This document shows, piece after piece, positions 1 through 64,000 of a stretch of DNA of 64,000 nucleotides. Where the stretch lies: positions 6,534,231-6,598,230 of the forward strand of contig NC_134033.1 of NCBI RefSeq assembly GCF_964204645.1. The letters are read 5' to 3'. The position numbers and the translations under genes were made by a program. This DNA is from Tubulanus polymorphus (taxonomy: Eukaryota; Animalia; Nemertea). How positions within the stretch are numbered: the first letter of the stretch is position 1; each line of letters starts with the position of its first letter. Below the pieces are notes generated by a model, which worked only from the letters and a program-made list of their open reading frames with translations, ran no database searches and had not been told where the DNA came from.

Positions 1-686
1 TCGTTTTGCAGCCCGAAACTCAAAGCATGAAGTGCATCCGTGACTACAGTCAGAAAAATCTGAATCGAGTATCATTGTAATTTCCTATTTTGAGGTTCGG
101 ATTAAGGGAGAGTCTAATACTACCAGATGGTCCTTCAGTTATACTTTTAAATCTAAATGATGTTACGTTTAATCTCTCTTTTTTGGAATTAATTGTAATG
201 AATGTTTAAAGTCACACTAATTAGTCTTCGGTGTTACATGCAACCCTCTCTAAAGATCATTGAGTTTGATAATCAGAATTTCTCTATACTTAAATTGGAA
301 TAATATTATGTTTGATCTTGAATCTTTTTAGTAGGACCGGATTAAAAAGATGTTTGAACTAAAAAGAAAAGGTTTCATAAGGGATGATTCACACTTCCTG
401 CATGTAGGCAAAAATTAGTTTTGAAAGTTTTGTAAGAAAGAATAATGCACAACAGAAAATGAAACAAAAAACGCTCAAATATATTTCTATATAAAGGATC
501 TTTATTTGTACATTTTATACTGAACCTACCAAAGAAAGGAAATAAACTCCAAAGCATATCGTTATAACTAAATTTTAGAAATACATTCTGCTGAAAAGTA
601 TGACTGGGTGCGTTGTTCATGGCGACTACCATATTCTTTCCCAATAACATTGCGCTTACATTTCATACCACGAATAACGCAATGCA

Positions 687-3137
687 AATATAGGGACTGG
701 GTGTCAGCTACACAGGACCTAATATAGGGACTGGGTGTCAGTTACACAGGACCTAATATAGGGACTGGGTGTCAGCTACACAGGACCTAATATAGGGACT
801 GGGTGTCAGCTACACAGGACCTAATATAGGGACTGGGTGTCAGCTACACAGGACCTAATATAGGGACTGGGTGTCAGTTACACAGGACCTAATATAGGGA
901 CTGGGTGTCAGCTACACAGGACCTAATATAGGGACAGGGTGTCAGCTACACAGGACCTAATATAGGGACTGGGTGTCCGCTACACAGGACCTAATATAGG
1001 GACTGGGTGTCCGCTACACAGGACCTTATACAGGGACTGGGTGTCAGCTACTCAGGACCTAATATAGGGACTGGGTGTCAGCTACACAGGACCTTATACA
1101 GGGACTGGGTGTCAGCTACACAGGACCTAATATAGGGACTGGGTGTCAGCTACACAGGACCTTATACAGGGACTGGGTGTCAGCTACACAGGATCTAATA
1201 TAGGGACTGGGTGTCAGCTACACAGGACCTAATATAGGGACTGGGTGTCAGCTACACAGGACCTTATACAGGGACTGGGTGTCAGCTACACAGGACCTAA
1301 TATAGGGACTGGGTGCCAGTTACACAGGACCTAATATAAGGCCTGGGTGTCAGCTACACAGGACCTAATATAGGGACTGGGTGTCAGCTACACAGGACCT
1401 AATATAGGGACTGGGTGCCAGTTACACAGGGCCTAATATAGGGACTGGGTGTCAGCTACACAGGACCTTATACAGGGACTGGGTGTCAGCTACACAGGAC
1501 CTAATATAGGGACTGGGTGTCAGCTACACAGGACCTTATACAGGGACTGGGTGTCAGCTACACAGGATCTAATATAGGGACTGGGTGTCAGCTACACAGG
1601 ACCTAATATAGGGACTGGGTGTCAGCTACACAGGACCTTATACAGGGACTGGGTGTCAGCTACACAGGACCTAATATAGGGACTGGGTGCCAGTTACACA
1701 GGACCTAATATAAGGCCTGGGTGTCAGCTACACAGGACCTAATATAGGGACTGGGTGTCAGCTACACAGGACCTTATACATGGACTGGGTGTCAGCTACA
1801 CAGGACCTAATATAGGGACTGGGTGTCAGCTACACAGGACCTAATATAAGGACTGGGTGTCAGCTACACAGGACCTAATATAGGGACTGGGTGCCAGTTA
1901 CACAGGGCCTAATATAGGGACTGGCTGTCAGCTACACAGGGCCTAATATAGGGACTGGGTGCCAGTTACACAGGGCCTAATATAGGGACTGGGTGTCAGC
2001 TACACAGGACCTAATATAGGGACTGGGTGCCAGTTACACAGGGCCTAATACAGGGACTAGGTGTCAGCTACACAGGACCTAATATAAGGACTGGGTGTCA
2101 GTTACACAGGGCCTAATATAGGGACTGGGTGTCAGCTACACAGGACCTAATATAAGGACTGGGTGTCAGCTACACAGGACCTAACATAAGGACTGGGTGT
2201 CAGCTACACAGGGCCTAATATAAGGACTGGGTGCCAGTTACACAGGGCCTAATTTAGGGACTGGGTGTCAGTTACACAGGACCTAATATAAGGACTGGGT
2301 GCCAGTAACACAGGGCCTAATATAAGGACTGGGTGCCAGTTACACAGGGCCTAATATAAGGACTGGGTGCCAGTTACACAGGGCCTAATATAAGGACTGG
2401 GTGCCAGTTACACAGGGCCTAATATGGGGACTGGGTGTCAGCTACACAGGACCTAATATGAGGACTGGGTGCCAGTTACACAGGGCCTAATATAAGGACT
2501 GGGTGCCAGTTACACAGGGCCTAATATAGGGACTGGGTGTCAGTTACACAGGGCCTAATATAAGGACTGGGTGCCAGTTACACAGGGTCTAATATAGGGA
2601 CTGGGTGTCAGCTACACAGGACCTAATATAAGGACTGGGTGCCAGTTACACAGGGCCTAATATAGGGACTGGGTGTCAGCTACACAGGACCTAATATAAG
2701 GACTGGGTGCCAGTTACACAGGGCCTAATATAAGGACTGGGTGCCAGTTACACAGGGCCTAATATAAGGACTGGGTGTCAGCTACACAGGACCTAACATA
2801 AGGACTGGGTGTCAGCTACACAGGGCCTAATATAAGGACTGGGTGCCAGTTACACAGGGCCTAATATAGGGACTGGGTGTCAGTTACACAGGGCCTAATA
2901 TAAGGACTGGGTGCCAGTTACACAGGGCCTAATATAGGGACTGGGTGTCAGCTACACAGGATCTTATACATGGACTGGGTGCCAGTTACACAGGGCCTAA
3001 TATAAGGACTGGGTGCCAGTTACACAGGGCCTAATATAAGGACTGGGTGCCAGTTACACAGGGCCTAATATAAGGACTGGGTGCCAGTTACACAGGGCCT
3101 AATACAGGGACTGGGTGCCAGTAGTTACACAGGGCCT
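687..3137. repeat. 34-bp minisatellite, about 72 copies
   Basis: Unit AATATAGGGACTGGGTGTCAGCTACACAGGACCT recurs every 34 nt (e.g. 721, 755); variants drift toward AATATAAGG...GCCAGTTACACAGGGCCT at the 3' end. Confidence 0.97.
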
Positions 3138-4521
3138 ATATATAGCATAGAGACTGGCTGGGGCCGCGGGGGTCTACACAGGGCTAATAATATAGGGACA
3201 GAGAAATACAGAGACAGGGCCCAATATTAGGAGGAATTTACCTGGCTGAAGGGATACCATCGTCAACATTATCATCGACACGCCTTCTTGGAATCTGGAT
3301 GCGTGACTTCCAGTGACTGCTCAAAATATGACTTTTTTTGAACATGTGAAATCTTATTCGATTTGAACTTAGTGAATGGACAAAGTGGGAAGTGGTAGCG
3401 CTCACTCTTGTATTTTTCAGCACAACATAAACCACTACACAGTTCAAGCTGAGCGTGAATCTCCCCAATATCACGGTAAAAAGTTGACATCTTTAACCAG
3501 AACTAATCAACTAATCATCCAAACTGCCACCATTTTGTGAAATCACATGACTGATATGTTTCCCAGGAGGAGTGCTCCGGATTGTGTGCTACGCGCTTAG
3601 TGTGGGAGCTACTCGGTGTCAGTTGCTACATGTCAAGTTCATATGTAACTCTCACAGGTTACTGTGAATAAATGGGATTCGACCATTCAAAAGTTCAAAA
3701 TGTACTTTCTTGTTTTGTAAAACAAGTTTATTCATGTCGTTATATAAAGCATTTTGTTTTAAACATTCTTTAATAATGTTTGTTGAGTTTAAAGCCAATT
3801 GTCGTTGTGTAATTCCATACTGGTCACTGACATCAAAGTTTTAGTTTCTGTTCACATGTCTCGACTTATAAATATCCAACTTGTATGTTCTATCTTTTCA
3901 TACAGGCCATGTGATTAATTGCGTATCACTCCGTTAGTTTAAAAAGAGAGCACATATTTCGATATTGTTGAATAATTAACTACATTTTTTTCTGTCACAC
4001 GTTGATTTTTACCCATCACTTATAAAATTCAAATGTACGTGATGTATTCTGTAAGCTATGTAAGCTTGTTCTTAAAAATATACTATGAATTTTCAATTTG
4101 TACTGACCATAATAGTTTATTTTTCGTGAATAAAATTTATATTTTAATCAAATAATTTCAAAATCTTTTCTATGCCCTCTGCAACAGAAAGTTACTAAGG
4201 ACTATTACATATTCAGATGTACGTTGATAATTGATTTCAATCGTCCCTTGAAATAATTATATGAACATTATATCGGAAAATGCAGGTGGCGCACAATCAT
4301 AATACATACAACTCATCAAGCTGACGAGTCGTTTCCGTAACCAAGACGGGTAACCAATCTACTCAATTCCACAGACAACTAAACGACCAGAGTAACCCCC
4401 AATTTGACTATAACTATGAATTATGTTATGTTAAACCACATTGGTGTGACACATCAAATGCGTATCCCGTATTGATATATTTCTATTATCCACTTTTCAA
4501 ATTATGAATAGCACGCCTGCT

Positions 4522-4556
4522 CAGAAAACCCGTTATCGCTGCTTCGCAGCTATATT
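4522..4556 (+). mobile_element. 3' end of a Helentron-like non-autonomous element (subTIR plus hairpin)
   Basis: CAGAAAACCCGTTATCGCTGCTTCGCAGCTATATT with GCTGC-ttc-GCAGC stem-loop; the same end recurs near 5740, 20556, 38062(-) and 41912(-). Confidence 0.6.
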
Positions 4557-4571
4557 TATTATTATTATTAC

Positions 4572-5775
4572 TTAAGCCGGACGTAGGTCAGCTTTGCGAC
4601 GGCTTGTGACTCACTGCGACGCCATTCACTGCCACCGCCAGCGACGATTGTGTCGCAACGACTCATCGACCTAAAGTCGGTTCCGACTGTCAGCAACGCC
4701 AGTCACAAGGAGTCGCACGTGTTCGACTTTCTTCAACGCGACACGACTGTCACAACTGACCTACGCGCTCTTGCAACTGGCAGAAACTATAGTCACAAAC
4801 AGTTGCTGACAATCGTATCGCACCAAAACTTGCGATGCAACGCAATGATCGCATCGCGTCGCAAGGCCAACCTACGTCCGGCTTTAAGTTACTGCGGAGC
4901 CCCAGAAATATCTTCTTTTTTTCGTTCAAAAGACCTTTCGCTTGAAAATTTTTTGTCGGAACAAAATTTATTTCGTTCGAACTAATAATATTCTGTTCGA
5001 TTGAACCAATTTGAAACAATCGTTAGAAAAAAGCTGAACAAACTTTTTTTGTGTCCAAACGAAAGGTTTTCGTTCGAACAATCGTTCGATCGAACAGGAT
5101 CGTTTTAATTTGAACAGAATTTTCTTGTCAGCACATTAAGTTTTTCGTTCGAACAAGTATATTTTAAAAAGTTTCTGAACCAAAAGTATTAAGTATTTCG
5201 TTCAATCGAACAGAATTGTTTTCATTCAAACATTCGTTCGAAAATGTTTTCGCTCAATCAAATTTTTGACGGGACAAAAAGTTTTTCATATCAACAAAAA
5301 CATAGCTTTTTATTGGAACACATTTTTTGTCAGAATGAAGAAAAGTTTTGGTTCAAACAAAAAGTGTATTGCTCGATCAAACAGAATTGTTTGCATTCGA
5401 ACAAGATTTTCTTGTCGAAACATTAAGTTTTTTGGTCGAACGGCGTGTTAAGGTCGTTTTGGAAATTTACTCGGTCTGGTATGTTTCATTTGTCAGGACA
5501 TTAAACAAAAGACGATTTAGGATACTACCTTGCGTGACTCCACTAGTTAGACCGACTTATTCCAAGATGATGTTGTTCGTTGATTTCGGCTACAAGTTTT
5601 CGTTCAGAGATAACTGCTGAGCCATTTGAGCGACCTATCATTGATACTGTTTCCTAATAGCCTGTTTAGTAATGGCTGATGTTGTGCCTTATCAAATGCT
5701 TTGTCGAAATCCACCGTTGAACAGGATTCTAAGACTGTGCAGAAAACACGTTATCGCTGCTTTGCAGCTATATTT
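4572..5775 (+). mobile_element. Helentron-like (HINE) element, 3' portion, including an internal ~315-bp TIR-bounded module
   Basis: Reverse-complement homology to 38062-39305 over its length and to 20206-20591 at its 3' end; ends in the subTIR/hairpin motif; AAGCCGGACGTAGGT...ACCTACGTCCGGCTT inverted repeat at 4574-4885. Confidence 0.7.
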
Positions 5776-5787
5776 AAAATTAAAATT

Positions 5788-6119
5788 TTAATACATAACA
5801 CTATTCAATTGAGAATTTATGATATTTAATTGCGCGTCACATATAATATAAATGTGCATTTTAAAATTTAAGCTTCCTTTTTTCTTTTTCATGAATAATT
5901 GTATTCCATCTTTAGTGTTCTGTAGTTTTTTCCCAGAACCTTGTAATGAATTATCCTCTGTTGTTCTAAAATCTAACCATAATGCATATTTATTACCGGT
6001 ATAATAATCTATTTGATTAATATTACAATTTTCAGATGATTTTATTTTTTCATTCTTTCTGCTTTAATAGCATTAGATATTCTAGGATTCTTAGGAGGAT
6101 TTATATAACTCCCACTCAT
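5788..6119 (-). pseudogene. Major capsid protein remnant with ~0.9-kb internal deletion
   Basis: Start MSGSYINP..RISNAIKAER joined to the C-terminal YYTGNKYALWLDFRTTEDNSL..SGKKLQNTKDGIQLFM, matching both ends of 53689-54936. Confidence 0.85.
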
Positions 6120-6139
6120 TTATTTAACAAAAAAATTAA

Positions 6140-9005
6140 TTATTTATTTTTTATCATATTCACTAACCCAAAAATAATAACACTTACAACTGTAATTAAA
6201 AATAAAATAATATGATCAGCAGCAAAGTTAAGAATATTCCCAGCAGATTTCAATATAAAACCAATAATTGATGCAATAACTCCGGGTAAAGCTGCAGCAG
6301 ATTTTTTAGATAGTTCCCATAGATATTTTGCTAATTTCTTTAAACCATCCTTAACTTTATCTTGTATAGAATTATTACTCGGAGGTTTATCCGGTTTATT
6401 GGGAGTAGGTGTAGATTTTAATGAATTTGATATTGCTAAACCAATTGTTGTGAATACCATAGTTACAGCTGTTAGAATTGAAAGAGTTGTTATGCCTTCT
6501 AATTTATATAATAATTTTATTCTGTCTTTCAATGATATTTTAGAATCTGGTTTTATCATTAAATCTTTAAAAATAACTTTTAATTTTTTAATATGATTAA
6601 GATCATATGATTTTAATAATATATCTCTTTCTTTTTCCTGTAATTCTTTGTTATATTTTAAATCATCTATTTCTTTTTCTAAAGCTAACTTTCTGCATTC
6701 ATAATCAACTTCATCAATTACTTGAATATCTCTATTTAATTCTAATTGTTTTAATTCTTCATTTGCATTAGTTAATTCTTTTTCTGAAATGGTTATTTTA
6801 GAAAATCCCATCTTAATATAAGCAATTTCACCAGCTGATTCTTGCATACCTTTAATTTCTCTACGTGCTTGTTCAGGAAATATTTTTAATTGTTCTTCAT
6901 TTAAATCAAGTAATCCTTTTTCTAGTAAGGATTGCATTCGAAATATTCCAGTTTCAGTACCAGATGTATCTAACATACTATTCATCAGTTCTTCTGTATC
7001 ACTTAATCTATAAATTTGTTTTTCTAATACTAATTGTAATTGACTTGAATAATTATCAATTTGTTGAATATCTCTTCTCGATGTTTCTGGTGTTGAAGTT
7101 GTTTATTTATCTAATCGATCTCTATACTCTTCCATTTCTGGGTCAACATAAGTAGGATTTGGATTTGGATTTTTAAATGGTGAATAATTGTTAATATCAA
7201 TATTCGGAATTGTTTTTTTTTTCATTTACCCTTTCGAGTGCATTCCATAATTCTGAGAAATTCTAAACCACCTTTTGAACGTTCAATTGTAGATCTTGCT
7301 CGCATTTCAGGTTCATACATATTTTCTTGTCCCATTCTAGATAATTGAATTGTTACAGTTTTCCTATTTAATTCAAGATTATAATACCACGCATCATTTT
7401 CAAATTCTAAATTATTCGTGAAAAATGGGTCATCTTTTAGAATTTGTATTACAATATCTTCTGAATCAACTTTATCTATTACATCTTTTGGTAATAATTC
7501 GTTTACAACTTTATCTGTTACTCTAGGTTTCATTTTATATAATTCCAGTTTTAAATCAGGAAATTCTTCCTGTTGTAATTGTAATTGATTCATTAAATCT
7601 TTTCTTTCTGATCTAGTTGAAATTCTACCACTTGCTTCAGCCCCTTTATATCTTTCTAATTTTTCATGTAATTCATCGTAAGAACCACTATTTTTAGGAT
7701 CTAAAGTAGAACATACATCATCTTCACCTAAATTAGTATTATATGCTGATCCATCATCATTATCAATATTAGTTTCATTAAAATCGGGGTGTAGTTCATC
7801 ACTTATACCATGGACGTATAAACTAGAAGGACGGCGCACCAGCCTAGTTCAAAGGAATCCACTGTATTTCCGACACTCGTTATCAGCGCTGAGTTAACAC
7901 TTCACACTTCTTGCCTATTGCGTAATTCCATCTGGGGAACAATGATATCGACAGCTTTGGCTGTGATTCGGGTATATTCGGCTAGTTCCGACAGAAGTTA
8001 GTTTTTTTAACAAGCTAAGTTTTTTAACAACAATTTAATCAATCTAGAAAATATTATATGATTTAAAATATATTTTGTGTTGAATTCTAAATTTCATTGT
8101 CTCAAATTTTAAGCTTTACTTAGACCGCAAAAATATCCACACTCAAGAAAGGTATCTGAACTAACAAATATTTTTTTCAATTTCATCGTTTATTAATTAT
8201 ACAATATGAAAATAAGAAATACAGTCAGTAATGTGAATATAATGACTATGAATTTGTAATTTGTAAATTTGTTATAACATGTGATACTACTTGAGAAATT
8301 TTAAGAATGACCCTCCGTCAACAACCATTGTTTGAAATTTCCCGAAGCTCATCTGAAAATATAAAAACGATTAAACAAAACCATGATTTACGATTTTAAA
8401 GTTTGTTCATGAAATAGTCTTTTAGCTTGGTATACATATTATACGTATGTGCAGATTATTCTTATGACTGAAAACTTCAGAACGTTACTCCTAGAAAATC
8501 CGTTCAAATGGAAGGCAGAATTATTAAAACACTTCGATTTTCTAGTCAGAATTTCGACAATTTGGTATCATTTGGCGTTCAAACCATGTGGACTAGCTTA
8601 AAGATGAGCTCTTTCTTCATTTAAATGCATAATTCAAAGATGGAGGAAAAGAGTGTGACTATGAGAAATTTGGCTTTAATTCACCTTAACTTTGAAAAAT
8701 GTTATGATGTGCATCCGTCACTTGATGTGCCGTAGATTCGCTAAAAATTGCGCATGTCTATTACGCATATAAATAGCATCTATTACGCTTGCGCATTCCC
8801 GTAACTCTGTTCCTGGAAACGAGACGCTAGCCAGTTGCCCGTAAGAACGGGCACCTGTTCAGCGCGCACTTGCAAATACAGTGCGAACGGCTGTTATCAG
8901 CGGGGCCTTTGATCTTATAGGCTGGTGCGCCGTCCTTCTAGTTTATACGTCCATGCTTATACCAGGGGTGTCACCAAAAGTATACATTGGAATATCTTCT
9001 TCCAT
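6140..9005 (-). pseudogene. Homolog of the 486-aa coiled-coil membrane protein, interrupted by a MITE and frameshifts
   Basis: Removing 7809-8955 plus one TSD gives MEEDIPMYTFGDTPGISDELHPDFNETNIDNDDGSAYN...; C-terminal 6140-6985 closely matches the C-terminus of 52187-53647. Confidence 0.85.
7809..8955. mobile_element. Non-autonomous TIR transposon (P-element-like MITE), 1147 bp
   Basis: Perfect 38-bp TIRs CATGGACGTATAAACTAGAAGGACGGCGCACCAGCCTA; 7-bp TSD CTTATAC (7802-7808, 8956-8962). CA...TG ends with a 7-8 bp TSD fit the P superfamily. Confidence 0.9.
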
Positions 9006-9021
9006 TTATATAATAAAAAAT

Positions 9022-10215
9022 TTAAAATTTAAAATATAATATTCCTCCTATTACAATTCCTATACAAGTTATAGCTAATTTAGCATTTTCATGGGATTTA
9101 TTATCATTATCAGTTTTAAATATGTCATGTTGAATATTATCAGTTTTTATATCACCGTGTGGGTGCCTTACGGCACCATTTTCTGATGTATTGTAATCTT
9201 TTATTTTAGAATCATTATTTAATTTAATATTCTTAGTTTTAGTTTCTGTTGATTGAATATGTTTTTTAATTTTTTCACCTTCCATTAATTTTGGAGCAGT
9301 AATAATCTTTTTATTGATATCATTCAATCCAAATGAATTATTTATTGTTGCAGTTTTTATCAAATTATTATAACCAATTATATTTCCCATCTTTAAAACT
9401 AAATAATTAGAAATAATTAATAGATTAGGGCCTATACAATAATTTAATCTAATATGTGATTTATGTAGATAATTTTGGTACCTAACTATGTTTTCTGGAA
9501 TCGATCTATTTTCATCATTATGAATGGAATCTTCAAATAATACTTTGAATTGTTTTTGTGTATCAAATGAAGTGTTATCATTTCCAACTATTGGTGATCT
9601 TGTTTCAACTTGAGCGCCTAGAATACATATCAAATAAGTTCTAATTGATTGATTTATTCTTTGTATGCCGGATTTTGTAAAACCTTCACTATTTTCTAAA
9701 ATAAAATTAATCCAACAATTATTATTTTGTTGTTGTATATTATTATAATATTTTGGTAATTCATTCCAATTTAGTGTTCTTATATCTGTATTTGTCATTA
9801 TTTTTCCAAATTCTTTAGTATATAATATTCCTAATCCACCCATTGTTCCAATTTTTTGATCTAAAATCATTATTTGAATTAATATTAAATTCATTACATA
9901 TTTTATAAAACTTAGAAAAATTAATATTATTATTTAGTTCATTAAAATATTTTGAACCTGGTAAAGGGCACTCTAATTCATCTAATATTAATTTTGTTTG
10001 AAAATATGTATGAAATCTAAAAAGTGATAAATAACATCAATGGTAAACTTGGTTTGTTTAAATGATCATTCCAACTTATACCACTCCCTGTTGTTGCACA
10101 ATAAACAGCAAAATTTAATTGGTTCTGCCAATACATACTTCATATTAGATTTTAATAACCATTGTTTTGTCTCAGTTAAATTTTTAAAATTAATTGTATA
10201 CACATGAAATATATG
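9022..10215 (-). pseudogene. Homolog of the 471-aa C-terminally anchored Polinton protein, frameshifted and 5'-deleted
   Basis: ORF 9022-9894 is highly similar to the C-terminal part of 50755-52170; the upstream YWQNQLNFAVYCAT motif is present out of frame. Confidence 0.88.
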
Positions 10216-10258
10216 AGGAATAATATCAATATTATCAACTTATCAACAAAAATTACTA

Positions 10259-10694
10259 ATTAGTAAATTTATATGCTACAAATATAACAATAACAGTTCC
10301 ACCTAAAATCCGTATTATTTCATATTTCTGTTGTTCTTTACTTAAGGTATAATAATCTGACAATTTAGGTTTGTATAGATGTAATTTTTCTTTGTTGGTT
10401 ACCGCGTTATATAAACTCATTGCATCATCAACGGATTGAAAATCTCTATGAGAAATCTTCTGAGCATATAATTCTTTATTGATGTAATTCTTTATTGATG
10501 TAATCCATGTAATTTTTTCTCTTCTCTCTATATTCTTCTGCTGCTTTATTATATTTTTCTAACGCTAAGTTATGTCTTTTTTGTTCTGCTAATGAACTAT
10601 CTTTATCAATATGCTTAGATAAATAACCACCACCTGTAAATGCTAAAGCGTTAACAATTGCCGATCCTATAATAGTTATAATTGCCGATGCCAT
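10259..10694 (-). pseudogene. Homolog of the 140-aa Polinton membrane protein, disrupted
   Basis: MASAIITIIGSAIVNALAFTGGGY... matches 49862-50284; a short internal duplication near 10470-10500 breaks the frame. Confidence 0.88.
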
Positions 10695-10717
10695 TTATTT
10701 AGCAAAAAAATATGCAT

Positions 10718-10939
10718 TTATATAGGAGGAATATATTTTTGTTTTTCCAAATAATCAATAGTTAAATTAGATAAAGTAACTGCTAGCGTCAATTTTAAGA
10801 TATCATTTATATCAAATCTATCAACATTAACACTTCCCATTTTAAATACTTTTTTTAATACCATTGAATAACCAACAGTTCCAACTGATAGTAAGGCACC
10901 ATAATATAATCCAGTTATTATCCACTTATTATCACTCAT
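10718..10939 (-). CDS. 73-aa hydrophobic Polinton protein
   Basis: Differs from 49616-49837 at one residue (Y vs N at position 13). Confidence 0.85.
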   Translation of the reverse strand: MSDNKWIITGLYYGALLSVGTVGYSMVLKKVFKMGSVNVDRFDINDILKLTLAVTLSNLTIDYLEKQKYIPPI

Positions 10940-11595
10940 TTATTTATCAAAAAAATTACTATCTTCAAAATATTTAGTTATCTTATTTATGATTATTTCA
11001 ACATTTATAGTATTATTAGTTTTATGATTATCATATATTTTGGATAATATGTTTTTAATGTCATCGATAATTCCATCTTCACCAGAATTACAAGTTATAT
11101 CTTTAGTTGCTTCGAATGTTTTTGTAGGATCGCTTAAATTGCAATAAATATAAAAGTGTGTAAAAGGTATTAAGTTTGGTGTAGCATCAATATTTGTAAA
11201 AGATTTACCTGGAAGAATTCCTAACACAACAACCTTATCTTTATTTTGTTAGAACTCTCACTTTTCAAAAATCTGATATTAAACCCGGAATTATTACCTG
11301 ACTTGTGCCAGGCTTTTCTATTAATTTCTTGTGCCAATGTATCTAAATTATGTAACCCTGGTTTTAAATATATATAGGCCCATTCATTTTTATTTTTATT
11401 ACACATTAAAAAGGCTCTATGTTCAACAGTTTTATTCGATATATTGTAAAATGAGTTACATAAACTAATATTTACTAATTTTAAATCTACACAATTCTTA
11501 AATTCTCTATCTAATTGTACTAATAAATTATGTGATTTATAATTAGTAAGTCTTCTTGAATCAACAAATATTCTGTATTCTTTTAATTCTACCAT
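10940..11595 (-). pseudogene. Minor capsid (penton-like) remnant fused by deletion to the C-terminus of the next small gene
   Basis: MVELKEYRIFVDSR... and FTHFYIYCNL match 48485-49242; INVEIIINKITKYF..SNFFDK matches the end of 49319-49615. Confidence 0.85.
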
Positions 11596-11611
11596 TTATT
11601 TTACATATTTT

Positions 11612-11964
11612 TTATTCGAAATCTATTTCATGGTGCCCTTTGTCATTCTTACCTTTGTATATGAAATAGAAATCTCCAGAACATAATTCTTCTAAATCTT
11701 CACTTGATAATCTATGAAATCTATCTGGTAAATATTTTCTGAATTCATATGTATTTCCTTTTAATCCTTCATATTCTAAGTGGATACTAATTTATCTCCA
11801 TATTTATTAGTAACTGTATCAATATTTGTAATTAGATATTTCTGATGAATTGTTAATTCTGTTAACTTTTTGAATTTATAATCTACAGATTTTACATTTG
11901 TAGTATCTTTTATTCTATCTAGAAATGATTTGTTGTTCTCACTGTGTACTTGTTTACTCTCCAT
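11612..11964 (-). pseudogene. ~117-aa Polinton-associated protein, 1-nt frameshift, absent from the full-length element
   Basis: MESKQVHSE...KFKKLTELTIHQKYLITNID...EYEGLKG...YLPDRFHRL...FYFIYKG; homolog split between 37967-38061 and 62864-63070. Confidence 0.7.
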
Positions 11965-12023
11965 TTTAATAACATATTTTTTATTAAAATTGATTCTAGA
12001 AGTTATTAGATTAATATTTCAAG

Positions 12024-12175
12024 AGTAATAGGGAGTATGTTGTTCTAGATTAAAGGTTGAGAGGTCGAGTGAGTAAAAAATGAAAAATAAATTCGCGTGT
12101 GCGAGAATTTATTTTTCATTTTTTACACACTCGACCTTTCGACCTTTGATCTAGAACAACTTATTCCCTATTACT
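12024..12175. repeat. 152-bp fold-back (AGTAAT...ATTACT) at the edge of Polinton copy C
   Basis: Arms of about 70 bp are near-perfect reverse complements around the central TTCGCGTGTGCGAGAA. Confidence 0.9.
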
Positions 12176-12179
12176 TCGG

Positions 12180-14340
12180 CCCAGTTGACAACGTGCAATA
12201 CCTTTGTCGAGCTGGATCCTTGTATGAATCCAAACACGAATAGATCAGCATGGTACTGTAGTTTGTCTAAAAGTTTAAGAATTGGGCGCACGATTGTAAA
12301 TAATATCACAGTAATCGAAATGAGGGGCAATAAAGCTACAGTATAACTTGTTTAAGTGAAATGATTTAGTGGCTTTTAAGAGGATTTATCAAATGTTGGA
12401 TTTTTAATGCAAGCGGATCAATATGGGCTGTATAATTCAAATTTTTATCGAGATCAAATCCTAGATGTCTATGGCAGTTAGTTTGTGAGATCGGAATATT
12501 ACTAAGATACAAGGGTGGATGTACCCTGGAACGCTTCGTAAAGGTTATATCGAAACTTTTGTTGGTTTTGAATGTAAGACCCCACTTGGCCGACCATTCT
12601 GATATTTTAATCAGATCCGATTGCAAAATGCTGTTTGAGAAGGATGGGTCATTTAAGTTTACTGGAATAAATATAGAAGTATCGTCGGCATAGAAAAACC
12701 TTGCTCTGAAGATTGTCAGGGAGGTCACATTATAAAAAAGTAGGGGTCCTAAAATTGTGCCTTGGGATATTCCACTATTGATAAAGTGTGGTGGGGTTTT
12801 CTGAGAGTATGTACTACCTACTCGGATTTGCACCTGCCTATTTGATAAATAACTACTGAGGAGATGGGCGACTTTGCCTCGAATTCCATATGATTTAAGT
12901 TTATGAAGAAGTAAAGGATGGGGTATTGTATCGAATGCAGCTGCGATGTCTAAAAAACAGCGCGAACATCGTTATAACGTTCAAAATGCCCGCGGATGAA
13001 TGAGACAATGCTTAGCAATTGGTCAGTAGTAGAATGCCCGGGTAGAAATCCAGATTGATGGCTATAGATAAGATTGTTCGTCAGAAGGTGTCCAAGAAAA
13101 TGGCTAAAAAGGATATTTTCAAACGATTCGACGACCGTGCTTAGAAGTGTGATAGGTCTGTAGTTATTTGTATCAGATTTTGATCCTTTTTTGTGTAAAA
13201 TTGAAATAGCTCCCAATTTCCACGGGTCTGGAAAGATTCCAGAGTCAATTATTTTGTTGAAAAGTGTACAGAGGACTGGGGAAATACTATTAGCAGAGAG
13301 CCTTAGCATTTTTGTTGGTGATTCCATCGAGGCCATTGGCCTTGTTAGGTTCAAGGTCAGAAATGAGTTTAAGGATACCATCTGCAGTGTATGAATAATG
13401 TGAGAGAGGTGTCATTGCATCAAATAATGGAAGGTTTCGCGCGGATGGGTCCGTGTGGTACTTATCTGATAGGATGTTTAGGAATAATGACGCCTTATCC
13501 TTGTCGCTACTGCGAGCACGTTGTTGTAATGATTAATAAGAGGTGGCATATCGGAAGAGAATCTAGTCCCTAGGAGTTGTTTAATCAGCTGTCAGTAGTT
13601 TTTGTCGGATGTCTTAGACTGGTCAAGTTTCGTTAGTATGCTGCTTTTGTGCTGTAATTTTGCAGAGGTGATAAGATTGTTTTACGATAGTTGTTTGGGT
13701 TTTATACTGCAACCAGCGGTGATTTAGCGATTAATTTAGATGGTATACCAGCGATTAATTTAGATGGTATACGTTTTTTATAAATTGATATAAGAATCAT
13801 ATTGAATTGTTCAACCATCTCATTTACATAAGCGAGACCAATACTCCGGCCCAGTTAGTTTCCGGATTTCCAAGTTTAAGTTTTCGATATTTGCCTGGTC
13901 ATATTTCCAGATGGTCTTATGCACAGGACCAATCGGAGATCTACGCATAAAAGTTACGGAAATTAAAAGACTACAAACTGTGGTATGACCGACCAACGGG
14001 AGGTGTAACTTCAGCGGATACTCGACCTGGCGAATCCGTGAAGACTAGGTCAATGCACGAGGACGAATTTTAAGTAACCCGGGTTGGATGGTTTATTGAT
14101 TGATTAAGTGACAGATCACACATAATTTCGTTTAATTCCCGGCCTGGGATCAGTTTAATCAGATTTACACCATAATTTACATTTTGCGTTGACATCCCCT
14201 GTAACAATAACATTTTGGTTTGGGTTGCCTCGAACGCGATTAATTGTGTTTTTCAAACGTGACATATATGCTTTCCGCGCATCAGGTGCGCACGGCAAAA
14301 ACTGACCACCGATTTTTATATCGCTCTCATGTCGCATTGT
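12180..14340 (-). mobile_element. Decayed non-LTR retrotransposon (LINE) ORF2 with APE and RT remnants
   Basis: IVTGDVNAK (APE), NYRPITLLS, QSGF.PGHST.DQL, GISQGTILGPLLF and YADD motifs in broken frames. Confidence 0.88.
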
Positions 14341-14544
14341 TGTAAATTTGAGAAATGATTTTTACATAACTGAAAACTAGAGATTCACGCGGTTTGAATG
14401 TTGCTGAAGTTGTCAAAATCCATCCATCGACAGATGAAATATGATACAATACACATCACGGATAGTTTTTAAAAAAGAGAAAAAAATGACCCAACAATAC
14501 GGGACAAAAGTACCCTAACAAAATGGCGGCTAGCATTTGTAAAA

Positions 14545-17500
14545 TGGTTTATTCAATATTTTGGTTTTGTCGCCCGCGACAATTCATTATTTTGGTTTTA
14601 TCGCCCGCGACAATTCAATATTTGGGTTTTATCGCCCGCGATAATTCATTAATTTGGTTTTATCGCCCGCGACAATTCATTATTTTGATTTTGTCGCCCG
14701 CGACAATTCATTATTTTGGTTTTGTCGCCCGAGACCATTCATTACTTTGGTTTTATCGCCCGCGTCAATTCATTATTTTGGTTTTGTCGCCCGCGACAAT
14801 TCATTATTTTGATTTTGTCGCCCGCAACGATTCAATATCTTGTTTTTGTCGCCCGAGACAATTCATTATTTTGGTTTTATCGCCCGCGACAATTCATTAC
14901 TTTGGTTTTATCGCCACCGACAATTCATTATTTTGGTTTTGTCGCCCGCGACAATTCATTATTTTGGTTTTATATTTTGTTTTTGTCGCCCGCGACAATT
15001 TTCTTTTTTGGTTTTATCGCCTGCGACAATTCAATATTTTTGTTTTATCGCCCGCGATTATTCATTATTTTTGTTTTGTCGCCTGAGACAATTCATTATT
15101 TTGGTTTTATCGCCCGCGACAATTCATTATTACGGTTTTATCGCCCGCGACAATTCATTATTTTAGTTTTGTCGCTCGCGACAATTCAATATTTTGGTTT
15201 TGTCGCCCGCGACAATTCATTAATTTGGTTTTATCGCCCGGGACAATTCAATATTTTGTTTTTATCGCCCGCGACAATTCATTATTTTGGTTTTGTCGCC
15301 CGAGACCATTCATTACTTTGGTTTTATCGCCCGCGTCAATTCATTATTTTGGTTTTGTCGCCCGCGACAATTCATTATTTTGATTTTGTCGCCCGCGACG
15401 ATTCAATATCTTGTTTTTGTCGCCCGAGACAATTCATTATTTTGGTTTTATCGCCCGCGACAATTCATTACTTTGGTTTTATCGCCACCGACAATTCATT
15501 ATTTTGGTTTTGTCGCCTGCGACAATTCATTATTTTGGTTTTATATTTTGTTTTTGTCGCCCGCGACGATTTTCTTTTTTGGTTTTATCGCCCGCGACAA
15601 TTCAATATTTTGTTTTATCGCCCGCGATTATTCATTATTTTTGTTTTGTCGCCTGAGACAATTCATTATTTTGGTTTTATCGCCCGCGACAATTCATTAT
15701 TACGGTTTTATCGCCCGCGACAATTCATTATTTTAGTTTTGTCGCTCGCGACAATTCAATATTTTGGTTTTGTCGCCCGCGACAATTCATTAATTTGGTT
15801 TTATCGCCGGGACAATTCAATATTTTGTTTTTATCGCCCGCGACAATTCATTATTTTGGTTTTGTCGCCCGAGACCATTCATTACTTTGGTTTTATCGCC
15901 CGCGTCAATTCATTATTTTGGTTTTGTCGCCCGCGACAATTCATTATTTTGATTTTGTCGCCCGCGACGATTCAATATCTTGTTTTTGTCGCCCGAGACA
16001 ATTCATTATTTTGGTTTTATCGCCCGCGACAATTCATTAGTTTGGTTTTATCGCCCTCGACAATTCATTAGTTTGGTTTTGTCGCCCGCGACAATTCATT
16101 AGTTTGGTTTTGTCGCCCGCGACAATTCAATATTTTGGTTTTGTCGCCCATGAAAATTCAATATATTGGTTTTATCGCCCGCGACAATTCATTACTTTGG
16201 TTTTATCGCCACCGAAAATTCATTATTTTGGTTTTGTCGCCCGCGACAATTCATTATTTTGGTTTTATATTTTGTTTTTGTCGCCCGCGACAATTTTCTT
16301 TTTTGGTTTTATCGCCTGCGACAATTCAATATTTTGTTTTATCGCCCGCGATTATTCATTATTTTTGTTTTTTCGCCTGAGACAATTCATTATTACGGTT
16401 TTATCGCCCGCGACAATTCATTATTTTAGTTTTGTCGCTCGAGACAATTCACCATTTTGGTTTTGTCGCCCGCGACAATTCACCTTTTTGGTTTTATCGC
16501 CCGCGACAATTCAATATTTTGGTTTTATCGCCCGCGATAATTCATTAATTTGGTTTTGTCGCCCGCGACAATTCATTATTTTGATTTTGTCGCCCGCGAC
16601 GATTCAATATCTTGTTTTTGTCGCCCGAGACAATTCATTATTTTGGTTTTATCGCCCGCGACAATTCATTATTTTAGTTTTGTCGCTCGCGACAATTCAC
16701 CATTTTGGTTTTGTCGCCCGCGACAATTCATCTTTTTGGTTTTGTCGCCCGCGACAATTAACCATTTTGGTTTTGTCGCCCGCGACAAACATTATTTTGG
16801 TTTTGTCGCCCCGGCAATTCTTTTTTTTGGTTTTGTCGCCTGCAACAATTCAATATTTTGGTTTAGTCGCCCGCGACAATTCAATATTTTGGTTTTGTCG
16901 CCCATGAAAATTCAATATTTTGGTTTTATCGCCCGCGACAATTCATTACTTTGGTTTTATCGCCACCGAAAATTCATTATTTTGGTTTTGTCGCCCGCGA
17001 CAATTCATTATTTTGGTTTTATATTTTGTTTTTGTCGCCCGCGACAATTTTCTTTTTTGGTTTTATCGCCTGCGACAATTCAATATTTTGTTTTATCGCC
17101 CGCGATTATTCATTATTTTTGTTTTTTCGCCTGAGACAATTCATTATTACGGTTTTATCGCCCGCGACAATTCATTATTTTAGTTTTGTCGCTCGAGACA
17201 ATTCACCATTTTGGTTTTGTCGCCCGCGACAATTCACCTTTTTGGTTTTATCGCCCGCGACAATTCAATATTTTGGTTTTATCGCCCGCGATAATTCATT
17301 AATTTGGTTTTGTCGCCCGCGACAATTCATTATTTTGATTTTGTCGCCCGCGACGATTCAATATCTTGTTTTTGTCGCCCGAGACAATTCATTATTTTGG
17401 TTTTATCGCCCGCGAAAATTCATTAGTTTGGTTTTATCGCCCTCGACAATTCATTAGTTTGGTTTTGTCGCCACCGACAATTCATTATTTTGGTTTTGTC

Positions 17501-20205
17501 GCCCGCGACAATTCATTATTTTGGTTTTATATTTTGTTTTTGTCGCCCACGACAATTTTCTTTTTTGGTTTTATCGCCTGCGACAATTCAATATTTTTGT
17601 TTTATCGCCCGCGATTATTCATTATTTTTGTTTTGTCGCCTGAGAAAATTCATTATTTTGGTTTTATCGCCCGCAACAATTCATTATTACGGTTTTATCG
17701 CCCGCGACAATTCATTATTTTAGTTTTGTCGCTCGCGACAATTCACCATTTTGGTTTTGTCGCCCGCGACAATTCATCTTTTTGGTTTTGTCGCCCGCGA
17801 CAATTCATCTTTTTGGTTTTGTCGCCCGCGACAATTAACCATTTTGGTTCTGTCGCCCGCGACAATTAACCATTTTGGTTTTGTCGCCCGCGACAAACAT
17901 TATTTTGGTTTTGTCGCCCCGGCAATTCTTTTTTTTGGTTTTGTCGCCCGCAACAATTCAATATTTTGGTTTAGTCGCCCGCGACAATTCAATATTTTGG
18001 TTTTGTCGCCCGCGATAATTCATTAATTTTGTTTTATCGCCCGTGACAATTCAATATTTTGGTTTTATCGCCCGCGACAATTCATTATTTTGGTTTTATC
18101 GCCCGCGACAATTCATTATTTTGGTTTTGTCGCCCTAGACAATTCATTATTTTGGTTTAATCGCTCGCGACAATTCATTATTTTGGTTTTATCGCCCGCG
18201 ACAATTCAATATTTTGGTTTTATCGCCCGCGACAATTCATTATTTTGGTTTTATATAATGTTTTTATCGCCCGTGCCAATTTTTTTTTGGTTTTGTTGCC
18301 CGCGACAATTCAATATTTTGGTTTTATCGCCCGCGACAATTCATTATTTTGGTTTTTTCCCCCGAGACCATTCATTATTTTGGTTTTATCGCCCACGACA
18401 ATTCATTATTTTCGTTTTGTCGCCCGCGACAATTCATTATTTTGATATTGACGCCAGCAACGATTCAATATTTTGTTTTTGTCGCCCGAGACGATTCATT
18501 ATTTTGGTTTTATTGCCCGCGACAATTCAATATTTTTGTTTTATCGCCCGCGAGAATTCATTAGTTTGGTTTTATCGCCCGCGACAATTCATTAGTTTGC
18601 TTTTGTCGCCCGCGACAATTCAATATTTTGGTTTTGTCGCCCGCGACAATTCAATATTTTGGTTTTGTCGCCCGCGACAATTATTTTTCAGTCCAATTGG
18701 GACTTTAGTCCCAGCGGGCTATTGCGTTCACTTTTCGTCCGTCCGTCCGTCCATAGACGGAATCCAGTTATTTTGGGAAGTTTTGAAGACGCTTCAAGGT
18801 AATGTCTTGATATTTGGTTTATACATGTATCTACCCTAGACACATCGTCAGCCCAAAAACTGGCCCTGTCAGATTCAAGATGGCCGACTGGCAGCCATTG
18901 TTGTTTGCCAAAATCAGCACTTTTTAAACATTTTCGAAGTTTTCGTGGGAAATTTTGAAGACGCTTTGATCAATTACCTTGATCTTTCGTTTATATTTGA
19001 ATCTACCAAAGGCCCATCAGCATAAGAAAATTGGGTCGATCTGACTCAAGATGGCCGTCCTATGACCTTTTTAGTGCCCAAAAATGTCAATTTTGGCCAG
19101 AATTCTAGGTCACGTAGCTTCCTACTGGTTTGCCATTTCTCATTGCAATTGCTGATGGGTATTCTTTAGAGAGGGATGTTTTATACCTTGGACAGGTATC
19201 ATTGATCAGCCAATTATGACGCAATTGGCGGCCATCTTGGTGTCATCAGTACTCATTCGTAGGTGGGAAAAAGTTTTTCCACATTAAATTGATACCTAAG
19301 CATATTGTGTTACTATATTCGATTGGAAAGTTGTAGCCCCTAACGTGTTCTATGATTTTGGTGAGTTTCAAGGTCATTGGTTTTTGTATGTGGCCATCAG
19401 GGGGCGTTGAATAATACAATAACTTAGTATTGCTATATTTGTACCAAGGCATATTTTGTTACCATGATCAATTGCAAAGTTGTAGTTCATGACATCGTCT
19501 ATGATTGTGGTGAGTTTTTAAGGACATTAGTTATTCCATATAGTCACCAGGGGGCGTTGAATAGTAGAATGGCTTAGCATTTCCTTATTAGATTGGTACC
19601 AAGGCATATTTTGTTACTATGATCAATTGCAAAGTTGTATTTCATGACATGTACTACGATTGGGGTGAGTTTTAAGGTCATTGGGTTTTGCATATGGTCA
19701 CCAGGGGGCGTTGAATAGTAGAATAACTTAGTATTTCCATATTAAATTGGTAACGAGGCATATTTTGTTATCACAATCGATTACAAAATCATAGCTGCTC
19801 ACATGTTCTATGATTGTGGTGGGTTTCAAGGTCATTGGTTTTTGTATATGGTCACTAGAGGGCGTTATGCATTGAAATTGTTAGATTGTTGAGCATTTGA
19901 AACCACTTCTTAAGTGAGCATGGTGTCCCTGGACCCCTAGTTTGGTTTTGTCGCACGCGACAATTCATTATTTTGGTTTTGTCGCACACAACAATTCAAT
20001 ATTTTGTTTTTGTCGTCTGCGACAATTCATTATTTTGGTTTTATCGCCCGCGACAATTCAATATTTTGGTTTTATCGCCCCGGACAATTCATTATTTTGG
20101 TTTTATCGCCCGCGACAATTCATTATTTTTGTTTTGTCCCCCGTGACAATTCAATATTTTGGTTTTGTCACCCGCGACAATTCATAATTTTGGTTTTGTC
20201 ACCCG
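14545..20205. repeat. 31-bp satellite array with higher-order repeats, interrupted at 18687-19941
   Basis: Unit CGCCCGCGACAATTCATTATTTTGGTTTTGT; variant blocks recur at 571-nt (14716/15287) and 754-nt (16166/16920) spacing. Confidence 0.97.
18687..19941 (+). mobile_element. Helentron/DINE-1-like non-autonomous element inserted in the satellite
   Basis: Sits in a T-run; 5' hairpin GGGACT-tt-AGTCCC, (GTCC)n microsatellite, about 3 internal ~170-180-bp tandem repeats, 3' GTCC-ct-GGAC hairpin then CTAGT. Confidence 0.78.
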
Positions 20206-20591
20206 TGGTTTTGTCGGAACATTAAGTTTTTTGGTCGAACAGTGTGTTAAGGTCGTTTTGGAAATTTACTCGGTCTGGTATATTTTGGATTACTGTGTAT
20301 GTCATTTGTCAGGACATTAAACAGAAGACGACTTAGGATACTACCTTGCGTGACTCCACTAGTTAGACCGTCTCATTCCAAGATGAGGCGTTCCGTTGAT
20401 TTCGGTTACAGGTTTCCGTTCAGAGATAACTGCTGAGCCATTTGGGCGACCTATCATTGATACTGTTTCCTAATAGCCTGTTTAGCAATGGCTGATGTTG
20501 AGCCTTATCAAATGCTTTGTTGAAATCCACCGTTGAACAGGATTCTAAGACTGTGCAGAAAACCCGTTATCGCTGCTTTGCAGCTATATTT
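20206..20591 (+). mobile_element. 3' end of the same HINE family as 4572-5775, contiguous with the 31-bp satellite
   Basis: About 380 bp highly similar to 5410-5775 and to the reverse complement of 38062-38440. Confidence 0.8.
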
Positions 20592-20787
20592 AATAATTGT
20601 TATTTTTTATCATTTAGTTTTACAATTTAAATGAGTTCTTGGCTGTCGGAAACCGTTATCGAGAACCAGGGACAATACAACTCGTCGTTATAACCCTGCA
20701 GGAACATATGGAATGGCTTATTCGAAACAGTTTTCCGCAACACTATTCGTGGTTTCTGGTCTCGTCGCGAAAATGTTATCAATAAGT

Positions 20788-21640
20788 TTAACGATGCGAT
20801 TTTCTGCTTATTTTAACCTGAGCGGTGATTTCGAGATGGCGAGTAGACCAAACGTGTCTGTATCGATAAGTTTTTTTTAGCAGAAGGCGACTCAAACGAT
20901 ACTCATGGTCGTCATCGAAGCCGCATAGAGTGTTGCCGCCATCCATTGAACGGTAAGCGTAGGGAAAACGTGAATCAACAACCACACTTCTGTCGGATCG
21001 TACACGAGCTAGCGCCCCTTTAATTTCATGAAGCTTGTCTGACTTATAACTTGTGACGCGTATTTCACACTTGTCGATTAAGTTAATTTCTGATGGGTTT
21101 AAATCGGTGTCTTGAAATTCGATTATGTCCGTCATTTCGAGAGATAGAGAGTGGATTTCTGGCGAACTCTGGTCGTTTAACTTTACCATTGAGAATAAGC
21201 ATGTCTCGAACCAGCAACTCGATTACGATCATCTGATTTCAAGAGTTTAAAGTCCTGAAACTGAGCAGCAGCCCTTTCAGTCATCTCACGAGGGAGATGG
21301 TCACGAACGAAAAAGTTTGAACCTTTGAGATTTTTACAATATGACATAGCATCAAGCTCCCCTCGTCTCGCCTCGTCTGACGACAATTGGGCGTTTGTTG
21401 CCCGAGCCCATTCGTTGAACTACATCGATAGCAACATTAGATTTTTCTTTCTCAACTGGAATTTTCATATTATTTTGTAAAAAAATTTGTAGCTTTCTCC
21501 TGGCAGTTTCGCCTTCTAATTCTGGCACATTGCAGATAAGCATGTTCTAGCGCATTGAGCGGTATTTGAGATCAACATTCTCGCGTTGGAGTTGCTCAAT
21601 TTTGTTTTCAGCGATCTCCAGACAACGATTCAAGCCATAT
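20788..21640 (-). pseudogene. Decayed LINE ORF1-like gene (coiled coil, RRM/CTD) with possible IMPACT-like C-terminal domain
   Basis: DLKYRSMR*NMLICNVPE...IDVVQRMG...RPIVVR...LKGSNFFVRDHLP is typical of LINE ORF1p; followed by YAYR...GFDDDHE; stops and frameshifts present. Confidence 0.65.
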
Positions 21641-23244
21641 ATAAGTCGTAGAGATCAGTATATCTTTCGTCGTGTAACTGCGGAGGTAAAGGATCATTAT
21701 TTTCATCTCGGTCGATTACATCCGAATCCATAACTAACTTTTTATGATCTGGGCTGATGATAGAGAGATCTGGTGAGCGTGAATCGTGTGGTAATCGTGA
21801 ATCGGACCTGGGGTGTAAGAGTTCATTTCACATAAAATTGAATAGTGTTTAGTTGCAGCGGTCCGGAATTCTACTGCCGTACAGTGATAAGCGTGAAGAC
21901 AAACATATCAATACGAACTGTTCATAGAGATCATATAGAATTCGTATAGAGTTCATACAAAGTAGGCCTATGTATAGCTATATATACGATCACAGAATTT
22001 ATAGTTTTGCAGTTTTACCGGGATAAGCAATTCAAGTACGAACGATCAGCGGAAATTTCAAAAACGTCAGACCTTCATCAACTTTGTAACTCATGCTATA
22101 AACACAGATCCTTGTGACGAAACTAAATTAATCCATAGCTGTGAATTAATGAAAGAAATAGGAGCCTCACTATTACTGCACTTTCATTCCGCCATCTTGG
22201 GAAAAACGTCTCTCTCCTTCTCCCTCTCCGTCTTCCACGTGTATTTGTTTTGTATATACATTTTGATGAATTAACTATGCGTATAAAAAGTCAACCAAAT
22301 AGTATATTTGGTCAGTAGGGGTGAAACGAATACGTTACTTCTGTTGTGGAGAGAGCTAACGCGGCAACTGGCTTGTACCTAAATTTAACCATAACGTACA
22401 TAACATCGTTTCAGCAAAGCCGTGGTATCACCGAGCAATTACCGATATATTCCTAACCTACGCGGAGAGCTAATAACTTACTTCACTTTCGTAATACGTA
22501 GTACCATACAATACTTACGTGATTATTTATTCAGTGAGTGTAATCAAACTGGAGATTCGCATGTATGGACAACGGATAGAAAAATATTAGTATGTTAAAA
22601 TCTCTGAGCAGGTTCTCGGGAAATGAAAAGGAACTAATTTATCCGTAAAATAGCAGGTGAGAAGATCAGAAAATCGTATTAGGATTGCTGCATTCTATTT
22701 TGACTAATTCGATTAATTTCGACAAACTGCTGCATTCTATTGCAACCAATTCATTTATTCCAAACTCTAGTTCGTATTCAGAGATCGACAGTGCCTAGCT
22801 GCACACTTCTTACCAGGTTTAGATCGTCTTCGTTCTATAGCTTATGAAATAACTTAAGATCAGTCTTGAGAATTGATACATTTTCTACTCAACTCATGGC
22901 TCCAAATTCAACTGTTTATTCAACTAATTAATGGAAATGAACTTTACTTATCGTCGTTATTTGAATCCAACTTTAAGAGGACCGGGTTCCACAATTCAGG
23001 GTTAAAATGTGACTATAGATTTATACCCGTAGAACATTGAACATGAATTGATTTTACTCACGAGTAAACTCAGATGGGAACAGGGCATCAGTGCCAGTTC
23101 AATACCTAATTCCAGACTGGTCTATAGTTGTTATATTGGTTAATATAAAGAACTATAGCCAAACGCTTACGACGTATGGAAACACGGAAACATGAGACAA
23201 ACACATAATTTATACCGAGCATTTCCCTGTGTCATGTGCGTTTA

Positions 23245-23765
23245 GGGGCCGTGCATAAAGTACGTACGCTTGACTTCCGGGTATTTTTAACCCCCCTTCC
23301 CCCCTTGTACGCTCATTGTACGTTTTTTATAACCCCCCTTGCGTGCATACTTTTAGGGGTAACCCCCCCGATAAAACAGAATTTTCAGGAATAATGGTTT
23401 AAAGAAGGCAAAATCCACCCTGATTCAACAGAGTTCCTGCTGACGTTGATCAACGATCTTCCATGGCGACGAAATGAAAGACTGAAAGTGGGGAATTCCC
23501 GAGATCCAAATATAATATATTGAATGCAACAAACCCAGGGAGACCGGTTTCGCAATTAAGGCAGAGTTTGCTATACATTAAAGGAAGACAGGTTTACCCA
23601 CAGACATATGTTTCGTGCACAAAGTACGTACTATTAATATTAACCCTCCCCCCTTGAAAAGTTTGTACGTTTTTAGCTGACCCCTCCCCTCCCCCTGTAC
23701 GCTTTCGTACGGATTTTAAGAACCCCCCACCCCCCTACGGACGTACGTGCTTTATGCACGGCCCC
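23245..23765. mobile_element. PIF/Harbinger-type MITE, 521 bp
   Basis: TIR GGGGCCGTGCATAAAG(T/C)ACGTACG, TTA duplicated on both sides; nested in an older inverted-repeat element (about 23157-23840). Confidence 0.85.
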
Positions 23766-25052
23766 TTAAGAGAAATGAGAAGTATGGTTTACGAGATAAA
23801 ACATTGTTTCCATGTTTCCCTATTCGTCGTGTGCTTAGGGCTTAACACGGAAAAAACATCTTTGATCTCGTTTACGTTACAATCCCGTGTTTTCCCCGTG
23901 TCGTGTGCGTTAGGCTTTAGATACTAGTATTAAGTTGAAGCCAGTCTGCGGAACCGGTCTCTGGATTCTAAACGTTTTTACATTTTCATTCAAGATAATC
24001 TCCTGGAATCTAGCACCAATGATGACAGCTCTCATCGTCTGCTGGTGGTTACGCGTGATTCTCGTCTCAGTGGTCAGCGGTTTATCAGATAAACAACCAG
24101 GGCCGGGCTCAACACGATACGAATTCCTCGATAGTAAGCATTTATTCATCGTATGTGCATACGTCCACACATACGTAGATACGTTAGCTATTTCTCACCT
24201 CTGTCTACAATGATAACCATCACTGTAACAAACCAACTTGTTATTACTGATCCATCTTCCGAACTCTACTCCTACTCTCTCCTCAAGGGAAATAATTCAT
24301 CAATTGTCTTTATTTATTTATTTCTTTTCTTCTTTCCTTCTGTCTTTCTCGTTTTCCTCCGTTTTTTTTTCTATATCTATGTAAATGAATACGTTGAAAA
24401 AAAATTTGTAAATTTTATTGCGGTGCTTTACTAGTTGTTATTTTTTCGTATAGTATATATATTTTTATATTCCGTGATATAAACTTGAACTTTAATGCGT
24501 ATCTATTTAGATATTCAAAATAAATGACAATTTCTATCATATGAAATACGTAAGTTCTAAATTCTAACATTCCCAAAGGCTATAAAGATAATGTGTATTC
24601 ATGGAGTCCATTAAGCCGTCTATCGATAACAAAACGCTGCACAAAATACCAGGGGCCGGTTTTGTTTTAACTTTTAATCATTTGGCTTAATCTGATAAAA
24701 CGGTTTAAAGTACGTACGCATTCTCCGGTAGGTAAGTTCACTTAAAACGTCACTAGTTTAGTGCTCAACCTGGATGAAGATAGGCCCAAAGAGCACCTTA
24801 TAACTCCGATTTGATAGTTAAGGTAATCTTTGTTCCCATACCGTTGCTTTTTTCGTGAAACCAACATGCCTGTTTCTGGAAATTACGGTTTAGCTAAACA
24901 ATATCTTTCTACGGGGCACCGGGCATCCCTCTTTGCGGGGTTGTTACGATGTAGTCGAGAAAATGTTTCTATTTGCTGTTTCGTATTAATATCTTGCCAG
25001 GCGGCGGAATCAATGATTCATTGCGGATGACATCATAATCATTTCTTTGCAG

Positions 25053-28000
25053 ACAACGAGTTTCGTCCGCCGCAACTCGAAAACGGTATCAAACTCACCC
25101 TGGAGGGTGACCACATCGTATGGTTCCCTCCTCCTCCCCGGAGCCCTCCTCCACCCCCGAATATACGCGTTGATGATATGCTAATCGAAGTGATACTTTC
25201 TCAGACCGGTGGTTTGAACGCTACTAAACCCATTATCCCGATTCAGGAGCGAAACACAGATAACGGCAACCGTGAAACTTCATCTTCGGTAAATATATCA
25301 ATTGTGCCCATCGGTAAAGGCCTAATAATCGTGGGGGGGGGGGATTCGATATTTTTCCCTATTCAAGTCTCGGGGACAATTCGCAAATGGTACAAATTCA
25401 AAATATAAAAATCAGAAATTAAAGTCATTAAAATTCAATATCATTAAATCACGATGAAGGTCACATATTGTGATATTGCATTTTGACATGCAGTTTTGAT
25501 TTTGAGAATGCTTTTGATTTTTTACTTGTGGTTGATACCCTTACGTTATTCGGTAAAAATGTTCCATTCAATTCGGTTCATCAAATGTTGGAGAAATACT
25601 CGACAAAAGGCGTTTCACCTTTTATGATAACCGATAGATTCTTGCATATGTCTAAAGTAGGTGCCCCATCTTTAGACCCGGATACAATCTGCGCCATTTC
25701 TTCTTTTCCGTAAGGTTAACTCAAATATTAATTCACGTAAGCTAGGGTGAAGTTTCAAAAATGAAAAATTTTAGGGTGTACAACGAACTTCTAGTAGCTT
25801 AATTAAACCTTATGGATAAACCATTGACTTAAAATACAACCTCGTTGATAGCAACTAACAAAGAAACTGTATAGGAAAACCTAATCGGATTGACTCAAAT
25901 TAATCATCAAGTAGCACGATGTCTGTACGTTATACGTAGAATTGGAGACGTTATTCTTAGATTTTCAAATAAGTTTATTGAAGATATCGTAGCATCGACA
26001 CTGTACTGTATATACCACCAGCGAATCTGGTGGATTTTGCCGGTACCCCCACTGTTCCGCATGGTCGATATCGGCCGATCCATGAAACCGGGAATTATCG
26101 GTCAATACGGCGGTTCTTGCTTACAGGGCAGTGAAACAACGAAACCTATAAAGCCGAAAAAACCGAAACCAAACCGTTCGAATAAAGGCGGCTCCAAACC
26201 AGGCGAGAAATGCGTTTGCGGCCGTGGACAGAGAGGTTTGTAATCAATAGAACCCACTTTACTTTTTGGAGTGATATATTTGATTTAATCAATACTGTTT
26301 CCTTACGGTTACAGGTCGCAGAGGCCCGAAGGGTCCAATGGGAAAGCAAGGATTAAAAGGCGATAAAGGAGATATCGGCCCGCATGGCCCGCCGGTAAGT
26401 AGTCAATGTTCTCTGATTGGCTACCAATTAAAATTAAAATTTACCACATTTTCAGCATTGATACCAAGAACTAAGCACGTGGTCATGGTCCAATAGACGA
26501 CACATAACATTTCGTACCCGGTATAACGATATGTTTAATCGATTCTAGGTATCTAAGTTCTGATTGGTCGGGCTATAAAATCTTGTATATGCAGGGTATT
26601 CTTCATGCAAACCGTAAATATATTTACGGTGGTCCAATGTCCTTACATCGTTTAAATATGTACGGTCTTATACATGCCTATATAATGTGTACATTCAACG
26701 AACCGCCCATATAATGTGTACATTCAACGAACCGTTCACTACTTTACGGTAGCGATCCAGCTGTGGCAAGTGTATCGCGTACGGTACTGGTGTTGATTTC
26801 TCAAGGTCATATGGCGCGTTATACACTAAGACTCAAATCATGTTCACCCAGTCCTGAGAATGGCCGGTTCGCGGGCAAAAACCGTAAAGTTTCCCAAGTC
26901 TCTGTTTATAACGCATGCGCATTAGGAAGTGTTGGGGAAATCCTCTAAGTCCAGAAATTGGTCGCGTGCGCATGCGTCGCTACATGTGTATTTTTTCCTA
27001 AACTGGGTCATGTCAGAACGCTGAAACATAGAACTATAACGGAATGAACCTGCGTGAACTTTTGCGCAGCGGGAAGGCGCAGTTTGTTTAGTCATTTAAG
27101 ACTCTTCATGATCCTTTTAGAGGATCATTTGTATTTTTGGGAATGACAGATGTTCAAGTGGTCTTGCCATAAGCTAAAAATCTAAGATATATATCGGTAT
27201 ATTATAAAGGATGAATGTATTTTTCTGCTACACATTCGGGATTCGAACCTAATAGCACTTAAAAGTAAATCCTGGGGCTATCAAAGTTCATTATTTCATA
27301 TTCGGGATGCTATCACTTTTTTACTCGGCAAACAATAACCCAGTGACACTTTAATCATCAAAGTTCATGTCGTAACGCTTGAAATACGATCAGTAATTTT
27401 CGGGTTTCGAATCTGATAGCGCCGCTTATAAGGTGAACCAGCGTAAATAAGATTAATATTTTTACGGGATTCGAGCCTAATGGAAACTACAGCGACTATT
27501 AGTCATTAAAGGTTACATGTAGCTCACATGTAGTGCCGCATGCGCAATGTGCCGATTTCTCGACTTAGAGCAATTCCAGCACTGACTAATGCGCATGCGT
27601 TAGGTAGAAACGGAGACTTGGGAAACTTTACGGTTTTTGCGGTTCGCGGAGCTCCGTATACTGCCTATACTAAAGAGCTCGCGTGAACCACCTGGGGGCG
27701 TATTTGATATTGTTAGGCTTATTTTTGATTGAAGAAACTAAAGTTATGCAGGCTTTGACACCTCACTGAATAAAGAGAATATACATAATATAATAGACCG
27801 TACATATTTAAACGATGTAAGGACATTGGACCACCGTAAATATATTAACGGTTTATATGGAGACACTGTTGGTATGAACCAATCCGAGAAAACACCTACA
27901 TCCTGTAAGATTGATATTCCGGCCAACATATATACAGAAGCTATAATAGAAGTCGCGCAGCCATGTGATTTTGTCACGTAACTTCACCATTAGCAGGTCA

Positions 28001-31000
28001 AATAAAACGAGAGATTTTCACGACAAATCCCAGAAATTTGTAAATAACCAAATTATACATCTACTGTTGTTATGAACGGTGTAGTCACCAGCACTGACGG
28101 GAAAACCGACTATGTCTATATAGCACGCGATTCTATGGTAAATTTTACGCATTTGGCGACTGTTTCAGGGAACATTTCTCAACACAGAAGGCCAGCTCAT
28201 TGGTTTACCTGGGCAGAAAGGTTCAAGAGGAAGAACAGGGACTCGTGGACGCACGGGACTGACCGGACCATCTGGTTTACCGGGATTGGGTGAGCTTATT
28301 ATTTATCTTTATTGCTCGTAAAACCGTCCATTCAAGGGTCAAGGGCCATATTTAACAACTGTAGAACCACTGTCAAACGGAAGTAGGTCATAATTCAGAA
28401 TAACATCACACAATGCGGAACTGGATCTAGAGTCAAATTAAACTTAGTCAATTGTGGAAGGGGATCAAGAGTCAAATTAGGATATAAAACACTATGGAGA
28501 AGAAAAACCAGCTTCCTCCTGGTATCTACGAAATTTTGTAATCGCTGTGCCAACTGTTAAATCTGTGTAGACCTTTGTTTAAAATCTTGTTGTTCAAATG
28601 TTTCTGCTTTAGATGGTGTTAAAGGTGAAAAAGGAGAATCAGGCGCATGTCAGGGTCAGTGTCCGGTTCCTCTGAAAGGCGTTCGCGGTGAACCCGGTGT
28701 TCCCGGTAACCAGGGGCAACCGGGGAGACCGGGACAGCCGGGTAAAGACGGTATTCCGGGGGTAACTATTGAAATTATTATATAATCATTATGATTATTA
28801 ATCAAAATTTCAAATTGAATCGTGGATGTGAAAAAAGCGTTTGAGGACAAGATTCGATAATCTCTTCCAAATAATATTGAAAATCCGTAAGATATTTTCA
28901 TTTGAATTTCATATCTCGACCCGAAATTATCTTTCAGAAAATAAGTGTTGTTATTGTCGGATAATGCTTTTCTTTGAGACACTGGTTCAACACCAGAATA
29001 GGTCAATATAGTTCCATCGTGGTGGGTTTTCTTTAATGAAGTGAGTGGTTCGGCAATTTAAAATCGTCGGAATTGTCGACAAGTAAAATTGGTCCGATTT
29101 TACTCGTCGACAATGTCTACAATCCTGATTGCCGATCGATTTATCTCGTCGACAATGTATTCAACCCTTATTGTCGATCATCTCGATCGAGATTGAAGAC
29201 ATTTTCGACGAGTAAAATCGGTTTACAATCAGGATTGTTGACATCGTCGACGAGCAGAATCGGTCGACATTTAGGATCGTAGACATTGTCGACGAGTAAA
29301 ATCGGCCGACATTTAGGATTGTAGACATTTTCGACAAGTAAAATCAGTCGAAGATTAGAATCAGTCCATTATAGTCGGATTAATTTCAAATACCAATCCG
29401 ATGTGATTAGATTCTGCGCAGATCTACTTTTACGTGTTCTCGATTTGCGCCGAGACACTTATGTAGAATCATCAGTTGTAGTTGAGTAGGACAGGAATCT
29501 GCTGTAATTTAAACAATACACCTTTCACCAAAACTTTTGGAAAACAAGTGGAAAAATCGAACGCCACTGTGCCGCAATCGATGATTCCATCTATGGCAAG
29601 TAATCATCCGTCAGGATCGCGAAAAAGGGACTCGGCCTTCGTTTCAGGTAAGATAGAATGAACTTGCTTTAAACGAACCGATCATCAATTTAAAGTATAT
29701 TTGGGTAGCCCTGTGATAAGGTATGTATTCGCGGGATAGAAATCCATACCGCGTAGAATTGATCGGTAATAAACTAATTTGTTACAACGTAAGACGTCAC
29801 GCCCTTTGGTGGTAACTGGCGTTGCGATTTCCATCATAACGGGCTACTGGCACACCTCAGATGGCATAACAATACACCCAGTTATGTAGTGATACTTTGT
29901 TCATTTCCAATTTACTTTGAACTAGAATATTCTAGACCGCTTCCAAATGTAAATGTTGTCAATGAAGTCACCCCAAATGGATATATACCGACGTTCCCAA
30001 TGAGAGTATGCTTATACCGGAAATTGATTCACTTAAAAGAACCGTTAATTCAAATGAATTGCGGTAACTGAGTAACCACTTGCGAACCTGGGTGATTCTT
30101 GCCTGCCATACGTGGAATCTCCGGTTGCCACAGTAGCGGTGCCCCATTCATGGCACCCAGAACAATTATTCCTTGTGAATTTGACATTCATATTTTGTTA
30201 GCTGGTCATTTTTGCGGATGCCTCGTCGATGATTGCTGTATCTGTCGAGGGTTTAATCGCTTATAGAACAGACACACAGAGACTCTACGTCAGAGATAGA
30301 ACCGATTGGAAAACCATCAAGGTAAATCGAAGAACCTAGTTATCCATTTGCTACTGCGGTCTATTCAGAATTCGAGTCTCGAGAGAGAAACAATTGGTTT
30401 AGACAGACTTTCAATTAGAATGATGATCAAAACTGTCCTATGATTACGTTGAACAAAAATGTAATACATGACTCACAACTCTGTTCCACAGACACACTCT
30501 AGGTTCCATTTAGGTTTCATTGATAAGTGGTTCTGTGAAATCGCAGTTGTGAGTTGGTCGAATTGAAATTGTTTATCTAACATATCTAGCCTCTTTAATC
30601 AACTTACAACAGTGAGAGCCCGATCAATGTAAGTGACAGATATTTCAAATGTTTTTATTGCTCGAACATGTTTATAACCTCTAGGCTAAAGGGGATCTTC
30701 AGCGTGCAAACCTTACGCTGCATGCTTGAATGAGGTTTAATATGTTACAGACTGCCCAATGCGGGGATGGAGTCACTGATTATGACGTTGAAGAACAATG
30801 CGATGATGCAAACGAGAACCCGTACGATTCTTGTGTCAGTAAGTTGTTCATTACTTTACAACGCGTGACCTTCTGGTGAGCTAGAGACACGCGTGTATGC
30901 GTTTCATCTTGCGTTGCGTTGAGTTCGTCGCTGCGTTTTGCCCGATGTCAACATCGATATCGATATCTGCCTCGTATTGCGCTGCTAATAGGAAGTAGAC

Positions 31001-32255
31001 TAATTTCGGGCAATTTTGATTTACAATTAAAATCTCAGTTTGTATTTAGTCCATTGCTTGTCGAATAAGGAATGCTTTGGTCGTTACACGATAGCTCCGC
31101 AGCGATTTCGCAACGCATTACGCATCATTGCAACGCATCAACTTCAAGTTCAAGTTGCCGAACTCCGGGTAAATGCGGCATTCCGGGGATAACTATTCAG
31201 ATTTCAACATCAGAAGCAGATCCAGTGCATCGCTGATAACTGCATAGATTTGTTTGTTTTGTTCACAATCCTAGAAACTACAGACAGATATATGCACAGC
31301 AAGTGCAAATTACTTGAGGGTGGTCTGGGGGTCCTAACCCAGAAAAAGTTAATTAGGATGCACGGGGAACCATCATCTCGCTTTCTAGTGATGAAAATTA
31401 CGTTTGCAAATTTGTTCTCAGTACCGATCGATTGGCATAGGCGCTAAGTGGGATCCGTCCTTCGAATATCTCCCGATGATGACTGTAAGTCGAAAACGTC
31501 GAACGAACTACTGCCTCGAGGAAACATTTTCGGACGATTTGTATTCGTTATCATTGTGGGATTGTCTATAGATTATTGTATCTCCAGAATCATAAATGTT
31601 ACAGACTGATTTAAAACTATACGTAGTTTCAAATCCACACTTTTCCACACGACTCACTTGGCCTCGTCACGTGACTGTTCGCGAACATCCGAAATACGTT
31701 TTCCACGTCTGACCATTGTTCAAAATCTATTCTAGCTAACGGCGGCTAGACACCACTAGATCCCGGTGTACAACAGGGATATTGCGTTGTGCCAGCATTT
31801 GCAATTAATACGCTTCTCTACATTTTTGATATTTTCAACTGTATATTTTCCAGATCTTGATTGAACGAAAATAATGTATCATCGTTAGGTTTTTTCCAAA
31901 TTCGGAAATGTCCCCCTGTCCCGAACATCAGCAATTTTCTTTTATATCTGTTGTAATCTGTTGTTTTTTACAGGTTGTAAACATTCATATTGTGGCGATG
32001 GCATAGTTTGGGCCAATCACGAAGAGTGCGACGGTTTCAACTTCCAGGGACAAACATGCGACAGCTGGAGTACCGGGTACGCAGTTTTAGTACAGTAGTA
32101 ATTCCGACAATTAGATGACGGTATGATTTATCATACAGTGTGTAAAAAAGACTACATTTGAATATCGATCGATTTCATTATAATTTAGATCACGTGGAAC
32201 ACTGAAGTGTGACGACGAGTGCCGAATCGATTACTCGGGATGTATTCGCCCCTGA
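25053..32255 (+). CDS. COLQ: ColQ-like collagen (acetylcholinesterase collagenic tail-like), multi-exon; first coding exon not located
   Basis: GT-AG exons in consistent phase: 25053-25288 (WFPPPPRSPPPPP, PRAD-like), 26127-26235, 26315-26394, 28169-28289, 28613-28761 (Gly-X-Y), 30202-30321 (IAYRTDTQRLYVRDRTDWKTI), 30751-30838 (CGDG..EQCDDAN), 31974-32076 (YCGDG..EECDG.NF..QTC), 32189-32255 (GTLKC...C.ID.SGC, stop); AATAAA at 32340. Domain order matches vertebrate ColQ. Confidence 0.82.
26605..27852. mobile_element. Fold-back/long-TIR non-autonomous element in a ColQ-like intron
   Basis: Two nested pairs of inverted arms: about 26610-26668 vs 27796-27852, and about 26875-26977 vs 27537-27640. 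Confidence 0.7.
29060..29360. repeat. ~41-bp degenerate repeats in inverted arrangement (MITE-like)
   Basis: Repeated GTCGACGAGTAAAATCGG...AGGATTGTAGACATT and its reverse complement. Confidence 0.65.
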
Positions 32256-32454
32256 TGACGTCATCTACAGGCGATTCGACTAAATGAATGCTGATTTGTA
32301 CGGGGTTTGGTGAAATCGACTTTATAATATCTTTTCGTCAATAAAATCCGTTCAAACTTTGATGCCGGGCCGGTTCAAGTCCAGTATAGCGTGGAATAGT
32401 TCCCCGCTCAAAGATACTTTTTTAGAAAAGGAGTAATTCGGCTTCGTACTTTTC

Positions 32455-32895
32455 AAGACAAACCGACAAACCGACGAACCGACGAACCGACAAACCGACA
32501 TACTCGTAGTCCCTCGATCCAGCCACGGGTAATCCACGGAAAAACCCTGTCCCTCGATCCTAGCCACATTGTATAAGGGTAATCCACGCAACCACACAGC
32601 CCCTCGATCCTAGCCACTTTATATGAAGGCAATCGGCGGGTAATCCACGCATATACCCAGCCCCTCGATCCCAGCCACTTTATATAAGGGTAAGCCATGC
32701 ACCACACAGCCCCTCGATCCCAGCCACTTTATATAAGGGTAATCCACGCAAACACGCAGCCCCTCCAGCCGCTTTATATAAGTGTAATCCACGCACGGAT
32801 TTGTCGGTTCGTCGGTTTGTCGGTTTTTCAGTTCGTCGGTATGTCGGTTCGTCGGTTTGTCGGTATGTCGGTTCGTTGGTTTGTCGGTATGTTCG
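32455..32895. repeat. Composite repeat: (AACCGACR)n flanks in inverted orientation around ~60-bp tandem units
   Basis: AAACCGACGAACCGAC at left, GTCGGTTCGTCGGTTT at right; CCCTCGATCC(C/T)AGCCACTTTATATAAGGGTAATCCACGC repeated about 5 times. Confidence 0.7.
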
Positions 32896-33522
32896 CACGG
32901 CACGTCCCTATGGCGTAATGTCGTAAGATTCAATCAGTCCAATATTGGCGGATTAATTCCAAATACCAGTCCAATGTGATAAGTCTCTGCTGGAACTATT
33001 TAATGCTTTAATGGACTTGAGCCGCCGGACCCACATATGCTTAATAGCACATTGATCTCGTGTAGGCCTCTAAGCTTGTTGAGTTTAACAATCATTAAAA
33101 CAAAACTAAACCGGAACAATTCAGTCGTCGACTTATTCATTTCATCGGTGACACATAGCGAAATTAAAATCGCATATTTCGTTATATTCCTGGGCGGATC
33201 CAGGGACCAGCGTCCTTCCCCATGTAATTTTTGAAAATTTATTGCCTTTTGGTGCATTTACCAGCAATAAATGACGTTCTGATGCAAATTGCTTTTAAGG
33301 AAATTTGCTGCATCGAGATGCAGTTTCCAGGCAATAAAGGTAAAATCCTGAAGAACTGTTGTTGAGATAATCTGCCTCTTCTTGTAAAAAAGCGCCTTTT
33401 GACAACATATTGTGTCCTTTTTTCGAAGTGAAAAGGGCACAATATGTTGACCCGCGATTCTAAATTGTAAGTTAACTATAAGTTATAGAACGATAACCAC
33501 ACTCAAACGTGGTGAACGGATA

Positions 33523-33664
33523 ATAAGATAAAAACGCACCATCTACAGATTAAAAGAATTTAAAAACAAGAATTTATTTATTTAATCTTCGAGTTTTTAA
33601 TTCAATAAATAAATTCTTGTTTTTAAATTCTTTTAATCTGTAGATAGTGCGTTTTTATCTTATT
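33523..33664. repeat. ~140-bp near-perfect palindrome
   Basis: ATAAGATAAAAACGCACCATCTACAGATTAAAAGAATTTAAAAACAAGAATTTATTTA is mirrored as TAAATAAATTCTTGTTTTTAAATTCTTTTAATCTGTAGATAGTGCGTTTTTATCTTAT. Confidence 0.85.
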
Positions 33665-33784
33665 AACTATAAGTTAACTGTCAGGTGAGCTACCATCATT
33701 GGTAGTTTATCTTCTAACCATTTTCAATTATGTTTTTTTTTGTGAAGGTGTACGTATGACGGGAATCCAACTTTAGATCAAAGG

Positions 33785-34743
33785 TTATTTGACTGAATTT
33801 CTACAGCGTATTTTCGTACAGAAATGTTCACGTATTTCTCGTCCCAGTAGAAGATATATGAACAAATTTACCACATAGTTACACACATGAAAGTGCGTGA
33901 AAATATAATATAGAAGTGTTCGCTGTTCCGGTGAAATTGGTAAAAATGTAGCAATAGTGGCTGGAAGTGTAAATATTGCAAATGCGAGTGAAACTGTTAC
34001 AAGCATTACAAGTATTGTTGTACGTTTCGATTTTGTAGTTTTCCGATCAGACGATACCATTCTCGAACTTCTGAATAACTGAACGATTATAACAGAATTT
34101 GATATAATGATCGAAGATAGAGGCAGAACGTAATCGTGGACGACAGAATGGTCAAATATGTTATTTTGTCGAATAATACATAATAACATCCAAAAAACTG
34201 TTCTGAAAAAAGTATCCTCAAAGCAGGCGTGAGATATAGAATCATTGCGTTCATTGCAGTTATCACCAATGTAGTCACTCTAGCGAATCTAGGTGTACAT
34301 ACCAAACGAAATGTGAAACCAGCGCGCAGAAGCCAGCGATGGAAGAGCACAACCAGCGCGCGTTCTAGATATATTGCTACTATAAACCAAGAACTATTGC
34401 AGCCAGCAAGTGCCGTCACGAATCCGTATATGTGAGAGCTGATGAGTGAATTAAATACAGGACCAGTGTTTAGATGAAAGAGAACAAACTGTAAAACAGG
34501 CATCAGCGAAAAATTCAGACAGTACACAAAATCACTGAGAGACAAGACGATCAAATATATAGCGTAAGATAACCCGCGGAATCTACGACTTATCATTATC
34601 AGGAAAGTAGCTGAATTCCCGAAGGCGCCAACCAAGAACACGATAGGTAGAATGACCAATGACAGCGTACGATACATTCCAAATCTGTTCACCAAGGACA
34701 TAAGAACGTACGTTCGGCCCATATCATTCTGAGTAGAGTTCAT
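33785..34743 (-). pseudogene. Intronless class A (rhodopsin-like) peptide GPCR with a frameshift in TM5
   Basis: GN (TM1), LSLSD (TM2), ERALVV (TM3), FTLP (TM6), NYVVNLFIY (TM7); two overlapping ORFs join near 34130-34140. Confidence 0.85.
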
Positions 34744-37701
34744 GATTCAACATAAATAAGTGTACAAACGCGCGGTGGGACTATTTCAATAGACTGATGC
34801 AAATAAGAGCTATGTGTTATTATTGAAGCTCACAATTTTACATTCGCATTAAATGAAAAATCAATTTTCTAAATATGACACAATTTCTCCATAGTTTGTG
34901 AAATTTAACTATACACTGTGAAATATATGAATGTTACTAAATTCAATATAGATATTCGCTGTACGAGAACAGATTGTTATGGTGAAACTTGCAGTACAAC
35001 GCATATCATAACAAGCTGGAAAATATTTGCGCATGATCAATTCGTTCTAAATAAAGTCAGAGCAATTTTACAATGAAGAACGCCTGCGATAAGTGAAGGA
35101 ATGATTGCCCACCCTAAAATTCCATCCTAAAATGTAAGCAATTCGATTCAAGGGTGGCAAAGAAAAGAATATTCTGGAACATGGTGCGGCTAAAGCTTAA
35201 TAGGTCTCCTCACAAGATTGACATCATTATGGCGTGCGTAATTAAGATATAGTTTTCTATGTCCCTGGTTTGAGTAAGCACTTGTCAAATGATTGCTCTA
35301 ATGTTCAGGTGAGATTTGATTGTGCTGTAGGCTTAAGAAGTTGATAGAAGTCTTAATATTACAAATGCGATTAAAACTGTTACAAGCTGTATTGCTGCTT
35401 TTGTTCTGTCAAATTATTGCATTTCAGCTAAAATAAGACTTAGCCACACTCGCTGCGCACCTGGAATAATACTATAAATAAGATATATTATATTTTTCTG
35501 CATATACACGAAACGATTATGCCGGCTGAAAACAACGAGGGTGAAAGGTTGGGGACTCGCCAGAGAGTTCGAACATGGCCAAAAATATACAAACATACAC
35601 CAACGCTCTCATAGAAAGTTGAGCACCAGTATTTTCCTATAACTATTACTGTTACAGTATATCTCCATATGACGTAGATGATCAGCACTTCAAGACCTGT
35701 CAGTAACACTCAAACTCTTCTTCCGTTACGAATGCATTTAGCTTTATTTCGTTCAGCAAACAAATACAGTTTTCGGCTAGCTGGTCTATCCCTGTCACGC
35801 AGGTTCCAAGGCTAGATCTCAAATCAATCTCGCGCCATCAAAGATTCCAAAATATTAATACAATATTATAGTCACTGTAAGTCACTGTACAGTTGGAAAC
35901 AACAACGATAACAAACCAAAATAGGCATTGTTATATAGTGTCAGCTCAGGGAGTTTGTTGCCAGTATGTCTGGATGATTTGAGACAATGTTTCTGAATAA
36001 ATAATTAACATTTGACACCCCGACAGTCTTAAACAGTGTAGTTTAATGTTTTTATAATAACCTGGTTGCGCATTTGTTTTTTTAAATCCTTCCATATTAT
36101 TAACGGAATATTGTCCGCAAAATTAAGTTTGCTATAAAAGGACCGATTGCTGCCCAATAAAACGCTCAAAGTATTTACAAACTCAACATAATAGAGCTGT
36201 GGCAGAGGGTGAAAAGACAAAGCTACGAAAACGTAACATACGTATGTATACGATAAGTGTATGCAATCAGCCGAAACACGAAATTCTAACAGAACCTCTA
36301 GCAATCCTCTCGCGATGTTTAAACCTAAGGCAAACTAGAATAGAACACAAGCTTCCTGGAACTCATCTTTCACTACTATGCTTCATTTTATATTCAAAAA
36401 ACAATTCATCAACCACAATTGGATTTTACTCTCTAAATTCGAACCCATCGTCCCATCTCATGTTCTATAATTTCAAACCAAATCGTCAATCCCAAATAAA
36501 TCCGGACTATCAATTTTTTTCCTCTTTCCCACATTTTTAATCTCTTATTTTCTATATTCTCTCACAATAGAAGAGTCTCCTTACAAAATCTATATCGGCG
36601 GTCAACAGCAAAACTGCAGGACTGAATGCTCTCGACCGAAACGCACAAACTCTTACAAACTCAACATAATGGAGCCGACCGAGGGTAAAAAGACGAATCC
36701 ATGAAAGGCTACGCATACATGCGTATTCAATGGGCCGAGAAATAAAGCTAACTAAAACCCCAAGCCTATATACCTATACCATCACGCAACAGACCTAGGG
36801 CAAACTAAAATAGAACTAGATTCCAAATCAACTTCCGAACTGATTCTCCACTCTCATCTTCTATGATCAAAACAACTGATCCATCACAAATAAATCTCGA
36901 CTGTATTTCTTATTTCATTTTCCTCATATCTTTTTTTCTCTTTTTTTGCTTATTCTCTTTTTATCTCCTATTCTCGAGTTCTCTTATCTTCTATTACTCA
37001 ACATTGAAAATCATCATTCTCCTTCAAAATTCAATCGTCGGTCTACTACCAAGTAAACCCACGACGATTGACCAAAACATCAGATTCAAGCCTCCGGTTT
37101 GCTAGTGAGCCAAACTCACGGCGTTTGACTAAAATGCCAGGCTTTAGCTTCTAGGTTTGCTGGTCAGGCAAACTCAACGACGGTACCCAGAACGCCAGGC
37201 TACATATACACATATCTCACAAGCCTACGTGGATCCACTACGAGAGTAAACTCACGACATTTGACCAAAACGTAACAGGCTTGGCCTCCGGTTTGCTGGT
37301 CAGGCAAACTCAGCGACGATACCCAGAGCGTCAGGCTCAAAAACTTAGAAAATTCGCCACAGACAATACACATATGCACACTCGGCCAAAGTGAAAGAGA
37401 CACGTCCTGCGACTTTGAAACCAAAGCCACACTGAATAACTTCCGCATACTCGCAGCGCCGCATGGTGAGAATAGATTAATGTCCGCATGAGACCGTTTT
37501 AGTTTTGTACCGGTATATTTTTCATCAATAATGAGGACTCTTCGCCACCAACTATGCCACTAGATGGCGTGCGTATCAGTGCGTCAACCCTGTCAAAATC
37601 TAGTTTATTTTCAATGAAATTCATCTAGATTTTTAGCCTCCATCATCAGAAATTAGGCAAATCACTCCTCTCGATAAACTCAGATGATCTTAAGGTTCGT
37701 A

Positions 37702-38061
37702 AGTAATTGTATAAATAGGCTTTCATACCAGAGGTCGAGCTCATAAAAAATAAAATAAATGAAATAAATTCTCGCACGCTCGAATTTATTTTTATTTCTC
37801 ATTCACTCACCCCGTCAACCTCTGATATGAAAGCCTATTTATACAATTACTCTAATAATTCCATATATATGAATATCACATATATGAATAACATTTATAA
37901 ATCAAAATCATATTCATGAATAATATATAAATCAAAACAATTTTAATAAAAAATATGTATAATAAATGAAGAGTAAACAAATACACAGTGAATTCTTAAC
38001 TAGAATCAAAGATACTACAAGTGTCAAATCTGTAGATTATAAATTCAAAAAGTTAACGGAA
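37702..38061 (+). mobile_element. Polinton-related copy B, left part: 150-bp fold-back plus 5' half of the small ORF
   Basis: Palindrome 37702-37851 (AGTAATTG...CAATTACT); TAAATG start at 37967, MKSKQIHSEFLTRIKDTTSVKSVDYKFKKLTE, homologous to the ORF starting at 11964(-). Confidence 0.8.
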
Positions 38062-40419
38062 ATATAGCTGCAAAGCAACGATAACGGGTTTTCTGCACAG
38101 TCTTAGAATCCTGTTCAACGGTGGATTTCGACAAAGCATTTGATAAGGCACAACATCAGCCATTACTAAACCGGCTATTAGGAAACATTATCAATGATAG
38201 GTCGCTTAAATGGCTCAGAAGTTATCTCTGAACGAAAACTTGTAGCCGAAATCAACGGAACGCCTCATCTTGGAATAAGTCGGCCTAACTAGTGGAGTCA
38301 CGCAAGGTAGTATCCTAAGTCGTCTTCTGTTTAATGTCCTGACAAATGACATACACAGTAATCCAAAATATACCAGACCGAGTAAATTTCCAAAACGACC
38401 TTAACACGCTGTTTGACCAAAAAACTTAATGTTCCGACAAGAAAATCTTGTTCGAATGAAAACCATTCTGTTTGATCGAACAATACGCTTTTTTGTTTGT
38501 ACCAAAACTTTTCTTCATTCTGACAAAGAATGTGTACGAATAAAAAGCTATGTTATTGTTGAAATGAAAAACTTTTTGTCCCGGCAAAAAAATTGGGTTG
38601 AGCGAAAACAATTTTTTTCGAACGAATGTTTGAATGGAAACAATACTGTTCCATTGAACGAAATACTTAATAATACTTTTGGTTCGGAGAAAAAACTTTT
38701 TACAATATAGGTTTCGAATGAAAACCTTAGGTTCTGACAAGAAAATTCTGTTCAAATTAAAACGATTCTGTTCGATCGAACGATTGTTCGAACGAAAAAC
38801 CTTTCGTTTGGACAAAAAAAGTTTGTTCAACTTTGGTCTAACGATTTTTTCAAATTGGTTCAATCGAACAGAATATTATTGGTTCGAACGAAATAAATTT
38901 TGTTCCGACGAAAGAATTTTCGAGCGAAAGGTCTTATGAAGGAAAAAAAAGATATTTATGGGGCTCCGCAGTAACTTAACGCCGGACGTAGGTCGGGCTT
39001 GCGCCGCTATGCGATCCTCGCGTTGCATCGCAAGTTTTGGTGCAAGTCGGTTGCGATACGGTTGTCAGCGACTGTGTGTGACTAGTTTCTCCAGTCGCAA
39101 GAGCGCGTAGGTCGGTTGTGAAAGTCGTGTCGCGTCGCAGAAAGTAGAACACGTGCGACGCCTTGTGAAGTTGCTGACGGTCACAACCCGTTGCAAGGGA
39201 GCGTAGGTCGACGAGTCGTTGCGACACAATCGCCGCTGGCGGTCGCAGTGAATGGCATTGCAGTAAGTCACAAGCCGTTGCAAGGCCGACCTACGCCCGA
39301 CTTAAGTCATTGGGAATTAATGAAATACCAGTTTCATTTATGATGAAAAAACTCAAATGAAAAGTCTGTCTTATGAAGCTGTCTGCTCAGACGAAATTTT
39401 CAAAAATATCTTCATTTTTGCCAATAAAATTGATAATTGTGATTGATCGTTGCAATTCAGAACCAGTTAATCACTAATTAAAATGCATTTTAATAAATCT
39501 GATTCCTCCTTTACAGTGAACTTAGCTTTAACCTAGGAGAGGCAACTAGCCTATGTAGGCCTATATGTATATGCGTAGGCCTAACATCCGGACAGATTGG
39601 TCGTAGCCCTATTGAATAACAACCCTCCTAAATATCGTAGATTTTGTTTTGAAGTTCAATCCAATGAGTCCGTTTGAGACAGTAAAGCTCAGTACCGGTA
39701 GGCTTAAACCATAAGGTCGCGTAAAACTCGATAAACACTTCAAGCGACACAGCGAACGAACTCCTTTCCCTACAGCGAACGCTTACTCCGAATGTCAAGT
39801 GTGAGTCCAGCATACGGATGGGAGTGTGTTAAATATTTGTATTTAGTAAATACCTTGTGCATTTGACAATGATCGGTATGTACTGTAGGAAATATAGAGT
39901 AATGATGGTATTGGTATAAAGGTTGAGGCCCGCGGCCGAATAAAATAATATATTCTTTTATTTTGATACCTCGTCGACACAACAGCTTTTCTCCGCTATA
40001 TCTCTTCGGCGTGTTTAGTTTAGGCGTGCGACTCCCCGGTACACTAATGATTTATCTTAGTAAATACACGGTTAATTCGGTAAAGAAAAATAGGTATTGT
40101 TAAACTAACTGCTTGAAGCCCGCGGCCAAATCACTGGTAGTAATAAATTAATTTGTACTCGATATGATTCTCATGATGAGGAGAAACTCGCAGTTGATCC
40201 CCGGAACGACGATGTTGTGACACACGTCGATTCGTCGATGTTTACGGCTCGACAGTGCTTTTAAAATCTAAAGTAGTAAATTTCCTGTGTATCGGTAATA
40301 TGATTTGATGAGGAAAATTGGCTATTGTTAAAATTAGTTTTCAAAAACCGCGACTGAATGTGCATTCTTTGGGTAATAAATTTGGTAATTTATGCTTGAA
40401 TTGATAATCCACGTGACAA

Positions 40420-41660
40420 TTCAATTCAATTAATTCTTTATTGTTCCGTAACGTAGTTAAACATTATGAGATTATGTACAATAAAGACGGGGGGATAAAA
40501 TAAAACATAAAGAATAACAATAACAGTTTAATATACATATACACACGATGTAAACAGGTTTTCAGTAAGCGAATCAGTGGTGGTTTCAGTAATTATTAAT
40601 GCCGTTAATGGATACTGCGACGTAACACTACAGATTTCAGATAGAGTTAAACCCTTTCTCAATGTATTTCCCTAAACATTTGGCCATTTCTATAGGGGAC
40701 ATTATAATTACAAATTTGTCTTTATCATTTAATTTCGACATGTTAGAATATTGGTTATAAAATTCATCAACAGGTCTGTTCTTAAGTTATCAAATTTTGT
40801 ACACTCCATCACAAACTGAAACTCATTTTCTACTACTCCACATCTGCTACATAGGTGCTCATCCACAGGGATACCTAGATAGCGCCCTTTCTCAATCATA
40901 AGTTTGTGTGCACTGAGTCGTAATTTGGTTAGAGCTGTCTTAGAGGAAACTGGAATGTTCAGTAGTAAATAGGGTTCCAAACTGAATTCTGTTTTGAAGA
41001 TGTTATACGAGTCAAGTTTGTTAAAGCTTTGAATTTTTGTTTTCCAAAATATTTTATATAGCTCTTGGAGTATGTGTTTGAACCTTTTAATTTACTGATA
41101 GGTCTGGCCAACTTCTAACAGGTTGAGACTATTTGTAGCAGACAGAATGGCTTTTAGGAAAAAAGTCCAGTCATTTGTCTAGTTTTTCATAGAACTCAAA
41201 TCTTTCACCGTTATATTTACAATACTATTTACATATGGTTAATTATACTGAAATTCAAATATATATCGGTAGTCTTCCTAATTCGCCGAGCACTGCTAAA
41301 TTGGTATTTTTTTTTGTTTACATGAAATATGAATTTGCAGAATTTGACAGTTAATTTATTGAGTAGGTCATCCTTTTCCATTACTTCCTCAATTGGGAAT
41401 GTACCCTTGTTTTTGAATATTTTCTTAGCATTGCTCGTTTTTGGTAACAAATCTCACAACCATATAGTAGGATGGGTGTTACCAAAGTGTCAAACAGCTT
41501 TAACGATACATTGGGTGGACAATCTTGAATACCAATCATTTTTTGAATACTGAACATGGCTCGGTTAGCCGATTTGAATAGATCTTCTCTAGCTTTGTTA
41601 AAACATCCTGATGCTGTAAATATAAGTCCTAGATATTTGTACTCATTTACTAATTCAACA
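40420..41660 (-). mobile_element. 5'-truncated LINE (RTE-X-like C-terminus)
   Basis: EYKYLGL near 41640, LRLSAHKLMIEKGRY...C..C..VENEFQFVMEC; AATAAA followed by an (AATTG)n tail near 40420-40442. Confidence 0.8.
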
Positions 41661-41959
41661 TGACAAGAAACGTGCGGTAGATTTCGGAAAGACGACTTAG
41701 AAAAACATGTCGGCTCTTTGAATGGGGCTCAATTTTCGATGTTTACGGCCCGACAGTGCTTTTGTAACGATGATTCGTGAAAAAACACGCGGAGTAATTG
41801 TAGATCTTAGTGAGCTGAACGATATCATACGGATTGTATCGACAACAGCGGCAAGGTAACAAAGCCTTTGTACTTTTAGTGAAACTATAGTGTGACATAA
41901 AATAGTAATAAATATAGCTGCATAGCAGCGATAACGGGTTTCTGCCTAATAAAGAAGTT

Positions 41960-42048
41960 AGTAATTGGAAGATGGCGTTTTCAGGCCAGAGGTCGTGCGG
42001 TCGAGACACCACTCATCACCACAAGTAATTTTTTTTCCTAATAAATGG
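41960..42048 (+). repeat. Left TIR (89 bp), includes the pPolB start codon
   Basis: Exact reverse complement of 58708-58796. Confidence 0.97.
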
Positions 42049-45000
42049 GGGAGAATGAACACCAGCCAGAAAACAATAATGTTAATAAAAATCAATATTA
42101 TTGCCAATATTGTAAAAAATACATCGATAAATCCCAAAAATCACGACATGAAAAAACGTCAAATCATATAAAAAATGTAATAGATTTTGAAACTCCAGAA
42201 AATTCCAATGAAAGAAAAGAACGATTAGAAAATATGAATGTGGATGAAATAAAATGTGAAGTTTGTAATGAATTTATAGTAAAAAGGAATTATAATAGAC
42301 ATCTCGAATCACAAAAACACCGCCAAAATTTGAGTAATAATGTTTTAGGAAAAGATTATTTTGATGATAAACCTCAACAAGTAAAAGAATCAACTTCAAA
42401 AACTAAATCCATTTCAAATAAACCTTACATGGAAAATGTTAGAAATTATATTGATTCACTAGAAATAAAAGATACAATTGAAATCTTAGAAACATTACAT
42501 AGTAAAATTGGTCCTGCAGCTATTATATTTAGATTCTTTAAAGGTACAACAATAGAAGATTATAGTAAATTTAATGAAATAATAGAAACAATACTAGATT
42601 TGATAACAGATGTTGAATATCCAAAAATTAGTATCTCTGGGAAAGTAAGTTTTATAAAGTCAGAAGAAAAAATGGATTATAATATTCAAACACACTCTGA
42701 AGAAATAATTTCAAAAACACAAATAAAAGAGAAGTTAGAAAAAATATTAAATGAATTTAAACGTCATATTGAAGAAAGATATTTTGAGGGTTCTGGCTTA
42801 ACATTGAATGAAATTATATATTTAGATTTAAATGTTTATAATACAAAAAGAAATAAAACATCAAAAAGTAATAAAATGTTTTAAAATGATTCAAACTTTA
42901 TAACAGAAAAAGATATGAAAGCATCAAGTTATATCAAATTACCATTTATAACAAAAGCAGTAATAAATATTCAAAATGAAGATAATAAATGTTTTCTATG
43001 GTCAATTATTAGTTGCTTACATCCAACAGAAGAACATGCTTATAGAATAACAGATTACCGGAAATATGAAACATTATATAAAATTGATCAATATCCAGTA
43101 ACTATAAAAATGATTCCTAAAATAGAAAAAGTTAATAATTTAAAAATAAATGTATTCGAATTAATGCAATTACCAAAGACAAAAGGTGAAAATATTAAAG
43201 ATTATACATTGGAAGCTTTATATTTAACAGAATATTATGATGATGAAAATGTTATAGATTTGTTATATTACAAAAAAGATGAAAATGAACATTATATGTG
43301 GTTAAAACAAATTGATTTATTCTTTAGAACAGAAAGTGATTTTAACAGCCATAAAATTTATCTATGTAGAAAATGTTTATCTAAATTTAGAACTGAGAAT
43401 ACATTATTAAAACATAAAGAATTATGTGATAATAAAGATTTTTGTAAATTAATAATGCCAACAGAAAAAGATTATAAATTGAAATTTACTAATCATAAAT
43501 TTAAAAATATTGTTCCATTTGTAATTTATGGGGATTTTGAATCGTTGAATAAAGAATTAACTGATCAAGATAGAAAAGAAATATATAACAAAAAGCAATT
43601 ATTAAAATCAATGGATAAAGGAAGTGAATTAAATGAAGACATAATACAAGACCCACCAATTATAAATACAATTAAAAAAGTTCATCAAAGAGCTGCTGCT
43701 TATGGAATTTACATAAAATCAAATTATCCCGAATTATATGAAAGTCAATATATTTCTTTTAGAGGTGAAAATGTAGTTAATAATTTTTGTGATAAAATTA
43801 TTGAATTAGAAAGTGATTTTGCAAAATTATTAAACAAAAATAAAAGAATAGTTATGACAAAAGAAGATGAAATTGATTTTAATTATGCAACTCATTGTTG
43901 TTACTGTGAAAAACGTTTTTATTCATTTGATAAAAAAGTTAGAGATCATAATCATTTAAATTCAAATTATCGTGGAGCTGCTCATGAAGATTGTAATTTA
44001 CAAGCCAAAAAAGTAAATTTTGTCCCCATTATATTTCACAATTTATCGGGGTATGATACCCATCTATTTATAAAACAGCTATGTTATAAAATAGAAGAAA
44101 TTAATAATGAAATAGAAATATTAAATTCTTCAAATAGATTAAAAGATAACAAAGTATCAATTTACAAATTTAAAATACTTGCTAAAACATCTGAAAATTA
44201 TATTTCATTCCAATTTGGGTGTTTGAGATTTTTAGATTCGTATAGATTTTTAAGTAGTTCATTAGAAAATTTATCAAAAAGTTTAGTTGATAATGATTTT
44301 CAAATATTAAAACAACATTATCAAAATAATAATGATTTTAAATTAATGAGATATAAAGGAGCAATTCCATATTCTTTCTATAAAAATCATGATGATTTTA
44401 ATGTAACAGAATTATAAAAAGATCAATTTTATGATAAATTAAAAGAGGAGTATGTGAAAGATGAAGTGTTTAATAGAACATTAAATATTTGGAACCATTT
44501 TAAGATGAAAAATCATGGTGAATTAGTTGATTTATATTTAAAATCAGATGTTATGATATTGGCTGACATATTTGAAAAATTTAGAGAAGTTAATTTGAAT
44601 CATTTTAATGTTGATCCTTGTTATTGCTACTCTAGTCCTGGTTTAACCTGGCAATGTGGTTTAAAATATACAAATGTAGAATTAGATTTATTAAAAGAAC
44701 CAGATATGGTTTTATTATTTGAAAAATCAATTAGAGGTGGAATTAGTGGTGTTATGGGAGATAGGTATTTTAAAGCAAATGATGAATATAAATTATTATA
44801 TATTGACGCCAATAATTTATATGGTTGGGCAATGATGCAACCTCAACCATATAAAAATTTTATATTAACAGAAGTTGAAAATGGCGATAAAACTGATTGG
44901 GAAAACGCAATTGCGAGTTTAAAAGATGAAGCGCCAATTGGTTATTTCTTTGTAGTTGATTTAGAATATCCTGAAAATATAAAGTTTAAAACAAGAAACT

Positions 45001-47118
45001 TACCTTATTGCCCAGAACATTTAACTGTAGATGATAGTTATTTAAGTGAATACCAGAAGAAAATAAAACCGAAAGATCATGTTTTTACTGAAAAATTAAT
45101 ACTTACTCAAAATAATAAATACAATTATATTGTTCATTATAGAATGTTAAAATTTTATCTAAAGCAAGGAATGAAATTAAAGAAAGTACATAGATATATT
45201 GAATTTAATCAATCGAAGTGGTTAGAAAAATATATAGATTTCAATACTCAACAGAGAACAATATCAAAAACAGATTTTGAGAAGGATTTTTTTAAATTGA
45301 TGAACAATAGTTTTTATGGTAAAACATGTGAAAATATTAGAAATAGAAATGATATTGAATTAGTGAATAATTATGAACGATTGAGACACCTACAATCAAG
45401 TCCTAGACATTTAGGAAATAAAAGATTTGAAGATTATTTAACAGCAGTAAAATTAAAAAGAACGTCAATGAAATTTAATAAACCAATATTTATAGGTTCA
45501 ACAGTTTTAGAAATATCAAAATTATTAATGTATGATTTTTATTACAATGTATTACAACCATTGTTTGGGGAAAAACATATAGAAATTCTATACTTCGATT
45601 CTGTAACAGCTGACACCCCAATATTATTAAAATAGAATAACCAAATATTAATTAGAAGAATTTCAGAAATAATTCCTAATCAAAATAAATCTTATATTTC
45701 ATATGGTGAAAAAGAACTAATACAAATAAATGGTTTAATAGATGTTTGGACAAGAAATGGATGGAAAAAATTAAAGAATATTATTAGACATAAAACAAAT
45801 AAGAAAATCTATAGAGTTAGAACTAAATTAGGATTTGTAGATGTTACTGAAGACCACAGTTTAATTAAACGAAATGGTGATGAAATAAAACCAACTGATA
45901 TAAAAATTGGAGATGAATTATTACATAAAAGATTTTTCCCAAGAATGAATCATATGTCATTTGATGAAATAATTGATAATATTTATAATATAGAACCCGA
46001 AACATTGGAAGAAAAAGAATATTTTATCAAAGGATTTTTCATGGGTGATGGTTCAGCAGGTGTGTATAAATATGTTTGGGGTAATAAATATTGTTGGTAT
46101 TTATGCAATCAAGACTTAAAATTATTAGAAAGAATTAAGAAATTCTGTGAAGAAGTTTATTCACATAAAACATTTAGAATCATGGATGTTATGAAATCAT
46201 CCGCGGTTTATAGAATACTTATAAATAATCCTAAAGATTTTGCTATAAAATATAATGATGAATTCTATATTCATGCAATAGTGAAAAGTAATACTTCAAC
46301 TAAAGAAAAAATAGTACCAGATTATATTTTAAATTCAGAATATAATCTTAGAAAATGGTTCTTCATTGGGTTCTACGCAGCCGATGGTACTAAAAAATTT
46401 ATAAAGGATAAAACGATAACCTTTGCACAGAAAGGAAAATGTGCAATAAGTGGGTTAAATGTGTTATGCAGTTCATTAGGATTTAATATGAATATAGAAT
46501 TAATTAAATCTAAACCAAATTGTTTTAATTTAAGGCATGTAGAAAAAGAATTAACAGAAGAAGTTAAAGATTTATTTGAAATATATAACCCAACTGACTA
46601 TGTTTATGATTTATCAACAGATGATGGAACATTCAATTCTGGGTTCCCATTAATCCAAAAAAATACTGACAGTTACATACTAAAAATCAAGACAAATGAT
46701 ATAACAAAAGACTTAAAAACATTGAAACATTATTTCGACTTTGGCAATTACCCCAAAGATCATGAATTGTTTAGTAATGATAATAAAAAGATTCCTGGGA
46801 AGTTTAAAGATGAATTAGGAGGTGATGAAATGATTGAATTTGTTGGGATAAGAAGTAAAATGTATAGTTATAGAACAAAAGATCATGAAGCTAAAAAGTT
46901 AAAGAATAACAAAACATGTGGTTGATAAACATATAGAATTTCAAGATTATATAAAGTGTTTATATAAATCAATTGTAATGAAACATAAAATGAATTGTTT
47001 AAGATCAGTAGATCACGAGATGTACATTAATGAAGTTGAAAAAACTAGTTTAAATCCATTTGATGATAAAAGGCATATTTTAGATGATGGTATAAAAACA
47101 TTACCTTATGGCCATTAA
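42045..47118 (+). pseudogene. polB: Protein-primed family B DNA polymerase (Zn fingers, vOTU-like, exonuclease with Endo VII-like insert, polymerase) with intein; 3 in-frame stops and 1 frameshift
   Basis: ORFs at 42045, 42915, 44454 and 45945 share one frame, split by single stops (42882, 44415, 45633); frameshift near 46903. Motifs: DNKCFLWS..HY, YGDFES, FHNLSGYD, RFLDS, YLKSDV, YIDANNLYG, KLMNNSFYGK, YFD|TDS, GKFKDE, SKMY. Confidence 0.95.
45600..46664 (+). mobile_element. Intein with LAGLIDADG homing endonuclease (355 codons) in pPolB motif C
   Basis: Splits YFD|TDS. Block A SVTADTPILL, block B VDVTEDHSL, LAGLIDADG helices FIKGFFMGDG and FFIGFYAADG, blocks F/G YVYDLST..GTF...LIQKN, then Thr at +1; one TAG at 45633. 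Confidence 0.95.
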
Positions 47119-48416
47119 AACATAAAATCAATATCATCAAACTCGAAATCACTATTGTCTTCTTCATTTTCATTTAATTGTTCAGGTTCTTCTTCCATTC
47201 CATTTTTCTCATTTAAATAAAGTTCTATCTTGTTCCACATTTCATCTCGCTCTCTTTGTTTCTTTTTGTTTGTTAATTCATCAAATGGAATTATAATATC
47301 TAGGTTTAAATAATTTACAATCTTATTTAAAAAGAATTCATAATTTATTGAATCTGTTATTCTATTTTCCAAATGATACATTAATATTTGTTTGAATATT
47401 TTTTTTATATTTTTCATATCTTCTTCTGTTAATTTAGGTTTTTCATAATAATCGTTAAATAATAAATATAAATACATTTTCTTTTCTTTTGTGTTAAATG
47501 TTGGTGGAATAATTGTTTTTATAATATCTTTTTTAGTTATTTCACCATTTTTATTTTCTATTATTTTCATTTTTTCAAGCCATTGCATATATTCTGGTGT
47601 ATGATCTTCTATAGAAAATATTTTAAAAATTTCATCAAGATAATTTAATTTTGGATCTATAAGAAAATTTCTAGTTTTTTCTTCATCCCATAAATTCTTT
47701 TGCCATCCACAATCAACACAAAATAACACAGTACCTTCTTGTCTTAAGGTCGCATAACTACATTGTGGACATTTTCGTTTATAATTTATTGGTAATAGAT
47801 CTTCATTAAGCTCTTGGTATTTTCTTACGTTTTCTTTATGTTTTATTGTTCTATTATGTAGATTTGAATTACTTGTTGTAATAATCAATTTACAATATTT
47901 ACAATAATATGTTTTTCTTGTTAATTCATTATATTGTTTTTCTAACTTTTCAACTGTTTCTTCATTATCTGGTAACGTTTTCTCATATTTTATTTTTTCT
48001 AATAAATTATTTTTTCTTTCATTGAATTCAGTTTCAAATTTATTAGAAATTTTATCTATATGTGCTTTACGAAATTGATGATTCTCCCAATCTTCTTTAT
48101 TATCAGGGATGTATTTCATTTGACAAGGCTCGCAGAAATGATTTTTTATTTTATCCTTATCATAAAATAAGGAAGGTCTTTTCCAAATAACTTCAGGTTC
48201 AACTTCAGCAGAATTACTATCAACATTAGCCATTGCGCCATTAATTCTACACTTCTCTGAATGTTTTTTAACATAATTTCTTGAGAATAATTGATTACAT
48301 TTTGGACAGTTTATTTTAGGGGGTTTATAATTTTCATTATGTTTTTTCATATGTCGAGCCTTATTACTTTTTCTTAGAAGTTCACCACAAATTTCACATG
48401 CTATCTTCTCTTCCAT
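47115..48416 (-). CDS. Zn-finger protein with C-terminal VLTF3 (poxvirus A2)-like late transcription factor domain
   Basis: Four N-terminal CxxC..H fingers; Zn ribbon CPQC-x13-CVDCG; C-terminal INYEFFLNKIVNYL...KKKQRERDEMWNKI resembles the VLTF3 family end. Recognised by eye only. Confidence 0.68.
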   Translation of the reverse strand: MEEKIACEICGELLRKSNKARHMKKHNENYKPPKINCPKCNQLFSRNYVKKHSEKCRINGAMANVDSNSAEVEPEVIWKRPSLFYDKDKIKNHFCEPCQMKYIPDNKEDWENHQFRKAHIDKISNKFETEFNERKNNLLEKIKYEKTLPDNEETVEKLEKQYNELTRKTYYCKYCKLIITTSNSNLHNRTIKHKENVRKYQELNEDLLPINYKRKCPQCSYATLRQEGTVLFCVDCGWQKNLWDEEKTRNFLIDPKLNYLDEIFKIFSIEDHTPEYMQWLEKMKIIENKNGEITKKDIIKTIIPPTFNTKEKKMYLYLLFNDYYEKPKLTEEDMKNIKKIFKQILMYHLENRITDSINYEFFLNKIVNYLNLDIIIPFDELTNKKKQRERDEMWNKIELYLNEKNGMEEEPEQLNENEEDNSDFEFDDIDFMF

Positions 48417-48484
48417 TTATTTAGGAAAAATTTTATTAAAATTAATTTTTAGTGATGAGTGTAATTTTTTTATGTTATAAATAA

Positions 48485-49242
48485 ATGGTGGAATTAAAAG
48501 AATATAGAATATATGTTGATTCTAGAAAACTTACAAATTATAAATCACATAATTTACTAGTACAATTAGATAGAGAATTTAAGAATTGTGTAGATTTAAA
48601 ATTAGTAAATATAAGTTTATGTAATTCTTTTTACAATGTATCGGATAAAACTCTTGAACATAGAGTCTTTTTAATTCATATTAGAAATATAAATGAATGG
48701 TTTCATCTATTTTTAAAACCAGGGTTATATAATTTAGAAACATTAGCCCAAGAAATTAATCGGAGAGCACGATTAAAACTTGGAAAAGATGATAAATTTT
48801 TAATTAAATTTAGTAAAAGTGATAGTTCTGATAAAATTAAAATAAAGTTAGATGATGAAAACAAACATGCATTTATGGTAAAAAAACCTATAGCTAAATT
48901 GCTAGGAATTGAACCAGATGTTGTTACAGGAAACGTAGACGGTAATTCAAATATAATACCTTTTACACACTTTTATATTTATTGCAATTTAATCGATCCT
49001 ACAAAAACATTTGAAGCTACTAAAGATAAAACTTGTAATTCTAGTATACTAAATATTTTACCAATAAAAATGTTAAACAATTTGGAACTCAAATAAATTA
49101 TAATTTAACAGAATGTGATTTTAAACCTTGCATTCCTAAATTTAATAATTTTAGATTAGAAATTAGAAATCATAATGGATACTTAATTGATTTAAATAAC
49201 TTTCCTGTGATATATGAATTAGTTATAAGATGTAAAGAGTAA
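48485..49242 (+). pseudogene. Minor capsid protein (penton-like), 1-nt frameshift near 49070
   Basis: IYVDSR start, FYIYCNLID, ILPI; shifted frame continues FRLEIRNHNGYLIDLNNFPVIYELVI to a stop at 49240-49242. Confidence 0.78.
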
Positions 49243-49258
49243 TTTTTTTATTATATAA

Positions 49259-49615
49259 ATAAATATAATTGTTGGACCGAGTATATGTTTTGGATTTGAT
49301 TTTAAACGTGAGAAAGAAATGAAATTTAACATGAATGATGTAATTACACATATAAAAAATGTTGTATTTTCTAATGAAACAACATTTGAGTATGAAACAA
49401 CAATAGATAAAGAAACTTTAAATGTAGAAAAGATTACTAATTTAATTAGAGAATCTTTAAGATTTTATGAATTAGATGAAGATTTTATAATCGATGATAT
49501 TAAAAAAATAATAATTGAAATATATACAAATGAAACTAGTAATGAAATAAATGTTGAAATAATCATAAATAAGATAACTAAATATTTTGATGATAGTAAT
49601 TTTTTTGATAAATAA
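49259..49615 (+). CDS. Small Polinton protein; probable original start mutated (TAAATG to TAAATA), downstream ATG at 49319
   Basis: Open frame from ATA at 49259 behind a T-run/TAAAT motif; C-terminus conserved in copy C. Confidence 0.6.
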   Translation: MNIIVGPSICFGFDFKREKEMKFNMNDVITHIKNVVFSNETTFEYETTIDKETLNVEKITNLIRESLRFYELDEDFIIDDIKKIIIEIYTNETSNEINVEIIINKITKYFDDSNFFDK

Positions 49616-49837
49616 ATGAGCGATAATAAGTGGATAATAACTGGATTATATAATGGCGCATTACTATCAGTTGGAACTGTTGGTTATTCAATGGTATTAA
49701 AAAAAGTATTCAAAATGGGAAGTGTTAATGTTGACAGATTTGATATCAATGATATTTTGAAATTAACATTAGCAGTTACTTTATCTAATTTAACTATTGA
49801 TTATTTGGAAAAACAAAAATATATTCCTCCCATATAA
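49616..49837 (+). CDS. 73-aa hydrophobic protein
   Basis: TAAATG start; two hydrophobic segments; conserved in copy C. Confidence 0.8.
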   Translation: MSDNKWIITGLYNGALLSVGTVGYSMVLKKVFKMGSVNVDRFDINDILKLTLAVTLSNLTIDYLEKQKYIPPI

Positions 49838-49861
49838 ATGCATAATTTTTTTGTTAAATAA

Positions 49862-50284
49862 ATGGCTTCTGCAATTATAACTATTATAGGATCAGCAATT
49901 GTTAACGCTTTAGCATTTACTGGTGGTGGTTATTTATTTAAACATATTGATAAAAATAGTTCATTAGGAGAACAAAGAAGACATAACTTAGCGTTAGAGA
50001 AATACAATAAAGCTGCAGAAGAATATAGAGAAAAGAGACAAAACTATATGGATTACATCAATAAAGAATTATATGATCAGAAGATTTCACATAGAGATTT
50101 TCAATCAGTTGATGATGCAATGAGTTTATATAACGCAGTAACCAATAAAGAAAAATTACATCTATACAAACCTAAATTATCAGATTATTATACCCCAAGT
50201 AAAGAACAACAGAAATATGAAATAATATGGATTTTAGGTGGAACTGTTATTGTTATATTTGTTGCTTATAAGTTTACTAATTAG
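49862..50284 (+). CDS. 140-aa protein with hydrophobic N- and C-termini
   Basis: TAAATG start; conserved in copy C. Confidence 0.82.
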   Translation: MASAIITIIGSAIVNALAFTGGGYLFKHIDKNSSLGEQRRHNLALEKYNKAAEEYREKRQNYMDYINKELYDQKISHRDFQSVDDAMSLYNAVTNKEKLHLYKPKLSDYYTPSKEQQKYEIIWILGGTVIVIFVAYKFTN

Positions 50285-50303
50285 TAATTTTTAATCTAAA
50301 TAA

Positions 50304-50738
50304 ATGGAAGATAAAGTTGATAGTATTGATATTATTCCTCATGATATAAATAAAACTAAATTAAAAACATATTTAGAAAAACAAATATTAGAATTTGAAA
50401 GTGACTTAAAGATAAAAAAGAAAAAATATTTAAAAAGTAAAATTATATATTATCTTATTATTAGTGGTTCGGTTACAATTAGTTCTGTAATAACATTTCT
50501 AGCAATATTCAGTCCATTAACACCTTTAGCTATATCAATTGGTGTATTAGGATTAAGTTCAAGTGTTTTAACCGGTATAAGTTCAAAATTAAATATAAAA
50601 AGTAATAAAGAAAAAATCAAAACTAATATAAAAGAAATTAATAAATTAAAGAACACACTAGATTATATAATAAGTTTAAATGGTCATATAACAGTTGAAG
50701 AACAAGATAAATTATTAAAAGAATTAATAAATTATTAA
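50304..50738 (+). CDS. 144-aa protein with two predicted TM helices flanked by coiled coils
   Basis: TAAATG start; hydrophobic stretch IIYYLIISG...LTGISS. Confidence 0.78.
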   Translation: MEDKVDSIDIIPHDINKTKLKTYLEKQILEFESDLKIKKKKYLKSKIIYYLIISGSVTISSVITFLAIFSPLTPLAISIGVLGLSSSVLTGISSKLNIKSNKEKIKTNIKEINKLKNTLDYIISLNGHITVEEQDKLLKELINY

Positions 50739-50754
50739 TTTTTTAATTATATAA

Positions 50755-52170
50755 ATGGTAGATAGTTTTCCAAAAGCTTTCCAATATAATAAATCAATTA
50801 AATATAATATTCCAGCAATAGATTTTAATAAAGATATTACATATAGAAATGAAGTTTTAGATTCATTAACTAATTTAGAAATTTATGTTACTGAAACTAA
50901 TAATTTTAATGCAAAGATGGAAAATATATTTCATGTATATTTAATTAATTTTAAAAAATTGAAAGATGAAAAACAATGGTTATTAAAATCTAATATGAAG
51001 TATTGGCAGAACCAATTAAATTTTGCTGTTTATTGTGCAACAACAGGATGTGGAATTAGTTGGAATGATCATTTGAATAATTCTAAATATAAACTAATTC
51101 AAAGTTTATTTAGATTTCATACATACTTTCAAATCAGAATAATATTAAATGAATTAGAGTGCGCTTTACCAGGATCTAGGTATTTTAAAGAATTAGATAA
51201 TAATATTAATTTATCAAAGTTTTATAAAATTTGTAATGAATTTAATATAGATATAAATAATTCTGATTTTAGAATAAAAATTGGAACAATAAGATCACTT
51301 CCTTGCCCTAGAAAGATTGCAGAATATTGTGCACTTCCCATACCATCTAATAGTTTTTATAATATCTATAATAAAAAATTAGGTTATGGTAAAATAGAAA
51401 CAAAGGATTTAGAAACATTAAATTTCAATAAATTACCGAAATTTTATGATAATTTAAAACAAGAAAACAATAATGGTTGGGTTTATTTTATTTTAGAAAA
51501 TAGTGAAGGTTTTACAAAATCAGGTATAGAAAGAATAAATCAATCTATTAGAACTTATTTAATATGTATTCTAGGATCACAAGTTGAAACAAGATCCCCG
51601 ATAATTGGAAATTTGAATACATCATTCGATACACAAAAACAGTTTAAAGTTTTATTTGAAGATTCAATTCATAATGATAAAAATAGATCGATTCCAGAAA
51701 ACGTTATAAGATATCAAAATTATTTAGATAAATCTCATGTAAGACTAAATTATTGTATAGGCCCTAATCTATTAATTATTTCTAATGATTTAGTATTAAA
51801 GATGGGAAATATAATTGGTTATAATAATCTAATTAAAACTGCAACAATAAATAATTCATTTGGGTTAAATGATATAAATAAAAAGATTATTACTGCTCCA
51901 AAATTAATAGAAGGTGAAAAAAATAAAAAACACATTCAATCAACAGAAACTAAAACTAAGAATATTAAATTGGTTAATGATTCCAAAATAAAAGATTACA
52001 ATACATCAGAAAATGGTGCCGTACGGCACCCACACGGTGATAATAGAACTGATATTATTCAACATGATATAATTAAACAATATGATGATAATAAATCCCA
52101 TGAAAATACTAAATTAGCTATAACTTGTATAGGAATTGTAATCGGAGGAATATTATATTTTAAATTTTAA
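50755..52170 (+). CDS. 471-aa Polinton protein with C-terminal membrane anchor, function unknown
   Basis: Intact ORF, TAAATG start, C-terminal LAITCIGIVIGGILYF; conserved in copy C. Confidence 0.85.
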   Translation: MVDSFPKAFQYNKSIKYNIPAIDFNKDITYRNEVLDSLTNLEIYVTETNNFNAKMENIFHVYLINFKKLKDEKQWLLKSNMKYWQNQLNFAVYCATTGCGISWNDHLNNSKYKLIQSLFRFHTYFQIRIILNELECALPGSRYFKELDNNINLSKFYKICNEFNIDINNSDFRIKIGTIRSLPCPRKIAEYCALPIPSNSFYNIYNKKLGYGKIETKDLETLNFNKLPKFYDNLKQENNNGWVYFILENSEGFTKSGIERINQSIRTYLICILGSQVETRSPIIGNLNTSFDTQKQFKVLFEDSIHNDKNRSIPENVIRYQNYLDKSHVRLNYCIGPNLLIISNDLVLKMGNIIGYNNLIKTATINNSFGLNDINKKIITAPKLIEGEKNKKHIQSTETKTKNIKLVNDSKIKDYNTSENGAVRHPHGDNRTDIIQHDIIKQYDDNKSHENTKLAITCIGIVIGGILYFKF

Positions 52171-52186
52171 TTTTTTTATTATGTAA

Positions 52187-53647
52187 ATGGATGTAGAAGG
52201 TGGAGAAGATTATGAAATGGGAGAAATGGGAAATGATAATGAAGGATATATTGATGATGATTATAATGATGCAGAAACTAATATTGATAATGATGATGAA
52301 TCAGCATATAATTCTAATTTAGCAGATAGTGGTTCTAAAGGTCAATCAACAGATGAATTTGATAGAAGAACTAGATCGAGAATAAATCCTGAAAATGAAA
52401 ATCCAGATTTAGTAAAACAAAATTTAGAATATAATGAATATATTTATAATTTCAAACCTATATTTGAAAAATCTGGATATAATATCAATGCTAGAGGCGC
52501 CAGACTTTTAGTACAAGAATTAAAATCTTTAGATGGTGAATATTATTATCATTTGAAAGATGATTATTATATTGATATCTCTTATAAAAAACAAAACAAA
52601 ATATTAGCAGAATCAACTTTGCTTAAGTTAGACCTATCTAGAATTAAAAGAATAAGAAATAGTAATGAACCAGAAGATGTAACACAAGAAGAAATTATTA
52701 AAAATGAAAGAGTATTTAAACAAAGAATTAATGAATTATTTGAAACAATCGATAATAATTTAGAACCAGAAACAAGTTCTCAACAGAATATAACTTCCAA
52801 AACTAGTAAACTTAAATCAAATAAAGTTCCAATTGAAAAACTTTTACCGAATGGGTTACTTGATGCAACAGATCAAGAATTAGAAGATTTAGATATATTT
52901 TCTGATAAAGCAATTAGAGAAATTATTAGTATAAGACTTGCATCTGATAAAATTGCGCATGATAAAAGTATAAGAGATTTTAAGATTAGAACTTTAGAAA
53001 AAGAATTAACTGATAAAAATAAAGAAATAGAACAATTAAAATTAGATAGAGATAATAAAGTAATTGAAGAAATTGAATTTAAAAAAAGAAATGCATATTT
53101 AGAAAAAGAAATTGATGATTTAGAATATAACATAGAATTACAAAAAGAAGAAATTAAATCATTATTTAAATCATATGATTATAATATTGATAGATTAAAA
53201 GATGTTTTTAAAAGATATCTAATAAAACCAGATTCTAGAATATCATTAAAAGATAGAATAAAATTGTTATTTAAATTAGAAGGAATAACAATTCTTTCAA
53301 TTCTAACAGGTGTAACTATGTTATTTACAACAATAGGTTTAGCTATATCAAATGCTTTGAAATCTACTCCTACTCCCAATAAACCAGATAAACCCCCGAA
53401 TGATAATAATTCTATACAAGATAAAGTTAAAGATGGTTTAAAGAAATTAGCAAAATATTTATGGGAACTATCAAAGAAATCTGCTGCAGCACTACCAGGA
53501 GTTATTGCATCAATTGTTGGTTTTGTTTTAAAATCTGCAGGAAACATTATTAACTTTGCTGCTGAACATATTATTTTATTTTTAATTACAGTTGTAAGTG
53601 CTATTATTTTTGGGTTAGTAAATATGATATCAAAAAATATCAAGTAA
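52187..53647 (+). CDS. 486-aa acidic/coiled-coil protein with C-terminal hydrophobic helices
   Basis: Intact ORF, TAAATG start; C-terminal third conserved in copy C. Confidence 0.85.
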   Translation: MDVEGGEDYEMGEMGNDNEGYIDDDYNDAETNIDNDDESAYNSNLADSGSKGQSTDEFDRRTRSRINPENENPDLVKQNLEYNEYIYNFKPIFEKSGYNINARGARLLVQELKSLDGEYYYHLKDDYYIDISYKKQNKILAESTLLKLDLSRIKRIRNSNEPEDVTQEEIIKNERVFKQRINELFETIDNNLEPETSSQQNITSKTSKLKSNKVPIEKLLPNGLLDATDQELEDLDIFSDKAIREIISIRLASDKIAHDKSIRDFKIRTLEKELTDKNKEIEQLKLDRDNKVIEEIEFKKRNAYLEKEIDDLEYNIELQKEEIKSLFKSYDYNIDRLKDVFKRYLIKPDSRISLKDRIKLLFKLEGITILSILTGVTMLFTTIGLAISNALKSTPTPNKPDKPPNDNNSIQDKVKDGLKKLAKYLWELSKKSAAALPGVIASIVGFVLKSAGNIINFAAEHIILFLITVVSAIIFGLVNMISKNIK

Positions 53648-53688
53648 ACCATGATTAAAAATAAATAATTAATTTTTTTGTTAAATAA

Positions 53689-54936
53689 ATGAGTGGGAGT
53701 TATATAAGTCCTTCTAAGATTTCTAGAATATCTAATGCTATTAAAGCAGAAAGATTACATCATATAATTACTCATAACCCTTCAAATATTAATCCCGATG
53801 AAACTTTATACGTTAGAATTCCGAGATTAACACAAAATACTTTTTATGTTCCAAATAGTATTTATTTATCAGCTGATATAAAAGTAATCGGTAATAATAA
53901 TAATTATGTTGTTGATAATGTTGGAAGATATTTGATTAAAAAGTTAACAATAAAGATTGGTCCAGAAACAGTTTTCTCATTAGATGATTATAATTTATTT
54001 ATGCATTATAAAGATTTATGGTTAACTAAAGAAAATAGAAATAATATGATATTTCAAGGAATCCAATCAGAAAACCAAAATAAATTAAGATCAGAAGCTA
54101 ATAGCGCAATATTAACAAATGATGTAGATAAATTGATAAAAAGTATATATGGAAGCAAATATAAAATTCCATTAGACTTTGAATTGATAAATAATAATGC
54201 ACCTTTATATAAATACGCAATTCAAGAAGATATTATATTTGAGATAACATTTGCTCCTGTAAATGAAATTGTAATATCTAGCGTTAATAAAGATATGAGT
54301 TATAAATTATCGAATATATGTTTAGAATATGATACAGTAACTGATGAAAATATTGCTAGAACAATTCAAACTCAATACAATCAAGGATTTTCATTATTAT
54401 ATGATTATATTGATAAATTTAAAACTGTAACTATTAATGCAAATGATGAAATAATTAATGAGAATATTAACTTCCCTAGAAGATCTATTAAAGGTATATT
54501 AATATTTCTTACCATTGGAACGTATACTAATGGCGCAATAAATGTTGATAATTATTATAATCCTGAAATAACAAAAGTAGAAATAACTATCGAAGGTATA
54601 GCGAATAAAATATTTTGTCAAGGAATGAGAATGATAGATCAATGGGTAGAAATTAAAAAACATTTTATGAATGAAAAAGTAAAATCATTTGAAAATTGTA
54701 ACATTAATCAAATTGATTATTATACCGGTAATAAATATGCATTATGGTTAGATTTTAGAACAACTGAAGATAATTCATTACATGGTTCTGGGAAAAAATT
54801 ACAAAATACAAAAGATGGGATCCAATTATTTATGACAAAGAAAAAGGGAATCAAAAATTTTAAAATGCATATTTATATTATATCTGACGCACAATTAAAT
54901 ATTGTAAATTCACAATTAGATATTATTCAATATTAG
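53689..54936 (+). CDS. Major capsid protein (putative double jelly-roll)
   Basis: 415-aa intact ORF beside integrase and ATPase; beta-strand pattern (LYVRIPRL, YKIPLDF, IIFEITFAP, LSNICLEYD, LWLDFR); size and position fit a Polinton MCP. Confidence 0.8.
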   Translation: MSGSYISPSKISRISNAIKAERLHHIITHNPSNINPDETLYVRIPRLTQNTFYVPNSIYLSADIKVIGNNNNYVVDNVGRYLIKKLTIKIGPETVFSLDDYNLFMHYKDLWLTKENRNNMIFQGIQSENQNKLRSEANSAILTNDVDKLIKSIYGSKYKIPLDFELINNNAPLYKYAIQEDIIFEITFAPVNEIVISSVNKDMSYKLSNICLEYDTVTDENIARTIQTQYNQGFSLLYDYIDKFKTVTINANDEIINENINFPRRSIKGILIFLTIGTYTNGAINVDNYYNPEITKVEITIEGIANKIFCQGMRMIDQWVEIKKHFMNEKVKSFENCNINQIDYYTGNKYALWLDFRTTEDNSLHGSGKKLQNTKDGIQLFMTKKKGIKNFKMHIYIISDAQLNIVNSQLDIIQY

Positions 54937-54966
54937 AAATATAAAGTTAAAATTAAGGATATATAA

Positions 54967-56094
54967 ATGAGTGGTAAAAAAACTCCTAATACTAAAGAAC
55001 AATATTTAAGAAATTTATATTACAACCCTGAGAGTTCGGTTGCTTATTCTTCTACTAAAAATATATGGCGTAAAGTAAAACAAGATAAATTAGATAAGAT
55101 AATCTCACAAAATTTAGTTAAATATAAAGATATAAATGAATTTATGTTAGAACAACCAACATATACAACACATAAAAAAATTGTTAGAAAATATAAAACT
55201 CGTAAAACTATGGTAAGTTATGTAGATCAACAGTGGCAAGGAGATTTAATTGATATGAAAAATGTTAAGAAAGATAATGATGATTATTGGTGGTTATTGA
55301 ATATAATTGATATTTTTAGTCGTTATGTATGGAGTTTCCCACTTTATAGAAAAGATGCTGCACAAACATCACATGTTTTAAGAAAATTTCTTTCGGATGA
55401 TAAACTAAAACCAGAAAAAATACAATTTGATGATGGAAAAGAGTTTGATAATTCACTTGTTCATGAACTCTTAGATAATCATAATATTAAATATTTTTCA
55501 ACAAAATCAGATAAAAAAGCAGCAGTTGTTGAACGATTTAATAGAACATTAAGAACAAGAATGTGGAAATATTTTACAGCAAATAATACTTTTAAATGGA
55601 TTGTTGTTTTACCAAAATTGATAGAAGGATATAATAATTCTTATCATTCTTCTATTGGAATGAAACCTATTGATGCTAGAAAACCTGAAAATGCTGAAAT
55701 TGTTTGGAATAATTTATATGGAGCATTTCTTGTAGATGATTTTGGTGAACCTAAATTTAAAGTTGGTCAAAATGTTAGAATTTCTAAGTATAAAAAGATA
55801 TTTGATAAAGGATACGATCGAAATTTTACTAGAGAAATATATAAAATAAAAAAGGTAATAACAACAAAACCATATGTCTATAAATTAGAAGATTTAGATG
55901 GTGAAGAAGTTGATGGCTACTTTTATGAAGAAGAATTAAGTTTAACTACTGAAAATCTAAAACAAGAATATAAAATTGAAAAAGTATTAAAAACAAAAAC
56001 TGTTAAAAGAAAAAAATATTCTTTAGTAAAATGGGTTGGATGGCCAGATAAATTCAATGAATGGATATTATCAAGTAAAATTAAAAATATATAA
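54967..56094 (+). CDS. Retroviral-like (rve) DDE integrase with C-terminal chromodomain
   Basis: WQGDLIDM, IDIFSRY, IQFDDGKEF, VERFNRT, YNNSYHSSIGMKP; chromodomain YKIEKVL...LVKWVGWPDKFNEWI. Confidence 0.95.
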   Translation: MSGKKTPNTKEQYLRNLYYNPESSVAYSSTKNIWRKVKQDKLDKIISQNLVKYKDINEFMLEQPTYTTHKKIVRKYKTRKTMVSYVDQQWQGDLIDMKNVKKDNDDYWWLLNIIDIFSRYVWSFPLYRKDAAQTSHVLRKFLSDDKLKPEKIQFDDGKEFDNSLVHELLDNHNIKYFSTKSDKKAAVVERFNRTLRTRMWKYFTANNTFKWIVVLPKLIEGYNNSYHSSIGMKPIDARKPENAEIVWNNLYGAFLVDDFGEPKFKVGQNVRISKYKKIFDKGYDRNFTREIYKIKKVITTKPYVYKLEDLDGEEVDGYFYEEELSLTTENLKQEYKIEKVLKTKTVKRKKYSLVKWVGWPDKFNEWILSSKIKNI

Positions 56095-56703
56095 ATGAAT
56101 AAGGAATTATTCATATTTGAGCCTCATAATATGTTAATTTCTGGTGTAACAAATTGTGGAAAAACTTATTTTATATTACATTTATTAGAAACTGTTTATG
56201 AAAACTATTTTGATAATATAGTATTATTTTGTCCAACATATGAATTTAATCAAACTTATGATAAAAATATTACTAGGAATAATAAATTTATTATATTAGA
56301 TCCTAAAACAGTAAAAGAAAATTTAGATAATTGTATAAAAATAGCAATTGATATTTATAAAGGATCAAATACATTATTTATCATAGATGATTGTGCTAAT
56401 CTACATGATTCAAAAGTTAGAGAAAGTGAGTTATGTTATTTAGCTTTTTCTGGTAGACATTTTGGGATAACAACTTGGGTTTTAAATCAAAAATATAATT
56501 CAATTGTTAAAGATTTTAGAGAAAACATTAGATTTCTAGTTTTATTCTACAATAAAGATAGAAAATCGATGAAAAATGCACTTGAGGAAAATGATATTAT
56601 TCCACATGATTTACATAATGAATATATGGATAAGTTGAAAAATATTAAAAGATCAAAATTACTATTTAGATTACAACACCCATTTAAATATGAATTTATT
56701 TAA
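56095..56703 (+). CDS. A32/FtsK-type DNA packaging ATPase
   Basis: Walker A GVTNCGKT, Walker B FIIDD, GRH motif, Q sensor (VLNQ), FREN. Confidence 0.93.
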   Translation: MNKELFIFEPHNMLISGVTNCGKTYFILHLLETVYENYFDNIVLFCPTYEFNQTYDKNITRNNKFIILDPKTVKENLDNCIKIAIDIYKGSNTLFIIDDCANLHDSKVRESELCYLAFSGRHFGITTWVLNQKYNSIVKDFRENIRFLVLFYNKDRKSMKNALEENDIIPHDLHNEYMDKLKNIKRSKLLFRLQHPFKYEFI

Positions 56704-57062
56704 ATTCAATTAGTTTGTTAATCTAGTTGAATTCTAGTTATTGGTAGTTGTAACAAAAATCAAATAGATTTAACAATATTTTAACTAGCTTGTTAATCTA
56801 TTTTAATTCTAGTTGAATTCTAGTTGTTAGTAGTTGAAACAAAAATCAACTAGATTTAACAAGAAATAAACAAAAACAACAATATTTCAACTAGCTTGTT
56901 AATCTAGTTACATTCTAGTTACATTCTAATTGAATTCTAGTTGTTAGTAGTTGAAACAAAAATCAACTAGATTTAACAAGAAATAAACAAAAACAACAAT
57001 ATTTCAACTAACTTGTTAATCTAGTTGAATTCTAGTTACATTATAGTTAAATTCTAGTTGCA
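56704..57062. repeat. Non-coding repeat block inside the Polinton (CTAGTT/AACTAG motifs, 117-bp duplication)
   Basis: Duplicated unit at 56818 and 56935 plus a degenerate upstream copy. Confidence 0.8.
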
Positions 57063-57093
57063 ACATCACACAATTAATTTTTTTGTTATATAA

Positions 57094-57680
57094 ATGGTAG
57101 GTGAAAAGAAAATAAAATCTAAAAATGGTGATGTTCCAATTGAAAAAACTTTAGATGATTTAGGAATAACAGAAACAAAATTAATTCCAGATGATGGTGC
57201 TTTAAATAATGTTACAACAAATAATAATTATGAATATTATCTTTATTGCAAACATCAATTAGAAATATTAATAGCATCTGGAAAATGTAAAAATTTTGTT
57301 AGTAAAAATTTAACTTATAATGAATTAGACACAATGAAATCAGATGAAATTATTAGATTATTTAAGATTTATGAAGCCGCGAGAACAGCTAGAATTAATG
57401 ACGCGATATCAGAAAATGTAGTAAAAGGTTATAGTAAATTATGTAATTATATACTACCAATTGAAGATGAAAATAGATTATATTCCGATTTAAAAAATGA
57501 TTATTTATGACTGAATTAAATAAATGGATTGGATATTTATCATTTCAATTAGGTGGATTTATGACATTATTATCAACTGGAGTTATAACATTTTCAAATA
57601 TTGAAAGTAAAAATATTTCTATAATAAATGAGCGAGGTGAAAGAAGTGAAGAAAAAACCGAGAACTCAGAAACAAATTGA
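57094..57680 (+). pseudogene. Polinton protein with hydrophobic C-terminal region, frameshift near 57505
   Basis: ORF 57094-57510 appears to continue in a shifted frame as TELNKWIGYLSFQLGGFMTLLSTGVITFSNI to TGA at 57678-57680. Confidence 0.62.
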
Positions 57681-57981
57681 ATGGTCTCGGCAATTAGGAA
57701 TTAAATCACAAGAATATAAAAAAGCTGTAAAAGAAAAAATAAGTAATAAAAATGTTAATAAAAATGGTGAAAATATTGTTATTTCTACTCCTTCTGATAG
57801 TAGAATATTTGATAAATATTTATATTTTACAGTTGGATTTGTAATTGTATTCATTTTGATTGGGTGTAATTGGTATAAGAAATCAAATAAAATTCATGAT
57901 ATTAGTAATTCTGAACCAACTGCTATCAAAAATGAAAGTACTTCTGAAATTCCAAAATTGACAATAAAAAAAATGGATTAA
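57628..57981 (+). CDS. 117-aa basic protein with a single TM helix
   Basis: TAAATG start; Lys-rich N-terminus; YLYFTVGFVIVFILIGC segment. Confidence 0.75.
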   Translation: MSEVKEVKKKPRTQKQIEWSRQLGIKSQEYKKAVKEKISNKNVNKNGENIVISTPSDSRIFDKYLYFTVGFVIVFILIGCNWYKKSNKIHDISNSEPTAIKNESTSEIPKLTIKKMD

Positions 57982-58018
57982 TATTTTAGAAAAAAAGCAA
58001 AAAAAATAATTGAATATC

Positions 58019-58711
58019 TCACTGCGGAGCAATTAAATTGTCTAGATAAGTCATTTCGGATTCCTCAACGTATCGTTCATTATTTGGATTATTGTTCCAT
58101 TGATCAATAAATTTCTTTGCCTTTGTTAACTGTTCTGAATATAACTGTAAATTTAGTTTATTAGATTTAATTATATTTTCTTTCTTTTCTAAAGGCCTTA
58201 AATTTCTCCAGTTCCAGATTTTCTTCTTATCATATTCATCATTCATATCAAATTTAGAAATCGGCAACACGTGATCAATATGAAAGTATTCACCATAATT
58301 ATCTATATTCATTTTATCATCGAATTGATATATTATCCATGATTTTAAGAATTCATCTGAACAACCCAATAGATTAGATAGTGTTTCTGAATGTGTTTCT
58401 TTGTTGAATAATTGTGTTAATCTAGACCGTAAACATTGTTTCAATCTAAAATTAAGATCTGTTTGATATCTTTCTCTCATATATTTTGTCATATAATCAT
58501 TATAAGATTCTCTATTATCTTCTCGGTATTGTTTGGTATATAGTTTAAAACAAGTTTTACAGCAATTTTGAAAACCATCTTTGCTAATCTTACGCTTACT
58601 AAATTCTGTAAATGATTTATCTAATTCACATTTAGAACACTTCTTGTAGTATATGTTTATAACACCAATGTTATTTGTAATATTAACAATTTGTGGTTGT
58701 TCTGATTCCAT
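58019..58711 (-). CDS. HNH endonuclease with N-terminal CxxC...CxxC Zn ribbon
   Basis: CSKC...CKTC; HIDHVLP...NLRPL...N..KSNK; start codon lies inside the right TIR. Confidence 0.85.
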   Translation of the reverse strand: MESEQPQIVNITNNIGVINIYYKKCSKCELDKSFTEFSKRKISKDGFQNCCKTCFKLYTKQYREDNRESYNDYMTKYMRERYQTDLNFRLKQCLRSRLTQLFNKETHSETLSNLLGCSDEFLKSWIIYQFDDKMNIDNYGEYFHIDHVLPISKFDMNDEYDKKKIWNWRNLRPLEKKENIIKSNKLNLQLYSEQLTKAKKFIDQWNNNPNNERYVEESEMTYLDNLIAPQ

Positions 58712-58796
58712 TTATTAGGAAAAAAAATTACTTGTGGTGATGAGTGGTGTCTCGACCGCACGACCTCTGGCCTGAAAACGCCATCTTCCAATTACT
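58708..58796 (-). repeat. Right TIR (89 bp), includes the HNH gene start codon
   Basis: Exact reverse complement of 41960-42048. Confidence 0.97.
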
Positions 58797-58877
58797 GAAG
58801 TTTCCAGTACCTAGGCGCAATTTTGAGGCGGTCCCTCGAGGTCCCCATTGTTGCGATAATTTGCGCTCATTTTTAAA

Positions 58878-60797
58878 ACATAAGTTTAGATTGAATATCA
58901 TATAGTTCTGGAAAATTAGACTACTATCAAACTCTGACCCTCATACATTTTGGAAACTATTAAAAAAATCAGATAACAATTCGTGCAAACTTCCAAACTC
59001 CGATCTCTTCCAACATTTCAAATCTATGAATGAAAGCCCACTTTTAAACGGAAACGAACCTCTATTAAATAACGTTGATGAATTTATAGGTAGTAACTTT
59101 GACCTTGGCCCTTTGAATCAACCGTTCTCTAGGGAAGAAATCTCAAAATGTATCAAAAAGCGAAAAAATTCCAAGGCCTGCGGTATCGTTGGGATACCGA
59201 ATGAGTTCCTCAAAAGTGCCGAAGAATCACTTCTACCTTTATTAGTAAACCTTTTTAATAATGCTCTCGATACAGGCACTATTCCAGAGTCATGGCTGAA
59301 AGGCATCATTGTCCCTTTCTGTAAACAAAAAGGTAGCGAAAAAGACCGCGATAATTATAGGGGAATCACCCTTTTGAGCAATATTGGCAAACTATTCACT
59401 AGTATTATCAACGAAAGAATTACTGAGTACTTAGAAATTAACAATCTTTTGCTACAGAATCAGGCCGGTTTTAGGAAGAACCATAGCATTATGGACCACA
59501 TATTTACCCTCAAGGCTCTAGTCGACACCTTCCTAAACAACAATCAAAAACTCTGTTGTATCGTCATAGATTATAAAAAAGCCTTCGACTCTATCTGGAG
59601 AAAGGCCTTGTGGCACAAACTAATTATCAGTGGTGTCACTGGCAAAGTACTTAACGTTAAGTGAACATTCATTAGACATAGATCTGACCTTGAAACTTTA
59701 TGATAGTATGGTATTACCAATATTGCTGTTTGGCTGCGAAATTTGGGGATATGAGAACACACAGGTACTCGAGCCTGTTCAGCTACAATTTTTAAAATAT
59801 TTACTCAGATTGAAAAGGTCTACGTCTAGTGTATTTATTTACTGCGAGCTTGGTCGCTATCCTTTAGAGATTTATGTTAAACTGAGAATCGTTAAATTTT
59901 GGACAAAATTGATATTACAGAGTGAACATTCTTCTTCTTTTATGTACAAATATATCTATCAAACGCACCACGGTGGTCGGAGTAACGCTTGGATTCTTAA
60001 TGTTAAAAATATTCTTGTAAAAAAAGGTCTCGGCCACGCTTGGGAAACTCAATCTGTACCCAGTGCTAATTATCTTCATAGTATATTCAAACAGAGACTC
60101 ATGGATCAGTACGCACAAGGCTGGCACTCCGAGGTCAACGAAACACCAATTTGCTTAACCTACAAGCGTTTTAAAAAACTGTTTTAAATTCGAAGAGTAC
60201 CCTGACCAAATTACCCCCCAGTCTCCGCCTAGCCTTGTGTCGATTCAGATGCTCGAACCATAAGTTTACCTATTGAAATCGGTAGATATCGCCAGATTGA
60301 GCGAAACCATAGAATTTGTCAAAAATGTAATTTGGCAGCAACTGGAGACGAATTCCATTTTCTTTTAGTATGTCTCTTTTTTCAAAGCCTGAGAAGCAAA
60401 TTTATACCTAGTTACTACTGGCGACATCCCAATGAAAATACCCTACATATCCTTTTCTGTTCGAGAGGTAAAACTTTGCTCAATCTGGCGATATTCATTA
60501 AAAAGGTATCAAATAATTTACCTAATATAGCGTATAATTATCGGATCTCGATACTACAATTCCGCCTCATCTTTTGCATTATAGTTTCATTATAATTTTA
60601 TTATTATAAGTATTGTATTATTGCTATCACTATTATTATTATTATTTTTACTATAATCATAATTTTTACAATTTATTAATATAATTATTATTAATATTAT
60701 CATTATATTTTTGTAATAGTCTGTAATCTATGCGCTACTTTTGTGCTCTGTGCAATGTTATTATAACTTGTGGAGTGAATAAACTGAAACTGAAACT
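58878..60797 (+). mobile_element. 5'-truncated, internally deleted LINE (RTE-X-like)
   Basis: NYRGITLLS, QAGFR, DYKKAFD, ELGRYPL, FRCSNH..PIEIGRY, GDEFHFLLVC; AATAAA with (ACTGAA)n tail; inserted at the centre of an ~85-bp-arm palindrome (58797-58877 / 60798-60882). Confidence 0.9.
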
Positions 60798-62863
60798 AAA
60801 AATGTGCGCAAATCATCGCAACAATGGGGACCTCGAGGGACCGCCACAAAATGGCGCCTAGAAACTGGAAACTTCTTTATTGGTTCATATGTCGAACTGG
60901 GAAGCTTACGAAGATTTCATCGAAATAATTCCAGCCCATAACATATGACTATTGCCAAGAAGCGCAACCTGGGTCAACATTATGCTGGATATGTGGATAA
61001 TAGGAGTCCATTTGTCAGAGCATCGAAGCAATACAGTCCAACTTGTTTATGATGTCTCAGATGGAGCGCGCAGGGCAGGGCCGTCATTATATTGCTGACT
61101 TATCCAAATTACACTTACACAGCGCAACGTCTTTCAGTGTGTAAACTCCGTCGTACTCGGCATTATAGGACAGTGAGGAATTGAATTCTAGCCACCTGAG
61201 CCCTTGGCTTGATTCGAGCAAAAGACCTTAAATGACTTCACAGAATTTGATTATGAGTCTAGGACTTTCTAATTTTTTGAAGAATGCTTTCTCTGGTTTT
61301 GAGATCAATTAAAATTCACTCCTGAATACATTAGTAAAAAATTAGTCAAATAGATTCTTATTTTATTGAAAGAAATTCTACTGAACACAGATTTTGAAAT
61401 GAATTATGTGTCGATTGATCCAGACGAAATAAATACAGCTAAATCAACTGACGATCAACGAGGTGGAGTTTTCATTTATTTTCGGATAATTTGTCTACCC
61501 CTGATGATACAAGCATTTTGGCGACATCTTTTGAAACCTCAACGCTTTATCTGCGCGCGTCAATTAGTCAGCCACAATCGATTTTCATGCCATCTAAACT
61601 CTTTCCACCTGTAATTAAGCAATCTAATGTAAGAATTACTCAGTTATGTAATATAATAGAGGAGTGAAAGAAAGTACAATAAATATTTAAATCGTGCGTT
61701 TGTCGCGAAACATCTATTACTACTGTCTTGCAGAGCATAGACGCCGACCGTTAAGCCATGTGGTATTGGTATTCTACGGGCTATTCGGTTTACTCCAAAA
61801 CAAGTCTCTGATAAACTTTCAAAAGCTTCATATCAAGGGTATATCGTAGGACTCGTGAATTATCATCCCATAATAACAATGTATCCAATTCTGCATGTAC
61901 ACTAGCACGACTGATTACTGATCCAAATATTTTAAACATGACATTAGAAAAAAAACATTTACACAAAACGTCAAGTACTTACAGCATCTGAGATGCTTAA
62001 TTTGAATCGTACACTTGCACACTGTGGTTTATATATATTCCCACCAGCTGCAAGAATCGGCAAAGGAATTGAAGACCGCAGTGACCAGTTCATTCCACGA
62101 TTAATAGCTGGAAAGAAAGTAATCGAAATAAATGGTCGTATACATAAGTGTAAACCAGTCCCTTACTAACTTCTAAGGTTTTCGTTGTCATCGATCCGAG
62201 TCGTCAAGTGAACGCGGAAGTAAAATTCCATAGTAAAATCCCTACTACCATTCCTGTCCATATTACGTTGATTTGAGCCAGAAATATTCAGGAAATGTAG
62301 CCAACGTAAATTGATTTACTAATAGAATTAATCAATTGACTCATTTTAAGGATCATAGTTCATTTAAGTCCTAAAACTCGCCATATATTTGCGATAAATT
62401 TAGGCTGAAAATGATTTCAACCATCCGCCATGTTGGCTGCATATTGTCCGCAGTATCCGGACTTATTGTAAGTCTGAATTCGCGATTTACGGTTGAGTTT
62501 GACGCTCGAGGTCGTCCGGTAATTTGAAGGCTTTTCGGGATGTACTTTTATCAATGGATGACAATACTTTGCGTTATTCTTGTTGCTGTTTAGACCCGGT
62601 TATTACACGGGATTAATTCATAATAGATTACTATACGCAAATTCGAAATATTCAGGCGCTGAGTTATATTTCTGATAGAATTTAAAATTACGTTTATAAG
62701 CTGTTGGTAGTCGAATCTGAGAGGAGTTACATTTTATGAAAAATTTATAATGATAATAATAATCAACATAGATACAAGAGGGTTTCTGCGAAAGCAGCAG
62801 AAACCCTAATAAGAAACACGCGAATCCCAATAGGGTTTTCTGTGATGTAACAGATAACCCTAA

Positions 62864-63075
62864 TTAACATTACATAAGAAATATTTAATTACAAATATCG
62901 AAACATTTACTAATAGATATGGTAACAAATTAGTTATTCACCTAGAATATGAAGGATTAAAAGGTAATAAATATACATTCAGAACATATTTACCAGATAG
63001 ATTTCATAGATAATCTACTGAAGATCTAGAAGAAGTGTGTTCTGGTGATTTCTATTTCATATACCAATAAGGGTA
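62864..63075 (+). pseudogene. Polinton copy B, right part: 3' half of the small ORF
   Basis: LTLHKKYLITNIETFTNRYGNKLVIHLEYEGLKG...YLPDRFHR*STEDLEEVCSGDFYFIY continues 37967-38061 in frame. Confidence 0.8.
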
Positions 63076-63624
63076 AAAAAAGAGCGAAAGGTTTCAGCGA
63101 ACTCTAACTCTTTTGAAAAATCATTAAAAATTCATAGATATGTTCACGAATTAAATGATAAATTATATAATTCAAATTAAGAGACTGTTAAATTGGTTGA
63201 AAATGTATAGAATATTGTATAAATTAAAGTTCATTAAACAAGGGGTTCTATGTATTAATGGTAATAATGCGTATTAAATACATATCATGCTTTATTTCTG
63301 AAATTGAAGTCTCAGAAGTATTCAATTTTTTGATTATGATATTTTAATTCTTTACATTTAACAAGAATAATACTAACTTATTCAAGGTAAAGTTTTTTCT
63401 AGTATTTTCTTGTCAAATGTAAATAAATTTAGTGAAACAAGAATTGAATCAAAATCATTAAAAAAACAATAAGTTTCTTTAATTATACTAACTTATACAA
63501 GTTAATGTTTTTTCTTATTGAAACTATTCAAAATATTATGTAATCCAGTGAGCAATTAGAAACAATAACTAGTCTTATTTTAAAGAATTATATCATATTT
63601 TAGTGCTAAGTAAAGAATGTGATA

Positions 63625-63970
63625 TTCATCATTACTGAATCAAATATATATGATGAATCTATGATATTTATTACTGAATCAAACATATACAATGTTTCTA
63701 AATTTTATCATCTATGATATTCATTACTGAATCAAATATATATGATGAATCTATGATATTTATTACTGAATCAAACATATACAATGTTTCTAAATTTTAT
63801 CATCTATGATATTCATTACTGAATCAAATATATATGATGAATCTATGATATTTATTACTGAATCAAACATATACAATGTTTCTAAATTTTATCATCTATG
63901 ATATTCATTACTGAATCAAATATATATGATAAATCTGTGATATTTATTACTGAATCAAATATATACGATA
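63625..63970. repeat. 92-bp tandem repeat, about 3.7 copies
   Basis: TCATTACTGAATCAAATATATATGATG... recurs at 63721, 63813 and 63905. Confidence 0.9.
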
Positions 63971-64000
63971 GAATTTAAAAATATTATATAATTCAAATTA

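What the first reader, a model, noticed from the sequence alone, without database searches (positions are those of the whole stretch)
41960..58796. Endogenous Polinton-like virus apparently wired for a poxvirus/NCLDV helper: candidate animal virophage
Seen: a complete integrated element with capsid, ATPase, integrase and pPolB genes but no RNA polymerase; TAAATG starts on 14 of 15 genes; a VLTF3-like gene; a pol-c intein; an HNH nuclease; no introns; very AT-rich composition. Known: poxvirus late promoters use a T-run plus TAAAT(G) and need A2/VLTF3, and virophages such as Mavirus share late promoters with their giant-virus helper and integrate with an rve integrase. Inference: the element is silent in the nucleus and is expressed in the cytoplasmic factory of a pox-like virus of this invertebrate, as a hyperparasite or inherited antiviral defence. 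I cannot check whether this family has already been described.
Basis: partly seen in the sequence, partly recalled or inferred. Interest (0 to 1): 0.92.

Follow-up and report, generated by a model that had tools for sequence, protein, structure and literature searches.

The report
Polinton clade with poxvirus late promoters
A virus-like element integrated in what is likely an animal genome, and its close relatives, start nearly all genes at a poxvirus-style late promoter and carry a poxvirus-like late transcription factor, so they likely multiply as parasites of a pox-type virus that has not been found.

Summary
The element is real: 16,837 bp, perfect 89-bp terminal repeats, 6-bp target duplication, pPolB, integrase, A32 ATPase, capsid, no RNA polymerase. 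It is full-length but damaged (seven breaks, four in pPolB). TAAATG opens 14 of 15 genes versus 33 of 640 other ATGs, behind a fixed-distance T-run matching the vaccinia late promoter. The motif marks one capsid-protein clade (46 of 53 starts, also in GC-richer members) and is absent from its sister group (0 of 15). Coding regions do not avoid AATAAA, like poxvirus genes and unlike the sister group (modest statistics). VLTF3 is confirmed and scores closer to poxvirus A2 than to giant-virus VLTF3, but trees do not place it inside Poxviridae. The intein is 41% identical to giant-virus PolB inteins at the same site. No helper virus or RNA data were found, so helper dependence is inferred (about 0.6); the main rival is nuclear transcription driven by the element's own VLTF3. 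VLTF3 in Polintons and entomopoxvirus-associated PLVs are published; I found no paper on this promoter. This scan noted the same idea before on another genome (e1-8580207).

The parts
41954..41959 (.). left target-site duplication (6 bp)
41960..42048 (.). left terminal inverted repeat; holds the promoter and ATG of pPolB
42045..47118 (+). protein-primed DNA polymerase B gene, broken (stops at 42882, 44415, 45633; frame break near 46900-46925)
   Evidence: identity from visible motifs
45600..46664 (+). pol-c intein with LAGLIDADG domain, one internal stop; 41% identical to a giant-virus PolB intein
47115..48416 (-). zinc-finger + VLTF3 (poxvirus A2-like) protein, 433 aa; VLTF3 domain 47187-47804
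48417..48484 (.). 68-bp divergent promoter pair (VLTF3 / penton-like), TAAATG at both ends
48485..49242 (+). likely minor capsid (penton) gene, frame break near 49050-49095; fold not tested
   Evidence: identity inferred from size and position
49243..49615 (+). small gene whose start appears lost in this copy; the one start without TAAATG
49616..49837 (+). conserved 73-aa hydrophobic protein
49862..50284 (+). conserved 140-aa protein with hydrophobic ends
50304..50738 (+). two-TM protein, weak SLATT match (E 0.004, below cut-off)
50755..52170 (+). conserved 471-aa protein, no family
52187..53647 (+). conserved 486-aa coiled-coil/membrane protein, no family
53689..54936 (+). major capsid protein (double jelly roll), 415 aa, open
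54967..56094 (+). rve integrase with chromodomain, open
56095..56703 (+). A32-like packaging ATPase, open
56711..57060 (.). non-coding 117-bp tandem repeat (about 2.5 copies)
57094..57632 (+). conserved small gene, frame break near 57500
57628..57981 (+). 117-aa basic protein with one TM segment
58019..58711 (-). zinc-finger / HNH-like protein (label weak); promoter inside the right repeat
58708..58796 (.). right terminal inverted repeat
58797..58802 (.). right target-site duplication
5773..12020 (-). second, more decayed copy of the family (76-89% DNA identity in most blocks), with TAAATG starts kept on at least five genes
62888..63067 (+). third fragment of the family (small gene also in the second copy and in L003)

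Best explanation
This is a damaged copy of an integrating Polinton-type virus whose clade starts nearly all genes at a poxvirus late-type promoter and is likely transcribed by the RNA polymerase of a co-infecting pox-like virus, in that virus's cytoplasmic factory. Shown: the layout, the promoter (TAA, a T-run at -16 to -10, then TAAATG overlapping the start codon), its confinement to one clade, the VLTF3 gene and the intein. Inferred: in a cell infected by the helper, element DNA is read by the helper's post-replicative machinery; initiation within the AAA would give 5' poly(A)-leader mRNAs, which would explain the T at -3 where sister elements mostly have A; pPolB then copies the genome from its ends, the ATPase packages it and the integrase deposits copies in the host genome, where they would stay mostly silent, as for mavirus. 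The element's own VLTF3 would boost its promoters or divert the helper's. How a nuclear copy first reaches the helper's enzymes is not explained.
For: 14 of 15 starts vs 33 of 640 ATGs; T at -14 in 14 of 15 and at -13 in 12 of 15, where vaccinia late promoters have a conserved T ten bases before TAAAT (PMC11980589 passage). All 10 window matches of the long motif lie at gene starts with the same spacing; 0.04 expected. Relatives: 46 of 53 starts in 15 loci with MCP identity of 51% or more (39 of 45 without three near-duplicates), including loci of 36-44% GC; 0 of 15 in five more distant loci; the carriers form one MCP clade, SH-aLRT 98. Non-pox giant-virus loci have TAAATG at 13 of 141 and 19 of 209 starts, poxvirus A2 loci at 17 of 47. 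AATAAA in coding regions observed/expected: element 70/64.9, poxvirus control 56/49.8, giant-virus control 100/99.2, sister group 9/17.6 (p 0.017 vs element). VLTF3: 39.1 bits to a poxvirus A2 profile vs 12.0 to a non-pox profile, collinear, zinc-ribbon spacing 13 as in 23 of 24 pox and 0 of 73 non-pox sequences; orthologues P0161 and P0168 show the gene is kept in relatives. Intein 41% identical over its length to a giant-virus PolB intein at the same motif. Two relatives carry a deoxynucleoside kinase. Precedents: shared late promoters and silent provirophage in mavirus (PMC6428243 passages); PLVs in entomopoxvirus occlusion bodies (PMC11296320).
Against: No helper sequence seen; no host genome was held. 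VLTF3 trees do not nest the Polinton sequences in Poxviridae: they form their own deep branch between pox-type and giant-virus VLTF3; sisterhood with pox-type A2 is not rejected but not shown (p-AU 0.57). The pox set was picked with a motif shared with the query; with that motif masked the scores fall to 13.0 vs 4.4 bits, and asfarvirus, iridovirus and egovirus VLTF3 were not in the trees. The best intein matches are non-pox giant viruses. The AATAAA contrast rests on 9 sites in six contigs and is not significant against the GC-closer carriers (25/28.0, p 0.10). The family is multi-copy (three pieces in this window; near-identical contigs at about 5-13 times flank depth in two DNA runs), which a strict helper need must explain by repeated germline co-infection.
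Confidence: 0.58

Rival explanations
1. Autonomous nuclear virus: the element's VLTF3 recruits host RNA polymerase II to a private, pox-like initiator; because the VLTF3 gene has the same promoter, this forms a positive-feedback switch between latency and replication, with no helper.
For: VLTF3 is kept by RNA-polymerase-less mriyaviruses thought to replicate in nuclei (PMC11253617 passages). High copy number fits germline transposition without a helper. Unchecked notes of this scan report other Polintons with their own TBP or TFIIB and matching boxes.
Against: 70 AATAAA sites in 14.5 kb of coding sequence with no depletion, whereas the sister group is depleted. The start codon lies inside the initiator, with T at -3, leaving no 5' UTR. 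In vaccinia A2 is one of three late factors working with the viral polymerase (PMC11980589 table); no A1 or G8 homologue was seen among the element's ORFs. L018 has a VLTF3-like gene and no TAAATG starts.
Confidence: 0.25
2. Helper-dependent, but the helper is a non-pox cytoplasmic giant virus whose late promoter happens to be TAAATG.
For: The closest inteins lie in DNA-primed PolB genes of giant-virus contigs, 37-41% identity. The VLTF3 branch is outside sampled poxviruses.
Against: Only about 9% of starts in 240 non-pox loci carry TAAATG; described mimivirus and CroV late promoters differ (PMC5294985 passages). VLTF3 scores and zinc-ribbon spacing favour the pox type. One intein transfer may be old and was seen in one copy only.
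Confidence: 0.12
3. The motif is a by-product of a compact AT-rich genome: stop-start coupling (TAA ATG) or a polyadenylation signal of the upstream gene.
For: Two junctions are direct TAA-ATG (49615/49616, 56094/56095); AATAAA overlaps 9 of the 14 motifs.
Against: The motif stands at all four starts with no upstream co-oriented gene (both repeats and the divergent pair); AATAAA is missing from 5 of the 10 tandem ones; the T-run has fixed spacing; the motif persists in 36-44% GC relatives and is absent in 30% GC sister loci.
Confidence: 0.04

Closest known systems
Maverick/Polinton elements of animals (Polintoviricetes; 'adintoviruses', PMC8502044; coral polintoviruses, PMC11131425)
   Same: 15-20 kb, terminal inverted repeats, target duplication, pPolB, rve integrase, A32 ATPase, DJR capsid; VLTF3 reported in some; endonuclease/intein insertions in pPolB noted (PMC11161782 passage).
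   Different: No cysteine protease found; genome-wide poxvirus late-type promoter; pox-leaning VLTF3; no AATAAA avoidance. Group (1, 2 or the bivalve/cnidarian outliers) not placed against reference sequences.
Entomopoxvirus-associated PLVs (AHEV_PLV1/2, CBEV_PLV1, Ca_PLV1; PMC11296320)
   Same: Small preplasmiviricots of animals proposed to hyperparasitise poxviruses.
   Different: Those are about 12 kb, encode a protease and lack an rve integrase; the main text has no mention of promoters, TAAAT or VLTF. They were found with a helper; this one was not. No sequence comparison was possible.
Mavirus and endogenous mavirus-like virophages (PMC6428243)
   Same: rve integrase, pPolB, no RNA polymerase, one promoter class matching a cytoplasmic large virus's late promoter; the model for how this would work.
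   Different: Protist host, CroV helper, TCTA promoter, conserved protease; helper dependence is proven there and inferred here.
Vaccinia late/intermediate transcription (TAAATG promoter, A2L/VLTF3; PMC11980589, PMC5294985)
   Same: Initiator overlapping the ATG, T ten bases upstream, A2-like protein collinear over about 195 residues (about 22% identity).
   Different: No polymerase, A1 or G8 here; VLTF3 is fused behind about 200 residues of zinc fingers; almost every gene, including polymerase and integrase, uses the late-type start.

Membership tests
Maverick/Polinton | pPolB plus rve integrase | tested here: met
   rve E 1.7e-10; pPolB by visible motifs, broken in this copy
Maverick/Polinton | terminal inverted repeats and 6-bp target duplication | tested here: met
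Maverick/Polinton | DJR major capsid and A32 ATPase | tested here: met
Maverick/Polinton | minor capsid (penton) | tested here: inconclusive
   candidate at 48485, no significant family hit, not folded
Group 1 Maverick-Polinton / adintovirus | adenain-like cysteine protease | tested here: not met
   none among 18 ORFs; genes tile the element with gaps under 70 bp except the repeat
Group 2 Maverick-Polinton or Aquintovirus-related animal elements | MCP/ATPase phylogeny with reference members | not testable with these tools
Virophages (Lavidaviridae) | core morphogenesis set including protease | tested here: not met
   no protease; definition from PMC6428243 passage
Virophage lifestyle (works like) | promoters shared with a helper's late class | tested here: met
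   match to poxvirus late consensus; the actual helper is unknown
Virophage lifestyle (works like) | replication only with a helper; silent provirus | not testable with these tools
   no host genome, no RNA run on record
VLTF3 / poxvirus A2 family | Pfam PF04947 above cut-off; zinc ribbon plus helical domain | tested here: met
   27.7 bits; model pLDDT 76.5 built on a pox alignment, top Foldseek hits VLTF3
Poxviridae-derived A2 | branches inside the poxvirus A2 clade | tested here: inconclusive
   own deep branch; sister position not rejected, p-AU 0.57
pol-c intein | insertion before TDS of motif C, splicing ends, endonuclease | tested here: met
   one internal stop in this copy

The most novel reading that the evidence does not exclude
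A whole clade of endogenous animal Polintons are true virophages of poxviruses: they use the helper's late polymerase, carry an anciently captured A2-type factor to turn that polymerase to their own genes, and integrate in the germ line in many copies, so marking invertebrate hosts of pox-like viruses that nobody has yet sequenced and possibly protecting them.
Probability: 0.42. Interest if true: 0.9.

Novelty: new variant of a known kind. Interest (0 to 1): 0.74.

Why it matters
Whether animal Polintons are autonomous or need a helper virus is open. Here a promoter change maps to one clade and comes with loss of polyadenylation-signal avoidance, which points to a switch from nuclear to helper-driven cytoplasmic transcription and gives a cheap direct test (promoter reporters in poxvirus-infected cells; 5' poly(A) leaders). 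It also predicts unsampled pox-like viruses in the hosts of these elements.

Tried and rejected
No host genome held, so no search for helper genes. No RNA holder listed; one run guessed to be RNA barely covered the element: neither is evidence on expression. Word-index searches with the VLTF3 region found nothing. MCP and ATPase scans of viral contigs gave no loci; genome contigs gave none and then one fragmented contig, L023, listed but not analysed. The single-sequence VLTF3 model was poor (pLDDT 52); its top two Foldseek rows were poxvirus VLTF3 but not significant. No solved structure matched VLTF3 or MCP by sequence or VLTF3 by fold, so a TFIIB-like fold is untested; the wide structural search did not complete. 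TTTTTNT is depleted in both carriers and sister group, so it does not discriminate. A poxvirus RNA polymerase subunit, reported in note e1-8580207, was not seen in the window ORFs or in the 18 accessory ORFs of relatives scanned. An A-rich versus T-rich split of promoters (ATPase and 57628 genes A-rich, n=5 each; MCP and several small genes T-rich) may mirror intermediate and late classes but was not tested statistically. PMC5499653 had no VLTF passage.

Full report
Anatomy. The element spans 41960-58796, bounded by perfect 89-bp inverted repeats and a 6-bp target duplication, with 23.6% GC. Fifteen genes tile it with gaps under 70 bp apart from one 117-bp tandem repeat. Pfam names an rve integrase with chromodomain and an A32 ATPase; the 415-aa gene is a double-jelly-roll capsid protein (17 of 28 homologues hit Capsid_N). 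No RNA polymerase subunit or protease was found among 18 ORFs. The copy is damaged: three stops and a frame break in pPolB, frame breaks in two other genes and one lost start. The host is likely an animal: a rhodopsin-family GPCR fragment and LINE-type reverse transcriptases flank it; the taxon was not determined. A second decayed copy (5773-12020) and a third fragment (62888-63067) lie in the same window, and DNA runs of one organism hold near-identical contigs at about 5-13 times flank depth plus many diverged ones.

Promoter. TAAATG opens 14 of 15 genes against 33 of 640 other ATGs; upstream lie TAA at -19 to -17 and a T-run at -16 to -10. All 10 window matches of the long motif are at gene starts, with identical spacing although 4-8 bases were allowed. 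A review of vaccinia promoters describes late promoters as TAAAT followed by the G of the start codon with a conserved T ten bases upstream (PMC11980589, passages); here that position is T in 12 of 15. The motif stands at all four starts that have no upstream co-oriented gene, which rules out stop-start coupling or polyadenylation as its cause.

It is a clade trait. Of 22 metagenome loci found with the MCP alignment, 20 gave countable starts: 46 of 53 in 15 loci with MCP identity of 51% or more, 0 of 15 in five loci at 39-46%; L019 and L022 gave no qualifying row, and ORFs starting far inside a gene were dropped. A looser count gave 46 of 56 versus 0 of 25, with 13 of 141 and 19 of 209 in non-pox giant-virus loci and 17 of 47 in poxvirus loci. 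Carriers include loci of 36-44% GC and form one MCP clade (SH-aLRT 98, quick tree, midpoint root; L014 within it misses the motif at its two counted starts).

Signal of where it is transcribed. Against synonymous-codon shuffles, AATAAA is not depleted in the element (70 observed, 64.9 expected), its AT-rich relatives (140/141.4), ten poxvirus loci (56/49.8) or ten giant-virus loci (100/99.2), but is in the sister group (9/17.6, all six loci below expectation; p 0.017 versus the element). The GC-closer carriers are intermediate (25/28.0; p 0.10). This fits cytoplasmic transcription but rests on few sites.

VLTF3. The C-terminal domain passes the Pfam cut-off and aligns end to end with poxvirus A2 at about 22% identity. 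It scores 39.1 bits against a profile of 24 poxvirus A2 and 12.0 against 73 giant-virus VLTF3; with the selecting motif masked, 13.0 and 4.4; zinc-ribbon spacing matches 23 of 24 pox and 0 of 73 others. A model built on the pox alignment, hence biased, hits cowpox and entomopoxvirus VLTF3 first. Two orthologues with the same zinc-finger fusion were found. Trees put the three on their own deep branch, outside both groups; a sister position to pox-type A2 is neither rejected nor shown. Sister locus L018 has a shorter VLTF3-like gene that leans weakly to the giant-virus type and no TAAATG starts, so VLTF3 presence alone predicts nothing.

Intein. It sits between YFD and TDS, has a LAGLIDADG domain and is 41% identical over its length (E 2e-71) to an intein at the same motif of a DNA-primed PolB on a giant-virus contig, best of 111 candidates picked by a shared start motif. 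This shows past contact with large DNA viruses, but not with poxviruses in particular.

Mechanism. Best reading (0.58): a virophage-like cycle on a pox-like helper, modelled on mavirus (PMC6428243, passages). Shown are the promoter, its clade pattern, VLTF3 and the intein; inferred are the helper, cytoplasmic transcription, poly(A) leaders and nuclear silence. Rivals: autonomous nuclear transcription through the element's VLTF3 (0.25), a non-pox helper (0.12), a compositional by-product (0.04). Nothing here bears on host defence.

Literature. VLTF3 in a subgroup of polintoviruses is reported (PMC11131425, passages; figure legend in PMC8502044, passages). PLVs associated with entomopoxviruses are described (PMC11296320: abstract, term search, sections 5 and 6) without promoter analysis in the main text. 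Endonuclease insertions in Polinton pPolB are noted (PMC11161782, passages). Also read: bioRxiv 10.64898/2026.06.19.733378 (passages, sections 5 and 7), PMC5294985, PMC11253617, PMC5499653 and bioRxiv 10.1101/2024.03.23.586382 (passages). Searches showed no paper reporting TAAATG promoters in Polintons; most hits were seen as listings only, no supplements were read (those of PMC11296320 and the 2026 preprint could hold related elements), and subscription journals are missing. This scan recorded the same idea on another genome (e1-8580207); that note is unchecked and is not independent support.

Verdict. Real feature; new variant of a known kind; interest 0.74.

Noticed in passing
window 5773-12020 (-): Second decayed copy of the family, interrupted by other sequence; carries a small gene at 11612-12018 that the main copy lacks and that L003 (125-466) shares.
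   Followed up: partly
window 62888-64000: Third fragment of the family followed by an AT-rich stretch with a 92-bp tandem repeat (63629-63966).
   Followed up: partly
L003:10343-10981 (-); L008:2898-3377 (-): Deoxynucleoside kinase genes (Pfam dNK, about 110 bits) in two TAAATG-clade elements; the L003 gene starts at TAAATG.
   Followed up: partly
L009, L010, L011, L012, L013: Divergent gene pairs whose ATGs are only about 30 bases apart, with TAAATG on both strands (seen in the upstream strings).
   Followed up: partly
L001:2461-3684; L002:1748-3040; L005:2287-3117: Unknown zinc-finger proteins directly after the MCP, each with a TAAATG start; no family above cut-off.
   Followed up: partly
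window 58797-60875: A 2-kb unit with 79-bp inverted ends (92%) holding reverse-transcriptase pieces abuts the right end; its first six bases coincide with the target duplication.
   Followed up: no
proteins P0162-P0182, P0186: About 20 divergent A2-like proteins from unnamed assemblies, grouping with poxvirus A2; some may come from undescribed pox-like viruses and are candidates for the helper's kin.
   Followed up: partly
P0046: An MCP of the TAAATG clade is labelled as a Bartonella protein, likely a contaminant from an animal host.
   Followed up: no
L265: The one intein-motif locus outside the Polintons with TAAATG at 3 of 4 starts; its virus group was not checked.
   Followed up: no
window 687-3121 and 14551-18682: Long host tandem arrays with 34-bp and 31-bp units.
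   Followed up: no

Follow-up and report, generated by a model that had tools for sequence, protein, structure and literature searches.

Integrated elements that have a promoter motif in common with a larger virus are known from mavirus, with CroV as its helper (10.1101/068312), and from Gezel-14T, with PgV (10.1101/2022.07.28.501842). According to the cited portions of these reports, both are 15–20 kb long with terminal inverted repeats (TIRs) and a target-site duplication (TSD), lack an RNA polymerase of their own and carry a single promoter motif shared with their helpers, and mavirus also encodes pPolB and an rve integrase. In animals, Polinton-like elements (PLVs) associated with entomopoxviruses have been proposed as parasites of animal poxviruses (Barth et al. 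2024, PMC11296320); in the part of this source cited here they have an adenovirus-type protease, divergent capsids and in some cases no integrase, and its main text holds no promoter or motif analysis. Animal Maverick-Polintons of group 2 have TIRs, a 6-bp TSD, pPolB, an rve integrase, an A32 ATPase and a capsid in the portions cited (10.64898/2026.06.19.733378; PMC8502044; PMC11131425). The first of these sources states, in the part cited, that virions have not been observed for any of the animal Mavericks, and the cited part of the last reports VLTF3-like genes in some polintoviruses, including some of corals. Finally, the yeast pGKL1/2 are pPolB elements with a TAAAN initiator giving 5′ poly(A) leaders by slippage, and as far as the cited section goes they have their own RNA polymerase, capping enzyme, helicase and upstream conserved sequence (PMC6211774).

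The window analysed here, 64,000 nt from Tubulanus polymorphus, holds a Maverick/Polinton element of 16,837 bp (16.8 kb) at 41960–58796, in which nearly every gene starts at a TAAATG. Its features are listed below, where "motif" stands for the TAAATG with the tract before it.

41954..41959: left TSD, 6 bp, GAAGTT; second copy at 58797-58802
41960..42048, plus strand: left TIR, 89 bp, 100% complementary to 58708-58796
42026..42047, plus strand: promoter-like motif of the PolB gene, inside the left TIR
42045..47120, plus strand: PolB gene; Intein_splicing 5e-7, LAGLIDADG_3 5e-7; pieces match ORF 12617(-) of locus L032
47115..48416, minus strand: 433-aa protein with N-terminal zinc fingers, a zinc ribbon and a helical VLTF3 (poxvirus A2L)-like domain
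48414..48487: divergent intergenic region, 68 nt, motif on each strand, between genes 48416(-) and 48485(+)
48485..49096, plus strand: 203-aa ORF, TAAATG start; no profile confirmation of the minor-capsid label
49240..49615, plus strand: in-register motif (49240-49261), then an open frame; start broken in the window copy
49597..49837, plus strand: motif and conserved 73-aa ORF, stop-start junction
49843..50284, plus strand: motif and conserved 140-aa ORF
50285..50738, plus strand: motif and 144-aa two-TM-like ORF
50736..52170, plus strand: motif and conserved 471-aa ORF; upstream stop 16 nt away
52168..53647, plus strand: motif and conserved 486-aa ORF; 16-nt gap
53670..54936, plus strand: motif and 415-aa major capsid protein, identified by its homologues' Capsid_N matches
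54948..56094, plus strand: A-tract variant of the motif and rve integrase with chromodomain (rve 1.7e-10)
56076..56703, plus strand: A-tract variant of the motif (stop-start junction) and A32-type packaging ATPase (Pox_A32 8e-13)
57075..57640, plus strand: motif and conserved ORF, frame broken near 57500 in the window copy
57609..57981, plus strand: A-tract variant of the motif and 117-aa ORF
58019..58711, minus strand: 230-aa Cys-rich ORF, putative promoter in the right TIR; homologue in locus L001 has a weak HNH match
58708..58796, minus strand: right TIR, carrying the left TIR's promoter motif
about 5773..11601, minus strand: decayed partial second copy of the same Maverick family, 76-96% identity

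The TIRs, the 6-bp TSD, a size within 15–20 kb, pPolB, the rve integrase, the capsid and the A32 ATPase identify a Maverick/Polinton (Polintoviricetes). The L032 ORF that matches the PolB pieces has a DNA_pol_B_2 match at 6e-19; in the window copy PolB is interrupted by in-frame stops near 42882, 44415 and 45633 and by a frame change near 46900, and with its polymerase broken this copy cannot copy itself. Capsid_N is matched by 16 of 46 capsid homologues and not by the window capsid, for which the PDB gave no sequence match. The ORF at 48485..49096 we take, from Polinton gene order and its size, to be a probable minor capsid protein. The left TIR ends one base beyond the ATG of the first gene, and hence the promoter lies inside the repeat. 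Among the element ORFs scanned by Pfam we found no adenovirus-type cysteine protease, a group 1 trait, which fits probable membership of Maverick group 2; nor did any of them resemble an RNA polymerase or a capping enzyme, several ORFs being without annotation.

The element also has accessory genes in common with group 2 Maverick-Polintons. The presence of the rve integrase, with no protease found among the ORFs scanned, distinguishes it from the entomopoxvirus-associated PLVs; unlike pGKL1/2, it has none of RNA polymerase, capping enzyme and helicase, and does have capsid and integrase genes. It differs from mavirus and Gezel-14T, as the cited portions describe them, in its animal host, its Maverick-type capsid, its pox-type rather than mimivirus-type motif and its own VLTF3-like gene.

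TAAATG lies over 14 of the 15 gene starts, each of the 14 opening an ORF of 73–486 aa, compared with 33 of the 640 other ATGs of the element (Fisher p=2e-16). The starts named in the sequence-only reading all read as it described, and the enrichment over other ATGs that it proposed to check is present. Since starts 42045 and 58711 share the identical 89-bp terminal repeat they are one observation, and with the pair counted once the figures are 13/14 against 33/640 (p=2e-15); controlling for a "first ATG after a stop" bias reduces the background to 33/437 (p=3e-14). The exception, at 49319, has the motif 60 nt upstream and in frame, and because the orthologue in locus L003 begins at the matching place behind a TAAATG, we consider its start to be broken in the window copy. 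A run of at least five T at −22 to −8, earlier noted as common, precedes 11 of the 14 motif starts and only 1 of the 33 non-start TAAATG sites. The upstream sequence keeps a fixed register, which the sequence-only reading had overlooked, with T at −19 (13/14), A at −18 and −17 (13/14 each) and T at −14 (14/14); an A-tract is followed by a T-tract whose peak lies 9–11 nt before TAAAT, and the spacer is 5–8 nt in 10 of the 14. A matrix of the upstream positions alone (−20 to −4), trained on relatives, split the 14 real starts from the 33 other TAAATG sites at p=6e-8. The motif had also been said to be kept in the degraded copy; this holds for 5 of 6 alignable starts, but is expected without selection at 76–96% identity and adds little.

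In a scan of other Maverick families, which covered the top 80 of 141 metagenome loci, TAAATG stood at 55 of the 66 ORF starts of 16 related loci (49 of 59 after dropping two near-duplicates) and at 11 of 456 in 67 more distant loci. For homology-anchored starts the counts are 36/40 in the related and 1/109 in the other Mavericks. A purine is favoured at −3 by the Kozak rule. The lineage has abandoned it, since T stands at −3 in 37 of its 40 starts, and a purine in 97 of the 109 other Maverick starts. The 16 motif-bearing loci make up one side of a branch with SH-aLRT 96 in a quick capsid tree, from which 8 loci with fewer than 250 aligned residues were dropped; the motif marks one capsid-defined Maverick lineage. 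Within it the T peak lies 9–10 nt before TAAAT, and divergent pairs with the motif on both strands are separated by only 19–30 nt, a short spacing that also occurs outside the lineage (locus L027, 33 nt). Scanning IMG/VR with the capsid gave no relatives, and a motif scan of it gave 12 loci that all lack similarity to the element and of which only two (L090 and L093) have many motif starts. In the literature searched we found no earlier report of the Maverick motif.

Several simple readings of the motif were ruled out. An AT-content artefact does not fit AT-rich distant loci with 1/40 against lineage loci of at least 33% GC with 10/13, and a first-ATG-after-stop bias fails on the control above and on the homology-anchored starts. 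A Kozak-type context is incompatible with T at −3. Translational coupling, which had been judged insufficient on the grounds that stop-start junctions occur just at 49616 and 56095, would apply to 4 of 49 motif starts across the lineage, and the two junctions are indeed the only ones in the element. Splice acceptors would require an AG that is present within the last 10 nt at 5 of 49 starts only, and a canonical TATA box would place the polymerase II start 25–30 nt downstream, skipping N-termini whose conservation begins at residue 1.

New here is that ORF 48416(-) encodes a VLTF3-like late-factor domain, at about residues 205–410 of the 433-aa protein. Pfam PF04947 scored 27.4 and 31.2 bits on trimmed domains (curated cut-off 25), with the full-length protein below detection. 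The ESM Atlas value for the domain was 0.95, and a search of 1.84 billion representatives gave 4 matches, three resembling the element protein and the fourth a 226-aa VLTF3 that is 63% identical to Amsacta moorei entomopoxvirus VLTF-3. A structure model (pLDDT 84), the alignment behind which included an entomopox-type protein, was best matched by cowpox and entomopox VLTF-3 (E 3e-6); a single-sequence fold was of low confidence with no significant match. The window domain scored 29.4 bits with an entomopox profile and 0.7 with a profile of 112 Megaviricetes-type proteins, although bias makes up 21 of the 29 bits, the element and entomopox sets both being K/N/I-rich. In a tree it grouped with entomopoxviruses at 99/97, on long branches and with K/N/I-rich sets, without the chordopoxvirus, asfarvirus, mimivirus and PLV references. 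Among the references tested, the domain is thus closest to entomopoxvirus VLTF-3, and the affinity is distant (27% identity, E 7e-5). A word-index search for the domain gave no match among 1360 candidates, and an IMG/VR scan with the VLTF3-like alignment no relatives. In the distant loci of at least 7 kb, whose contigs are partial, 108 unassigned ORFs of at least 130 aa gave one VLTF3 match, in the sister locus L027, where the VLTF3-like gene is present and TAAATG absent. Foldseek found nothing in the PDB at E 0.001 or better.

The vaccinia late consensus places TAAAT(G) across the start codon with a conserved T 10 nt upstream (PMC11980589), and late and intermediate promoters alike have a T-rich core peaking about 10 nt upstream (PMC11980589, PMC5294985, PMC12917281, PMC6211774), an AT-rich tract further upstream, and A-tract and T-tract variants, as given in the cited parts of these sources. 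The starts of the window and the lineage have this layout, with TAAATG over the start codon, a T-rich core and a T peak at 9–11, and the very short divergent spacing of the lineage pairs resembles the vaccinia G8R scaffold (PMC12917281, portion cited). Unlike in vaccinia, the motif precedes essentially all genes, including those of the polymerase and the factor, and no early class was identified. Poxvirus late promoters have a spacer of 5–7 nt, and once the DNA has replicated they are transcribed by the poxvirus polymerase together with VLTF-1/2/3. TAAATG was present at 9 of 22 starts in a 20-kb entomopoxvirus sample, in which the register is looser than in the Mavericks, and it is also enriched in two iridovirus-like giant-virus bins, at 12/38 (G001) and 13/37 (G002) starts. 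The Maverick matrix scores starts above non-start sites in both bins and likewise in the entomopoxvirus; for this reason the motif does not name the helper. On these likenesses we infer a late-promoter function for the motif. The sequence-only reading's poxvirus late-type promoter therefore stands as regards the layout, which fits the vaccinia consensus, and the poxvirus-type factor encoded alongside, but poxviruses are not the only large DNA viruses to use TAAATG.

We suggest, with a probability of roughly 0.58, that the motif serves as a post-replicative promoter for a large cytoplasmic DNA virus that co-infects the cell and whose RNA polymerase reads it, with the VLTF3-like protein helping. 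The fixed-register element of about 22 nt before nearly every gene would act as the promoter, the co-infecting virus would supply the polymerase that reads it, and the element's own VLTF3-like protein is predicted to help load that polymerase. Such a late-promoter mode would stand in for the unfavourable T at −3 and permit genes 16–30 nt apart, and an integrated copy would be silent until a helper infects the cell, as for mavirus with CroV, which together with Gezel-14T provides the precedent. The helper is most likely poxvirus-like, with others possible: a poxvirus is not the sole candidate because the two iridovirus-like genomes use TAAATG at a third of their starts. We found no poxvirus of T. 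polymorphus itself.

A more specific version, to which we commit only tentatively with the odds somewhat against it, is that this animal Maverick lineage consists of endogenous poxvirus virophages with a captured A2L and every gene on a pox late promoter, silent in the germ line and woken by infection. If it is correct, such Mavericks may serve as an inherited antiviral defence, and would imply poxvirus-like viruses in invertebrates that are not yet known to host any. If a whole Maverick lineage has moved to the promoters of a cytoplasmic virus and has a late factor to match, this bears on the question of Maverick autonomy. The helper model would explain why virions go unseen without a helper and would carry provirophage biology over from protists into animals, and the motif would give a sequence tag for finding helper viruses.

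The best surviving alternative, which we think unlikely, is that the VLTF3-like protein, presumably TFIIB-like, recruits the host's RNA polymerase II in the nucleus to a core promoter of the element's own, the pox layout being retained or converged upon and a helper unneeded. The integrase with its chromodomain and the many genomic copies would suit such an element. The host holds many divergent copies of the family (14,818 contigs over three identity bands), which points to repeated germ-line integration; this would be easier for an autonomous nuclear element and counts against the helper reading. Moreover, VLTF2 and VLTF3 are core genes in small mriyaviruses, whose five genes shared with Nucleocytoviricota include no polymerase (PMC11253617, portion cited), and the top PDB matches of the element's factor, which are weak (E 0.08 or worse), come from the pre-initiation complexes of polymerases II and III. 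A TATA within 20 nt of the ATG occurs at 8/8 sister starts and 14/21 AT-rich distant starts, and compact promoters are general among Mavericks. However, a polymerase II start inside TAAAT would leave a leader of 1–2 nt, a start upstream would leave the capsid gene, like almost every other gene, with T at −3, and with the factor and polymerase genes bearing the same motif nothing obvious would prime the cycle. In vaccinia the viral polymerase core itself reads the TAAA initiator, according to the cited part of PMC12917281. AATAAA is not avoided in the window coding strands (69 observed, 64.7 expected), which is weak evidence against nuclear transcription; coding-strand poly(A) sites and splice donors were also considered and do not discriminate.

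We regard as very improbable a signal at the level of translation. On that view TAAATG would guard long polycistronic or read-through RNAs with an in-frame stop or allow re-initiation on them, and the T-tract would belong to the gene upstream, as its terminator (vaccinia-type TTTTTNT) or as an RNA element. In its favour, every TAA is an in-frame stop, genes of the core block lie 0–41 nt apart, and the coding strands of the lineage have fewer copies of TTTTTNT, the vaccinia early terminator, than expected (15 against 38–42), but this depletion partly reflects general homopolymer avoidance and PolB has 6 such sites. The motif is also present where no cistron lies upstream, at the first genes within the TIRs and at both members of divergent pairs; junctions are rare, and TAG and TGA are not used beyond a single TGA against 36 TAA. 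Least probable, and disfavoured, is a relic of a helper-dependent virus that is now a transposon only with its motif out of use, since although PolB and two other genes are broken in the window copy, the motif has been kept through capsid divergence (51–77% identity), GC of 0.20–0.44, reorderings and gene gains (a deoxynucleoside kinase in L003), which needs continuing selection.

The CpG value of the element is 0.55, compared with 1.05–1.22 in the host flanks; it is given no weight because AT-rich distant Mavericks are likewise low, at 0.73.

The motif precedes genes of a full-length Maverick/Polinton with a GC content of 20–26%, against 35–43% in the background. By Pfam, the element encodes an rve integrase with a chromodomain and an A32 ATPase, its major capsid is matched to Capsid_N through 16 of 46 homologues, and none of its ORFs had a match to a protease, RNA polymerase or capping enzyme family. 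This copy is dead, its PolB gene being interrupted by three in-frame stops and one frame change. In contigs of three runs the element is represented from end to end, in many variants. A rhodopsin-family GPCR fragment lies near the element and points to an animal as host. Features of the window are:

About 5770–11600: decayed second copy
41960–58796: the element, 16,837 bp in length; its TIR is 89 bp long and perfect, its target duplication 6 bp
45600–46670: LAGLIDADG intein within the element's pPolB
48416 (−): start of the VLTF3-like ORF (433 aa)
56700–57070: tandem repeats of ~115 bp, within the element's longest intergenic gap
58797–60880: insertion site, a short inverted-repeat element in one end of which the Maverick sits and which holds a LINE reverse-transcriptase fragment
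62800–64000: AT-rich stretch with tandem repeats and a 133-bp inverted match to 11654–11786; a further related element may end here

The sequence-only reading had placed a poxvirus-late-type promoter, with TAAATG over the start codon, before nearly every gene. All 14 starts it named read TAAATG, and among starts called blind to the motif 14 of 15 carry it, compared with 33 of 640 other ATGs (p=2e-15, the TIR pair of starts counted once); the first ATG after a stop, used as a control, gave 33 of 437. The exception at 49319 was also confirmed, and is a broken start, since the orthologue in L003, a close relative, begins at a matching motif. Upstream, a fixed register is kept (T at −19, AA at −18/−17, a T-tract at −16 to −10), with T at −14 in 14/14 window starts and an A-tract variant at the integrase, ATPase and 57628 genes. 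With a matrix of positions −20 to −4, trained on relatives only, scores ranged from 0.8 to 9.8 for the 14 real starts and were below zero for 31 of the 33 non-start TAAATG sites; because it separates the two, the upstream element is informative apart from TAAATG.

We ran the same scan on other Mavericks, using a 46-capsid alignment as query and retaining the best 80 of 141 metagenome loci plus three loci from genome bins. Among ORFs of at least 100 aa, TAAATG is found at 55/66 in the 16 loci whose capsids are most similar (51–77% identity where measured), a group drawn after identity and motif had been viewed together, and at 11/456 in the other 67; the 12 AT-richest of these distant loci have it at 1 of 40 ORF starts. 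In a capsid tree (quick mode, 76 rows, eight loci dropped) the window and the 15 retained group loci fall on one side of a branch with SH-aLRT 96. At homology-anchored starts, TAA is present in 36 of 40 within the lineage versus 1 of 109 outside it; the −3 base is T in 37/40 lineage starts and a purine in 97/109 outside. Gene order and orientation vary, while the motif stays with each gene, gained genes included, and divergent pairs with a common spacer of 19–30 nt have it on each strand. A deoxynucleoside kinase gene in L003 (10343–10981(−), Pfam dNK 1.7e-31) stands behind a TAAATG motif; large DNA viruses often carry genes of this kind. Several starts of the distant Mavericks L081, L016, L059 and L082 read TAAAATG (four A's), resembling an intermediate-type initiator. 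A capsid 54% identical to the window's (cluster P0046) lies on 0.5–1.6 kb contigs labelled Bartonella. These probably represent contamination from a eukaryotic host, a hint that the lineage is present outside the sea too.

The vaccinia late consensus is described as TAAAT followed by G, overlapping the start codon, and a conserved T lying 10 nt upstream; in intermediate promoters an AT-rich tract is placed 15–19 nt upstream (PMC11980589). The core-to-initiator distance is given as 5–7 bp (PMC5294985). The Maverick motif has its T peak at 9–11 and its A peak at 14–15. The late-type layout holds; exclusivity to poxviruses does not: two iridovirus-like genome bins, themselves found by the motif, have TAAATG at 12/38 starts versus 34/1127 other ATGs (G001) and at 13/37 versus 46/1080 (G002). 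The best PDB matches of the G001 capsid are 6ojn/8hif and 7yjl, which we take to be iridovirus and marseillevirus capsids. In the loci from these bins (L090, L093, L098, L099) about one third of genes start at TAAATG and several others at TAAAATG. A 20-kb entomopoxvirus stretch also uses TAAATG (9/22 starts). Taken together, these counts make the motif a pointer to Nucleocytoviricota late transcription.

The element's own factor tilts the probable affinity towards poxviruses. The C-terminal half of ORF 48416(−), once trimmed, matches Pox_VLTF3 above the cut-off (missed at full length), and ESM Atlas agrees (0.95). Among 1.84 billion protein representatives four matched the domain. One, P0160, has an N-terminus 96% identical to the matching L003 ORF; its cluster and that of P0162 include contigs equal in size (16,883 and 12,994 nt) to contigs with close capsid homologues, which suggests co-occurrence. 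The fourth, P0163, has both Pox_VLTF3 and an A2L zinc ribbon and shares 63% identity with Amsacta moorei entomopoxvirus VLTF-3. An aligned model of the domain (pLDDT 84), P0163 being part of the folding alignment, had VLTF-3 of cowpox and entomopox at ranks 1, 2 and 4, and Megaviricetes proteins followed closely. In profile scores and in a 35-row tree, entomopox is favoured over Megaviricetes-type proteins, at low identity and with long branches, and with the comparison weakened by composition bias common to both sets and missing reference groups. VLTF3 was already known in some polintoviruses (PMC11131425). The VLTF3-like protein of L027, a sister locus without TAAATG, reaches 0.6 bits against the element profile; in the tree it sits on the opposite side, at the end of a very long branch. 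Its gene may be a separate gain. In the sister loci L027, L014 and L019 (with L056), 8/8 anchored starts have a purine at −3 and, no more than 20 nt from the ATG, a TATA; together with the VLTF3-like gene of L027 this may be a second factor-promoter pair.

We favour, at a probability of roughly 0.58, a virophage-style reading in which the RNA polymerase of a helper virus would transcribe the element's genes from the motif; about two thirds of that weight falls on a poxvirus-like helper. In vaccinia TAAA is contacted by the viral polymerase (PMC12917281) and slippage there yields a poly(A) leader (PMC6211774). A leader made in the same way at the Maverick motif would explain why the lineage tolerates T at −3. 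The precedent is mavirus, whose integrated genes carry the late motif of CroV and stay silent until infection (10.1101/068312). A less probable alternative is that the element's own factor steers host polymerase II. In its favour are the many copies of the element, the presence of VLTF3 in small mriyaviruses (PMC11253617) and the compact TATA-like starts of other Mavericks. A translation-level signal (only 4/49 motif starts abut an upstream stop) and a relic no longer used are both unlikely.

The lineage-wide TAAATG is a real pattern, well supported in sequence, and a proposed variant of helper-promoter mimicry, apparently an undescribed one. In the full-text literature searched, with most subscription papers outside it, neither TAAATG nor a pox-type promoter is described for Mavericks. 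The main text of the entomopoxvirus PLV paper (PMC11296320) has no promoter analysis, and the word "promoter" is absent from the main text of the adintovirus, coral polintovirus, egovirus and 2026 framework papers; supplements to any of these could hold motif analyses.

The exact 10-mer CACTCATCAC occurs at 42010–42019(+), 48452–48461(−) and 58737–58746(−), and so only before the polymerase, VLTF3-like and right-end genes, at 27–45 nt upstream; two of these sites are the TIR pair. With one mismatch allowed, its total number of matches does not exceed chance. The 10-mer may act in priming or as an early element, and would then bear on how the cycle starts.

Follow-up and report, generated by a model that had tools for sequence, protein, structure and literature searches.

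An intein with a LAGLIDADG endonuclease interrupts the catalytic motif of the DNA polymerase gene in an animal-integrated Polinton

Inteins have been stated to be absent from metazoan genomes (PMC5784728; PMC8529194), and the viral polymerase inteins on record are assigned only to large DNA virus families and unclassified viruses (PMC5784728). The window analysed here, a 64,000-nucleotide stretch of contig NC_134033.1 of the nemertean Tubulanus polymorphus, contains a Polinton/Maverick whose gene for a protein-primed DNA polymerase (pPolB; 42045..47118, + strand) is interrupted by an intein-like insert, and the locus raises the question of whether this is a true intein, whether it belongs to animal DNA, where it came from and whether it moves. 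We consider it probable that an endonuclease-bearing intein lies in the D-T-D motif of an animal-integrated Polinton pPolB, that this copy is broken, that its intact relatives are predicted to splice and likely home, and that the family likely goes back to one gain from a giant-virus-type PolB.

The insert (45600-46664, + strand) comprises 1065 bp, or 355 codons, placed in frame between ...ILYFD upstream and TDSYIL... downstream; in translation, its first residue is Ser and its last two are Lys-Asn. A first-pass annotation had described an in-frame insertion with Ser1, a TEDH block, two LAGLIDADG motifs, a KN end and Thr at +1, and translation confirms each of these elements, with TEDH at intein residues 83-86, GFFMGDG at 145-151 and GFYAADG at 257-263. 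The residue set of a class 1 intein is present (Ser1, the TxxH of block B, the Asp of block F, the terminal Asn and Thr+1, with Lys as the penultimate residue), as are the features of a LAGLIDADG endonuclease, that is, two motifs with the acidic residues D150 and D262, the block D Lys K237, and fold matches to I-DmoI. S1, H64, T83, H86, D150, K237, D262, D337 and N355 are all present and conserved, His64 in 69 of 73 aligned relatives, and residue 353 is atypical; neither the window copy nor any of the 10 other pPolB inteins has lost a catalytic residue. Profile searches gave matches above the cut-off for TIGR01445 (intein_Nterm; E 6.2e-8) and Pfam LAGLIDADG_3 (E 6.7e-7), and a match to Pfam Intein_splicing (E 2.2e-6, 28 bits) below its curated cut-off of 35.8. 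A structure model built from 73 aligned sequences reached a pLDDT of 93.4 (33 from the single sequence) and has a Hint fold. Its top PDB matches were the endonuclease-bearing archaeal inteins TliVMA, PhoVMA, PI-PkoII and PI-PfuI (E 1e-11 to 1e-16), followed by PI-SceI and I-DmoI, and the top named viral fold matches were the PolBs of a phycodnavirus, Pandoravirus and Marseillevirus.

The insertion point comes after motif C's first Asp (xxD|TD), at the pol-c site (position III) that is used by the Mimivirus PolB intein, as YGD|TDS, and shared with archaeal family B polymerases (PMC549080), in agreement with the site first proposed. Excision had been expected to restore YFDTDS, and a natural intein-free polymerase, P0219, does carry an unbroken YFDTDSYILK; this empty allele, the closest among the matches listed in a search with the upstream extein, is 72% identical to the window pPolB over the 394 residues that precede the site, with 86% identity for the 80 that follow it, and it fixes the junctions of the intein. 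The segment 45600-46664 is confirmed as a true pol-c intein in a Polinton pPolB. Its domain matches, fold and conserved residues define it as a cysteine-less (Ser1/Thr+1), class-1-type intein with a LAGLIDADG homing endonuclease, broken by an in-frame TAG at codon 12 (45633..45635, + strand; read as X). One detail of the first description did not hold: Lys in place of the usual penultimate His had been taken as a departure, but among 101 inteins parsed from 216 proteins, in which the +1 residue is partly set by the parsing pattern, the end is KN in 44 and HN in 37, and KN was rejected as a special feature because it is ordinary for the family.

Polintons are 15-20 kb in size and are flanked by 6-bp target-site duplications. 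The element in the window is a whole Polinton/Maverick of 16,837 bp (41960..58796, + strand) with ends AG...CT and a GC content of 0.236, against 0.39 in the left flank; its 89-bp terminal inverted repeats (41960..42048, + strand; 58708..58796, - strand) are 100% complementary and are bordered by a 6-bp duplication, GAAGTT (41954..41959 and 58797..58802, both + strand). Besides pPolB, it encodes a retroviral-type integrase with a chromodomain (54967..56094, + strand; Pfam rve E 1.7e-10, Chromo E 2.3e-4) and an A32-like packaging ATPase (56095..56703, + strand; Pfam Pox_A32 E 8e-13), and in these genes, its size, its repeats and its duplication it is a Polinton/Maverick. A likely double jelly-roll major capsid protein, which we give as a lead only, is encoded at 53689..54936 (+ strand); it had no Pfam or PHROG match, and although it resembles members of virus clusters in the Atlas at 0.97-0.98, some of these clusters being labelled Capsid_N (24%) or DJR-like (10%), such resemblance is of low recognition value. 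A candidate gene with a frame break near 49,093 (48485..49240, + strand) is presumably a minor capsid gene, and a free-standing endonuclease VII/HNH-like gene lies at the right end of the element (58019..58711, - strand; phrog_1035 E 1.9e-18). An AT-rich motif like AATTTTTTT..TAAATAAATG stands ahead of most start codons of the Polinton (42024-57118; repeat families D3, D6, D14, D16 and D17) and recalls the poxvirus-like TAAATG late starts. Non-coding tandem repeats with 117-bp and 11-bp units occupy 56711-57060 within the element, and long satellite-like arrays are found in the host flank (14490-18839 and 63537-63969).

That the host of the element is an animal follows from its flanks, which contain three collagen Gly-X-Y exons and a rhodopsin-family (7tm_1) receptor gene in two frames (26314-28767, + strand, and 33785-34746, - strand, respectively; Pfam Collagen E 5.6e-6 for the one exon scanned), together with reverse-transcriptase fragments. 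The element is far more AT-rich than these flanks, as would be expected of an assembly chimera or of contaminating virus DNA, yet such an origin is hardly credible. The terminal repeats are perfect and accompanied by the 6-bp duplication (chance about 3e-4), the GC content of the intein (0.254) equals that of the extein (0.251), the gene is decaying by stops, and independent carriers exist elsewhere (see below). The explanation was rejected on the evidence of an uninterrupted copy of the host repeat nearby (~60797-60884, - strand), with a single GAAGTT, which matches the end of the left flank at 13 of 14 bases and the right flank at 92% of 79 bases. The Polinton family is represented once more in the window by a decayed copy at 5773-11601 (- strand; 76-89% nucleotide identity), which speaks against a chimera as well; no pPolB match was found in this copy, which therefore supplies no empty allele.

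The polymerase gene, whose relative P0099 matches Pfam DNA_pol_B_2 (E 5e-17), is interrupted by stops at 42882-42884, 44415-44417 and 45633-45635 and by a frame break near 46,905, so that neither polymerase nor intein is made by the window copy. The TAG at 45633 had been read as decay after integration: the stop is real, and with two further stops upstream of the intein and the frame break it is one of four lesions in pPolB, but these lesions may be either older or younger than the integration. Four of the five lesions found in the element lie in pPolB, which makes up 32% of its coding length (p ~0.04; some lesions elsewhere were possibly missed), and the terminal repeats are identical; faintly, this hints that the polymerase may already have been dead before the window copy integrated.

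An open frame through both exteins is found in other carriers. Searches with the intein gave 48 matches among 2,544 candidates of similar length and 331 among 4,680 longer ones, of which 120 were listed. The best relatives are open-frame pPolBs with an intein at the same site, P0099, P0100 and P0102, with 64%, 50% and 47% identity to the window intein, followed by P0107 and P0108 (42%) and P0068 (40%). Thus, the intein-bearing pPolB is not a one-off, and open-frame carriers occur in several lineages. Among the 150 representatives listed in the search with the 394-residue upstream extein, 140 were unbroken, 10 lacked the motif and none had an intein, clustering at 50% being able to hide carriers. 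An extein tree was built from 86 of the 153 usable rows, namely the 14 carriers together with the 72 best rows lacking an intein, P0102 and short rows being left out. In it the 14 carriers are interleaved with six empty alleles in one 20-row clade (SH-aLRT 99), which implies at least five changes; apart from P0102, carriers are limited to this small part of the pPolB tree. Alignment-based scans gave no pPolB carrier: among their 161 loci, an intein could be parsed in 115, always at xxGD|TDS, the best match being an RNA-primed PolB reference for 105 and absent for 10. Single-protein scans gave one weak match in one case and none in two others. The same intein family was also seen in a Chloropicon Pol delta (P0213), a DHFR-thymidylate synthase (P0121) and a topoisomerase II with several inteins (P0104). 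Some Polinton pPolB fragments (P0229, about 62% identical to the window, and P0422-P0424) come from contigs of 0.8-1.2 kb and are recorded under Bartonella; they are likely host DNA in those assemblies.

As to its origin, the intein had been proposed to have moved from the RNA-primed PolB of a co-infecting large DNA virus. When 63 selected inteins were placed in a careful tree, the pPolB inteins, 11 of 11, grouped as a single clade (100/100) nested among inteins of mostly RNA-primed, giant-virus-type PolBs; sequences were gathered by likeness to the query, so the sample is biased. A quick tree of 84 rows joined the pPolB inteins to a group of 13 with a PLIxKN end (SH-aLRT 95), a sister placement that the careful tree did not recover as resolved. 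This nearest subgroup holds the giant-virus MAG contigs L002, L003, L005, L007 and L019, as well as three phage-like PolBs (P0110, P0111 and P0113). An intein relative is encoded in 514 viral stretches, the best 80 of which reach 44% identity, and the top viral loci (viral_contigs L002-L007) are giant-virus MAG contigs with identities up to 44%. Since the pPolB inteins form one clade and are at most about 46% identical to inteins outside pPolB, the jump appears to be old and was probably single; a recent transfer was rejected because of this low identity and of the equal GC content of intein and extein. We infer that one old gain from a giant-virus-type PolB into a Polinton pPolB is likely. 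The proposed kind of donor remains likely, the nearest relatives being RNA-primed and mostly giant-virus-type PolBs, but an old, probably single jump followed by spread and loss among Polintons is no record of a co-infection in this animal. The jump could have taken place in a protist; PLVs (polinton-like viruses) were detected inside the occlusion bodies that entomopoxviruses form in insects (PMC11296320), a report that makes contact between viruses and Polintons in animal cells possible too.

A donor of another kind, either a phage or a nuclear Pol delta, or even a transfer in the opposite direction, with the giant-virus subgroup having received its intein from Polintons, is in our view unlikely. 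Related inteins are carried by P0110, P0111, P0113 and the Chloropicon Pol delta, and the careful tree leaves the sister of the pPolB clade open. However, giant-virus-type polymerases make up most relatives both within and outside the nearest subgroup, only two of 50,697 GenBank phage records matched, at 27% and 36%, the Pol delta intein is distant in the trees, and the confinement of carriers to P0102 and one small section of the pPolB phylogeny does not favour Polintons as the source. A different alternative starts from one old gain, after which the intein was only inherited vertically or lost exactly; its endonuclease would have ceased to home, and the altered empty alleles described below would have arisen by recombination with other Polinton families. 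We judge it rather improbable, but part of the evidence agrees with it. Among pPolB1-like carriers the deep branching of the intein tree agrees with that of the extein tree, which would also fit one gain with losses and little long-range homing. In the P0103 cluster (121 members; among the 15 listed, three carriers, one empty and 11 uninformative), the empty P0389 differs from a carrier at two of 400 residues upstream and none of 169 downstream, so altered targets are not general. Moreover, at the protein level co-conversion and resistance cannot be told apart. Against vertical inheritance alone, all 11 pPolB inteins, over a divergence of 40-64%, have retained the catalytic residues of the endonuclease, sequence differences concentrate exactly at the insertion site, and the same intein resides in the distant polymerase P0102.

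The last two points are those that suggest homing. P0102, which presumably has a VSR-like motif, has an extein that barely aligns with those of other carriers (at best E 1.5e-4 and 28% over 196 residues, with E >0.1 in three of four comparisons), yet its intein is 47% identical to that of the window, a contrast suggestive of a jump from one polymerase type to another, distant one; in the careful tree it is nested among the pPolB inteins (97/93), a position that the AU test does not require (p 0.317). Of the 136 members of the P0100 cluster, on contigs from 57 kb to 1.0 Mb, 15 were listed, and among these seven are carriers, six are empty and two are fragments. Their polymerases are 96-100% identical. 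The four empty alleles compared with carriers show 93-100% identity beyond 50 residues upstream of the site, but 88-92% over the last 50 upstream and 82-84% over the first 50 downstream. Between the carrier P0370 and the empty P0381, four of five differences in the 1041-residue N-extein fall within seven residues of the site, and eight of 11 in the C-extein fall within its first 44 residues. Among the members listed, all seven carriers share HYMD|TDSF, as in related lineages, whereas the six empty alleles (P0375, P0377, P0378, P0379, P0381 and P0382) have three other forms of motif C, YTDCDS, YFDTDA and YGDTDA, in near-identical polymerases. This pattern is likely a footprint of homing at the protein level, and the altered empty sites would fit co-conversion or the survival of cut-resistant targets. 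The many copies and long contigs suggest that the P0100 and P0103 relatives are integrated in genomes.

For intact members of the family, class 1 intein chemistry, taken together with what is described for the cysteine-less subgroup (PMC10189870), predicts that Ser1 would undergo an N-to-O acyl shift aided by Thr83 and His86, and probably by His64, that Thr+1 would then attack, and that cyclisation of Asn355, aided by Asp337, would re-form the D-T-D of motif C. Under the LAGLIDADG homing model, the endonuclease would cut empty pPolB alleles and repair would copy the intein in, presumably between integrated copies or co-replicating elements. The intein would persist because the polymerase stays active only when the loss is exact; its patchy distribution would result from repeated gain and loss, and cutting would select for empty alleles with an altered target. 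On balance we lean slightly towards the wider reading that a giant-virus-derived, endonuclease-armed intein family resides in animal germline Polintons, splices in animal cells, homes from copy to copy and into far-removed kinds of polymerase, and selects for escape variants of the motif, the best conserved of the polymerase. It would then act as a naturally occurring homing drive within an endogenous virus of an animal.

The intein shares the xxD|TDS site and the Hint and LAGLIDADG anatomy with the pol-c inteins of giant-virus and archaeal PolBs, and the metagenomic giant-virus-type relatives share Ser1, TEDH, the terminal Asn and Thr+1, some also a GFPLIxKN end; it differs from the giant-virus and archaeal inteins in its host, a polymerase that is protein-primed and belongs to an integrating element within animal DNA. 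A nuclease domain inside a Polinton polymerase has a parallel in the HNH and VSR insertions described in pPolB2 (PMC10748475), but here a complete splicing domain and a LAGLIDADG endonuclease are found, in motif C. Those insertions have been suggested to stem from intein invasions (PMC11071308); the word intein is absent from the main text of PMC10748475. Ser1 and Thr+1 recall the cysteine-less Ser1/Ser(Thr)+1 inteins with a motif NX histidine (PMC10189870), and His64 lies close to the position of His68 in PolB16, which suggests from position its equivalence to the NX histidine, whereas the window intein is contiguous and endonuclease-bearing rather than split. The Hint fold is also that of animal Hedgehog/Hint domains, which are described as belonging to the host's own genes and as not ligating a pair of exteins (PMC5784728), unlike the window intein with its two splice junctions, endonuclease and natural empty alleles. 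Other homing endonucleases are discussed in PMC12220804 and 10.64898/2026.10.13.758929. In the full-text literature searched (main texts, with few subscription papers), no intein in a Polinton or in any pPolB was reported.

The locus thus presents a known intein allele whose class of host is new and lies within animal DNA: a complete intein, although in the gene of an endogenous virus rather than in a host gene. It lends direct support to the suggestion that inteins have invaded Polinton polymerases (PMC11071308), and it ties giant viruses to Polintons through a marker that moves by DNA repair. The pPolB intein family may yield new cysteine-less inteins and meganucleases, and with its intein-bearing and empty alleles both homing and the recombination of Polinton copies with one another can be tested directly. 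Polinton families with open intein-bearing copies would require protein splicing for their replication.

Follow-up and report, generated by a model that had tools for sequence, protein, structure and literature searches.

A nemertean Polinton with late-promoter-like gene starts encodes a predicted poxvirus A2/VLTF3-type factor that carries four fused zinc fingers

The presence of VLTF3 in polintoviruses, for which a paper on stony coral elements cites Krupovic and Koonin (2016), is not in itself new. VLTF3 genes have been described in polintoviruses of stony corals (PMC11131425), in MELD viruses (PMC8502044) and in Zephyr PLVs (10.64898/2026.06.19.733378), and the available text of these papers presents them as accessory VLTF3 homologues in Polinton-type elements, taken as exchange with large DNA viruses. 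In that text, one of them is called mimivirus-like, but a finger fusion, a poxvirus affinity or a promoter analysis is not mentioned; likewise, we found no report of a VLTF3 finger fusion, poxvirus affinity or promoter match in the available portions of the literature. Other relevant systems are the PLVs and virophages, which are described in the accessible part of one study as having promoters in common with their helpers (10.1101/2022.07.28.501842). As far as that text goes, mavirus, Sputnik and Gezel-14T resemble the element presented here in being small, integrating, devoid of RNA polymerase and equipped with gene starts of a large-virus type, but their hosts are protists and their helpers are mimivirus-type. 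PLVs also occur in entomopoxvirus occlusion bodies according to the available text of PMC11296320, the main text of which does not contain the words 'promoter', 'VLTF' or 'motif'; these PLVs are described there as protease-bearing, with no detectable integrase in either of the two that have PolB, whereas our element has an rve integrase and its own A2-like factor. It is an open question if the Polintons/Mavericks of animals are nuclear viruses that act autonomously or depend on large DNA viruses as their satellites.

We analyzed a window of 64,000 nucleotides from Tubulanus polymorphus (contig NC_134033.1), which contains an element of 16.8 kb (41960-58796). Its perfect 89-nt TIRs (left, 41960..42048, plus strand; right, 58708..58796, minus strand; 100% identical over 89 nt) are both flanked by a 6-bp target-site duplication (TSD; 41954-41959 and 58797-58802). 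Together with a retroviral-type integrase with a chromodomain (54967..56094, plus strand; Pfam rve, E 1.7e-10) and an A32-type packaging ATPase (56095..56703, plus strand; Pfam Pox_A32, E 8e-13), these features identify the element as a Polinton/Maverick. On the plus strand we also found a conserved and probably structural cluster of genes (starting at 48485, 49319, 49616, 49862, 50304, 50755 and 52187; 48485..53647), a putative major capsid protein gene (53689..54936) with a weak Pfam match (Capsid_N, E 0.07) and 925 homologues among 3741 candidates, and two conserved genes (57094..57981), while an endonuclease VII/HNH-type gene that starts in the right TIR lies on the minus strand (58019..58711; PHROG 1035, E 2e-18). 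A putative gene for a protein-primed family B DNA polymerase with two N-terminal fingers occupies 42045..47118 (plus strand), and the T-run/TAAATG start of its N-terminal ORF lies within the left TIR. Its polymerase motifs were read from the sequence; Pfam DNA_pol_B_2 matched a single piece of the gene under the cut-off (E 2e-4), the other profile scans of this region gave no family B polymerase hit, and the polymerase is homologous to ORFs in two other loci, L006 and L027. An intein with a LAGLIDADG endonuclease interrupts the YxD/TDS motif (45600..46664, plus strand), with LAGLIDADG_3 above and Intein_splicing (E 1.7e-6) below the Pfam cut-off. Because the polymerase gene is broken by three in-frame stop codons (42882, 44415 and 45633) and, apparently, by a frameshift close to 46.9 kb, this copy of the element is probably inactive. 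Genes for an RNA polymerase and for capping are absent from the element, as are a recognisable A1 or G8, and none of its 17 ORFs of at least 80 aa gave a Pfam hit for an adenovirus-type cysteine protease, which in a divergent or broken copy could escape such a scan.

On the minus strand, tail-to-tail with the polymerase region, lies an intact ORF of 433 aa (47115..48416), which, as the initial annotation had it, is divergent from the structural cluster, with a gap of 68 nt to the 48485 gene. The T-run and TAAATG at its start (48414..48440, minus strand) stand back to back with the equivalent signal of that gene. The order of zinc ribbon and helical region that had been read from this ORF was recovered as well: a C4 ribbon CPQC-x13-CVDC at residues 216-236 (C216, C219, C233 and C236; 47709..47771, minus strand) is followed by a helical VLTF3 domain at approximately residues 250-402 (47211..47669, minus strand), in which residues 357-401 read INYEFFLNKIVNYL...QRERDEMWNKIELYL. 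The four ribbon cysteines are invariant in an alignment that includes two canonical VLTF3s, and PF08792 itself gave no match. The protein further has an acidic tail and about 200 additional N-terminal residues, and its N-terminal region (residues 1-207; 47796..48416, minus strand) contains four C2H2/C2HC-like fingers that start at residues 7, 37, 95 and 172, finger 4 being of the zf-U1 (matrin/JAZ) type. These fingers had been likened to those of the polymerase, and the likeness holds. Against the N-terminal ORF of the polymerase (42045), finger 4 aligns with the first finger at 40% identity (tblastn, E 0.003), a score matched by none of 2000 shuffles even with Cys and His fixed; the score of finger 1 against polymerase finger 2 was likewise reached in 0 of 2000 shuffles, and Pfam zf-U1 is above the cut-off in both proteins.

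The assignment of residues 208-402 to the VLTF3/A2 family stands because profile, embedding and structure searches all support it, so that the refuting condition set in the initial annotation, a lack of profile or structural similarity to VLTF3/TFIIB-like folds, did not occur. Pfam Pox_VLTF3 (PF04947) scored 27.7, 27.9 and 30.6 bits on three trimmed pieces (cut-off 25) and was missed in a scan of the full-length protein. In an Atlas embedding search 27 of 30 hits carried Pox_VLTF3 (best 0.95), and with the whole protein as the query no hit exceeded 0.76. An alignment-based AlphaFold model (pLDDT 80) predicts zinc-ribbon strands and a single cyclin-like fold. With this model, the top Foldseek match in BFVD was cowpox VLTF3 (E 9.4e-7, probability 1.00, TM 0.63); poxvirus VLTF3s took ranks 1, 3 and 4, with E values from 9.4e-7 to 6.1e-5, the match at rank 2 carried no name, and 4 of the 6 matches with E of at most 0.001, among 500 counted, were named VLTF3. 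An earlier single-sequence model (pLDDT 50), for which Foldseek gave nothing below E 0.09, was replaced by it. PHROGs gave no hit for the VLTF3 domain, and a PDB sequence search gave weak zinc-finger matches only. We thus consider the product of 47115-48416 to be a poxvirus A2/VLTF3-type factor with a zinc ribbon, a predicted cyclin-like fold and four zinc fingers. It shares with A2/VLTF-3 (PF04947 plus PF08792) a putative C4 ribbon followed by a helical domain, the profile match spanning positions 5-199 of 225, but differs in its four extra C2H2/C2HC fingers and acidic tail, in an identity of just 14-27%, in a ribbon that scores nothing on PF08792, and in being carried by a 17-kb element without RNA polymerase, recognisable A1 or G8. 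The predicted succession of zinc ribbon and cyclin-like helical fold also recalls TFIIB and cyclin-fold proteins, but the VIA-align scores are middling (Z 5-6.7 over about 90 residues against cyclins and TFIIB, with Rb in the same range), those to TFIIB chains (Z 5.7-6.2) are level with those to cyclins, and the best Foldseek match in the PDB was not significant (E 0.2). An identity as TFIIB was rejected: instead of two tandem cyclin repeats, the helical part, about 155 residues long, matches a single repeat (some 90 residues).

Judged from profile scores, the VLTF3 domain appears to fit the poxvirus type far better than the giant-virus type. It scored 53.8 bits on a pox-type profile of 19 sequences and 33.5 bits when the entomopox-like row was removed (18 sequences), as opposed to 15.2 and 11.9 bits on RKNFL-type (giant-virus-type) profiles; the best of 500 shuffles reached 7.9 bits, and 24.7 bits was the highest score that any of 20 RKNFL-type proteins obtained on the pox profile. 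Both sets of reference sequences were selected on the basis of a motif and contain no VLTF3s from asfarviruses or egoviruses. The protein keeps 19 of the 45 pox-conserved columns, the corresponding count for the RKNFL-type set being 20 of 63. The trees put the fused family next to the pox sequences, with support of only 90/83 (unstarred) and at a point where long branches meet. Other origins are not rejected: the AU-test p value is 0.32 for a grouping with the RKNFL-type set and 0.16 for a single polinton origin. The tree sets were thinned to 19 of the 38 usable pox rows and 20 of the 76 usable RKNFL rows, of which the AU test kept 8 and 11, respectively, and the partial homologue P0123, which has the longest branch, was left out of the second tree.

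An exhaustive HMMER search of 1.84 billion proteins gave 4 hits, among which P0124 is the sole canonical VLTF3, with 63% identity to the VLTF3 of an entomopoxvirus-like genome. The divergence of the family is too great for word-seeded searches, which recovered no homologue among 5148 candidates for the full protein or among 176 for its C-terminal part. Viral contigs were scanned with the protein, the L021 VLTF3 (from a related locus), the capsid and an alignment of capsids, and gave no relative. The four-finger/VLTF3 fusion recurs in P0121/P0125/P0126 at 43% identity and in P0122 at 31%, with all four fingers present in P0121 and P0122; the finger fusion is therefore conserved across two distant homologue clusters (31-43% identity). 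The related element L001 houses a gene of the P0126 type and has TAAATG at 9 of 9 starts. A further segment, L001:125-469, was ruled out as a VLTF3 piece on account of a poor alignment and no Pfam hit. We judge it quite improbable that the VLTF3 fold has been re-used or is passive cargo, and that the protein with its matrin/JAZ-type fingers binds dsRNA or element DNA for replication, packaging or the damping of innate sensing rather than acting in initiation. Fingers 3 and 4 are of the U1/JAZ type, from families known for RNA binding; the polymerase has similar fingers, as do unrelated ORFs in relatives, and P0123 joins one finger to the C-terminal half of the VLTF3 domain only. Differences between copies also look neutral: 7 of the 36 listed from reads are synonymous and 29 are not (40 shown of 64 places found), and the pN/pS among them, 1.24 overall and 0.99 for the VLTF3 domain, gives no indication that purifying selection is acting at present. 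Against such a role, however, the A2 layout of ribbon plus helical domain is complete and models well, and it is found together with late-promoter-type gene starts in the two elements with visible context (41960-58796 and L001).

The late-promoter signature is found throughout the element. TAAATG is present at 13 of 14 first-ATG starts and at 34 of the 643 other ATGs (Fisher p 3e-15), and the combination with an upstream T-run at 10 of 14 starts and 8 of 643 other ATGs. A T occupies the tenth base upstream of TAAAT in 11 of the 14 starts, and the base one further in 13. Within 48485..53647 every gene except 49319 has a TAAATG start, as do both genes in 57094..57981; from 49862 to 56703 the genes are tightly packed (intergenic gaps of 0-41 nt). 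Vaccinia late promoters have a T-run at the matching position in the available text of PMC11980589, and gene starts that match a large-virus promoter as described there are a virophage-like feature. At the level of sequence, then, the element-wide signature matches the vaccinia late-promoter layout. The TAAATG signal is clade-specific and not compositional, as it was found at 37 of 43 starts across 15 loci with a capsid identity of at least 51% (GC 0.20-0.44) and at 0 of 25 starts across 10 more distant loci (GC 0.29-0.49), in a survey of 43 capsid loci, 18 of which offered no start that could be assessed, with several near-duplicates among the others. Depletion of T-runs and T5NT in the coding strands was considered as avoidance of viral terminators, and was rejected because A-runs are depleted likewise.

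The starts also weigh on an unlikely alternative, namely that the protein is the element's TFIIB-like promoter-recognition factor, acting in the nucleus alongside RNA polymerase II and TBP of the host. The element would then be helper-independent, and TAAATG a motif that was inherited or serves as translation context. The TAAAT shares bases with the start codon, which leaves no 5' UTR, and a TATA-like stretch so near the ATG would place the Pol II start within the coding sequence. In addition, the spacing of the T-run is that of poxvirus late promoters, and the 58 AATAAA in 10.9 kb of coding strand are not fewer than in shuffles (50), in a test that separates the groups poorly; AATAAA counts are low in the poxvirus-type locus L044 too. 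What speaks for host transcription is the fold, with its Z of 5.7-6.2 to a TFIIB cyclin repeat, the integration into chromosomal DNA evident from the TSD, and the example of mriyaviruses and ariadnaviruses, which are thought to operate in the nucleus and keep VLTF3 without any RNA polymerase, according to the available parts of PMC11253617 and 10.64898/2026.08.29.747986. The VLTF3s of such nuclear viruses are, however, not poxvirus-type.

A poxvirus-type late factor combined with a late-promoter signature suggests that the element likely borrows the polymerase of a co-infecting pox-like virus. In the reading that we prefer, and to which we attach an even chance, the VLTF3-like protein would be a late initiation factor that belongs to the element and loads this helper's RNA polymerase onto the T-run/TAAATG promoters of the element. 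The polymerase that reads TAAA would have to come from the helper because the element has no polymerase and capping genes of its own. The accessible text of PMC12917281 reports that the poxvirus polymerase core itself reads TAAA, and, by analogy with the vaccinia intermediate complex, TAAA would be read by the core rather than by the factor. Since the start of the VLTF3 gene is late-type like those of other element genes, a first round of transcription would need the helper's own late factors; later, the element factor may amplify element genes and compete with that of the helper, while the extra fingers, common to the element DNA polymerase, could tether it to element nucleic acid and so provide element preference. 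Several points weigh against recruitment of a helper polymerase: no helper virus was identified in this analysis, an element integrated in the nucleus must somehow reach a cytoplasmic polymerase, mriyaviruses and ariadnaviruses have VLTF3 without RNA polymerase, and the differences between copies look neutral. The late-type start of the VLTF3 gene also implies that helper factors suffice to fire the element promoters, which would suit a decoy. In that case, which we regard as distinctly unlikely, helper A2 would transcribe the element genes, and the protein would occupy the helper polymerase or its late-factor partners and lower helper late transcription, as host defence or in competition. The strong divergence (19 of 45 pox-conserved columns kept), the roughly 200 additional N-terminal residues and the acidic tail could be read in this way. 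However, ribbon, helical domain and four fingers are kept jointly over 31-43% identity, and a simple decoy needs less; activation and competition are, moreover, not exclusive.

The late-promoter signature at nearly every gene, together with a poxvirus-type factor, allows a sharp test of the satellite question and suggests that the host harbours a pox-like virus not yet recognised. If recruitment applies, the finger fusion would exemplify a general initiation factor made genome-specific by nature. VLTF3 hits in animal assemblies can, as this element shows, derive from Polintons rather than giant viruses. More tentatively, and with considerable doubt, a whole clade of animal Polintons could be integrating satellites (virophages) of a pox-like invertebrate virus that have copied the helper late promoter at every gene, with the captured A2 and its zinc fingers serving as an element-specific adaptor that draws polymerase off helper genes. 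A sister clade, TATA-like in its starts and with its VLTF3 captured on a separate occasion, would then be adapted to another helper. With such clade-specific tuning, the start motif and VLTF3 type of a Polinton would predict its helper. VLTF3 and TAAATG are not obligately coupled, since the relatives L017, L018 and L021 have a short VLTF3-like gene and starts without TAAATG. The stand-alone short VLTF3s of L017 and L021, which have neither ribbon nor fingers, lean towards the RKNFL type.

The predicted transcription factor gene at 47115-48416 on the minus strand lies within a Polinton (41960-58796). As the initial annotation had described, its ORF is intact and divergent from the structural cluster; it has 433 residues, is separated from the divergently oriented gene at 48485 by 68 nt and stands tail to tail with the polymerase region. 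The protein carries four C2H2/C2HC-like fingers, which begin at residues 7, 37, 95 and 172, a C4 ribbon (residues 216-236), a helical region to about residue 402 and an acidic tail. Its fingers had also been likened to those at the N-terminus of the element's DNA polymerase. Indeed, finger 4 is 40% identical to finger 1 of an ORF at 42045 that shares its reading frame with the polymerase pieces, and this score was reached by none of 2000 shuffles with Cys and His fixed. The same was true of finger 1 and polymerase finger 2 (0/2000, Cys and His fixed), and both proteins passed the zf-U1 cut-off of Pfam. All features described beforehand were thus confirmed, and the interpretation attached to them was partly supported.

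The proposed likeness to VLTF3, the factor known in poxviruses as A2, was borne out by profile and structure searches. The Pfam scan of the full-length protein missed Pox_VLTF3; three trimmed pieces exceeded its cut-off (27.7-30.6 bits vs 25). In an Atlas search VLTF3 made up 27 of the 30 matches (best 0.95). When 1.84 billion representative proteins were searched exhaustively with HMMER, four matched. Of these, P0121 (697 aa, 43% identity) and P0122 (446 aa, 31%) share the whole layout of four fingers, ribbon and helical domain, P0123 has one finger and the C-terminal half only, and P0124, which bears the A2L ribbon, is a canonical VLTF3. A structure model of the domain from a 7-row alignment (pLDDT 80, pTM 0.67) resembled VLTF3: in Foldseek, cowpox VLTF3 ranked first (E 9.4e-7, TM 0.63), ranks three and four went to two VLTF3s of entomopoxviruses, and those of giant viruses came lower. 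Cyclins, TFIIB and Rb led the list of solved structures (Z 5-6.7 over about 90 residues), including 1ais and 5wh1, which name TFIIB in their titles, and chains 5iy6_M and 7o4i_M, which we take to be TFIIB. These middling Z values fit a single predicted cyclin-like fold after the ribbon and are no proof of function. The fusion is present in another Polinton, L001 (capsid 75% identical), since its terminal truncated ORF matches the beginning of P0126, a member of P0121's cluster, at 98.6% identity. In L001, a TAAATG-type element, a deoxynucleoside kinase gene (10340-10981; Pfam dNK E 2e-31) adjoins the finger-VLTF3 gene.

To place the domain, we compared a pox-type set (38 loci that show the pox-type motif and lie on 128-360 kb contigs, taken as poxviruses; profile built from the 19 non-redundant ones) with a giant-virus-type set (120 loci with the RKNFL motif). 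The domain scored 53.8 bits on the pox profile, or 33.5 without the entomopox-like row, and 15.2 and 11.9 bits on the RKNFL profiles; no shuffle exceeded 7.9 bits, and no RKNFL protein scored above 24.7 bits against the pox profile. Profile-profile E-values were 1e-15 and 5e-10. P0124 shares 63% identity with the VLTF3 of locus L044, whose neighbouring genes (MSV199/T5orf172 genes, NAD ligase and polymerase beta) mark it as entomopoxvirus-like. Poxvirus affinity is only likely because the trees, which point the same way, are weak (support 90/83, long branches meeting), AU tests rejected neither alternative (p 0.32 and 0.16), and both sets were picked by motif, with asfarvirus and egovirus members absent. 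The domain retains only 19 of the 45 columns conserved in the pox set, which leaves room for the factor being a decoy, something we regard as quite unlikely, and for the VLTF3 fold having been put to another use, which appears very unlikely.

The element's promoters also have a poxvirus-like signature. TAAATG occurs at 13 of 14 mechanically chosen starts vs 34 of 643 other ATGs in the element, and with an upstream T-run at 10/14 vs 8/643; the tenth base upstream of TAAAT is T at 11 of the 14 starts, and the base one further at 13. In the accessible text of the respective papers, TAAAT plus a G overlaps the start codon in vaccinia late promoters, and ten bases upstream lies a conserved T amid other Ts (PMC11980589), TAAA is read directly by the polymerase core in the vaccinia intermediate complex (PMC12917281), and slippage poly(A) leaders are associated with TAAAT (PMC7163114). 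Starts were assessable in 25 of 43 capsid-linked loci, some of them near-duplicates. The 15 loci with at least 51% capsid identity have TAAATG at 37 of 43 starts, one locus having 44% GC; the 10 more distant ones, three of them near 30% GC, have it at 0 of 25 and show TATA-like words instead. Counts of terminator and poly(A) signals were uninformative: T-runs and T5NT are depleted in coding strands, but so are A-runs, and AATAAA counts did not separate the groups, being low in the poxvirus-type locus L044 too.

The initial annotation proposed that the protein redirects or competes for a helper's RNA polymerase at these promoters. Our best reading, to which we give an even chance, is such a satellite strategy: the polymerase of a pox-like helper would fire the late-type promoters, including the factor gene's own, after which the element's own A2-like factor, assisted by the fingers it has in common with the element's DNA polymerase, would bring further polymerase onto element DNA at the helper's expense. 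What the data show is the family, the predicted fold, the fusion and the promoter signature, while the helper, the recruitment and the part played by the fingers are inferences. Precedents, as far as the accessible text of these sources goes, are PLVs and virophages that share promoters with their helpers (10.1101/2022.07.28.501842) and the occurrence of PLVs within the occlusion bodies of entomopoxviruses (PMC11296320); the latter paper mentions neither promoters nor VLTF. No helper virus was found in our analysis. VLTF3 is described as kept without RNA polymerase in the available portions of reports on mriyaviruses (PMC11253617) and ariadnaviruses (10.64898/2026.08.29.747986), so that the factor may instead work with host Pol II, which we consider unlikely. 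As a broader form of the satellite reading, it is possible, if doubtful, that a clade of animal Polintons are satellites of an unknown pox-like virus, equipped with an element-specific adaptor.

That polintoviruses can carry VLTF3 is already in print, as seen in the accessible parts of PMC11131425, which cites Krupovic and Koonin 2016, PMC8502044 and 10.64898/2026.06.19.733378. No report of the finger fusion, a poxvirus-type VLTF3 or poxvirus late promoters in animal Polintons was found in the accessible literature; annotations in subscription papers or supplements may already contain part of it. The accessible text of PMC11464507 adds nothing specific, and that of 10.1101/2024.03.23.586382 concerns a different gene, KilA, passed from egoviruses to protist polintons.

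Three of the distant, GC-richer loci have a short stand-alone VLTF3-like gene of 165-169 aa without ribbon or fingers (L017:6543-7052, L018:4427-4936, L021:5082-5579), those of L017 and L021 scoring short of the Pfam cut-off (E 6e-4 and 4e-5); they show a weak lean to the RKNFL type. Fingers of U1/BED-like type, similar to those of the fused protein, sit on other ORFs of relatives (L012:2461-3687, L013:1748-3043, L003:2287-3120), which makes the finger look like a module that is mobile within the window element's clade.

Raw DNA reads of the host species (run X6) covered the gene (window 47090-48500) continuously and without a gap, at a depth of about 160-330 vs about 30 at two flank sites, and therefore it exists in several copies in the host. 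No indel in the ORF reached at least 25% of reads. Of 64 places where other copies differ from this one, 40 were covered. The 36 differences listed there comprise 7 synonymous and 29 non-synonymous changes, and none introduces a stop codon or replaces a Cys or His; with pN/pS at about 1, they give no sign of present selection among these copies. Conservation in distant homologues shows long past selection.

The Polinton (16,837 nt) has terminal inverted repeats that are identical over 89 nt and is flanked by a target-site duplication of 6 bp. Its genes include an rve integrase, an A32 ATPase, an endonuclease, a probable capsid protein (925 homologues) and a family B polymerase, the last of which is broken here. 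None of the 17 element ORFs scanned matched a capping enzyme, a protease or a subunit of RNA polymerase. The YxD/TDS motif of the DNA polymerase is split by an intein of 355 codons (45600-46664) that contains a LAGLIDADG endonuclease; in L006 and L027 the homologous region is uninterrupted, without intein, and homing-endonuclease insertions in polinton polymerases have been noted before (accessible text of PMC11161782). Only the gene at 49319-49615 lacks TAAATG at its first ATG, which is probably not the true start because the L001 homologue is longer; a 73-codon ORF under the length cut-off (49616-49837) has the full T-run/TAAATG start. The sole long intergenic gap in the right half of the element holds about 2.5 copies of a 117-nt tandem repeat (56705-57060). 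The structural cluster occurs a second time in the window, inverted and degraded (5773-11601; 76-89% identity), and no remnant of the VLTF3 gene is seen there. Another short piece related to it lies at about 62935-63067. The flanks, which suggest an animal chromosome, contain a broken rhodopsin-family receptor (33785-34743; 7tm_1 E 5e-8), a reverse-transcriptase remnant (59026-60595), and long tandem arrays of 34-nt (687-3121) and 31-nt (14551-18682) repeats.
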